Below, piece by piece: positions 1 through 64,000 of a stretch of 64,000 nucleotides of DNA. This DNA is from Lingula anatina. Taxonomy: Eukaryota > Animalia > Brachiopoda. The position numbers and the translations under genes are program-made. The stretch's first letter is position 1. Each line of letters starts with the position of its first letter. The DNA lies in assembly GCA_051362555.1 (NCBI GenBank), contig CM120643.1, positions 23,998,848 to 24,062,847 of the forward strand. The letters run 5' to 3'. Below the pieces are notes generated by a model. The model had not been told where the DNA came from, made no database searches, and worked only from the letters and a program-made list of their open reading frames with translations.

Positions 1-110
1 CGGTAGCCTACTACCCGCATAAGGTTGTGTTATTAAGTAATATCCTTTTTTATTGATGTATTGAGCATGACCGGTAATGTTAATTAAATAGTTATTTTTA
101 TTTAAAATCA

Positions 111-710
111 TTATTCAGTACCTCGTAAGAATCATAAAACTAGGTATAGTTAGATAATTTATTTGTTCATGTATAGATGCAATTTCTCAGCCAATGGAAT
201 AATGCATGTTTGGAAATCTTTTTGTAACAGTTTAAGAAATAAAATTTAAAGAAAGAAAACATTTTATAAATGAACAGTTTTTGTTCTTTTTTTACAAAAT
301 AGCACTTCTGAATTGTTTTACTTGAGTAGAAACACCATATTATTTCATCGCTCTGAAAATTCATTAAAAAGCAGCAAAACCAAATATTTTATTTAAACAA
401 AATAATTATTCAGTCCATAGTAAAAACCATGAAACCATGTAATACTTAGATAATTTATTTGTGCTATAACTTTCCTGAATATATAGCTGCAATTTCTCAG
501 CCAATGGATTACTGTAGGTATGGAAAACTTTTTGTAACAGTTTAAGAAATAAAAATTAAAGAAAGCAAACATTTTACAAATTAACAGTTTTTTGTTCCTT
601 TTTACAAAATAGTACTTATGAATTATTTTACTTGAATAGAACCACCACATTATGTCATCACTTTGAAAATTCTTTAAAAAGCAGAAAAACCAAATTATTT
701 GCTGTAAATA
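111..710. repeat. Diverged ~300-bp tandem duplication (2 copies)
   Basis: Blocks such as ttagataatttatttg, gcaatttctcagccaatgga and ttttgtaacagtttaagaaataaaa occur twice ~300 bp apart. This explains the similar ORFs 167..364 and 393..713. Confidence 0.85.
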
Positions 711-930
711 CAACTAGCAATTTATTTCATCCCACTAAAATACTTTACAAAATAGCATCATGGGTATTTTTTCATTACAGTTAAATATTATTAAAAACAG
801 CATAAACACATAAGTACTTTTTGTAAAGAATATAGCACCACCAAATTATTTCATTTTAGTGAAAACATTTTTTAAAATTGCACTTCAAAATTATGATTGC
901 AGCTAAAACCATCTCATACAGGGGTACTTT

Positions 931-1800
931 CTATAAACTGGTTGACACATACTTCCTATAGTGTTTTTCATTAAAAAAAGTTATCCTGGGCAAAATACAT
1001 GTAGAAAAATATCCAGCGTCAGAATGAATCAACCCCACAAACAGATCTTTGAATGTAAACACAACAAAATAGCAGAATGGGCGATTTGTAATGAACATCT
1101 GGCCTTCTAACTTAGTATAGTATTCGCAGGTTTTCTTTAGGCCCAGATTCGTGCACGAGATACACATTCCAAAAAGGGGAAATCGGGTCCGGATCCAACT
1201 GTCATGTGTCTGCAATGGTTTTGGACACAACAATTATTCATACAGTTTGTTCATATACTTCTTCTCTGTAGCTGACATTATCTCTCCAAATCTGGAAGCA
1301 GTGATCCGCCATTGTCTCTCCTTGTGTCAGATTGCGCTCTTTCCTTGTTGTAACTTGCTATGCTCAGTGTCCTTCGCTGTTTGTTCCTCAACCTGAAATA
1401 GTCATATCCCATTAAAGCATGGTAGATGGTTACAGCATTAAATAGTTAAGATACAATTTTATATTTCTATGATGTCACACATCACCTAGTTTGATAATTC
1501 TTTCTCATATTTGGGCCTGATTCTTAATATTAGACCTCTGTTTTCACTTACATCATTCCCTCTATCCATGCATTATTGTTTTCATGGCACTTGGCAATAT
1601 TTGTTGTCCATCACAGCCGCCTGTAAGTCAGCTTTAGGGTAGGCATAACTGGTGGCTACATCAATCTTTGCCGCTGATGTGAAGTGACGGGTAAGATTCC
1701 TGAAGTAATCATTTTATCCTGCTCTTGAAGTTGGCTGTCCTGGGGTCCTGAAATCGACAGTTTCAGGCTTTGCCCCCAATATATGGGCCTTCTTTGGGTA
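931..1800 (-). pseudogene. Degenerate YqaJ/lambda-exonuclease-family gene, transposon-derived
   Basis: The minus strand from the acceptor near 1395 reads ...I*HKERQWRITASRFGEIMS... and later LKKTCEYYTKLEGQMFITNRPFCYFVVFTFKDLFV. These match the W-x2-ER-x2-RITAS-x-FG and YY-x-Q-x-QGQM-x-IT-x4-C-x-FVV motifs of metazoan YqaJ-like nucleases. There are in-frame stops and the central catalytic segment (SPDG...EIKCP) is missing. Confidence 0.7.
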
Positions 1801-2218
1801 ACCTTATAAAGAAAAAAAAATAAGTACATTTACTAAGTATAAAAAATCTTCGTCTTTCGTGCTACTAAAACAAAATATGAGCGTAGGCCTACTCGTACCT
1901 ACAGTAGTCTACATGTACATAACATGTCAGATTTGACACACACACCTCGACTAATGTTCGATTTTTTTCAAGGAAAATAGTAAGCATTCTTGTTTTTCAA
2001 GCACTAAATGAAAAGAAAACACATACCTTTCAGTCAATTCACATTTTCATCCAGATGTTATGGCACCACATTCAAGTAAATTGCGTTTGAGTTGGTTCAC
2101 TGTCAGCGACGCGTGCACACGATCCATGTTAAACTCTGGTGTAAAGCCGTGAGCGAGATTCTGCGAGATTTAAGAAGGACTGCTTTCACCCCCACGCCAT
2201 CTAGCGGCAGACCCTTAA

Positions 2219-3030
2219 AGCGGGTATTCCCCATTAGGTCATGTTCTATCTGTTACAACGGACAAGTTGTAGAACAGCAGTAAGTTTTGATTTCATGTAT
2301 AAATAGAATAATGAGTTATCTGTTAGTCCTGAACACGCTTTACCCCAAAGACCTGTGAAGATGAAGATATTGTCAAAAATAGAAGGGGGGTGTTAAAAGC
2401 ATGTGGTTTGTAGGCCTGAGAAAAACGCTTGGTTTGTTACCATGGAAACGAAGAGAGTGAAAAAAGTGTATATCATCTTAACCCCTATCTTTAGGTTATA
2501 ATATATCACCAAACTAAATCATTTAGTGACACCTGTATAAACTTTAAGGCCAATCAATATAACCCTGTTTTTCAGAAGAATTTTTGGTTGATAATACCCC
2601 CAAATTGTCACTGGCCATATCTCTGTAAGTAGGGATTTTTTTCAGGAAATATTGTAGCCTCAGATATTGTTCATATAAAGGTTCAAACCCACCAAATATG
2701 ATGTAAATCCGTTCACCCCCACCTTGCCGCATTTTCTACATTTGGTTTGGTTTTCTCGTGGACACACACTTAATTATTCATGGTTCCAGCCTCCAGGAGA
2801 GTGAAACTTTTATACAAGCTTCTTCATGTGGGACGCTAAAATAATCAAACACAGTTAGCAATCTGTGCAGTAAATATTTTTAACTAGAGGATCAGAGAGG
2901 CAATACCGCCTCCGAATATTGTACCACCAGCTGGAATAAGTGCATTCGTATAGACCCCCCCCCACCACCACCAGTATTGTGCTTGACAAGCTGTAAAAAT
3001 GCAATCAACAAGAATTCTCAAAATATGCAA

Positions 3031-3104
<74 letters not shown>

Positions 3105-4810
3105 CTAAAAATGGTGCAATCAAAGTTCAGTTCATCGTAAGGTAGGTCCAAGGTTAATTTCAAGGTCACAGTAAATTTCCAGTATATGACTTCCTATTCA
3201 AGTTCAATAGTAACTATGGACCTATCTCTGCCAGTTTTGGAGTTTAAACGAAACCAAAATTTGTAAAGTTCGATTCGTGATGAAAAGTAGGTCAAAGGTC
3301 AATTTTAAGGTCACAGTAAATTGCCTCTAATGAATTTCTATTGAAATTCAATAGTAACTATGGGCGTATCTCTGCCAGTTTTAGAATTAAAAGCATTAAA
3401 AAAGTGCAAAGTTCAGTTCATGGTGTAAAGTAGGTCAAAGGCCAATGTCAAGGTCAGAGTAAGATTACAAGTATATGACTTCCTCTTCAACTTCAATAGT
3501 AACTATGGACCTATCTCTGCCAGGTTTGGAGTTAAAAGGGAAAGAAATTATCAAAGTTCAGTTCATGGTGATAAGTAGGTCAAAGGTCAATTTTAAGGTC
3601 ACAGTAAATTGCTTCTAATGACTTTCTATTCAAATTCAATAGTAACTATGGGCGTATTTTTGCCAGTTTTGGAGATAAAAGGAAACTAAAATTTGAAGTT
3701 AAGTTCATGGTAAAAAGTAGGTCAAAGGTCAAGTTTAAGGTCACAGTAAATTGCCTCTGTTGACTTCATATTCAAATTCAATAATAACTATGGACGTATC
3801 ATTGCCAGTCTTGGAGATAAAAGGGAACCAAAATTTGCAAAGTTCAATTCATGATAAAAAGTAGGTCAAAGGTCAATTTCAAGGTCACATTTAGATTGCC
3901 AGTATATTACTTTCTATTCAAGTTCAATAGTAACTATGGACCTATCTCTGATAGTTTTGGAGATAAAAGGAGACAAAATTTGCCAAGTTCAGTTCATGGT
4001 TAAACGTAGGTCAAAGGTCAATTTTAAGGTCACAGTAAATTGCCTCTAATGACTTTCTTTTCAAAATCAATAGTAACTATGGGCGTATCTCTACCAGTTT
4101 TGAAAATAAAAGCATTGAAAAGTTGCAAAGTTCAGTTTATGGTGTAAAGTAGGTCAAAGGTCAATGTCAAGGTCACAGTAAGATTACAAGTATATGACTT
4201 CCTATTCAACTTCAATAGTAACTATGGACCTATCTCTGCCAGTTTTGGAGTGAAAAGGGAAAGAAATTAGCAAAGTTCAGTTCATGGTGATAAGTAGGTC
4301 AAAAGTCAATTTTAAGGTCACAGTAAATTGCCTCTAATGACTTTCTATTCAAATTCAATAGTAACTATGGACGTATCATTGCCAGTTTTGGAGATAAAAG
4401 GAAACCAAAATTTGCAAAGTTCAACTCATGATTAAAAGTGGGTCAAAGGTCAATTTCAAGGTCACATTTAGATTGCCAGTATATGACTTCGAGCCTCGTG
4501 AACATATACTGTTTAAGTGCTTCTTTTATGGTCTAGCTTTTTGTAACCTGAGTGGCCACCGTATTCTGGACATTTTTCTAAGCACCCAACTTCCCCCATA
4601 TCTCCAACTTGGTGCCAAACTGTATTAGTCTATAAGATGTGACAGGAAAATATGTTAAGAAATGGACATGCTACCCCATTTTTTACGCATGTGAAATATT
4701 GGGAGTGTTATGTTCTCCAAATGTCCTAGAAAGATGAGAGTGAGTACTGCTATACAGCCAAGCCAGTCCCTTCAAAATCAAAAAAGGTCAAATTAGCCTT
4801 ATCACCGGCT
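2219..4810. mobile_element. Possible non-autonomous Kolobok-like element, interrupted by a Helitron-like satellite element
   Basis: TTAA|AGCGGGT at 2215-2225 and ACCGGCT|TTGA at 4804-4814 give imperfect RR...YY termini. Homology to the paralogous flank at ~18244 resumes at 4811. Confidence 0.4.
2884..4490 (-). mobile_element. Truncated Helitron/Helentron-like non-autonomous element with ~145-bp satellite array
   Basis: Carries the same 3' end as the copies at 35464 and 40466 (hairpin GAGGC-N-GCCTC followed by CTAG), the subterminal TTGTACCACCAGC, a (TA)n run and about 9-10 monomers containing AGGTCAAAGGTCA. The 5' part is missing. Confidence 0.8.
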
Positions 4811-4953
4811 TTGATTTCATGAATTTATGGTAGCGTAAACCGAAATTTTCTCACAAATTAATCAAAGTGCCGCGTACTTTTTTTTACACTCGAAAGTAAT
4901 CCGGACAGCTTCACACTGTATTTGGAGACACGACAAAAAAGTATATCATTTAA

Positions 4954-7082
4954 GGCCGGTGATAGGGTTAAATACGCTTAAAATCATGTTTTTGAGTTTT
5001 TTGTGTGTTTATATTAATCAAAAAAGTATCTAACGTTGGATGTAATAACTTTTATGAATTTGCATCGCAAAATGTGTCTTTTGATGAGTTTTTCAACCGG
5101 CACGCGCCCCAGTCAGGCTGACAACTAAGCCACGCCTCTGTTACTAAGGGCCGTTGCCATGAGGGGGTCGGAGCACAGTTAATGAGTTATAAGCCGATTA
5201 CGTGTGCGGTAATAGGTCATAAGTCTTACATCAGCTTAGCAGCGAAGAAGTCTAGCTAGTATACTATGGGGAAGAGAAAAGTTCGTGTTAAAAGTCCATT
5301 TCCAGAGGAAAGAAAGAAAATTTTGAAAGAGAGTAGGGCCTATGCGTGGCGGTTGGGGAAAACCGGCCCTATTTGTTCAGTCGGATAACTGATTTCTGTA
5401 TACCTAATAAATGGGTGAAAGAGTTCGAATCACCTAAATTAATTGACAAATGAAAGGAAAATCGATAAATAAATTTTAAAAAAATGCTAAAAAGGATACT
5501 TTTAGCCTAGCTCTTAATTTTTGCGATATATATCGGCGAGCGTATCTGCGACCCGTTACGAAACCGGAAATGATTGTTGGTCGCCGTTTGCAAAAGGTAA
5601 ACTTAATGTTGACAAAATAAAATTTTATTCTCCAAGATATGATATCATGGAGCTTGAGAGACACGCGAAAAATTGTGATGTGAATGGCCAAACGAGAGAA
5701 ATCCAAGCAAGGGTTGACAGCATGATTAAAACAATAAAAATAAAATCACATGTTAGCGGCTTTGCATTTTACGATGTTTGGAGAAAAACAATTTCAAAAT
5801 CACGGATCAAGCGGGAAGAAAGAGTTCAAAATGTATCCAAAAATGAAAATCACAAAAAGACACCGAAAATAGTCAAGACTAGCAGGTAAAAAGTAAATAG
5901 GGTCTAAGTGTCATGTGTGTAAAAATAAAATATTTATTCAAAAGCCTTCTCTCAGCCACTTTTACCGCTGAATCTTGTGCAGCTGAGAGTCTCCCCTTTA
6001 TCTTAGCTGGCATTTGAGAGAGACCGCTCTGAAGTAATCACTGGATTTTTCCGTTGATCTGACGATTACCAAGTGCCGTGCAAAATAATCCTGCAGCGTT
6101 ACCCGTCAAAAAACTCTTATTAACACAAGTGACGGCCACTTGCTCTCGACAGACAGTTTTATCACTTTGTCGATAACAAAGAAGGAATCTCTCAGGTAAA
6201 ATTACTCGTTTGCCGAGGAAGAGCCATTGAAACTTTTAAATGCATTTTCACACCTCTTAATTGCGGTTAAACGTAATCGCCTTTGTTAGCGCTTCCTTCT
6301 ACATATCCTTGACACCCTACTGGGCATCACTAGGCTAGGGCCCTCTCCAGAGCTGTCAATCAAAATGGCGGCACGCTTACATGCCTAACGAGTGGTCGGA
6401 AAATGTAACAAAAGCACGATTTTCTGCCCCTTCAAAGCACCCAAACAAAATATTTTTAGATGACAATAAGCAATGGTTCCATCTGATCGTATAACCCATA
6501 ACAGGTAAATTTGCCAGCTAAGCATTTGACTAATAAGCCCTGTTAACTAACCTGTGAACGTTTTTGGCTGTTTTAACAGCTTTCTATATTGACGAGATTA
6601 GTGAATCGCTGCCAAGTATATCTCACTATCTGAGCAACCGATCGTTACAAAAGTTGCACCTATTGTTGTTAGGAATGTGGACTACAGCATGATATCAGGG
6701 GTTTAAGAGGAAATTGTTTGTTTGAAAGTTATCGCCTTTTGAAGTGAATAACCCATTGAAATATGGGCTGATTTAACGTAAAAGATGATAAAATCAAAAG
6801 TAAATAGTTTAAGACAATTCCCTGGTACCGCGCTGTAGTGCTTTCACCCAGCTTTATGAGGCCTTTTGAATCACTTGAATAGCTGTCTTGGTTATAGAGA
6901 AAATCCCAATACCGAAAACGGCATTTTTCCCCCCAAATTGGCGCCAGAGCGTCATCCGTTGGACACTGTACTTAATCCCCGTCTTTAATTGGCCTTTTGG
7001 GAAGTTTGTTTTAATTTTTTATAAAAACTTATAAGCCCAGGGCTTTGTTTCTATGACTTTGGTCCTTTTACTATTAGTGGCC
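4954..7082. mobile_element. Non-autonomous Kolobok-like DNA transposon (TTAA target duplication)
   Basis: TTAA|GGCCGGTGATAG ... CTATTAGTGGCC|TTAA, with 9/12 TIR match and RR...YY ends. The two flanks are nearly contiguous in the paralogous region 18240-18480, which acts as an empty site. Confidence 0.7.
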
Positions 7083-7651
7083 TTAAATTCATTTGAATGA
7101 AAAAAGAAAGCCACTTGGTATTCATACAAACTGTGCAAATGTCAAAAGGGTAAGAATTGCAAAAAGTTCCCGCCAAAGCGTTTTCCTCATAACATTAGCG
7201 AAAGACTATTAAGAAAACAACCAAAATAGCTCTAAGATTTTATTTCAGATGTTAGGCAATTTGCACTTTGAAATTTATAGTAAGAATCTAACCATTTCTA
7301 CATCAATATTTTTCAAATAATTAAAACGACAATACTTGAAAGGAAAATTAATGAACAAAGAGAATAATAAACCGTGTACGTGTGCGTGAGTGTGATTGTG
7401 TGTTTGCATGCATGTGTGCCTGTTTGTGGCAATCTTCCTTTCGCTATCTACCATGGTTGTTCTCAGAACTCGGGTTCACTCAAACTAATTCCGAAATATT
7501 TGATTGTTTTTGAAACCCGAAATATGAAACTGTCAAACCTAATCGTTTTTCATTAAAGTTGTGTCTGAATATATGCACTTGAAATTTTGTCATCAGTGTG
7601 CTCCTTTCTCTCTCTTTCTCATTGCTGTCATCAAAACATGGGTCGACTCGT

Positions 7652-8650
7652 TCATTCTTCATCATCATCACCATCATTTTCATCATCAACACTGTTGTCA
7701 TCGTTGTCAGCCTCCAATCGTACCAACTTTTGAAGGAGCTAAAATGTCGATAACATTTGCCTGTGTAATCGCTTTTATATTGTGCAGAACGCTACTGCTG
7801 CAGTGCTTCTTATGAAAAAATTATAATTTCGATCTACACATTCCACCCCACAATGTTTACTAAAAATAGAAATTACAGTGATTTATGCACACAGATTTTA
7901 GAAATACAGTCACACTAAAATGATTATACTTTAAAATGACATGAAATGATTATTTTGCAGACAGTAAAAACAATTTATTGTTAAATTTTCTTTGCAGTAT
8001 CATTTGAAAAATTGTCACCAGAATGACTTCAGTAAACACAAAAGAGATGGAATGTTGTGTTTTAAGAAATAGTATGAAACGAATAACATACGATCATTTC
8101 AGGAAAAATACATCAAAAAGCTTCAGTTATGCTCCGCTGATGATTTAATGATGACAACTGCTCAGATCAACCAAATACCGGTTTAGAAGTGATCGAATAA
8201 TGCTCCGTGTGAAAGTTCTTACCTCGTCGCTGGCTCTCTCTTCCGCTTCTTGACCGTCTTCTACTGCAGTGCTATCGCCAAAACGGCGACGACGGCGACT
8301 AAGGAATCGGCGGCGTCTGCGGCGGCGACGCGAATTACCTAAAAGTCGTATTAACAAAAAACTTTCTCTTCAGTAATATGAATGTGCTCTCAACTGCTTT
8401 GCCAAAAATATCTTCCCATGTCTATAACAATATTTATATATTATTCATTAGTACATGAAATTATGTTTATGACAAAACTAGTAAATTTTCGTAAGGAATG
8501 ATTAAACAAACAACTCAATGAAGACTAAGAAACTAAATCAAGACAATTCTATTCATCAATTTAGCCCACATGCTTACCTTCTGATTCCTCAAACATCTCC
8601 ACTAAGAGCATAATGGCCAAAAGCACGGCGAACCACTTCAGCTTGTTCAT
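7652..8650 (-). CDS. Secreted Arg-rich peptide precursor 1 (91 aa; signal / poly-Arg / acidic tail)
   Basis: Exons 8650-8578, 8338-8223 and 7738-7652; GT-AG introns of phase 1 and 0; open frame: MNKLKWFAVLLAIMLLVEMFEESEG-NSRRRRRRRRFLSRRRRRFG-DSTAVEDGQEAEERASDE-LLQKLVRLEADNDDNSVDDENDGDDDEE*. Exon structure is identical to two paralogues in the window. Confidence 0.88.
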
Positions 8651-8689
8651 AGTGAATGTTGGTGTAGTTACGGGATAGCAGGAGTCTTT

Positions 8690-8840
8690 TCAACGGCCAC
8701 GCACAAACTGAAGGCGAAAACGCCCAACTCTCAGTTTTGTAGCCCTGAAAATGTCAAAGTTCCCAAGACATGCGCAATAAGTGTAATCTACAAAATAAAT
8801 TTACTAATGCTGAACGTGATTGTGCTGAAAGAAGGCATGA
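8690..8840 (-). promoter_or_regulatory. Proximal promoter block of peptide gene 1
   Basis: Shares AGTTGGGCGTTTTCGCC-T-CAGTTTG and TGCGCATGTC with the upstream regions of genes 2 and 3. Confidence 0.55.
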
Positions 8841-10037
8841 CGTTGTTGCCTAGGTTTTTCGAAGTTAGCTACCTATCATTGAAGCTTTGCACGTCGAATC
8901 ATTATTATGCAAAACAGGCAAATAATTTCTGTCACCAGTTAAAGAAATATTTGACAAGAACATGCTTTTGCAAAAAATATGCATAAAACTTTTTATTATT
9001 ATTATTATTGTTATTGAACAGCAACTGCCAGGGCGTTTAATAACAAAAAGACAAAAATAAAGGGCAGTTATCCGTAGAGTGCATATATAAATATATATAT
9101 TATTTTTGCTATAAACTCTTCTTTTGAGAAATAAAAACCAACTCAAACAAGTCTTGACCAAGGAAATATATGGTTTGGATCTTGATTAAGTATAAGCATT
9201 TTGGTTCTCAGAATTATTTTGGATATTTGCTATGATATAATTTGTAATGCATGTAGGCCCTGCTGCCTATAATAACAGTTTGTGTGTGGAATTTCTCTAT
9301 TCCGAATTTCTTTTGGCATTGAAGTGGGAATGAAAGAAAAGTACCTTTCACGGAAGGGTCAAATATGTCTCGTCGTGCGAAACCAGCAAAACATACCCTA
9401 AGTGTCGACCAGTGAACTTGTCAACTCCCCCAGCCCCGTACGGTTGCTGTAACTGCATGCATGCGGTTTATTTCTTGCTTACACCAGTGACACATGCTGA
9501 ATCGCATATAAGCGGTCACTGCAGGCGTTTATTTTGTTTTAAGTAGGGATTCGTAAAAAGAGACCAATGGAGAAAGTCTGTATATATATATCTCTTGTAA
9601 AGCTTTTGGTATTTCAACGTTCTGATCTTAAGGACCATAAACCTCATCCAATAAAGGTTCATCTAAAGTATATCTAGTGTCATTATCATTTCAGCCCTCC
9701 TGGTTGGCATTGTCAGCTCACAACGTCTGCATTATACACAGCACAGAGCTGCGACACCAGCCGTTCACTCTATAGTTATTGATGAAAGGACTTTTTTTCA
9801 CATTCACACGAAAACATTCATTCGACTCCGTAATGCTTCATATTTTAATAAATAAGCATCTTATTGTTATAATACTGGGCTCCTGGTATTAACGCACTGC
9901 ACGACCCCCTTGTTCTTTGTGGGTCAATTCCCCATTTTCATCAAAGCACAATGGGGTCACCAGTGGAACAAACTATACACATGTTGGATCGGTATTTTTG
10001 TTTCTGTGCAGTCACATCTAGTGAGAGCAATATTTAA

Positions 10038-10074
<37 letters not shown>

Positions 10075-10107
10075 TCGTTTTAATTAATTGCAAAACAAAC
10101 CCAATCT

Positions 10108-10620
10108 ATGCTCCACTGTTGATATGACAGTAGCAACATCCTGTTATTAAATAAGATCGACTTACAACTATGGTATCTGTTATAACTCCTTTGGTATCTC
10201 CTGCAAAAGCTCTTACACCATCTTAGGTTCGCCCAACTCCAGAGAAACTCAAAATATATCAAAGTTCACAGGACATGGGCTGTTACTGCCTTTTGGATAA
10301 AAATTGTTTTCAGTGATGCTGCACGTGATTATGATGAAATTAAGTGGGCGTGTCGGTGCCACAGGTTTTCTGAACAACTTTACGACACCTTATATTTTTT
10401 ACAACTTGGGGCGTCGATATTAGGAATATAATCACCAAATATTTCTTTGGGCTACACTTTGTTAGATTTGCGTGTCAAAAACATATTTTAACTAAAAATG
10501 TTTCTGCCATTTTTAGCAGACCGAAGCATCTGCGCATGTCTTGGCAACAAAAAGATAAAATAACCAGTTATTTAAAGTAGAATTGTACCCATTCTACCAA
10601 AGTGATTTATAAAAGCACAT
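10108..10620 (-). pseudogene. Peptide-gene remnant A (promoter fused to intron-2 fragment)
   Basis: The promoter block (cgcccaact, aaagttcacaggacatg, tgcacgtga, aagtgggcgtgtc) abuts the exon-2 donor remnant GTAAGAGC and intron-2-like sequence. Coding exons are absent. Confidence 0.7.
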
Positions 10621-10730
10621 TGAGGTCACCAGTGGAACAAATGATACACATGCATTATACACACTATTTTTTACTTCTGTGCAGTCACATCTTCTTTGTG
10701 GGATCATGAAGCTGTATATGCGTGCACCTG

Positions 10731-10766
<36 letters not shown>

Positions 10767-12935
10767 GAGAACTGTTTAGAGTCTTTGAAACTAGGATTGA
10801 CTGCCAAGGCGATCGAACTGTTTGTGATTATGATTGGCAACCAGTAAACTTTCCAATACGTTCTAAACAAGTAACACATTGTTGACCAAAACTGCGATCT
10901 ACATTCTTTGCCCCAAAACATAATTAACAAAACAGCTCATTGTTTTGAGGCTATATCCTCAATATTTATATATACCTGATTACATGTACATGTAGACATG
11001 TAATCAGGTTCGCCTTACACAACGTTAACAACTAGTAAAATATCAGTAAAACAAACCCCTCATTCATGAAGATTATTTAAGATTATTTATTCACGACGAT
11101 AAGCGCACCTGATGTGAAGTATTATGCCTCCTTCGTCTGCATGCTCACATGATACAATTACAAATCACAACGGGCATGATTCAGCTAGATGCCGCCGTGT
11201 TGACTTCTTTTGATTACTGAAAAGCTTGCTCTCCATCATGGTGATCTCACCCGGTATCTAACCTTAGAGGATAGATATAGTCTTTGCTATTTTTGCTTTA
11301 AAAAGTTTATTTTGAAAAATAAAAGCCAACACAAGCAGTTATTGGGGATATAAGGTTAGGATCTTCGATAAGTATAAAATATTAGGGGTAAGTTGCGACT
11401 GATCATTACCTCACAGCGAACCATGCCTTACACCCACTGCACTATGACAATTTAAAATATTTACTTTACATGCTACACTACACTTGGCTAACAAAGTTAA
11501 AGGAACTTTTGAACATCCCCCCAGCCATATCTTTCCGGTAAAAATTCTTACATTTCCTAATTCAGATCTCAAAGATAAAACCTTTCCAGTGATGAAAGTT
11601 TATCTGAAGCGTGACAAGAGTCTTTATTTTCTCAGCCGCCTGCATACCATACCAGTGTCCATTCATTCAGAAACATCTTGCTTGGTTTGGCAGTGCGCTG
11701 GGGAGCAACCGAGTGTAACGTACGCTATTGACAGTGCTGTATATTCAATCCCGTCGTGGTCATCTCACTACTTAAGGTCTGTGGTATTCTCATGCCCTCA
11801 CGAGTAATGTGTCAAAATATTCGAATTCACGCCTTTTACAATCCTTTAATCAAGTGTGGAAAGCTGCACGTAGACTGCAATGACAAAATGTCAAAAAGTC
11901 CTCTGAGAATGCCCTTCAGATTCAGACATCAAAGAAGCAAACCTACGAAAGATTCAGTTTGTGAATGCCTGGTTGTGCAGGTTTTAATTTCTAAATTCGT
12001 GATGCTGATTTTGAAGCCAAGTAACTTTTTTCACAAAGAGTTTTGTAGTGTAGCACAAAAAAAACCAATTTTGATCCTGGCAAAGTACAATGAGTGTAAG
12101 ACAAGGTCCACTGTGGCATATGTAATGTTGATAGGTCACAATTTACCCTGGTGCTGCTTCTTATTACCTCGTTTAAATCGATGCCTTTGATTGCCCTTTT
12201 CTTAAATATGAATAAATATTTTCCTTGGATAAAAGCAATTTGTTTTTCAGAATGTGAGATGGAAAATAAAATGAAAATAAACGCAATGAAAGCACATTGA
12301 TATCGTTAATTTTAAAACTTGATTTTAAAATTTGATTTGTTAAAGATTCGCATGAACTTGACCAGAATGTTTCCATTGTAGTTGCTGGGGCAAAAACATT
12401 GCTATGAGCCTCTCTCACAAAAATCAGACGGCCCATAGAAAGTAAAAATATCTTTGATGCCATCCCCTTGTAGGCATTGTGCTCATGATCGCTACCATAG
12501 GCTACTATTAGCTGTTACACATTAATCCTATTTTGTACATGCTAGGTGATCTCTGGGAGAGAGTAAAGTTGGCAAAATTGTTTCGGAGAAAGGATTCTAG
12601 CTCCTATTGTCACGTACTGGGGTATGCATATCGATACTATCATGACAAATTAAATGTCAAACCTATCGCTGCATGTATTCTAAGCGGTACAAAAGATCAA
12701 ACGGATGGCCGGAGCTGGTGATTCAGTAGTGCAGTACCAGTGAGTTCTCCATTTATGTGCTCTTATTGGCGCAGTAATTGTCCGGTGAAACGTGACAGAG
12801 AGCAACTCCCCCCTTATTGGCGCAGTAATTGTCTGGTGAAACGTGACAGAGAGCAACCCACCCCCCCCAAACTATACACATGTTGGATCGGTATTTTTGT
12901 TTCTGTGCAGTCATATCTAGTGAGAGCAATATTTA

Positions 12936-13012
<77 letters not shown>

Positions 13013-13048
13013 GATATCGTTTTAATTAATTGCAAAACAAACCCAATC

Positions 13049-13560
13049 TATGCTCCACTGTTGATATGACAGTAGCAACATCCTGTTATTAAATAAGATC
13101 GACTTACAACTATGGTATCTGTTATAACTCCTTGGTATCTCCTGCAAAAGCTCTTACACCATCTTAGGTTCGCCCAACTCCAGAGAAACTCAAAATATAT
13201 CAAAGTTCACAGGACATGCGCTGTTACTGCCTTTTGGATAAAAATTGTTTTCAGTGATGCTGCACGTGATTAAGATGAAATTAAGTGGGCGTGTCGGTGC
13301 CACAGGTTTTCTGAACAACTTTACGACACCTTATATTTTTTACAACTTGGGGCGTCGATATTAGGAATATAATCACCAAATATTTCTTTGGGCTACACTT
13401 TGTTAGATTTGCGTGTCAAAAACATATTTTAACTAAAAATGTTTCTGCCATTTTTAGCAGACCGAAGCATCTGCGCATGTCTTGGTAACAAAAAGATAAA
13501 ATAACCAGTTATTTAAAGTAGAATTGTACCCATTCTACCAAAGTGATTTATAAAAGCACA
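13049..13560 (-). pseudogene. Peptide-gene remnant B (copy of remnant A)
   Basis: Same sequence as remnant A, lying in the second unit of the tandem duplication. Confidence 0.7.
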
Positions 13561-13681
13561 TTGAGGCCACCAGTGGAACAAATCATACACATGCATTATA
13601 CACACTATTTTTTACTTCTGTGCAGTCACATCTTCTTTGTGGGATCATGAAGCTGTATATGCGTGCACCTGGAGAGAGAGC

Positions 13682-13714
<33 letters not shown>

Positions 13715-15944
13715 AGAGAGAGAGAGAATTGTTTAGAGTCTTTGAAACTAGGATTGACTGCCAAGGCGATCGAACTGTTTGTGATTATGATTGGCAACCA
13801 GTAAACTTTCCAATACGTTCTAAACAAGTAACACATTGTTGATCAAAACTGCGATCTACATTCTTTGCCCCAAAACATAATTAACAAAACAGCTCATTGT
13901 TTTGAAGCTATATCCTCAATATTTATATATACCTGATTACATGTACATGTAGACATGTAATCAGGTTCGCCTTACACAACGTTAACAACTAGTAAAATAT
14001 CAGTAAAACAAACCCCTCATTCATGAAGATTATTTATCACGACGATAAGCGCACCTGATGTGAAGTATTATGCCTCCTTCGTCTGCATGCTCACATGATA
14101 CAATTACAAATCACAACGGGCATGATTCAGCTAGATGCCGCCGTGTTGACTTCTTTTGATTACTGGAAAGCTTGCTCTCCATCATGGTGATCTCACCCGG
14201 TATCTAACCTTAGAGGATAGATATAGTCTTTGCTATTTTTGCTTTAAAAAGTTTATTTTGAAAAATAAAAGCCAACACAAGCAGTTATTAGGAATATAAG
14301 GTTAGGATCTTCGATAAGTATTAAAATATTAGGGGTAAGTTGCGACTGATCATTACCTCACAGCGAACCATGCCTTACACCCACTGTACTATGACAATTT
14401 AAAATATTTACTTTACATGCTACACTACACTTGGCTAACAAAGTTAAAGGAACTTTTGAACATCCCCCAGCCATATCTCTCCGGTAAAAATTCTTACATT
14501 TCCTAATTCAGATCTCAAAGATAAAACCTTTCCAGTGATGAAAGTCTTTATTTTCTCAGCCGCCTGCATACCATACCACTGTCCATTCATTCAGAAACAT
14601 CTTGCTTGGTTTGGCAGTGCGCTGGGGAACAACCGAGTGTAACGTACGCTATTGACAGTGCTGTATATTCAATCCCGTCGTGGCCATCGGGGGTCACTGC
14701 TTGGAGGTCTGTGGTATTCTTATGCCCTCATGAGGAACGTGTCAAAATATTCGATTCCACGCCTTTTACAATCCTTTAATCAAATGTGGAAAATAAGACG
14801 CAGTGACAAAATTGGCGACATAAAAAGTCGTCTGAGAATGCCCTTCAGAGGAAGATATTAAAGAAGCACGCCTGCAAAAGGTTCAGTTTTTCACTGGGGT
14901 CACTGCTTGGAGGTTTGTAGTATTCTCATGCCCTCATGAGGAATGTGTCCAAATCTTAAAATTCACACTTTTTACAATAATTTAATCAAATGTGGAAAGC
15001 TGTACGTAGACTGCAGTGACAAAATGTCGAAAAGTCCTCTGAGAATGCCCTTCAGATTCAGACATCAAAGAAGCAAACCTACGAAAGATTCAGTTTGTGA
15101 ATGCCTGGTTGTGCAAGTTTTAATTTCTAAATTCGTGATGCCGATTTTGCAGCCAATTAACTTTTTTCACAAAGACAGTGTAGCACGAAAAGCCAAATTT
15201 TGATCCCGCAAAGTACAATGAGTGTAAGACAAGGTCCACTGTGGCATATGTATTGTTGATAGGTCACAATTTACCCTGGTGCTGCTTCTTATTACCTCGT
15301 TTAAATCGGTGCCTTTGATTGCCCTTTTCTTAAAATTGAATAAATATTTTTCCTTGGATAAAAGCAATTTGTTTTTCAGAATGTGAGATGGAAAATAAAA
15401 TGAAAATAAACGCATTGAAAGCACCTTGATATCGTTGATTTTAAAATTTGATTTGTTAAAGATTCGCATGAACTTGACAAAATGTTTCCATTGTAGTTGC
15501 TGGGGCAAACACCTTGCTATGAGCCTCTCACACAAAAATCAGAGGGCCCATAGGAAGTAAAAATATCTTTGATGCCATCCCCTTGTAGGCATTGTGCTCA
15601 TGATCGCTACCATAGGCTACTATTAGCTGTTACACATTAATCCTATTTTGTACATGCTAGGTGATCTCTGGGAGAGAGTAAAGTTGGCAAAATTGTTTCG
15701 GAGAAAGGATTCTAGCTCCTGTAGTCACGTGCTGGGGTATGCATATCGATACTGTCATGACAAATTAAATGTCAAACCTATCGCTGGATGTATTCTAAGC
15801 GGTACAAAAGATCAAACGGATGGCCAGAGCTGGTGATTCAGTAGTGCAGTACCAGCGAGTTCTCCATTTATCTGCTCTTATTGGCGCAGTAATTGTCCGG
15901 TCAAACGTGACAGAGCACCCCCACCCCCAACTCCCAATCCCCGA

Positions 15945-16025
15945 TATAGAGAGGCCGTTCCCATTCATATGTACAGGTAAGCCTCGCACTAGATTTTGAG
16001 CCACTTAGGTCAGGCTAACCCTTAA
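15945..16025. repeat. Short dispersed repeat (also ~20810-20895 and, inverted, ~24860-24945)
   Basis: Shared core cccattc...acaggtaagc..ctagattttga.ccactt.ggtcagg.taaccct. Confidence 0.7.
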
Positions 16026-16283
16026 CATTATAAATATAATAAAACATTATGAGTTTAAGCGAGCGGGAAGTGGTTAACGTGGACTTAAACGCAGGGTAAT
16101 GAATCAAAGTACTAGAAAGAAACTAAAGAAATTCTATTGAAACTATCTTTCGGAATCGTGACCACCTAGTTATGTTGTAGCGGAGCCAATACAACAGTAG
16201 GCTGGTAAAATGCGAGACAGATCTAGACTGAATGGTTTATGCCATTAATATCTGTATCAATTTACGTTTTGAATTTGAGGTGA

Positions 16284-17690
16284 CCCACAGCACAACATAG
16301 CACAACACAACACAGCACAGCACAACATAGCACAACATAGCACAACATATCACAGCACAGCACAACACAGAACAGCATCCCGCATGAAAATGCAGTAGTA
16401 TCGAAGTAGCAAAGAAGCATTAACGCAGTAGTGGTGTGGAGCATATTTGCAGTAGAAATGCAGTATAGCCTACTGCAATTCTACTTCAAAAATTACATAG
16501 GGTTGTACAGAGGAGGAGCATTAATGCAGTAGATTAGCAGCATGATAGAAGCATGTTTCAAATATGCTAATTAGCTCCCACATCGAAGCAGATTTGAAGC
16601 ATGTTTGCAGTATGATTGCAGTAGTCTACTGCGCTGGAGTATCTACTTCGTTTTCGTGCGGGATAGCACAACACAACACAGCACAGCATAGCACAACACA
16701 ACACAGCACAGCATAGCGCAACACAACACAGCACAGCATAGCACAGCACAAAATAGCACAACACAGCACAGTACAGCACAACACAGAACAACATAGCACA
16801 TGACATCACAACACAGCATAGCACAACACAACACAACACAGCACAGCACAGCACAGCACAAAATAGCACAACACACCACAGTACAGCACAACACAGAACA
16901 ACATAGCACATGACATCACAACACAGCATAGCGCAACACAACACAGCACAGCACAGCACAGCACAAAATAGCACAACACAGCACAGTACAGCACAACACA
17001 GAACAACATAGCACATGACATCACAACACAGCACAGCATAGCACAACACAACACAGCACAGCACAACATATCACAGCACAGCACAGCACAGCACAAAATA
17101 GCACAACACAGCACAGCACAGCACAACACTGAACAACATAGCACAACACATCACAACACAGCACAGCATAGCACAACACAACACAGCACAGCACAGCACA
17201 GCACAACATACCACAGCACAACACAGAACAACATAGCACAACACATCACAACACATCACAACACAGCACAGCATAGCACAACACAACACAGCACAGCACA
17301 GCACAAAATAGCACAACACAGCACAGCACTGCCCAGCACAACACAACACAACACAGCACAGCACAGCACAGCATAGCACAACACAACACAACACAGTACA
17401 GCACAGCACAGCACAAAATAGCACAACACAGCACAGCACAGTACAGCACAACATAATACAGCACAGCACAACACAGCAAAACACATCACAACACATTGCA
17501 ACACAGCACAGCATAGCAACACACAACACAGCTAAGCACAACAGCACAACACAAAGCACAGCGCGGCACGGCACGGCACGGTGCAGCACAGCACAGCACA
17601 GTGCAGTACAGCAGAGCAAAACACAGCACAGCACAATTAACATATAACAGCACAGAACAGCACAATACAGTACAGTACAGCATAGTGCAA
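16284..17690. repeat. Degenerate pentanucleotide array (CACAG/CACAA/CATAG)n with higher-order periodicity
   Basis: Direct reading shows two blocks, ~16284-16375 and ~16665-17690. The variant gcacaaaatagcacaac recurs at ~110-130-bp spacing over much of the array. Confidence 0.95.
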
Positions 17691-18916
17691 ATGCATCTCC
17701 AGTACAAAAATTAATTGTAAATTAAAATCCAAACTGACCAAGGTCTTACAAAGGCTACTGTTTTGTAACAGGTAGACATCTGGTAGATAGTAACCCAGCA
17801 GGCAAACGACATTGATTCTACGTTGATTCAACGTTGATCCACCAAAATTAACGTTGATTCAACGGTGAAGTGGGATTGTGTTAGCTGAACACATTCAAGT
17901 TCCCCAACCACATTTCTGTACCACATTATTGCTGAAAAGGTATTTTTATTCTGTGGTTACAAGATTAAGACAGACAACTTACGTTCTACTGTCGTATATG
18001 GATAGGTTTTCAGATGCATTTTGATACCAATTTTCATTACGTTTTACGAATTATTTGCGAAAAAGTATATAGCAGTGAAGTATACTTAGGAGCATAAATT
18101 TAGCGGTGACTAAATAAAGCATCGCACTTAGCAACGTTTCACAAAAGGGCAATATATTTTATTCTTACAAATAACAATCAGAATCACATTTTTGTTCTTA
18201 GACAGATACAAATTGGCGAAAAGAGATTGTTCACAATACTGATTTGATTTCATGAACTTTAGGTAGCGTAATGTGTTTTTTTGTTTAATTCAGTCGTCCT
18301 CCACGTACTTTGTGCTTTGTTACATTCAGAAATACTCCAGAAAGATTCAGAATGTTAAATAAATACGCGACAAACAAGTATATGTCTTTATCGTTTTAAT
18401 GTATACAGAGAGCCACTTGGTTTTCAAACAAATTGTGGTAAATGCGAAAAGAATTGAAACAAAATATTCCCGCCAAAATGTACTATCCTAATATCCATTA
18501 TTACAAGAACGAAATAACTTTGAGAAAACAATGTAAGTATAGCTTGAAGTGTTTATTGTAGATAACAGTCCAAAGCATGGCTTTTAAACATTAAAACGGT
18601 TATATTTGGGGAAAATATAGATTCACAAAGAGAATAAAAATGTCTGAATAACTACTAAAGTTTGTGTGCCTGTCTGTGCAAATCATGCTATCACTTTCGA
18701 CAATGTTTTTCAAAACTCTTTTTCACTCACTCATGAAAAGTTTAGAAAACCTTGGTAGTTCAAATATTCTCGAGATTCGGAATTATCTGTAGCAGTTCGA
18801 ATAAACCGAACGTTAAACCAAACTGTTGAAGATGATCATGTTCCATTTACATAATGTCTGAATATGCGATTTAAAAACGTTCTCATCATTGTGCTCACTG
18901 GTTTTGGTGGCTGTTC

Positions 18917-19740
18917 TCATTCATCCCTATCATCATCATGATCGTTGTTATCCTCGATGTTTGCCAACTTTTCAAGAAGCTGAAATGCGTAGAAAAGCTG
19001 CTTTAAAAACCGTCTCCTTTTTACATTGTGCACGATTCTACTATATTTCCACCATAACATAAAGGAAAATTTTACCTGGTTGATCAAAGTGATTACTACA
19101 TGTACATGTGTAACATAATCTACTGGAAATAATGCCAAAGACATCTCAAATGAAATAAAACATTAACAGGTAGTAAGAGCAACATCAGTGGTAAGGATAT
19201 AAATTGCGACATCATGTTATATAATTACATAAAAAACCTAAGGTATGCTCCACTGTTGATATGACAGTTGCAACATCGTATTATCAAATGATATGGTATC
19301 TCCTGCAAAAGCTCTTACCCCGTCTTTCGTTCGCCCAACTCCAGTTAATAGAAACTCAAAATATATCAAAGTTCACAGGACATGCGCAGTAACTATCTTT
19401 TGGATAAAAAATGTTTTCAGCTATACTGCACGTGATTATTAAGTGGGCGTGTCTGTGCCATGCAGATTTTCTGAACAACTTTACGACACCTTATGTTATT
19501 TACGACTTGACGCGTCGATATTATGAATAATGACCAAATAATTCCTGGGGCTATTCTTTGTTAGATTTGCGTGTCAGAAACATATCTTCACTAAAAAAAT
19601 TGTTTCTTCAAATTTTTTTATCATTTCAAGCAGACCGAGGCACCCGCGCATGTCTTGATAACAAAAGGACAAAATAAAAATAGCCAGCTATTTGAAAAGA
19701 GAATTGCACCCATTCTACCACAGTAATTCATTCTACCCGA
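18917..19740 (-). pseudogene. Peptide-gene remnant C (exon 3 intact; exon 1 and most of exon 2 deleted)
   Basis: ttcag|LLEKLANIEDNNDHDDDRDE* at 18979-18917 is homologous to exon 3 of the intact genes. The donor GACGGG|GTAAGAGC at 19318 lies within ~15 bp of the promoter motif cgcccaact. Confidence 0.8.
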
Positions 19741-21992
19741 AGCTGTTTTAGTTGACATTACATTATTAAGTCAAACCTTGAATAGTGACTTTGCATTTTT
19801 TTGCACTATTCGCACTCCAAACATACATTGAAACAGGCATACAGTGCATGACATGTGAATAAAAATATTCTGTCGTTGTGTAACGTTGACAAACTGGATA
19901 AGAAAGACACTGCATTCAACCAGATTATTAAAAAACATGATGATGACAATTTTGTTTCCATGCAGTCCCATTAAATTCGTGGCATGATTTAAACACCTAG
20001 ACCGATATTCCAGTTACAAGTTTTCTGGTAACAAAGTGGTCTCTCCACATCAATCAATACTTTACTGATTCGCCAGTGAAAGTACTAACTATAAAGCAAT
20101 TTTACAGATTCATCGCTGCAGTTGCCCAATATATCCTCATCGTTAATGTCAGGTGAAAACCATATATACATATATTTATGCATATGTATCCGTATGGTGG
20201 GAGAGAGAGAGAGAGAGAGAGAGAGAATTGCATGTCCAGATGACTCTGATAGTCGGGGTCACGACTTTTCTCAAATTCAAGCTGACCAAACAGATTAATC
20301 TGAATGGAAGCTGTTAAACATATCAACGCGATTTGACGAAAGCAAGTCTCAACCTTTGGTCGAAATGGCGTTCCTCGAGCAAAATCATTTGCCATTATAC
20401 CATATCGGCACCTTTTTGATTGCAAGAGCTTATGGTTTTGATATGATAGTTGATATCCAAATAAAAAAGCATGTTACGCATGTTACGCATGTTTATACAT
20501 TTCTTATTAATTCAAAGGATTTTTTAACATCAAAAAACTAAAATATTAAAATATCTGAGGGTTTTTTCTCCTTTTTTTTTTTTGGGGGGGGGGGGGTATG
20601 CACAATTGTCCGGTCACATATGCTAATTACAGAATGGGGAATGCACCAATTGAATCTATGTACCAGTACTGAAATAAATAGAAGCAATTAAACAAACATC
20701 AATATCATGCTCATTAGGCAACAGTTAATATTAGAACATTTAGAACTTTCGTATCGTAAGACTACAAAAACATTTTAATAAAAAAAAATTCTACCAAAAT
20801 GTAACCCGTGATAGAGAGTCCACTTCCCATTCTTTTGCACAGGTAAGCTTCTCCCTAGATTTTGACCCACTTAGGTCAGGCTAACCCTAACCATAACAAC
20901 TAAATGGAGGGCGGTCTTTCTGTAACACAGATCCTCAGTTTCGTTACATCAGCGATGAAAGACACAATATGAGATATTTTCTTATCAATTTTTTGTAGAT
21001 AGAAAATAGACCCAAGATGATTTGATTTTCATAAGGATCAGATTATGATTGGGGATATTAAAGAATATCTTAGTATTGACCAAGCAACATAGTAGAGAAT
21101 CCCCCATGGGCGAACAGGACTGTGGATAGCTATTGGCAATGCATTAGGGGAAGTTGCGCCTCTGTGGTGACAGATAAACCCTAGATGTTAAGTTTCCCAG
21201 TCTGTCACTATTATAATTATTGTTAACTCACTGGTCCTCAAAACTAAGTTTAAGGCTTGCTTGTTGAATATGCATGTCTGTCGGCAGCCTGGGTGAACCA
21301 GTGAGAAGCACATTATAATAAACTCGTTCCTGTCATGGGCGGTCAGAATTATATTTTGATTTATTTGTTGATGCCACAGTAAAAGTAAACCTGTTGAAAG
21401 AAAAGGGGGAGAATATACCTGGTACCTTTCTTTCTTTCAAGTTCAACTGCGATTGATGACCCCTTGTCACTCTGTTTAGAAAAGATAACATGTTGCATTT
21501 GTCATGGATATGATTTAACCCCCAGATGTATGTAATTTAAGACAACGAATGAATGTTTACAGATTTGTGCTAAAACATTGCTTTAACTATGCTTTTATTT
21601 TGGATGTAATCTCATTGTAAGGCCCAGGCTGTGACTAGGCAATAACATGCATGATAACGCTACACCCCAAAGGCACATGGCTGTGCAAGAGAGTGACTTT
21701 ACCAGCATGGCATCAACAGAGTGGGCTGGCCTGCAAGAAACCTGGCAGAACACCTGTTGAAAACCTGTGGAATGAGATTGAAAATCAAGTGACAAAGGAA
21801 AATACCATATACTTAGACTGGGTTCCCATGCCTAGATCAATCCATTTGTATCGGTCTAACTCCCTGGGTAGTCTCAATAAATTGCTATCATCTTAAACGG
21901 CTTAAATGTCTGTCGCGCCTACTAAATCAGCTATGGGATAAAGATAATTGAGAAAGGTTTTCACCCCGACTATTAAAGTTATCGGGACATGC

Positions 21993-22032
<40 letters not shown>

Positions 22033-22860
22033 GGATACATATGTGGTTTTCACCTGTCATAAACAATAAAGATATATCATGTGACTGCAGCGATAACTCT
22101 GTAAAATTGCTTTTATAGTTAGTACTTACACTGGCGTACCAGAACTGATTGACGTGGACAGATCACTTTGTTACTGAAAACCTTGATGCCACGAAGGAAA
22201 TGGGACTGCATGGAAACAAAATTGCCACCAACATGTTTTTTAATAATCTTCTTGAATGCAGTGCATTTTTTGTCAAGTTTGTCAACATCATATAATGACA
22301 GAATATTTCTATTCATATATTCCAAGCACTGTATGCCTGTTCGAATGAATGTTTAGAGTGTGGATAGTGCAAAAAATGTTAAATCACTATTCAAGAACTA
22401 ACTTAAAAATGAAATGTCAACTAAAACAGCTTGGGGTGGAATGAACCACTTTGGTAGAATGGGTACAATTCCCCTTCCAAATAACTGGCTATTTTTATTC
22501 TATCCTTTTGTTACCAAGACATGCGCGGGTGCTTCGGTTTGGTTGAAATGACAAAAAATTTGAAGAAACAGTTTTTAGTGAAAATATGTTTTTGACACGC
22601 AAATCTAACATAGAATAGCCCAAGGTATTATTTGGTCATTATTCTTATAATATCGCCGTCCCAAGTCGTAAATAATATAAGGTGTCGTAAAGTTGTTCAG
22701 AAAAACTGCGTGGCACCGACACGCCCACTTAATTTCTTCATAATCACGTGCAGTGTCGCTGGAAACATTTTTTTATGTAAAAGGCAGTAACAGCGCATGT
22801 CCGATGAACTTTGATAATTCTTAGGTGCTATGAACTTCTATAAAATTAAAAGTTGGGCGT
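19335..22860. repeat. Inverted paralogous upstream regions (19335-20245 vs 21980-22860)
   Basis: Reverse-complement matches throughout, e.g. gagagaattgcatgtcc / ggacatgcaattctctc and tttacgacaccttat / ataaggtgtcgtaaa. Confidence 0.85.
21270..21800 (+). mobile_element. Tc1/mariner transposase remnant
   Basis: Frameshifted fragments MHDNATP, HGINRVGWPARN and PVENLWNEIENQV resemble the Tc1 DDE motifs (QDNAxxH, WPxxSPDLNPIENLW). Confidence 0.65.
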
Positions 22861-22880
22861 TTTCGCCTCCAGTTTGCGCT
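22700..22880 (+). promoter_or_regulatory. Promoter of peptide gene 2: GC box, E-box, TATA, Inr-like
   Basis: CACGCCCAC ~22720, CACGTG 22745, GCGCATG 22793, TATAAAA 22839, and CCAGTTT about 30 bp downstream of the TATA. ATG at 22930. Confidence 0.6.
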
Positions 22881-22929
22881 TAGCCATTGCCAGGACTCCT
22901 GCTCTGCCACAAAGCTGCCAATACGCACA

Positions 22930-23807
22930 ATGAACAAAGTGAAGTTGTTCGCTGTACTTTTAGGCGTAATGCTTTTGGTGCAATTGTTTGCTGAATCGGA
23001 AGGTAGGCACAGCAGTGTATAGGCTAAACCTACAGATGAAATCGTCCTAATATTTTTCCAGTTTTCATAGAGTCCCCTGTATAATAATCATCCTTCATTA
23101 AGGTGCACAATAACTTAACACAATGAAGTTTTGTCAGATATGCTTTTGATACTTGTTTCTTTCTTTTTTTTTCGCAAAAAAATCAGATGTCAAAGAAATT
23201 GTTTGCATGTTACTACAAAAAAGTTTGAAGCAAATGTTACTTTTAAAGGCATATTTGGCCGCCGCCGCCGCCGTCGCCGTTCCATACCAAGCATCCGCCG
23301 CCGCCGCATCTGTGTTGGCGATAGCACTGCAGTGGAAGACAGCAACGATGAGGGAGAGAAAGCAAGCGACGAGGTAAGAGCTTTCACACGAGACGCCGTA
23401 AAATCAGTTCTCAGCCGGTCCTTGGTTGATCGGATCAGTTGTCATTATCAACTCATTAGCGGAGCATGACTGAAGCTTTTTATTGCATGTTTTCGATTTT
23501 AATGCGTTTGCAATAAACACTGTTAGTGCTGCCTGCAACATGTAATTTATTTTAAAGATTATCATTCTAACATTATTTCCATAAGCTGTACATATTATCT
23601 TATCGTACCAACAGTCCATCACTGGTAAGTTTAGTACAATAATTGCATGTTCCTTTATTTCATGACAAGATTATAGTACATTGTACACTGTGTAAAGACT
23701 GGTGATTACCATGGTAAATGTTCTCGGCATTTCAGCTGGTTAAAAAGTTGGTAGACCTCAAGGCAGACATGGATGACGATAACGACGATGAGGATGACGG
23801 TGAATGA
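22930..23807 (+). CDS. Secreted Arg-rich peptide precursor 2 (89 aa)
   Basis: Exons 22930-23002, 23249-23373 and 23736-23807; GT-AG introns of phase 1 and 0: MNKVKLFAVLLGVMLLVQLFAESEG-IFGRRRRRRRSIPSIRRRRICVG-DSTAVEDSNDEGEKASDE-LVKKLVDLKADMDDDNDDEDDGE*. Confidence 0.9.
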
Positions 23808-25735
23808 TTGAGCCAGTCCATGTTTTGATGACAGCCATGAGAGAGAGAGAGAGAGGGAGGGAGCGCACTGATAGAATATCAAATTCGCATATTCAGACAT
23901 TATAAATGTTAATGGAAAGCAATCATATTCAATATCTAGTTTACTTTAGCAATCAGTTCGTTCGGACAATTCCAAACAACTGGCGTTCCTAAGGTAACTC
24001 AGACAGTCGAGCTTTTCTTAATAAGTTTTGATCAGTTGTAAAAATACCTTCTAAAAATATTCAGAGTTTTTTTCTTTTCTTTGTTCTTAAATCTTTTTTC
24101 TTCTTGAAGCCTTTTTTTTATTATTATTCTCTCAGTGTTATGATGGATAACGTTTTTTTTTTTTTTTTTGCACTATTTTGCATTTTACCAAAATTCTTAG
24201 AAGTTGTATGGAAACCAAACGACTCTCTCTGTATGCAATAAACGACAGATAGATCACTTTATTTGTAATGTATTTAATTTATATTCTGCAGCTGTACAGA
24301 GTATTTTTTTCATTAAGTTGCACACGACAAATGACATTTTATGTGAAAGAGGATTTAACTATTTAAAAAGTGTGTATAAGCTACCAAAAGTTCAAAGAGG
24401 CAAAAGTATTCTGAAAAGTTCCTTTCCAATTTGTTATCTCAGTCAAAAAGGTGATAATGATAGATAAAGGTTTGCTACCAGGGATCACTCTGCCAAATTG
24501 AATTTTCATTGAAAAAATAAGAAAAGAAAAAAGCGATGTTCACGAACCATTGCACTACCCGCCCTGCACTTTAATTCGATATTAATAATATTTTAGTGAA
24601 GTATTTTGCTCTAAATGACTTGCTAGACGTGTATACCGCTTGTTTTTCCAAATATTTTAGAAGCAAATATCGACACCAGGTACTTTATTTGAAGGGTTAT
24701 ATTGTTTTAAAGGTATAAATTGGGAAAGACATTGGCTTTGAAGGATATGTATAGGCAAAAAAATATTGCATTGGGATATCGTCAAACGTGGATAGAGTTC
24801 CTCTAATTACAGTGACTGTTGCTTTCAACAGAAAGTCCGCCCTCAACCCAGAGAGTTATTGTGGTTAGGGTTAACCTGACCAAAGTGGGTCAAAATCTAA
24901 GGCGAGGCTTACCTGTACAAATGAATGAGAAGAGGGCTCCCTATCATGGAGGACTTTCTGTCACGTTACACAGGACAAAAGAATGGCCACAAACAAACTC
25001 TAAAACGCACGCACAAACGAGCAGTGCAATTGACTGTCGTGCGAATTTTTTTTTTTTTTTTTTTTTTGCAAGTAGTAACTTTACTTCAAAAGAATGTACT
25101 CAACAATACGGGTTCTATATCTTTATTGGAACTTAACTTTGCGAAAAAAAGAGTCACAGTTTTAATGCCATACGTGAAGACCACATGCGCATATACAGTA
25201 TGTTATCAATTAATATACAGGTATGTCGAACAAAACCCAATCTATTGCTTTAATGTGTTTGTCTAAAAAGCCTAATTTTGACAAATCAAGTTGATGAAAT
25301 GTGACTTATAACATGGGATGTTTTTGCGATTTTTTTCTTGTTCAGTTTTCTCTTGCTCTGATCATAGCTGAGCCTCATTTTAGTCTGAAACGGAGGCATG
25401 AAAAATAACTGCGTTTGAAGTCTTACGATTTAAATGTTGGTGATGCATATTAAACAAAAATTATACGGTCACCTTAAGTCATCAATTATTCGCAATAAGT
25501 GGCATTTTGATTGGAAAAAATAATCTTAAAAAAATTACCTAACCACTGTACGTACATACACGTGCTTTGAAGAGGTGGTTGCTCATGATCAACTGAGTAC
25601 ATGTAAGTCCAGCATATTTTTTGTAAATTTTGATTCCTCAATATTATATAAGATGATTAGCGCGCGTTGCATAATAAGTTGTTTATAATGAACTTGCAAA
25701 CATGCCAAGAATTTTGTGTTTAAACTTTCTATTAA

Positions 25736-26882
25736 AACCACTTTAAACTGAGCTGCGGTCTTTGTGAGCCCTTATACAACCATTAATATGGATAGAACAC
25801 TCAACGGTCGCTAAAGCAAAAAAAATGTGTCATTGTGTACAAGTTCCTGAAAGCCTTACAAGTTCTTGTGCTCCTTTCGAACGTCCAAATCTTGACTTTC
25901 CCTGTAGCACTATGAGCACCCTGTGCGTCCACTGAGCACCTTGCCTGCCTCTTTGCGCGTCCTCTGTGCAGTGCGATTAGAGACGTTGCAGGCGACCCTG
26001 GAGCGATGTTTGAGCACCGTTTGAGCACCCATCGGCGACCATTGGCGATCAGCAAATTTCCATTCTACAAGGACAAACGTCGTGTGAACGTCCTTTGGCG
26101 ACTGCTGGACGACTTATTTTTTTAGTGCTTGGATATATTCTGGGCCTTTTATATGTTTTAACTAGTTCTAACCCAGTCAGCCAATTAATAGCCAGAAAAT
26201 AAATAATTGGCGATGCACTATTAACCTCTATTGCATACTACAAGGTCTGCATGCATTAATACGTCAGATGGCCATAGCAGTCTTTAAAAGAAAGACCGAT
26301 GAACCTTTTGGGCACGCCACTGGCTGACACAATACAGGTCTCGATCCGTTTACAACAGACAAACTCTGCAAAAACTGCGACATGAACTGTCTCGAACAGC
26401 GATCGAATATTCGTTCTATACTCATGTGCTCAAGATTTTAGAAACATAATACCATAGGAGTTCAAACTGGAGGCTGGTCTGAGGCTACTAGCAGCTTTAA
26501 CCCTCGGATTTCTTGCCTTAGCCCATGTATATATATATATACAATAAAAAGTTGATTGTTTTACGTGCAGGCCTCTGACCGATCACTGAGCATCCATTGT
26601 GCAACCAAAGCGATGTTTGTGCCTCCTTCCTGCAACAACAGCGAAGCTCGTGCGTCCCTTTTCCCTCGCTTGAGCCACCTTGCAGCGACCAACAGCTTTC
26701 TCTTCGTTCCTTTGTGTGTTTGGTTTGAACATGTTCGAAACTTTGCAGCTACCATGGCATCAACGATGAAGCGTGAACATTTTGTGTACCATCTTAGCAA
26801 TCATCGTGTCTCCTTTGACCCTCCAACGGTAACCTGACCAGTTTCGTGGTCGCACAAAGGTCGTACAAGTGTGAAGCGGGTT
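25736..26882. mobile_element. Possible degenerate Harbinger-like element
   Basis: TAA|AACCACTTTAAACT...AGTGTGAAGCGGGTT|TAA with weak TIRs and GC-richer internal sequence. No recognisable ORF. Confidence 0.35.
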
Positions 26883-27621
26883 TAAGTTGAGGCTGGTTTC
26901 TTATTATTCGGTCCTATTTTGAACATGATAATATACAAACGACGTGAAAGCAGTTTTTTGAGATTGTGATAGTTGAACTGCCATACGTTCCTCAAACACA
27001 TTTATGCACAATTGCTTACTGGACAGGTATTTTAATTAAGCGGTAAAATAACTATTTGTTCAGTCACATATACCAATAAGAGAATGGGAATGCACCAAGT
27101 GAATCTACACACAATAGACATAGAAGTCTCACCTCTACTGAACCAATACTTTGGGGGAGATAAATGGCTGTGGAATGATATGCTGTTGGTATCATTTTAT
27201 TAACATCAAATTTCACAAAAAAATATGTAGACCAGGCATTTTTACTACTCAAGATCTGCCTACTTTGATTATTGATTACTATTATTTGATTACTCTGATT
27301 CAGGGGTTGACACTTCTATTGTCCTTGTATACCAGTATTGAAATGAATGGGATTGAACAAACATCAATATCATGGTCACTAGTTCATAAACATCTCGAAC
27401 TTTCGCATTGAAACATTAAAAAACAAATTCTACCAAAATGAAACCGGAAATTGCAACATTAACAAATCACAGGCCAATTGTCATTATTATTGTTGCTATG
27501 ATAAGTTTGAAAGCAACTTTCCTATTGGTCGAAGATAAACAAACACTTCATGTTTCATCAGACTTTTATCATGTCAGTGAACTGGACATTACAAATACCA
27601 GGTATAAAGTATAATTTCAGT

Positions 27622-27881
27622 CAGTGGCGGATTCCCCCCCCCCCCCCCCCCCCTTCGATTTCTGAAAACTGATAATCCCCTCTTGAAATTAGAATTTGAC
27701 CAGCTGAATCATAGTTATAAACCGTACCGAATTGCACCGTTCGCCCTCTAAAATACCAAAATTTTTAGGGTCCCTTCAACAGGCCCCGTGACCCACGCCG
27801 GGGGCGGGGTGGGGGGAGGTCGGCTTCACATCCCCGGCCCCCTCCCCCCCCCCCCTTCAAATAATCCTGGATCCGCCCCTG
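27622..27881. mobile_element. MITE with CAG(T/G)GGCGGAT terminal inverted repeats
   Basis: CAGTGGCGGAT at 27622 and ATCCGCCCCTG ending at 27881, with poly-C/G tracts inside. Confidence 0.7.
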
Positions 27882-28765
27882 ATTTTAAAAGCATATATTT
27901 AACGGTTCATAAAAGCAAAATGATTGTGAATCACACCTACCGAAGTAGCATGAATTTTTTAAGCATCATTCAATGTAATCTAAGGAACACTATCCACGTT
28001 TGACGATATCTCAAAGCAATACTTTTATGCCTACATATCCTGTAAAACCGGTTTATTTCCCAATTAATAACTTAAAAAAAAAACACAATATAACCCTTCA
28101 AATAAAGTACGTGGTGTCGATATTTGCTTCTAAAATATTTGGGAAAACAAGCGGTATACGCTACTAGCAGGTCATTTAGAGCAAAACACTTCATTAAGAT
28201 ATTATAAACATCGAATCAAAGTGCAGAGTGGGTCGAACAATTATTCAAGAGTAGGAGAACATTGCTTTTTTTCTTTTTTTTCAATGAAAATTCAATTTGG
28301 CATAATGATCCCTGATAGCAAAACTTTATCCATCAAAATCACCTTTTTGTTCTGAGATACAAAAAATGGGAGGAAAATGTTCAGAATATTTTTTACCCTT
28401 TTTGTAACTTCTACACACTTTTTAAACAATTAAATCCTCTTTCACATAAAAATTTAATGTTATTTCTTGTGTGGAACTTGATAAAAAACTACTCTGGACA
28501 GCTGCAGCATATAGGGCCTAAAATAAATACATGACAAATCGAAATATATATTTGACGTTTTATTGCATACAGAGAGCCGTTAAGTTTGGAATCCATACAA
28601 ATTCTAAGAATTTTGGTAAGATGCAAAATATTGCAAAAAAAAAACGTATTCCATCATAACAACAACGAGAGAATAATAATTAAAAGGGTCACAAGAAGAA
28701 AAATTAAGATTAAAGATACACAAGAAAAGAAAAACTCTGAATATAAATAACAAGGGTTGCGGTGG

Positions 28766-28818
<53 letters not shown>

Positions 28819-29083
28819 TTCGTCAATCTGCTGGCGCTATTTTTAGAAGGTATTATTACAACTGATCAAAACTTATTAAGAAAAGCTCGACTGTCTGAGT
28901 TACCCAAAGAACTACAGTTGTGTGGAATTGTCCGAACGAACTGATTGTTAAGATAAACTAGATATTGAATATGCTTGCTTTCCATTACGATTTATAATGT
29001 CTGAATATATGAATTTGATATTTTGTCAGTGCGCGCTCTCTCTCGTTCTCTCGTGGCTGCCATCAAAACATGGGCCGACTCAA

Positions 29084-29753
29084 TCATTCACCCTCATCCT
29101 CATCATCAACATCGTCGTTATCGTCGTTATCGTCATCCATGTTGGCCTTGAGGTCTACCAACTTTTTAACCAGCTGAAATGCCGAGAACATTTACCATGG
29201 TAATCACCAGTCTTTACACAGTGTACAATGTACTATAATCTTGTCATGAAATAAAGGAACATGCAATTATTGTACTAAACTTACCAGTGATGGACTGTTG
29301 GTACGATAAGATAATATGTACAGCTTATGGAAATAATATTAGAATGATAATATTTTGAATAAATAACATGTTTTGCAGGCAGCAATAACAATGTTTATTT
29401 TAAACGTATTTTAATAAAGCAAGATCATTACAGATAAAAATGCGATAAAAAGTTTCAGTCATGCTCCGCTGATGATTTGTTAATGACAACTATCCGATCA
29501 TCCAAAGACCGGCTGAGGGCTGATCTTATGGCGTCTCGTGTGAACGCTCTTACCTCGTCGCTTGCTTTCTCTCCCTCATCGTTGCTGTCTTCCACTGCAG
29601 TGCTATCGCCAACACAGATGCGGCGGCGGCGGATGCTTGGTATGAAACGGCGGCGGCGGCGGCGGCGGCGACTCCAACCTATAAAGGTACATTTTGCATC
29701 AAACCTTTTACAGTAGCATGTTAACACTTTCCTTGAAATCCCATTTTTTTGTC

Positions 29754-29784
<31 letters not shown>

Positions 29785-30003
29785 ATGAAAGCATTTTTGA
29801 CAAAACGTCATAGTATTAAGTAATTGTGCACCCTAATGAAGGACGATTATTTTCAAAGGACTCTATGAAAACTGCAAAACAAACAAAATGATTTAATATC
29901 TACGTTCAGCCTATACATTGCTGTGCTTACCTTCCGATTCAGCAAACAACTGCACCAAAAGCATTACGCCTAAAAGTACAGCGAACAACTTCACTTTGTT
30001 CAT
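29084..30003 (-). CDS. Secreted Arg-rich peptide precursor 3 (95 aa)
   Basis: Exons 30003-29931, 29678-29554 and 29173-29084; GT-AG introns of phase 1 and 0: MNKVKLFAVLLGVMLLVQLFAESEG-WSRRRRRRRRFIPSIRRRRICVG-DSTAVEDSNDEGEKASDE-LVKKLVDLKANMDDDNDDNDDVDDEDEGE*. Confidence 0.9.
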
Positions 30004-30659
30004 TGTGCGTATTGGCGGGTTTGTGGCAGAACAGGAGTCAGAGCTTCGCGCAAACTGGAGGCGAAAACGCCCAACTCTTATTTTTATTGAAGCTTAGCAA
30101 ATGTCAAAGTTTCTAGGGCATGCGCAACAATTGCATTCTTTGAAAATGTTTTCAGCGATATTGCACGTGACTCCTTCGAACGTGGGCGTCTGGTTGTCAC
30201 CACAACTGTTTATTATACGTTGTTTCAACAATATGAAAAATGATTATATCTTTGATATCATTAATCTAGAAAGGTTTTTGTGTAAACAATGTTTTCACTG
30301 AAAAGAAGTTTCCACGAAAAACGTTGCTTCTTCCTTTTTTATCTTTCTTTAACTAACCGAGGCATCTACAGGGGTCTTCGTAAGAATTGAACAAAAAAAA
30401 TTGCCTGGAAGAAGAAATTGGACACATTTTAAAACATCCGTTTGAATTCTCTCTTCGTAGGCATTTCTTTTTTTATTTCTTTCCTATACATTGTCACCAA
30501 ATACAGCCATTAAATCATGATTTGCTGGACATTTGAATAAAAAACAATCTATAGTTATTATGTTGGCACACCTGGTCTTCACGTATGGCAGGTTCAGTCC
30601 CCGACTCTTTGTGATCCAATCCAAGCTGAAAAAAATCACTAGGTACGTCATGTTCAGTT

Positions 30660-30691
<32 letters not shown>

Positions 30692-31461
30692 TACTTAAAT
30701 ACAGTTACGTTTTTTCATTTTCGTTTCGTTTTGACTTCCAGTTTTACTTTTTCATTTGGTCTCATCAAGGTTAGGAAATAATTTTAGTTGCCCAAACAGT
30801 AACCTTGGGCAATTCAAAATATTCGTCATGACTGCCAAATCCCACTGAAAAATACCACATGTACTCTTCCATAAAATGCGTACTAAATCTTATGCCTGAA
30901 GGTCGCATTTAAAACAGTTGATCCGCAGACTAATTGATCCCTCGACTTAATATGGCCGACTCCACTTAAAAGTAAGCCACCTAATCATCTAATGGTCTCC
31001 CCGCTTCCACATTTAACGGATTAAATCTGGGCTCCTAGGTTTAATTGCTAGGCCCCTGAAGCGACGTATGTGGAGGCGATGAGGCTACCAGGGGATTAGT
31101 CGGTATTGCTTTTAAGTGGTTCTTAACACACTTTTTAGACATGAATCGTTTAGAATCTTTAGACAAAGCTACAGTAGTGGTGGTCATCATTGTTATAACA
31201 GAAGCAAAGCATAAGAAGACATGCAACTGTCGCCATTAGTTTCTTATATGCACACACCACTAGGGTGGGAATACAATATATCTGCCTTTGTGCGTCACCA
31301 AACTAGGTCACGCACACGATTTATTAAGAAGTGTGGTGAAATACTGGAGACGACAAAATACCTTCCAAAGGTGCATTGTAGTAAATACTGGTAGGCGCGC
31401 CATTGAGGGGCTTTTACTGTTCGTTTTGTGAAATTACTATCGATGAATTTTAAAATTAAAG

Positions 31462-31511
<50 letters not shown>

Positions 31512-34010
31512 CTTTTTTGTTGAAGGCTCCCTCATAGTGCACCCATTATAAAAGTGCATTGCCTCGTTTTCAAGAAATCAGAACTGAGGATTAAAACCGA
31601 CTGCAATTAATTTTTTAATGATTATCAAAAGATTTTCTCTACTAATTTCAATAATTTTACAGTCTCTAGCATTTTTATATCTGTTATGAGGAAAGGGAAG
31701 TGTTGCCGGGTATTTATGTCAATATATGGCCAAAATTCCGTCAACAATATACTGTACAGTAGGCCTAAATGCTAGCCCAGCATAAGGAATTCCCTAGTAA
31801 ATGCGCAAATAATACATAATTTAACGGATCAAATTATCTTTTCACTTCTATCATTCTCTTAAGAAAATACAGCAACAAGCTTGATTCTTTTGAACGGTTA
31901 TAGAAATTTAGAGGAAACCCTGCTGCTGACCAAGCGAAGATATTTGACGCTTAATTGTACTTGAAGTGCCCGTTCAGCTGGCACTGGACCTCGCTATCCC
32001 AATAGAAGCTAGCATGTTGACATACCGCTGATAGGCCTATCCATGATTTTGGTAAGAGCTGCATCGCTCGAGTTGAACGACAAATTAAAACCCTCGACGA
32101 GGACAATTTGATTTGAATATGAAAGGCACAATGATACCCGCATATCGCTTCCTACACCATTTCATAGAAGTCATTAAAACCATTAAAATAGCGACTTTGC
32201 TTAAGAAGAAAAACCACAACTATTTTTTCAAAGAAGCAGAGGGATGTTTGTGCAAACATCTTTGTAATAAATGACAGTGATATTTTCTTTTCTTTCAGAG
32301 AGGAGATACTTGGCCATTTTTTTTATTTGGCCAAGTTCCATACATAACACCTAAAGTAGTCATCGTAAAGTAGTGATCGTATTATAAGTGAGAGGGTCTA
32401 CTAGCAAATATTTCATATCAAATTTAGAGGAACGAAAATATTTTGCATAACAAAGTATTATGAACACTAATTAGTAAGATCCTAACCTACCAAGCTATGT
32501 TGCTTCAAACAGTGTAGTCGCCTTTTGACGTCAGTTAGTCAGTGTAAGGATGCCTCGACACGAACGCGTCTTCGGAGTAATCACGGGGTCAAGTAATGTG
32601 TGCACCTCAAGTACATTGAAACCCCGCAACGATTTCATTTTTGAAATAACACCTACCCGTAACAGTCAAAAATGCATTCCCCCAAACGAAAACACTACAT
32701 AAATGTATATAGTATACTATACCATGTATGAGAAACAGCGCCTTTCCCACCCCCTGCCCCTTTTAAACAACACGCTGTAGGCCTGGAAGTCAAATGAAAA
32801 AAAAAACTGACAGGTGCTATATGCTCATGAAACAGATTTTGCTTTAGTTTACCCCTCTTGTCCAAACTGAACTTTATACGACAACACTATTCGAACTCCT
32901 TTTTTAATAGGCACTACATCTCGAATCTACCCCGATTTCCCTTCTTAGATATCAAGGTGAAGCTTACATTAGAATACTGATATAACTCCAAACTACAAAA
33001 ACACCTGTGTACACTTTTTACGGACTTTGTGGTGTCAAAAGTATTTAAAACATCCGTCTTTGCAATTTCGGAAGGCAACCATTTTCTATGCACCATGCAA
33101 TTAACTTTTCTTACTGTCATTCAAAACTGTCGCCTAGCTTTTCTTTTTTCTAACGCTCCAACACACAAACAATGAAGTCGTATTTTGGTGTCGAAAATTA
33201 CACCATGAGACACTCCTCCTTCAAGCAAAAGTTTTCCTTCTTACAAAAACAGTCCAGTCATGCTTAACCACAGTTAAATACAGGGTGTATTTTTGACGCC
33301 GAAAACCATAACAGTAACGTAATTACTGTAAGCTCTCTTTAGAATCACAAAGTGGTTTATGGGGGCCAAATACAGCATGAATACAGGTTTTTGGTCGTTT
33401 TTTTTTCATGTTTTTGACTCAATGCCCAAGTCAACTTTATCTGATTTAATTTGGGGATCGAGTAAACAAGCAGTGAAGCTGTAAAATGTACATACATAAA
33501 AGCAAATAATGATGCACAAAATGAGTTATTATGTTAAATTTTGATACAATTTTACATGATGCTTAACACCAAAATCAAGACTAAATTTCAACGAAATTAA
33601 GTTCAAGGTTACTATGGAAATGTCTGTTTTAGTTGTAGAAAAACAGAGGTTAGTAAATATGGAAAGTGCATATTATTTGGAATAGTAGGTCAACTGTCAA
33701 TGTCAACGTCATTAAAATTCCCAAAATTAGGCTTGCTGCCTAACTTCAATAGTTACAAAGGGTGTATCTCTGTCAGATTTGGAGAGTGATTTTGCAAAGT
33801 ACAGTTCGTGGTGAAAAGTAGGTCAAAGGTCAAATGCAAAGTCCCAGTAAGATTGCCAATATATTACTTCCTATTCAAGTTCAAAAATAACTATGACCAT
33901 ATCTCTGCTAGTTCTGAATTATTTCTCATTCTGTTTTCACCTCTGAGCAATGTTTGGAATAGCACAACCCCTCAACCTGATGAAAAACGAAAGAGCAGAC
34001 ACCCCTTTTA

Positions 34011-34270
34011 GAGACCATTCCCACAGATATTTGGATCGATCTATCTCCCTGGGGTGTCTCACTAAATCACTAAATTGCGATCAACGTAACTGGCTTAAAT
34101 GTCTGTCACGCCTAGTAAAGCTGTTCGAAGGCACAGGTAATTATCTTTACCCTAGCTGATTCGGTAGACGTGACAGACATTTAAGCCTCTTGAGCTGATA
34201 GCAATTTAGCGTGAACCCCCAGGGAGTTAGGTCGATCCAGACGGATCGATTTAAGTATGGAAACCCAGTC
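34011..34270. mobile_element. Tourist/Harbinger-like MITE, copy 1
   Basis: TTA|GAGACCATTCCCACAGA...TATGGAAACCCAGTC|TTA. Same family as 34274-35319, 58465-58680 and a fragment at ~21815-21940. Confidence 0.75.
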
Positions 34271-34273
34271 TTA

Positions 34274-35319
34274 GACTGCATTCCCAGAGATTAAGATCGA
34301 TCCATCTGGATCCACCTAACTCCCTTGGGGTTCATCCTAAATTGCTGTCAGCCGAGCGCGCACCATAGTTAACTAGAGGATCATTTTTTATTTTTGACCA
34401 CAGGTTGTCTGCCTTGCCAAGCCTTATGTTTTATTTTTCCGGAGTTCAAAATTTATTTTCCATTACCGTACTGCACATTTTGCTTTCACCACCAATATGT
34501 ACTTTTTGATACAGCGTAACTCGAAAACAGTATGGAATACAAAAAAACGGAGACCACCTCCAGTGTTGCTCTACAAAATGCAAAAAAGAATGGGTCTCTA
34601 GCATTAACGGTTCCCGAATTAGAGACAGTTTTCAGTTTCGGTATCTTATGGCTGCTACTCCCGTGAAAATGCACCGATTGACCCCAAATTCACGGAGATG
34701 AAAGATGACCTGAAGGGTAACACTTTCCAATAATATTATTGGTTAAGTCTGTGTGGTGTATGCATAACAGGGCAAATAAATTTTTTTTCGTAAAAAAATT
34801 AGTTTTTTTGAAAATTTTGGCCCGTTTGACCTTGAAATAAAGGTCAAAGGTCAAATCCAAGGGCATATTTGAAATCTACACATATGACTTTTGGAAAGCC
34901 GTCTGTAGAAATTTTTCCCATTATTCCTTCCGTAGGGTAGATAATTAGCATTTAATTTTGCCATTTTTAGACAAGGGTGCATTGCAATGAGTGCCACACC
35001 TAGACCCCAATACCGACAAAGCCCAAATTTTACGTGGAACGAGTTGAGATTATAGGTGACCTAAATCCAAGAGATGGGTACGGAGGCCCTTACCGTCTAG
35101 GAGGAGAAGCGGTAACGGTAGCCGTCCGGCGGAGCCGCAGGAGCCGGCAGAGCCGGCGGAACGATCCGGACGGGACTAAAACCATGTGTGCTAACGCTGG
35201 TGGTACAATTACCCCCTTACAGCTTTTAGTAGTAGACATTTAAGCCTGTTAAGCTGACACCAACCTAGTGAGACTCCCCAGGGGGATAGATAGATCTAAA
35301 TATCTATGGGAATGGGGTC
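34274..35319. mobile_element. Tourist/Harbinger-like MITE, copy 2 (inverted, interrupted)
   Basis: TTA|GACTGCATTCCCAGAGAT...ATCTATGGGAATGGGGTC|TTA, split by the element at 34373-35208. Confidence 0.75.
34373..35208 (-). mobile_element. Internally deleted Helitron/Helentron-like element
   Basis: Keeps both termini (TTGTACCACCAGC ... CTAG) but lacks the satellite array. It is inserted between A and T with no target duplication relative to the empty MITE at 58465-58680. Confidence 0.8.
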
Positions 35320-35463
35320 TTAGTGTTGCACTTGGCAACAAACAAGAGGCCTCTATCTTTTATGGACAAGATGTGTCTGTACATTAAAAAAAACACTGAT
35401 AAACAACCGTGTTCACCTTAAGGAGAAAGCACTAGATAGCAAAACACCTGACTACAAACTTAA

Positions 35464-38400
35464 CTAGAGGATCAGAGAGGCGATACCGCCTCCAAATATT
35501 GTACCACCAGCTGGGGTAAGCGCGATCGTATAGACCCCCACACACACAAAAAAGGGACACCACCACCAGTCTTGTGCTTGACAAGCTGTAAAAAATGCAA
35601 TCAACAAGAATTCTCAAAATATGCAAAAAAATATATATAACTTAAAATGGTACAATCAAAGTTCAGTTCATAGTAAGGTAGATCAAAGGTCGATTTCAAG
35701 GTCACAGTAAATTTCCAGTATATGACTTCCTATTCAAGTTCAATAGCAACTATGGACCTATCTCTGCTAGTTTTGGAGATAAAAGGGAACCAAAATTTGT
35801 AAACTTCAATTCATGATAAAAAGTAGGTCAAACGTTAATTTCAAGGTCACACTTAGATTGCCAGTATATGACTTCCTATTCAAATTCAATAGTAACTATG
35901 GGGGTATCTTGTCAGTTTTGGAAATAAAAGGGAACCAAAATTTGCAAAGTTAAGTTCATGGTTAAAGGTAGGTCAAAGGTCAATTTTAAGGTCACAGTAA
36001 ATTGCCTCTAATGCTTTCATATTCAAGTTCAATACTAACTGTGGACCTATCTCTGCCAGTTTTGGGGATAAAAGGGAACGGAAATTTGCAAAGTTCAATT
36101 CCTGATGAAAAGTAGGTCAAAGGTCAATTACAAAGTCACATTTATATTGCCAGTATATGACTTCCTATTCAAGTTCAATAGTAACTATGGACCTATCTCT
36201 GCATGTTTTGGAGATAAAAGGGAACAAAATTTGCAAAGTTCAGTTCATGGTTAAAAGTAGGTCAAAGGTCAATTTTAAGGTCACAGTAAATTGGCTCGTA
36301 TGACTTTCTATTCAAATTCAATAGTAACTATGGGCGTATCTTGTTAGTTTTGGAAATAAAAGGGAACCAAAATTTGCAAAGTTCAATTCATGATGAAAAG
36401 TAGGTCAAAGGTCAATTTCAAGGTCACATTTAGATTGCCAGTATATGACTGCCTGTTCAAGTTCAATAGTAACCATAGACCTATCTCTGCCAGTTTTGGA
36501 GATAAAAGGGAACAAAATTTGCAAAGTTCAGTTCAGGGTTAAAAGTAGGTCAAAGGTCAATTTTAAGGTCACAGTAAATTGCTTCGTATGACTTTCTATT
36601 CAAATTCAATAGTAACTATGGGCGTATCTCTGCCAGTTTTGAAAATAAAAGCATTAAAAAGTTGCAAAGTTCAGTTTATGGTGTAAAGTAGGTCAAAGGT
36701 CAATTTCAAGGTCACATTTAGATTGCAAGTATATGACTTCCTATTCAAGTTCAATAGTAACTATGGACCTATCTCTGCCAGTTTTGGAGATAAAAGGGAA
36801 CCAAATTTTGTAAACTTCATATCATGATGAAAAGTAGGTCAAATGTCAATTTCAAGGTCACACTTAGATTGCCTCATATGACTTTCTATTCAAATTCAAT
36901 AGTAACTATGGGCCTATCTCTGCCAGTTTTGAAAATAAAAGCATTAAAAAAATGCAAAGTTCAGTTTATGGTGTTAAGTAGGTCAAAGGTCAATTTCAAG
37001 GTCACATTTAGATTGCCAGTATATGACTTCCTATTCAAGTTCAATAGTAACTATGGTCCTATCTCTGCCAGTTTTGGAAATAAAAGGGAAGAAAAATTTG
37101 CAAAGTTCAGTTCATGGTGAAAAGTAGGTCAAAGGTCAATTTCAATGTCACACTTACATTGCCTCATATGACTTTCTATTCAAATTCAATAGTAACTATG
37201 GGCGTATCTCTGCCAGTTTTGAAAATAAAAGCATTTAAAAGTTGCAAAGTTCAGTTTATGGTGTAAAGTAGGTCAAAGGTCATTTTCAAGGTCACATTTA
37301 GATTGCCAGTATATGACTTCCTATTCAAGTTCAATAGTAACTATGGACCTATCTCTGCCAGTTTTGGAGATAAAAGGGAAGCAAAATTTGCAAAGTTCAG
37401 TTCATGGTGAAAAGTAGGTCAAAGGTCAATTTCAAGGTCACAGTAAGATAGCCAGTATATGACTTCCTATTCAACTTCAATAGTAACTATGGACCTATCT
37501 CTGCCAGTTTTGGAGATATAAGGGACTAAATGTTATAATTTTGGAGTTACCATAATGTGCCTTAAATTTCGTACAGAAAAAATTAATTAAAATAAAGAAA
37601 ATGTCATTTTGGTCAAAATTCTTGAAATAGGAGGTGCTCTGAAGTTTCAGAAGTTCAAATTTGATGAAATAATGTCATTTTTGAACACAAGTTGTCTGCT
37701 TTGCCAAGCCTTATGTTTTATTGTACCACCAGCGTTAGCGCTGGCGGTACACATGGTTTCGGTCCCGTCCGGATCGTTCCGCCGGCTCCGCCGGACGGCT
37801 ACCGTTACCGCTTCTCCTCCTAGACGGTAAGGGCCCCCGTACCCATCTCATGGATTTAGGTCACCTATAATCTCAACTCGTTCCACGTAAAATTTGGGCT
37901 TTGTCGGTATTGGGGTCTGGGTGTGGCACTCATTGCAATGCACCCTTGTCTAAAAATGGCAAAATTAAATGCTAATTATCTACCCTACGGAAGGAGTTAT
38001 GGGAAAAATTTCTATAGACGGCTTTCCAAAAGTCATATGTGTAGATTTCAAATATACCCTTGGATTTGACCTTTGACCTCTACTTCAAGGTCAAATGGGC
38101 CAAAATTTTCAAAAAAATGAAATTTTTTACGAAAAAAAATTTTTTTGCCCTGTTATTCAGACACCACACAGACTTAACCAATAATATTATTGGAAAGTGT
38201 TACCCTTCAGGTCATCTTTCATCTCCATGAATTTGGGGTCAATCGGTGCATTTTCACGGGAGTAGCGGCCATAAGATACCGAAACTGAAAACTGTCTCTA
38301 ATTCGGGAACCGTTAATGCTAGAGACCCATTCTTTTTTGCATTTTGTAGAGCATGTAAAGCCCAACACTGGAGGTGGTCTCGGTTTTTTTGTATTCCATA

Positions 38401-41252
38401 CGGTTTTCGAGTTACGCTGTATCAAAAAGTACATATTGGTGGTAAAAGCAAAATGTGCAGTACGGTAATGGATAATATATTTTGAACTCTGGAAAAATAA
38501 AACATAAGGCTTGGCAAAGCAGACAACTTGTGTTCAAAAATGACATTATTTCATCAAATTTGAACTTCTGAAACTTCAGAGCACCTCCTATTTCAAGAAT
38601 TTTGACCAAAATGACATTTTCTTTATTTTAATTAATTTTTTCTGTACGAAATTTAAGGCACATTATGGTAACTCCAAAATTATAACATCTAGTCCCTTAT
38701 ATCTCCAAAACTGGCAGAGATAGGTCCATAGTTACTATTGAAGTTGAATAGGAAGTCATATACTGGCAATCTTACTATGACCTTGAAATTGACCTTTGAC
38801 CTACTTTTCACCATGAACTGAACTTTGCAAATTTTTCTTCCCTTTTATCTCCAAAACTGGCAGAGATAGGTCCATAGTTACTATTGAACTTGAATAGGAA
38901 GTCATATACTGGCAATCTAAATGTGACCTTTAAATTGACCTTTGACCTACTTTACACCATGAACTGAATTTTGCAAATTTTGCTTTCCTTTTATCTCCAA
39001 AACTGGCAGAGATATGTCCGTAGTTACTATTGAACTTGAATAGGAAGTCATATACTGGCAATCTATATGTGACATTAAAATTGACCTTTGACCTACTTTT
39101 CACCATGAACTGAATTTTGCAAATTTTACTTTCCTTTTATCTCCAAAACTGGCTGAGATAGGTCCGTAGTTACTATTGAACTTGAATAGGAAGTCATATA
39201 CTGGCAATCTAAATGTGACCTTAAAATTGACCTTTGACCTACTTTTCACCATAAACTGAACTTTGCAAATTTTTCTTCCCTTTTATCTCCAAAACTGGCA
39301 GAGATAGGTCCGTAGTTACTATTGAAGTTGAATAGGAAGTCATATACTGGCAATCTAAATGTGACCTTAAAATTGACCTTTGACCTACTTTTCACCATAA
39401 ACTGAACTTTGCAAATTTTGCTTCCCTTTTATCTCCAAAACTGGCAGAGATAGGTCCATAGTTGCTATTGAACTTGAATAGGAAGTCATATACTGGCAAT
39501 CTAAATGTGACCTTGAAATTGACCTTTGACCTACTTTTCACCATGAACTGAACTTTGCAAACTTTTCTTCCCTTTTATCTCCAAAACTGGCTGAGATAGG
39601 TCCATAGTTACTATTGAACTTGAAAAGGAAGTCATATACTGGCAATCTAAATGTGACCTTAAAATTGACCTTTGACCTACTTTACACCATGAACTGAATT
39701 TTGCAAATTTTGCTTTCCTTTTATCTCCAAAACTGGCTGAGATAGGTCCGTAGTTACTATTGAACTTGAATAGGAAGTCATATACTGGCATTATAAATGT
39801 GACATTAAAATTGACCTTTGACCTACTTTTCACCATAAACTGAACTTTGCAAATTTTGCTTCCCTTTTATCTCCAAAACTGGCAGAGATAGGTCCATAGT
39901 TACTATTGAACTTGAATAGAAAGTCATATACTGGCAATCTAAATGTGACCTTGAAATTGACCTTTGACCTACTTTTCACCATGAACTGAATTTTGCAAAT
40001 TTTGCTTCCCTTTTATCTCCAAAACTGGCTGAGATAGGTCCATAGTTACTATTGAAGTTGAATAGAAAGTCCTATACTGGCAATCTAAGTGTGACCTTGA
40101 AATTGACCTTTGACCTACTTTTTATCATGAACTGAACTCTGCTAATTTCTTTCTCTTTTAACTTCAAACTTGACAGAGATAGGTCCATAGTTACTCTTGA
40201 ACTTGAATAGGAAGTCATATACTGGCAATTTACTGTGACCTTGAAATTGACCCTTGACCTACCTTACGAAGAACTTAAATTTGATTGTACCATATATATT
40301 TTTTGCAATAGTTTAAAAATTCTTGTTGATTGCATTTTTACAGCTTGTCAAGCACAAAACTGGCGGCTGTGTCCCTTATTTTGTGTATGTGGGGGTCTAT
40401 ACGAATGCGTTTGCTCCAGCTGGTGGTACAATATTTGGAGGCGGTATCGCCTCTCTGATCCTCTAGTTTTTCCAGAGTTCAAAATTTATTATCCATTACC
40501 GTACTGCACATTTTGCTTTTACCACCAATATGTACTTTTTGATACAGCGTAACTCGAAAACCGTATGGAATACAAAAAAACCGAGACCACCTCCAGTGTT
40601 GGGCTTTACATGCTCTACAAAATGCAAAAAAGAATGGGTCTCTAGCATTAACGGTTCCCGAATTAGAGACAGTTTTCAGTTTCGGTATCTTATGGCCGCT
40701 ACTCCCGTGAAAATGCACCGATTGACCCCAAATTCATGGAGATGAAAGATGACCTGAAGCGTAACACTTTCCAATAATATTATTGGTTAAGTCTGTGTAG
40801 TGTCTGAATAACAGGACAAAAAAAATTTTTTTCGTAAAAAATTTCATTTTTTTTTAAATTTTGGCCCATTTGACCTTGAAGTAAAGGTCAAAGGTCAAAT
40901 CCAAGGGTATATTTGAAATCTACACATATGACTTTTGGAAAGCCGTCTATAGAAATTTTTCCCATAACTCCTTCCGTAGGGTAGATAATTAGCATTTAAT
41001 TTTGCCATTTTTAGACAAGGGTGCATTGTAATGAGTGCCACACCCAGACCCCAATACCGACAAAGCCCAAATTTTACGTGGAACGAGTTGAGATTATAGG
41101 TGACTTAAATCCATGAGATGGGTACGGGGGCCCTTACCGTCTAGGAGGAGAAGCGGTAACGGTAGCCGTCCGGCGGAGCCGGCGGAGCCGGCGGAACGAT
41201 CCGGACGGGACCGAAACCATGTGTACCGCCAGCGCTAATGCTGGTGGTACAA
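35464..41252 (-). mobile_element. Helitron/Helentron-like satellite-carrying element (outer copy: 35464-37720 + 40467-41252)
   Basis: 5' end TTGTACCACCAGC at 41252; 3' subterminal inverted repeat, hairpin and CTAG at 35464; about 13 monomers of ~145 bp at 35660-37520. It is split by the inner copy at gccttatgtttta|tttttccagag. Confidence 0.85.
37721..40466 (+). mobile_element. Complete Helitron/Helentron-like satellite-carrying element (inner copy)
   Basis: TTGTACCACCAGC...GCTGGTGGTACAATATTTGGAGGCGGTATCGCCTCTCTGATCCTCTAG, with about 11 monomers at 38700-40270. A|T insertion with no target duplication. Confidence 0.85.
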
Positions 41253-42514
41253 TAATAAAGGGATGTTTCAGAAAATTGAAAATTATGTTGTACTCCATTT
41301 GATTTTTTTCTTCTTTTATCTTTCTTAAGATTTATTATCACTATATTTGGAATCTGCCGGCGAAATTTTCCACTTAGATAAGAAGAAATTACGTGATGAT
41401 TCTGTTATTCTTCCTGAACACAATGGCATGTACTTTCTTGAGCTCTGCGGTGTTGAAGATATATTTTAAAATTTTCAAAACATCCTTCCTTCCACTTGAA
41501 CTGGTTGCCTCTTTGTGTGCACCATGTAATCATCTTTCATTACAGACTTCTTGAAATAGACCAATTTCAAGCGTCTAACACAGTACGACAAAAAGTTTGT
41601 TGATGTAATACTGACAGAGGATATACCTTCAAGCTATTCTCTTTGTTCATTACAAATACAGTGGGGTTCCTTTTATTATGGTAAATTATAATGGTTTCAC
41701 ATTCAAACACAATAATTAAATCTGTTCAACTTTATTTCTGAAATCATATGAATGTACAAATAACTGACCAGCAGTTTTTGATGTGTTGATAACTTGGAAA
41801 TATAACCAAACCTAACAATTCCATGTTAATCGACTTTCCACCTGTGGTCTTTACCCCTTAATTTTTTATGTATTTTCGAGTTTAAGTTTTAAACCTGATT
41901 ATTATACCACCATGCATCGTTTACCTTACTTATTCTGCTGCCTCTAATATGTAAGAGGTTTGACGTAGTGAAGGCGTGAAGCCTACTCCTCCCAGTTGGC
42001 AGATTAAATGACAATCCATACCTTGGCCTAAAGTACACCCAGGAGAGCGGCTGTGCCTTGCTATCTGAGCCAGCAGACAGCAGCCTCTTATCAGGACCAC
42101 CCACAGAGAAAACCATGTGGACTGTTCTGACTACAAAATGATGATAAAATTACAATATATGGAAAATCTGTTTGATTAAAAAACATGGCTCAGAGAATGA
42201 GAATTCAAGAAAAGCTTATAAAATGGGTTTCTGAGTTAAATCAGTGAAAGACAATACCCATCTCAGGAAATAAAAATTCACAAGGAAACTGTGATTCACT
42301 CCAGCTGTGGCTGATACAGCATATTTATGAATGGTTTCTTTATCTGTGTGAGAGTAGAAGGCGCTCTCGGTCCAAGACAAACATCCAGCTTAACACCAGC
42401 ACCTTTTGACAAAAAATAAAAGTAACTGTTGGAAAGTAATTGTAAAAAAATTAAGAGTATTTGGTCTTGGATTAGCGGTGAGAAAAAAATATTTTTACTG
42501 ATTAAAGTAATCAT

Positions 42515-48633
<6,119 letters not shown>

Positions 48634-48790
48634 GCTGCAGCCGGTTGTGAAATACGTCACGTACACAAAAACTGATACGTCACAAATATTGGGTTAAAAA
48701 ATATGGCAGCTCACTGTTGACCAATGTCCGGTGGGATTATTCAGAGAATTTACTGCCAACGCAGAGAACTTTAGAAAATGTAAGTCTTTG
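48634..48790. promoter_or_regulatory. Compact bidirectional promoter EXOSC7 / ZDHHC3-like
   Basis: EXOSC7 ATG at 48633 (minus). Two TACGTCA (CRE-like) sites at 48653 and 48676, a YY1-like AAATATGGC at ~48699, and a plus-strand donor GTAAGT at 48780 (probable non-coding exon 1 of the ZDHHC gene). Confidence 0.65.
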
Positions 48791-49587
48791 TGAATAGAAT
48801 ATAGAACCTGGATATCTTTGTAACACCACAGTTTTATGATTAAATGCCACCGGAACCAGTTTTTATTACCGGCGTGTGTTTGTTGTGTCGTGACTTTTTA
48901 GTTTGTTGACTTGTCGTCTCGACTCTGTTGACCATCAGTGGTCGAGGATCTTATATATGTAGATCTAGTATCATAATAACTGTGCTATGAAACATTTATT
49001 GTTTAGCCTTAAACACATTTGCAATAAATTGTTTTATCTGTCCAACCTTTCGTTACCAAAATGATTATTTTGTGAGTAAATTCTCTCATTTTCCACTGTA
49101 AATTTATTTTATTTGTAATGAGGAAGTGCGATTAAAGTTATATTATACAGCGGCGCAACAATTAAAAAGAGGGATGCCATTAAATTATGATTTGACATGT
49201 GTGTGCTGTTACATCCCAAATTAAAGGAACTACAGTTATAAAACAACCTCATGGCAGTGAATGATTTTATATTAAGGCTTTAAACATCACATAGGCTGGT
49301 GTAAGTTTCCTCCTAAAAACAGGCAGGCATGCATGCATAAGCAAACTGTATTTCAGATCAATTTATTAAAGCAGTATATTCCAATTCCCCTATTTAAAAC
49401 AAATGATAACAGAAACTCTGTTTAATATTTATTTATGTGCATGTATTTGCAGTTGCTTATATAATAAACTACCACCGCTAATTCACAGCTTAATATTTTG
49501 TATAAGTATATTCCTAACCCATGAAGTCTCTTTTCAAAGAAAATGTAACTTTTTTTTTTCAAGAGCACAAGTACCACAGACTGCTTC

Positions 49588-49630
<43 letters not shown>

Positions 49631-49669
49631 TTTTTCAATCCTCACACCAGGGAACAGGTTGGTGGTGTA

Positions 49670-52647
49670 ATGATCAAGTCAGCAGGGCGGTACCCAGGCC
49701 ACCCAGACAAGTTACCGCAGGAGGACAACATCAAACACATTGACTGTGCACCATTCTGGAGAAAGTTTGGGATCAGGTGGCAGCAGTGTAACAGGTAAAA
49801 CATACTGTATTATAACAGCAAACTGTGTTCTGTATAATTATTTCCTTTTCATTCTTGTTATATTTTTTTATTAATATAACAGGAGAATAACTTAAAAGAA
49901 AGAAGTGAAAGAAAAAAACAATAATTTGATACTCTTTTAATAAAAATATACATCTATTTCCAGTGTATGGCTGGTGAAGGATATCTGTGGTATCATCTGT
50001 GCAGTCTTCACCTACGGTTTGATCACCTATGCTGAGTTTGTGGTCATGTGGATCCTGATCTTGCCCGACTTCTCCAAACATACCACCTACTATGCTGTGA
50101 ACTGCTGTATATTCCAAGGGCTGGCATTCCTGGCAGTGGCCTCACATGCTCGTGCAATGTTGACAGACCCAGTAAGTTGTGTGTGTGTTACTGTGTGTGC
50201 ATGTGTGTGTGTGTGTGTGTTTACATGTGTGTCTCTGTGTGTGAGAGAGGGAGAGAGAGAGAGAGTATTTTTGTATGAATATATGGATGAGTGGATGGAT
50301 GGAAAATATAGCAATGTGTGTGTGTGTGTCAGAAAATACTGACTTACACATAAAATACAGTAATGTTTTCAGTATCTCACCTGTCATGACACAAAATAAT
50401 TCATGCATTCTGGAATTAAAGGTATGAGTGACTATATATACTGCATGTACATGTTCATCTTATCTAGGGGGCTGTACCCAAAGGCAATGCTACAAAAGAA
50501 AATATAATGAAGCTGGGATTAAAAGAAGGTCAGATAGTGTACAGGTGTCCCAAGTGTATCAGTATCAAACCTGACAGGGCACACCACTGTAGGTGAGGAC
50601 ATCTAGTAGTAGTAGTGATCAAAACAACATACTGTGATTTCAGACAGAAAAAATATGATAAATGTTTCCATTGGAATTGGTGCTTGTATCACATATTCAT
50701 CACAGTTATTATTGTAATTTTATTTATTTATTTGACAAGAACTTTTAGACCAACTGCCATGGATGTCTTGAGTATCATCCAGGCTGTTAATTGATATTTT
50801 CTTCAGATTCTGATGTTGAAATTGCTTAACAAGATTTAACTACCACAAATAATGATGCATATGACCTACTAGTCGATATATATATATATGTTTTTGACAA
50901 TAAACTACTTTGTATTTCAGTGTTTGCCGCAGATGTATAAAAAAGATGGACCACCACTGCCCTTGGGTCAACAACTGTGTGGGAGAAAATAACCAAAAAT
51001 ATTTTGTACTTTTCACTGTTAGTATCAACAAATATAATATTATTGTAAGGTGGTTCAGTATCAGTTTGGTTGTTTCCTACATATATTTCATTCCATACAC
51101 ATTAATTTAGGTAGTAATAATGTAACGTCTAAAACCTTTTCAAAGTTGTGAAATTTTCTGCTATATACTCTTTCATTCCCTGCATATTTATATAGGTTAT
51201 ATGTACACAGAAATATACCAAGTTTGCCTCTGTGTTTCAGCTGTATATATGCCTCATATCCTGCCATGCACTGTACATGGCAATCTATCACTTCATCTCT
51301 TGTATAGGCCAGGATTGGAAAGGTGAGCATGAAGGTGAGACCAGTCTGCAGTTAACACACCTGTACAGTCAGTCTAATTTTAAAACTAAATTGAATATGT
51401 TTGAATATGGTTGAATGGTATTGTAATGAAGAAAGGTAAATTTGGTATTATGGAAGTATGAAAATGAGAAAACTGGAAGATTTGTTATCCAGTGTAACCC
51501 TAAGTTTGTCACTGAGTAACATTTTGAGTTTGTTGAGGTTATTTGAAGTCATTTTCTTTTATCTGTGGACTTCACATAATTTTATTGACAAGGTTAGGAA
51601 AAATAGAACCTACAACAATACATTGAGCAGGGCAACTTAAAAAGTACAGAAAATTGGTGGAGACAACTGACACAAAATATTATGGAATTAATATGATGTT
51701 TCTTGCCATCCTTTCAGAATGTGGTCGTTACTCACCAGCAGCTCAGACAGTGTTTCTCATATTTCTCATATTTGAAGGTGTCTTATTTGGAATCTTCACA
51801 GCTATCATGTGTGGCACACAGATGGCAGCAGTGTGCTCAGATGAAACTGTAAGTTGTCAAGAAGAGCCAGCTTTGGGAAAATGATTTATTGTAGTATATT
51901 TTACTGCATTCCTTTTTCATATTGTTAAAATACTTCTTAACACACAGTTTATGTAAATGTTTAATGATGAATTTGTTTTGATATATAAATATTGGTGCAG
52001 ATGCCCCAAGGTGTATTTTATATTATGATTTTTTTATTCGTATGTTATGCAAAAGAGCATTTACACTAGACCTTACAATTAAAAGAAATGTTGTAACTGT
52101 CAAATTGGTTTCAAACTAACAAAAAGAGGGTGGCCCTGAGAAAATATCCAGTGACAGCATTTTATTGTGGTTTAGTTTTTGTATTTAAAAGAGTGTTGGC
52201 TTCATGTCCCAAAGAAATTTTTTAACATTTGTAAATATATTTAGGCAATATTTTCTGGATAAAGTTACAAGAGATGACTTCATATAAATAATTAATTGTA
52301 CAATAAACCCATGTATAGCACCTTAATTGGGACTGGATATTTTATTTGCCAAGTCCATTATATGCATTATCCATATTTTGTTGACTGATGTGATTGGAAT
52401 TTCCAGATCCAGTGTTATGCATTAGGGCCTGGTTTTGCAGTATTTAGCACTGAAAATATATATTAACCTGTGATTATTTTTATTCTAGGGTATTGAATCT
52501 TTAAAAAGGGAGGATGCAACCTGGGAGAAAAGGTCATGGTGGATGAATGTAAAATCTGTGTTTGGACACCCCTTCTCAATTAACTGGTTCTCACCATTCC
52601 ATACACCAGTGATAGGGAAACCACAGGCATACTTGTATACTGTATAA
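49670..52647 (+). CDS. ZDHHC3: DHHC palmitoyltransferase, ZDHHC3/7 (GODZ) type, 308 aa
   Basis: Exons 49670-49794, 49964-50171, 50468-50592, 50921-51017, 51241-51322, 51718-51848 and 52489-52647 total 927 nt. Motifs [64 protein letters not shown] and DETGIESLK. The start codon is less certain than the rest. Confidence 0.93.
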
Positions 52648-53023
52648 CAGAAAATGCCTCTGTTGTTGCCTCCAAGGATGTTTAAAACACCACAGGGGAC
52701 CTTGTCATCGCATTGCCTTGTAAAGAAAGTGTCTTGAATTGTGAGATGTTGTTCTTGAACCTAGAGTTGAAAGGAAGTGGTTTTACAGTTTCACATAGCA
52801 GAGATTGGGTAAAATTATTATCTTTCTAACCAGAAGAGAAGTTGAGTGATGTATGTTGAAAGGCAGTCATTTGGGACTTTAAATATTGTTTGACAAAGTG
52901 CACAATACTCTGTTGGTGCATTTCTCACAATACCTTGGTCGACTGGTAGATATATGCACATGTATCATGTCTTGAAGATATTTAAAACCTAGGTTTGTCA
53001 GGTTTCCATTTGACATTCAGCAG

Positions 53024-53071
<48 letters not shown>

Positions 53072-56000
53072 CCTTGCCCCTAATCCCCCTTTTCCCACTT
53101 CTCCCTCATCATAAAAATATAGCCACCAAAACAAGACAAAACCAAGTAATTTTTTCATCCTGTGGTCTTACATATTGAACTGGTTGAAAAATGTGCCCCT
53201 TTTAGTTGTTTTATATTTAACAAGTTAGGGGGGTCAATACCCTTGATCTGGCAGTGCACATTTATAATTAAGTACTGTCATATTTGAATATAGATGTGTG
53301 CATTACAGTAGCAACCAGACTGCCGCGATACTCTCAGATAACAAGGTGATAAAGTAACAAGGTGATAAAAGAGAGAGAAGACTTTCTTACAGTGGTCATT
53401 AAATGTCACAAGGGGTGTACTTATTTATGGGTAATAATATTCTGCAGTGTTTTTTTTGTGAATATGCCAGTGCTATGAAGAACATGACATGCATTTCGGG
53501 TTCACATCCGAAGCTTTTGACAAGGGCCCAAGACTTAATTGACAATTACAAATACTATAAAAATATTTACACAGGAGCAAAGTAGAGATCTAGCAAGAAA
53601 GTTATTTCTTTTGTATTGAAAATCAAGAGTAATATTTCTACTTTTACAATTATGAAATGTACAAGCGGTATACTTGTATATATACTGTATGCATGCATGT
53701 GTGAAAACATTTTTACCAAAGTTTGCATTTTTTTTTCATATAGCTGTTGTTTAGTAATGATATACGTAAAACCTTTACTTTCTTCAGAAACCGAACATTG
53801 CCGAACTAGTGGTACATATGCTCTCTAACATAAACTTCACGACAACAATTATATTGTAGGATGATAGTGAATATGTTGATTTTCTTGATGGCAATTTTTT
53901 TTTAATAAGTTTGTCATTTTATTTTAAGTTTCAACTGCTGATGAATCAGGATTGAAATTAGTACGTTGACAAATCTCTTTTTTATTTTGTTTTTCAAGTA
54001 ATATAAATAAAGATTATGTGATTAACTTTTTTGTTCCTGATTGCAGTAGGGACCATGAGCGATTATGTTGTATTCCATTTGTGTCTAGAATAATGATTTA
54101 TGAAATATGAAGTCTTTTGATAAACCTTTATGCAGTAATTAATATATGGAAATTGAAGACGTGGTCATGTTATAATAAGGCCTTTGCTGTTATAATTTTT
54201 ATAAAGAAAGTTTGTTGTATTTTTGTTGTCTGCTTATTTCTATGTCTATCACCCCGTGCTAAAATACTTTGGTCTCGCTTCATCGTTTGAAACTACCACT
54301 GTGCATGTACCTTGGCGTCAGGTCTAACTAAATATACATGTAGCCAGGCGCTTATGATGCAAATTTATTAAGTGGAGGTTATCATTTTAGAAAAAAAATC
54401 GCAGCGGGGATTCCCTCTTATATCGTCCTGTTTCTTGCGCTTATGACTGGCGTGGTTGAAAAAAGGAGGGCTTAAGCTCTTTGTGTGCTGACGATGCATG
54501 TGGCTTTCAAAATATTATATCACTGAAAATGTTTTGGGGCTTGCAGTTAAGCATCCGTTGCGATTTAGTTGGGAGTGTACTGGAAATTTGTCGAAAAGAA
54601 GTCTAAGGTTTAATTATCCAGGGGTACACGGTACTTTCCCGCCATTAACCAATCTTTAATCTTCCGTTCCCGGCCCTCGCCATCGCTCTGTAACATTTTT
54701 GGAAATTGCAATAAAATAAGAACTACGCTTAACAATTATTTAAAAATTTATCGTTCGTTCAGCACCCAATCGCTTAACTCTCTTCTAGAAAAATTAGTAT
54801 CTACAGGTACTGTGTGTGTGTGTGACAACATCAAGGGTAAAAAACTCAAAATGTCTCTCATTTGAGTGCTCACTTAATCCGTGCTAGAACTAAGATAGAA
54901 AGAATATAACAGTGATTACCGTAGACTTGCTTTACTGTTATATTATATAAGTGTAGTCAGTACCCCAAAAGAGGGTGTTTGCCTCACATTGCAGTATTGC
55001 TACAGTAGAATCTTGAAATACTCAACTGCTGCACTGGGTGGAGATTGCGCATGAATGATAAAGAAACTGTTGATAAATGTTGGTAAAGAAACAGCACTTG
55101 GATTCAATGTTTTATTCCTATTTCAATTTAATGGTTTAGTTCTAAATGACTGACCAGTCATTTAGAACGCCATGCCTTCCTGTACAATTTAAAATGCATA
55201 TAGGTACTTTATTTGAGAAGTTTTTTTAGTTTTTTTAAAGGTCTAAATCGGGAAAGGTCAGTAGCTTTGCAGGATATGAGGAAAATATAGAAAGCATGAC
55301 TCTCGCAATTTCCATATGTGTACATGTTCAGCGTACCTGTAAGTGCGCTCAAGTTTTGCTGAGCGATAACGCCTAGTTTACGGTACCCAGGCATTGTGAT
55401 AACTGGCGAATACGGAGACTATTTTATTTGCCAAACATAAAACCCACTTACAACAATCGCCAGCCCAATAAAACTCGTTAGATCAAAACCATTCAGGTCA
55501 GCGACGAGTCTCCGTAGTAGCACTTCTTCTAGTACATTATGTAGATCGCTCTATGTCTGCTCTACACACAGCATAAAGTGACGATCTTGGAAGTTCAATA
55601 AATACATCATACAGAAATCATCCCATTCCTTTCTATAACTTAGGGTGTTGTGCTAACAGATCGGTGGACTATAAACTAGGGAAAGGGTAAATAAAACGCG
55701 CAAAGACGATAATCTTGTTAACATGGGTTGGACATCGATCACAACCAGAGACACAGTAGTAAAGACAAGAGGCAATAACCAACAAAGCGTGAAGAATAGA
55801 TATAGTGTTCAAATATCGTGTACGGTTAGAAATCCTAATAATAAGTGAACAGAAATTAGATAACACTTGTAAAGAAGTTAAACTGAGGACAAGTTATTAT
55901 ATTTAACCTACATCTTGTCATTATCAACTGCTCGCATTCAACAGCCAGGCCCATTCTTGTGAGTTTTTCTTTCTTCCTTCCCTTTTTTTGTGTGTGTGTG

Positions 56001-56571
56001 TGTGTGTGTTTGTTTCCTCATTGTATGGGGGTCATCTTTCAAGAACATCTTGATTTTTTTCCGTTCGTAAAATACATATTATTAAGTATACTGTACACTG
56101 GCTTGTTTTAGTCGTTCAAGCGTGTGCGCAAACAGGGTACCGTTTGACTTTGCATCAGTCTCGTGCCTTCCATTATTTACATTTGATCTGTTTGTACACC
56201 TGATGGTCCAATGAAGTCGATGGTGTCTTCAGCTTTTTCATTCACTGTTGACTGAATGTTCCGCACTGAATGGTAACCCTCTTCACGCCAAGCACTGCGG
56301 TGTAGTGAATAAAATTTACCGGCAGTTGCACTTTTCACCGTTGTTAAACCCACACATTGGCCTGTCTCATATACACTCTCGGATATCGATTTCCTTCGTT
56401 TTCCGGATTTCGTTCCATTGTTAATATCGTGCTACACAACGGTCCTTACTTTATGTAAAGAACAAAGTTGTTGACAGTCGTGCTTTTAATTGTTGCATTA
56501 TTAAACTTAAAACAGTGAAGTTGTTGGATTGCAAATCCCAATGTGTTTTGCCGCGCAACACTTCCGTAACG

Positions 56572-56721
56572 CACCCTCTACCAGGGCGAGTGATAGATTT
56601 TTTACAGATATTCACAGATATGTTTCTAGATAGATAGATGGTCATTTTGGTTCTAAGTCACTTAGACTAAGATATCTGTGAATATCTGTAAAAGATCTAT
56701 CAGTCGCCCTGGTAGAGGGTA
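56572..56721. mobile_element. 150-bp MITE with ~49-bp TIRs and 9-10-bp target duplication (Mutator-like)
   Basis: TCCGTAACG at 56563-56571 and 56722-56730 flanks ACCCTCTACCAGGGCGA...TCGCCCTGGTAGAGGGT. Confidence 0.8.
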
Positions 56722-57462
56722 TCCGTAACGCACCATATTACCCGAAAATCACGCAAGCCACACTGGAATGACCCGAACTTCCAAGAACAAATTATGCAAA
56801 TATTTTTTGCACTGAGGAATCAACAGTAAGAAAAACACTCTAAAAGCGAATTGCATTAGTTACAAGTGATTGTCTCAGATAGTAGAAATGCATATAGTTA
56901 AGATACAACAGTTGCCAATTCGATGTTTTATTCATTTCTTACTTTTTTGTAAAACAGACGCTATGTTCTCTTCAGAAGAACTACGTTTGATACACTCAAA
57001 GTTACCTGAAATTGCCTATCTTTAAGTTTAAACCATTTTGTCCCAAAGTTTCATTAGTGAACTACATGCTGGGAGTGAGCAAATCTTGCGTTGCATTTAT
57101 CAAGTTTACCAGCAATTTGGCAAAAAGTAAAAACAGCGTATGGCGTTGGCTTGTCACGTGGAACATGATACAACACCGTGGAGTCAGTACCCCCTGTTAT
57201 AACACCTCCATGTATGAAACACAGCTTTATTAATCCTAGTGTATTCAGCTACAGGTGTTCGGTATATTAATATTGGCGTTTTATTTGGGCCGTATTAATA
57301 AAAGGCATGTGTTCTTACCATACCATTGAATTGTGTTCTGTTAATATCTCCATATCTCGCCTTCCCGCCGAGTTCTATTTTAGTATCTATTATCTCGCAA
57401 TTTCCCATATATACTGCTGCTTTGTGACCCATAATCATAGTCAGTACTTCCACCCCACACAC

Positions 57463-57517
<55 letters not shown>

Positions 57518-58464
57518 CATGTACAATCCTTCCTTTTTAAATCCCCCCTTGCCTGGAGAATTTTGTTTTTAACAATAAATGCACTTGTCGCTGTATGAGG
57601 TTTTTTGCCTAAATTGAATTAGGATAAACGCATTTATCAGACGCGCTTAAAATTCTATAAGCTATTTTTAAGGAAATAGAGCCACATTTTATCCCAGTAC
57701 CAAATGAAATACGAACTCATTAACGGATGAACATTAGCTTATCGACGTAAGAATAATCAAATCGGCAATATATTGGCATTTGAGTGGATAACTGCACCCA
57801 AAATACACCACATGCAATGAGATTTTGTACATCTTTTCATTGTACGATTGTGTAATTGCAATCTTTTATTCACAAATGACGAAATTATGTGTTGATCTTA
57901 TTGAGCGACAGCACGGCACATCGCTTGTGTCTGCAGTAGATTATTTATCTAATCTTCCGAGGTTTGTATTTGCTTGTCTGCTGGTGATTTTCAGATTACC
58001 TTAGGTTACATTTTACTGTGTTACATGTACTTGCAAGTGCAAGCACCTAATGCAGAAAACTTTTTTGTAAACTTAAGACCTATGTCAATTGAATATTAAT
58101 TTCACGATGTAACTCAGGGTGATAGTGCCTATGGCCAGATATCACTGTAAGGCCTTCCTTCAGGGTTTGATACAAGTGATAATCATTTCACTCCGACACG
58201 CACATATCTAATTTAAGTTCTATATCCTGGGGAGATTTGCATGGATTTGTCTGCAGATGCGCTGTTCGGCGCCATTTTCAGCACTGAACTTCTGGACACA
58301 GCTGTCTCTACATGAATCTGCAAACGGAACTTGCTGAAAAAGACGCCTTATGGATTTAAGACAAAAAGCCTTTAAAATTCCTAAACAGAATGATATTCAG
58401 TACATTTCGAATTGTTCCACCATTAACCTATATATGTACTAAAAGATCAGTAATCTTGGTCATA

Positions 58465-58680
58465 GGCTCTATTCCCATAGATTTTAGATCGATCTATCCC
58501 CGCGGGGAGTCTCACTAGATTACTTTCAGATAATCCGACTTAAATGTCCGTCCCGCCTACTACAAGCTGTAAAGGGGGTAATTGACTTTCGTGTCCGCCC
58601 GGCTGACAGCTATTTAGCGTGAACCCCCAGGGAGTTAGGTCGATCTAAAGTAGGTCGATCTAATCTATGGAAATGGGGTG
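58465..58680. mobile_element. Tourist/Harbinger-like MITE, uninterrupted copy
   Basis: ATA|GGCTCTATTCCCATAGA...TCTATGGAAATGGGGTG|ATA, with a 3-bp duplication. Homologous to 34011-35319. Confidence 0.75.
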
Positions 58681-59106
58681 ATAGATACCTTTAAATCTAC
58701 TTTTTTTCTGGAATAGTTTATGCTAGTTACATGTGATTAAAAGTCCATGTCAATACATTGATTTTAATTTTCACTTCCGGTAAAATGCATTATTCAGCAA
58801 AGGCAGTAATTTCATTACTTCAGAGTGTGTAACACGCCTATGGGGCAAAGAGTGGAGTCTACGCCACCACAGAATAAATAGATTAAGTTCAAAGGAATCC
58901 GATGGACGCTCTCTTTTACGATTATATTGTGGGAGAAATCGACACGTCGCCGTGCCTTGTGGAGAATGCTAAGTGGAGATGTATGTTCTTTTCCTAGGGG
59001 AACGTGGAAAGGATTCCTATAGTTTTATTAGCTTGAAATGCTTTTTGTTTCTTTGTTTTGTTTTGTTTTTCGTGCTGCTACTGCCACACAGGATTATGGA
59101 GTTCCA

Positions 59107-59156
<50 letters not shown>

Positions 59157-60726
59157 GTCACTTGGGGGGTTGCGGTTCAACTCACCGCCGTTAAGCTTTA
59201 TTGCGACAGTCTGCACATTACACCGCATCAATGCTACCAAATGTTCATCCACAACCCCTAAAATAGCAACATGCAATGTCACTACATGATCGTTAATTTA
59301 ATACGACAATGAAGAGAATTGTCAATTCTTCTTTCCAGTACACTTAAAACTAAAACATATCATTTTAAGTGGATTAAGACATAGCGATTGTAAAGAACAT
59401 TTGGGCATGTAGCATGGATACTCCCAGGCATTAAGAATTGCCTCGCTACAAGTCTACCCAGACGCATTGGCGTGTAAAGGCTCTATTCTGAGTAACAGGC
59501 GTACACTTGTACACGAGACGTACACTTGTACACTAGTGCGGAACTATTTTCAGATCATCTATATGTCATACATGTATTAATGTGTATAAAGGCGCTGTGC
59601 ATTGCAGCATGGAAGATCCATTGATCTAACAGTAAATTTTAACTGAATACGACAGCAAACAGGTATTATATTATTCACCTCTTATACTTACATACGCGTA
59701 CGTAAAATAAGTGCATTTGATCTTAAAACTTTCGACCTTAAGTCTGTATGTCAAAATGTTATTTTCATTGCACTATAGTATAATAACGGCGTTTCGTTTA
59801 ATGTGCCATCTTACCGGATAATCATCAAAAAGTGTGCACTTTATCATGTTATCACCAAGATCCTGGCGCAAAAAGAAAGGGAAAAGAAATTAAATCAAAA
59901 GTTTAACATTATATCTACTTGCTGAGTACGTGTCCGCAAGGAAACAACGCCAAAGGCATTGCTTTAAGCTTAACAAGCAAAGCAAAATAGATTTAGCTCT
60001 GGGATATCGAGTGTATACTTTCGATTCGGTACTTAAATAGCGTCATTGTTATTAAGTCAGCTAATAAAACATAACTTAAGTGTACACATGATTACATCGT
60101 TTGCCATCGTGATACATGCACTAGTACACTGCGTTTGCGCATGCCTAGACAAGCCACATTTGGGATTTGATCTTCAATTTCCCGTTGCAGGTACACCATT
60201 TCTCCCTACTCCACTTTGCCTTTATCTGGACATTGCTGCATTCACAAAACCGCATCAGCCGAGGATCACTGGCTCCAACCAGTTGATACAGTAAATATTG
60301 TATTCTACAAGAGTTAACTCCGCTTTGAGGTCGTATTGATTCGTGTTGAGTTTCGAGTTTGTACAGCGTGAGCTTCTTTCCTTGAGATGGTCGCATTACA
60401 GTGCTGGAAGCCATGCTGGTGGTTTGGGTTCATTTTGCATTTGGTGGACGCGTAATTCAAGCGGGTCACTCAATCGCTCAATGATTTATAATCTGGGAAC
60501 TATTGTAAACTGTCTAAGTGCTCTGAATGCGCTTGGCGGAATTGTATATGGCCAGAACGAGGTTCAAGAAGGTTTGCTGTCCTGAACGTGATGTTTCAGA
60601 GTCGTCTGTTTAGTAGGTAATGCAATGAACAATGGACTTGGTCAAAAACACCCACTGTTTTTAAATAGAGTGGCATAGGTTTGGAGACGCTGTTGACTAT
60701 TTGTCTGTTCGTATCCAGCCGGAAAC

Positions 60727-61842
60727 ATGGCACATCTGCACCGGTTCGTTTCATTAGGAGATAGATTTAACTCACAGGTATTCACGTTTATAGTTCCACC
60801 AAAAATCCTCCGTGATTACGCCGACTTGTCTTCCCGTGAGTTCGAATACGGTTACCAAAGGTGGACCCTAAGCTTTGTCAAATCGGCCAAACACATAGGG
60901 GTATTCCTGGAGCTTAAGAAAGCGACGGAGGGGTTAAACTGTACCATCGATTTTGTAATCACGTTAATTAATCACGATCATTTTACGCGTAATGAGGAGC
61001 TGAGAGAGCGTAAGACGCAGTTCACTGTGGACATGCCGCGACATGGGAATCCGCACTTTATCGAAATAGAGGAGTTGATAAAGAGGAACTTCGCCATGCC
61101 CAGTGGTGACTTCATGGTGGAAGTGGAACTACGGCACATAAAAACAGTCTTTGAGGATGTAATCCAGCTGCCGCGGCGGCCCAGCGAGGTCAACATGCAC
61201 CAGATTGACTATCAAAACTTTGAGACCCGCCATTTTCATTTTGGGGACTCCGACTGGAACGTGGCGCTGTCCCACCTGGGCGATGACCACTCCAGCACGA
61301 GCCAGGACGTGGTCCGGCTGACCCGACTGACCAACTTTGACCTCCTATGCAAGACAAAATACGCCGTCGTCCTCGGGAAAGGGAAGAAAATGACGGAAAC
61401 GGACATCATGGAAGTGTCCTTAGACTCAGAAAACGAGGACCCCGGATACACGCTGCACCAAAGTCTATACAACACAGCGTCGCATAAAGGACGCCTGCAG
61501 CTTTTAGTCGAGATGTACTCGACAACTTACTACAGTCGCGTTCGACTGGAACCTCTGACAAAGAACAAAAACAGGGCACATTGCTACGACCGCGAGCAAC
61601 AGGCGTGGTTGATAGAATCCAACGTTAGTGGACCATATTTGAAGCTAAGACTGTACTATACCGATGTAAAGAACGTCCCTCGCAGGTATACGAGGTTTGT
61701 TAACTGGTCCGTTGCTATCGTACCTGCTCTCCGTACTTATAAACCCGTGAAGGGTCTGGATGGACCTTACACTAGTTATTACTCTCAGCAAACAGACGCA
61801 GAAAAGGGATACGAGATGGTGACAAACATCAGGACAGAGGAG
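60727..61842 (+). CDS. MATH/TRAF-like beta-sandwich domain protein, large first coding exon (continues downstream)
   Basis: GC-richer 372-codon open exon with good start context (AACATGG) and donor GAG|GTAAGG at 61842/61843. The pattern SREFEYGYQRWTLSF...IGVFLEL...IDFVITLIN...FIEIEEL...FMVEVEL is MATH-like and recurs in ETRHFHFGDSDWNVAL. Later exons were not identified. Confidence 0.8.
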
Positions 61843-64000
61843 GTAAGGGCCATGACCTTTTTTGCAAACCAAGTCTAGGCAAAATATTGGTCTAAACTTT
61901 TAGACTAAAATTATAGTCCACCATGACCCCAGATGAATTATAACTATTCAATTAAAACATATAATGCGCCTGTTTAATACCAAGAAAGCAATGCCCAATG
62001 TTTCAGACCAATTATCACTTTATTTAAGGGGACTTCTCTGAATTCCCCTTGAACTTAGGTACAACACATTTTGGCCTAAAAGTTTAATTTTCAAATGTTC
62101 ACTGGTACCCGAGGGCTAACCAGCAGGGTATCGTCCATCCTAATAACGTTGCCTGAATTGAATTCAACATTCTGAGGTAAAAATGTTTATTTGCCAAATA
62201 GGCTAACTCTTAAATTGCATTTATTTTCAGCAGGTAGCTTACATTGTATTTTATTATATTCAACTATTTAGTGTGCTAAATGCACATCAGTGAAACTGTA
62301 ATGTTGCGCTACAGTTTGGACAATTTAGGAACAGTTGGTAGGACAATCGATCGAAACAGGAAGGGCGTGGAGCTACAACCGAGATGATTTTGTTTTTGTT
62401 GTCTTTCAGCGCAGCTCAGGTAAAAACATGATCTCTTGTGCAGTTTTTATGGCGCCTTTGCGTGATCAAGTGTATTGTTTGAGGTCCCCAGGAGATATGT
62501 TCTACTTCCCATTAAAGTATATACCTGCGGTGTTCATTCTTCCTGCAGTGATGATCGGTTACCATAATTGATATATTCCGTGAGGCAGGTTTTTTTTATA
62601 TGGCATTTTGTACCAGGGAAAAAGGGCATTTCATTTTTATATGACTTGATACCGTGGTTGCCTTCTTCAATTACAATACCGAGAGTTTTCTGTCACCACC
62701 TGATGCTGCACCGAGTTTTGCGGTTTTTCGTGACAAAGCATTATTGACAACAATATCATTTTTCTAAGAAGCAACCTCCAAGAATGGAACGCCTCTGAGG
62801 TCTAGGCGGCATCATTACAAAGATATGGGCACCGCACTGTGCCATCCAGTCCAAATGTCAATATTTCATGCAATGAAATCGACGCAGTTGTAATCATATT
62901 GGTATTCTACAGTGTACGTACTTGGAAAGCAATGTTTACCTATAAGTGCTTCCCGTTATGATGCAGGCAACCTCCTAACCAACATCCTCCTCTTGTTTTG
63001 CTCAATATATCGGTCTTTCAACTTGGATTTAATTCACTCGATGCTATACAGATATCCAGAAAGAATATAGCATCGGTCATCGGTTCAATTATTGTTGCCT
63101 CAGCCACGATATAAAGCCACTAAAAGTGTATCTAGAGGCCTAATTTAATTCAATATTCTTATGATAAATTAGATTTGGTAAAACTGTAAAGCGATATTAC
63201 TTCTACTGCTCTTTGCGCTCCCATATAGCGACTGGCTTGTTAAATACGAGATATGTGGAGATGTGTGAAGCGGCATGCACCCTTTGCAGTCAGATAAAAA
63301 TTCATCATTATTTCCTTCAATATTTTTCACCTTCTAATATGTCTCCAACGAAGTTCACGGTCTCACTACAATATTTTGCGCCCTCGATATATTTGTCGAT
63401 AAGTATTAGTATTAACCCTTATAAGGATTCGATTGATACTGGTATCATATATACATAATATATACCCCAATATGAATACCTTTGACTACTGTTAGTCTGT
63501 ATTTGAATTCACTTAATGAGCACGGTCATAAATATATTATTCTGCACGCTTTTGTTATATATTCTGTCTATATTCTTAAATTCGTATATTTAATCACAAA
63601 CCCATGATAAAACTACAATATGTTATGACATTCACGTGTTATTTGTGAATTCATTTAACGAATATTTATTGCATGATTATTGCAAAATGGAACAACACGA
63701 CCATCCTCTGGTGTTTTTTCTTGTTCTCTGAAATCGTTGGACATGTCTCATAAAGTTGAGAGCCGCTGCTGCGCTGCCGTTTCTGGTTTCTTGTACTTGT
63801 ACTCGTGACACACATTGCAAATATTACATTGAGATGTTCATATCACCCACGAGAGGAAAATCAGAGACTCAACTGAAGGGTGGTACTGTCCTTAAGGATA
63901 AACAATTGCTAATTACGGTCTGCATCGATTCTTTAATTGCTTCCAATTTGGCTCCATTTACTAATCGAATGGCTCAGTGGCTAGAATTATTCATGAATTG

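Follow-up and report, generated by a model that had tools for sequence, protein, structure and literature searches.

The window analysed here, a stretch of 64,000 nucleotides from the brachiopod Lingula anatina, carries three intact three-exon genes (g1, g2 and g3), whose models were rebuilt by script and which encode precursors of 91, 89 and 95 amino acids respectively. Their features, in window positions, are the following:

7244, minus strand: AATAAA of g1
7652..7738, minus strand: g1 exon 3, amphipathic stretch, Asp/Glu-rich end and stop
8223..8338, minus strand: g1 exon 2, 19-residue core with 13 Arg (R8 and R5), Gly and tail start
8578..8650, minus strand: g1 exon 1 (coding), 24 codons plus 1 nt, signal-like leader, phase-1 donor
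22700..22929, plus strand: upstream block with short motifs common to g1-g3 and the remnant copies (alignment)
22930..23002, plus strand: g2 exon 1 (coding), signal-like leader
23249..23373, plus strand: g2 exon 2, 22-residue core with 11 Arg (R7, R4), one Cys, Gly and tail start
23736..23807, plus strand: g2 exon 3, acidic end and stop
24237, plus strand: AATAAA of g2
28564, minus strand: AATAAA of g3
29084..29173, minus strand: g3 exon 3, acidic end and stop
29554..29678, minus strand: g3 exon 2, 22-residue core with 12 Arg (R8, R4), one Cys, Gly and tail start
29931..30003, minus strand: g3 exon 1 (coding), leader protein identical to that of g2

The original prediction of three intact genes with common exon phases and canonical splice sites was confirmed, as GT..AG borders were found in 6/6 introns, intron 1 lies in phase 1 and intron 2 in phase 0 in each gene, and every reading frame carries a single terminal stop. 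A six-frame search of the window returned five runs of at least seven arginines, three in sense and two being antisense shadows, and an order-3 Markov model of the window produced none in 60 out of 60 simulations. Third codon positions accounted for 21/40 and 19/39 of the differences. Chance or microsatellite read-through was rejected on the basis of the Markov null, this third-position bias and the spliced reads described below. Models with a longer exon 2 or a shorter exon 3 were discarded, the reads backing the acceptors at 23736 and 29173, and so were other exon-2 acceptors, the chosen ones being homologous across the three genes. A protamine-like nuclear protein is contradicted by the hydrophobic leader.

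Each precursor consists of a 25-residue signal-like leader, a core of 19-22 residues, a glycine and an acidic tail. The leaders end in ESEG at the border between exons 1 and 2. Signal prediction was performed with simple rules rather than SignalP, and the g1 leader showed an n-region of +2, a best 11-residue hydropathy of 3.3 and agreement with the (-3,-1) rule after residue 25, in line with the leader originally proposed. The counts given earlier for g1, g2 and g3 proved exact, with 13/19, 11/22 and 12/22 arginines in the cores and 21, 19 and 22 Asp plus Glu in the tails. The cores have a computed pI of 12 and a charge of +11 to +13 against a tail net charge of -15 to -18, which bears out the suggested balance between the two blocks. 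They contain 3-7 hydrophobic residues, with 1-2 Phe and no His in the three window cores, and returned a helical hydrophobic moment of 0.09-0.30 and a mean hydrophobicity of -0.9 to -1.6. A single Cys occurs in the core of g2 and of g3, and five of the six Arg runs end just before Phe or Ile. The core/tail border reads F-G-D or V-G-D, with Gly in 3/3; no dibasic site precedes the tail in g1-g3 and KR is absent from the border. The tail start is the most conserved stretch, GDSTAVED being invariant in 3/3, and the tail end varies in length.

Transcription was evaluated using four raw-read runs (X1, X4, X7 and X9) placed on g2 and g3 only; the run labels are coded, and the two expressing runs, X7 and X9, carry one study code. 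The family level was 2,165 reads per million in X7 and 790 in X9, corresponding to about 0.1-0.2% of reads, and X1 and X4 gave zero exon coverage over g2 and g3. The RNA check of the predicted junctions succeeded in part. Reads confirmed intron 2 of both genes and the intron-1 donor, with 1,298 (X7) and 561 (X9) joint reads at the g2 intron-2 donor and 151 (X7) and 38 (X9) across the g3 intron-2 joint 29554-29173, but the exact intron-1 junctions of the window g2 and g3 were absent among the best 15 of 51 joints. In g2, numerous reads start at 22896-22908. Since most of the placed reads (20,137/23,926 in X7 and 8,068/9,095 in X9) are only 90-95% like the window, their source may lie in other paralogues or alleles, populations or a cryptic species. 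At least two extra core starts, LH-R7-F and LFG-R8, were decoded by hand from the read table, and one read variant lacks any spacer between the Arg runs.

Over 56 signal and tail codons of g1-g3, dN/dS values of 0.24, 0.31 and 0.09 were obtained; signal and tail are under purifying selection. Between g2 and g3, residue differences amount to 4/22 in the core and 1/56 elsewhere (Fisher P 0.02). This contrast is confounded, because three of the four core changes adjoin intron 1, and in one stretch of intron 2 the two genes agree at 179 of 180 nt, a near-identity that points to gene conversion between them. Three remnant copies, absent from the original prediction, sit between g1 and g2:

10060..10610, minus strand: remnant reduced to the upstream region and a donor, within a 2-3 kb tandem duplication
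13002..13551, minus strand: second copy of the upstream remnant at 10060..10610
18330..20274, minus strand: remnant of a fourth copy, whose upstream region matches that of g2 at about 80% identity

The last of these retains an exon-2-like donor near 19318, an open exon-3-like piece at 18979-18917 and 3'UTR patches, and has neither signal exon nor core exon.

Database searches returned no homologue, in agreement with the earlier failure to recognise a named family. The g2 exon 2 compared with proteins of 63-203 amino acids gave 57 candidates but nothing that reached E 10, and a profile of the three exons 2 against proteins of 20-72 amino acids gave one candidate and no match. HMMER over 1.84 billion representatives returned two matches, both unrelated repeat proteins. 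In control runs the spliced g1-g3 proteins scored E 5e-13 to 2e-22 with the HMMER profile, and the g2 exon-2 query recovered g2 and g3 at 2e-13 to 5e-17 and g1 only at E 6; thus the genes themselves would be detected if they were in the searched databases. A neighbouring Lingula gene is present in protein collections where the poly-Arg family was not found. In Pfam, the exon-2 pieces of g1 and g3 had no match and the others stayed under the cut-off (E 0.074 for the read-through frame of g2; E 0.033 for its exon 1 against Metchnikowin). None of seven gene pieces matched NCBIfam, the PDB gave no family match (best E 0.18), and a 24-base exon-2 pattern had no match in metagenome contigs. The top ESM Atlas score, 0.78, was uninformative.

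By analogy with known precursors, these genes probably form a family, specific to this lineage, of cationic host-defence peptides that are secreted and are candidate antimicrobials. Clustered copies in both orientations, three remnants and variable cores would together represent behaviour typical of defence peptides. Signal peptidase would cut after ESEG, and the acidic tail would mask the core during transport and storage. A protease acting at the Gly-Asp border, with no need of a dibasic site, would then free the Arg-rich core of 19-22 residues; the border Gly could supply a C-terminal amide, and the lone Cys of g2 and g3 might join two cores. The free core would bind anionic microbial surfaces and then permeabilise or cross them, as is thought for myticalin C-type peptides. 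As counterpoints, the cores are barely amphipathic and lack a dibasic site ahead of the tail. Arg runs are targets of convertases and trypsin-like proteases, and for this reason the core may not survive intact. More tentatively, the natural R7-R8 cores, amidated and partly disulfide-dimerised, may be released from their acidic guard by non-dibasic cleavage, cross membranes and hit nucleic acids or polyphosphate inside microbes without lysis, a possible but doubtful extension.

It is unlikely that the protein instead remains uncut and acts as a secreted block polyampholyte in a material (mucus, cuticle, the adhesive of the pedicle or the calcium-phosphate shell), where its Arg would bind phosphate or sulfated sugars and its tail would bind calcium. 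Very high, sample-restricted expression, blocks with no dibasic site between them and a tail that is conserved rather than drifting would fit such a role, and Lingula builds a calcium-phosphate shell (PMC4595640). However, the same source records no secreted acidic proteins in the Lingula shell proteome, an objection that carries little weight if the set searched did not include these genes, while the variable cores and the remnants suit defence better and the Gly-Asp border is invariant.

A core freed as proposed but directed against eukaryotes, either as a deterrent or cytolytic agent towards predators or foulers or as a gamete or egg-coat factor, appears quite improbable. The precursor logic and the fast core evolution would apply equally, some tunicate peptides with such a layout are haemolytic, and the labels of X7 and X9 carry no tissue. 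Nevertheless, the low core hydrophobicity speaks against lysis of neutral membranes, and no Pfam toxin family was matched.

Least credible, and very improbable, is a role of the Arg runs as processing sites or disposable pro-piece, with either the acidic portion or the short spacer as a signalling or anionic product: convertase consensus sites do occur inside the runs and the tail start is the best conserved part, but 7-8 Arg far exceed the need of a cut site, convertases disfavour the Phe or Ile that follows most runs, one read variant has no spacer and the tail end is variable. Moreover, DSTAVED and R7 gave no matches in one supplement of the brachiopod proneuropeptide survey PMC8557429.

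Function is directly testable, the cores being short and cheap to synthesise, and the family would show how far selection drives Arg content in a secreted peptide. In a library of 390 lophotrochozoan antimicrobial peptides, brachiopods contribute four entries, each a big defensin, and no entry comes from Lingula. If true, the membrane-crossing proposal for R7-R8 would give Brachiopoda its first linear defence peptides, and the synthetic R8 delivery peptides a counterpart in nature.

Octa-arginine and Tat, whose likeness lies in the R8 of g1 and g3 and the R7 of g2, are cell-penetrating peptides of synthetic origin or fragments of a viral nuclear protein, whereas the Lingula peptides are predicted secreted animal peptides. 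The clavanins and styelins of Styela clava are likewise linear and cationic, and their anionic C-terminal pro-piece begins directly after Gly. They are amidated from a Gly donor, a residue present in 3/3 Lingula precursors, where amidation is putative, but they form His- or Phe-rich helices, while the Lingula cores are Arg blocks of low amphipathy. In dicynthaurin and halocidin from Halocynthia a single Cys joins two chains, which may serve as a model for g2 and g3, although both are helical and of other composition. Piscidins and pleurocidins share a conserved signal, a variable mature peptide, a C-terminal prodomain and clustered genes (PMC7369796), but are usually encoded by four exons, of which 2-4 together carry the mature peptide, whereas the Lingula core lies on one of three coding exons. 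The original choice of clavanins, styelins and piscidins as models did not hold, since these are amphipathic helices and the Lingula cores fail in this respect; myticalin C is closer.

On precursor features, the nearest known system is mussel myticalin C (PMC5577615, PMC12294457), so that the layout itself is of a known kind. Myticalins are linear antimicrobials with a conserved signal, a hypervariable cationic core and an anionic extension, as described in PMC5577615, and g1-g3 share these three parts; the Lingula cores also fall within the myticalin definition of core pI above 11 and Arg above 10%. The signal of myticalin C ends in ECEG followed by an Arg run in 10/10 C rows (PMC10414684 supplement), an E-x-E-G end common to both systems, as are the lack of a disulfide framework, clustered genes with pseudogenes, individual variation and high restricted expression. 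Precursor lengths are similar (84-110 residues in the 10 myticalin C rows, 89-95 in Lingula). Myticalins are tissue-restricted, being expressed in the gill (mucosal), with a mean cumulative level of 3,420 TPM, which the sample-restricted Lingula expression recalls, in reads per million rather than TPM. For myticalins C6 and C9 the inhibitory concentration was 4 uM with E. coli and 2 uM with A. baumannii, whereas 0/7 myticalins inhibited Vibrio anguillarum, possibly owing to a high-salt medium, and a mainly electrostatic Lingula peptide may therefore be weak in sea water.

Compared by eye with the myticalin signal consensus MKGxxLLLLTIxxALCMIxECEG, the Lingula leaders share only the E-x-E-G end, and Arg makes up 50-68% of their cores against an average of 31% in myticalin C. 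In myticalins a Lys-Arg (or Arg-Arg) site separates the core from the extension, a border at which Lingula lacks KR and has F-G-D or V-G-D, and the possible amide-donor Gly of Lingula is absent from myticalin C. In myticalin genes exon 1 is untranslated, signal and core share exon 2 and a phase-1 intron lies in the extension, whereas in Lingula a phase-1 intron separates signal from core and a phase-0 intron interrupts the tail. Myticalins occur only in mytilid mussels, and Lingula belongs to another phylum. Differing in the Lys-Arg site, in taxon and in the layout of their introns, g1-g3 are not myticalins, and the family bears on whether mussels and brachiopods reached one precursor design independently.

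Six-frame translation of the window returned arginine-rich frames at about 8330 (- strand), 23260 (+) and 29670 (-), each accompanied by an antisense shadow. A script enumerating the possible splice choices resulted in three homologous three-exon gene models, g1, g2 and g3:

8650-8578/8338-8223/7738-7652, - strand, g1, 91 aa
22930-23002/23249-23373/23736-23807, + strand, g2, 89 aa
30003-29931/29678-29554/29173-29084, - strand, g3, 95 aa

All six introns showed GT..AG borders and the phases were 1 and 0, confirming the shared phases and canonical splice sites of the original prediction. The cationic core and acidic tail that it proposed were also borne out by the computed charges, which for g1, g2 and g3 respectively were +13, +11 and +12 for cores of 19, 22 and 22 aa, and -18, -15 and -18 for tails of 46, 41 and 47 aa. 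Runs of at least seven arginines occurred five times in the window and never in 60 of 60 Markov simulations. Simple-rule prediction assigned the three leaders an n-region charge of +2 and an 11-residue hydropathy of 3.1-3.3; the (-3,-1) rule was satisfied after residue 25 in all three genes, and the alternative cleavage sites 21, 23, 27 and 28 also passed in some of them. A moderately amphipathic 11-residue stretch around the start of exon 3 (moment 0.41-0.58), retained even in a remnant copy, might speculatively serve as a sorting signal.

Four of the nine RNA runs bearing the same species label were aligned to the g2-g3 region (22500-30400). Run X7 gave 23,926 matching reads out of 11.05 million (2,165 per million) and X9, which shares its study code, 9,095 out of 11.51 million (790 per million), with reads piling up on exons and 3'UTRs; X1 and X4 (12.4 and 9.5 million reads) showed zero depth in every exon bin of this region. 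The predicted junctions were recovered for intron 2 of both genes and, for intron 1, at the donor. Among the best 15 of 51 joints, the g2 intron 2 joint (23373 to 23736) was covered by 1,298 reads in X7 and 561 in X9, the g3 joint (29554 to 29173) by 151 and 38, and joints between g2 exon 2 and g3 exon 3 at the same sites by 1,705 and 829. The intron-1 donor was used by 5,535 and 2,438 reads leading from exon 1 to the arginine run, which pass through six letters absent from the window. Hand decoding of the best 12 of 80 rows with such intervening letters gave at least two further core starts: LH-R7-F, whose spacer is shortened in one form, and LFG-R8, which lacks the spacer altogether (143 and 20 reads). 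As most matching reads were 90-95% similar to the window, expression is demonstrated for the family and not for the exact window alleles; the peptide genes are real and expressed as a family. The segments 24860-25100 and 26990-28040, which showed low depth in all four runs and many loose ends, are interspersed repeats rather than genes.

Incomplete copies of the peptide gene lie between g1 and g2:

about 20274-18330, - strand, fourth copy (upstream region, exon-2-like donor, open exon-3-like piece and 3'UTR patches)
10060-10610, upstream remnant within a tandem duplication
13002-13551, upstream remnant within a tandem duplication

The fourth copy has neither signal exon nor core exon and, together with the two upstream remnants, makes the birth and death of copies visible in the window. 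The upstream remnants are carried by a recent 2-3 kb tandem duplication (9969-11960, 12868-14889 and 14900-15915; 92-93% identity overall, up to 99% in parts). Upstream blocks (22700-22929 at g2, with homologs at g1, g3 and the remnants) keep short motifs: TCACGT upstream of all three genes and the remnants, GCGCATG, which differs in one remnant, ACGCCCAC, conserved except at g1, and a palindrome, GGCG-TTTT-CGCC, about 60 nt 5' of the ATG in the three genes. We take these motifs to resemble E-box, NRF1 and KLF/Sp sites.

On 56 gap-free codons of signal and tail, dN/dS was 0.195/0.817 for g1-g2, 0.205/0.660 for g1-g3 and 0.008/0.093 for g2-g3, third positions carrying about half of the differences. 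Between g2 and g3, 4 of 22 core residues changed against 1 of 56 others (P 0.02), a contrast that gene conversion can partly explain, since part of intron 2 is identical at 179 of 180 positions against 79% in intron 1. The two genes are nearly identical in exon 3 and in the 3' portion of intron 2 (23537-23803 and 29106-29372), and conversion between these inverted copies is likely.

Elsewhere in the window, satellite arrays of 143-146 bp units occupy 3100-4540, 35640-37730 and 38540-40265, the last two opposing each other in inverted orientation. Arms of 720 nt, 99% complementary, lie at 37778-38497 and 40467-41186, with a third copy at 34567-35142; arrays and arms possibly form a foldback-type mobile element. 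The segment 16266-17700 consists of arrayed 5-bp units, is strongly A/C-skewed between the strands and yields spurious Cys/Val/Leu and His/Ser/Thr/Gln ORFs. The segment 60697-61878 is a long exon of Lingula LOC106179232; its ORF 60727-61875 is, over 97% of the ORF's length, 99% identical to the Lingula anatina protein of that name, which assigns the window to this brachiopod. The segment showed just four protein matches at E 1e-20 and a weak, below-cut-off MATH-domain match (E 0.0014). An exon at 49944-50342 presumably resembles the initial transmembrane portion of a DHHC palmitoyltransferase, and its sole Pfam match was DUF7937, below cut-off.

Database searches returned no relatives of the peptides, in agreement with the original prediction, which recognized no named family. 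Two word-based protein searches, Pfam, NCBIfam, PDB, ESM Atlas and a DNA pattern gave none, and HMMER over 1.84 billion representatives gave two matches, both unrelated repeat proteins; all queries were single exons, so that distant relatives alike in composition only would escape. As a positive control, the profile detected the g1-g3 proteins at E 5e-13 or better. A 390-peptide library holds four big defensins as its brachiopod entries and none from Lingula, and 'brachiopod' is absent from the retrieved portions of marine peptide reviews. The peptide motifs are likewise absent from the retrieved part of a proneuropeptide survey of six brachiopods, in which mass spectrometry concerned a nemertean (PMC8557429). 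In the text, as distinct from the figures, of the literature matches listed for Lingula and brachiopod antimicrobials, the family is undescribed; Gerdol et al. 2018, the main Lingula immunity paper, cited in the retrieved sections of PMC7203481 and PMC9835746, lies outside these matches and may describe the genes. The family is apparently undescribed and lineage-restricted.

Our best reading, each step of which is inferred, is that the products are secreted prepropeptides: the signal would be removed at the exon 1/2 border, the tail would mask the charge of the core, the precursor would be cleaved and amidated at the invariant Gly-Asp border, and the freed arginine-rich core would attack microbes. 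The low amphipathy of the cores counts against this antimicrobial model, as do their arginine runs, which we assume may be cleaved internally. A possible salt sensitivity, suggested for similar peptides by the retrieved text of PMC5577615, also counts against it. A structural or biomineral polyampholyte is an improbable alternative; the available sections of the Lingula genome paper (PMC4595640) describe a shell proteome devoid of secreted acidic proteins, and one of its supplements contains none of the terms sought. A peptide directed at eukaryotic cells or gametes is more doubtful still, and the acidic part or the spacer is very unlikely to be the product.

The antimicrobial prepropeptide reading finds its counterpart in known systems, the family being a new arginine-extreme form of the signal, cationic core and anionic pro-piece design. 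The resemblance to clavanins, styelins and piscidins advanced originally holds for the precursor layout; however, according to the retrieved text, piscidins (PMC7369796) and clavanins/styelins (PMC10608444) are amphipathic helices, whereas the Lingula cores have low amphipathy. Mussel myticalins have the same three-part precursor and likewise display between-individual variation, pseudogenes and restricted high expression, as seen in parts of PMC5577615 and PMC12294457. In the closest system, myticalin C, the N-terminal stretches average 31% Arg and precursors pass from ECEG to an Arg run (PMC10414684, in part), and C6 and C9 are reported as antibacterial in the retrieved text of PMC5577615. 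The Lingula genes differ from myticalins in Lys-Arg site, intron layout and taxon limit and are therefore not members; by analogy, they may work like myticalin C, through either homology or convergence.
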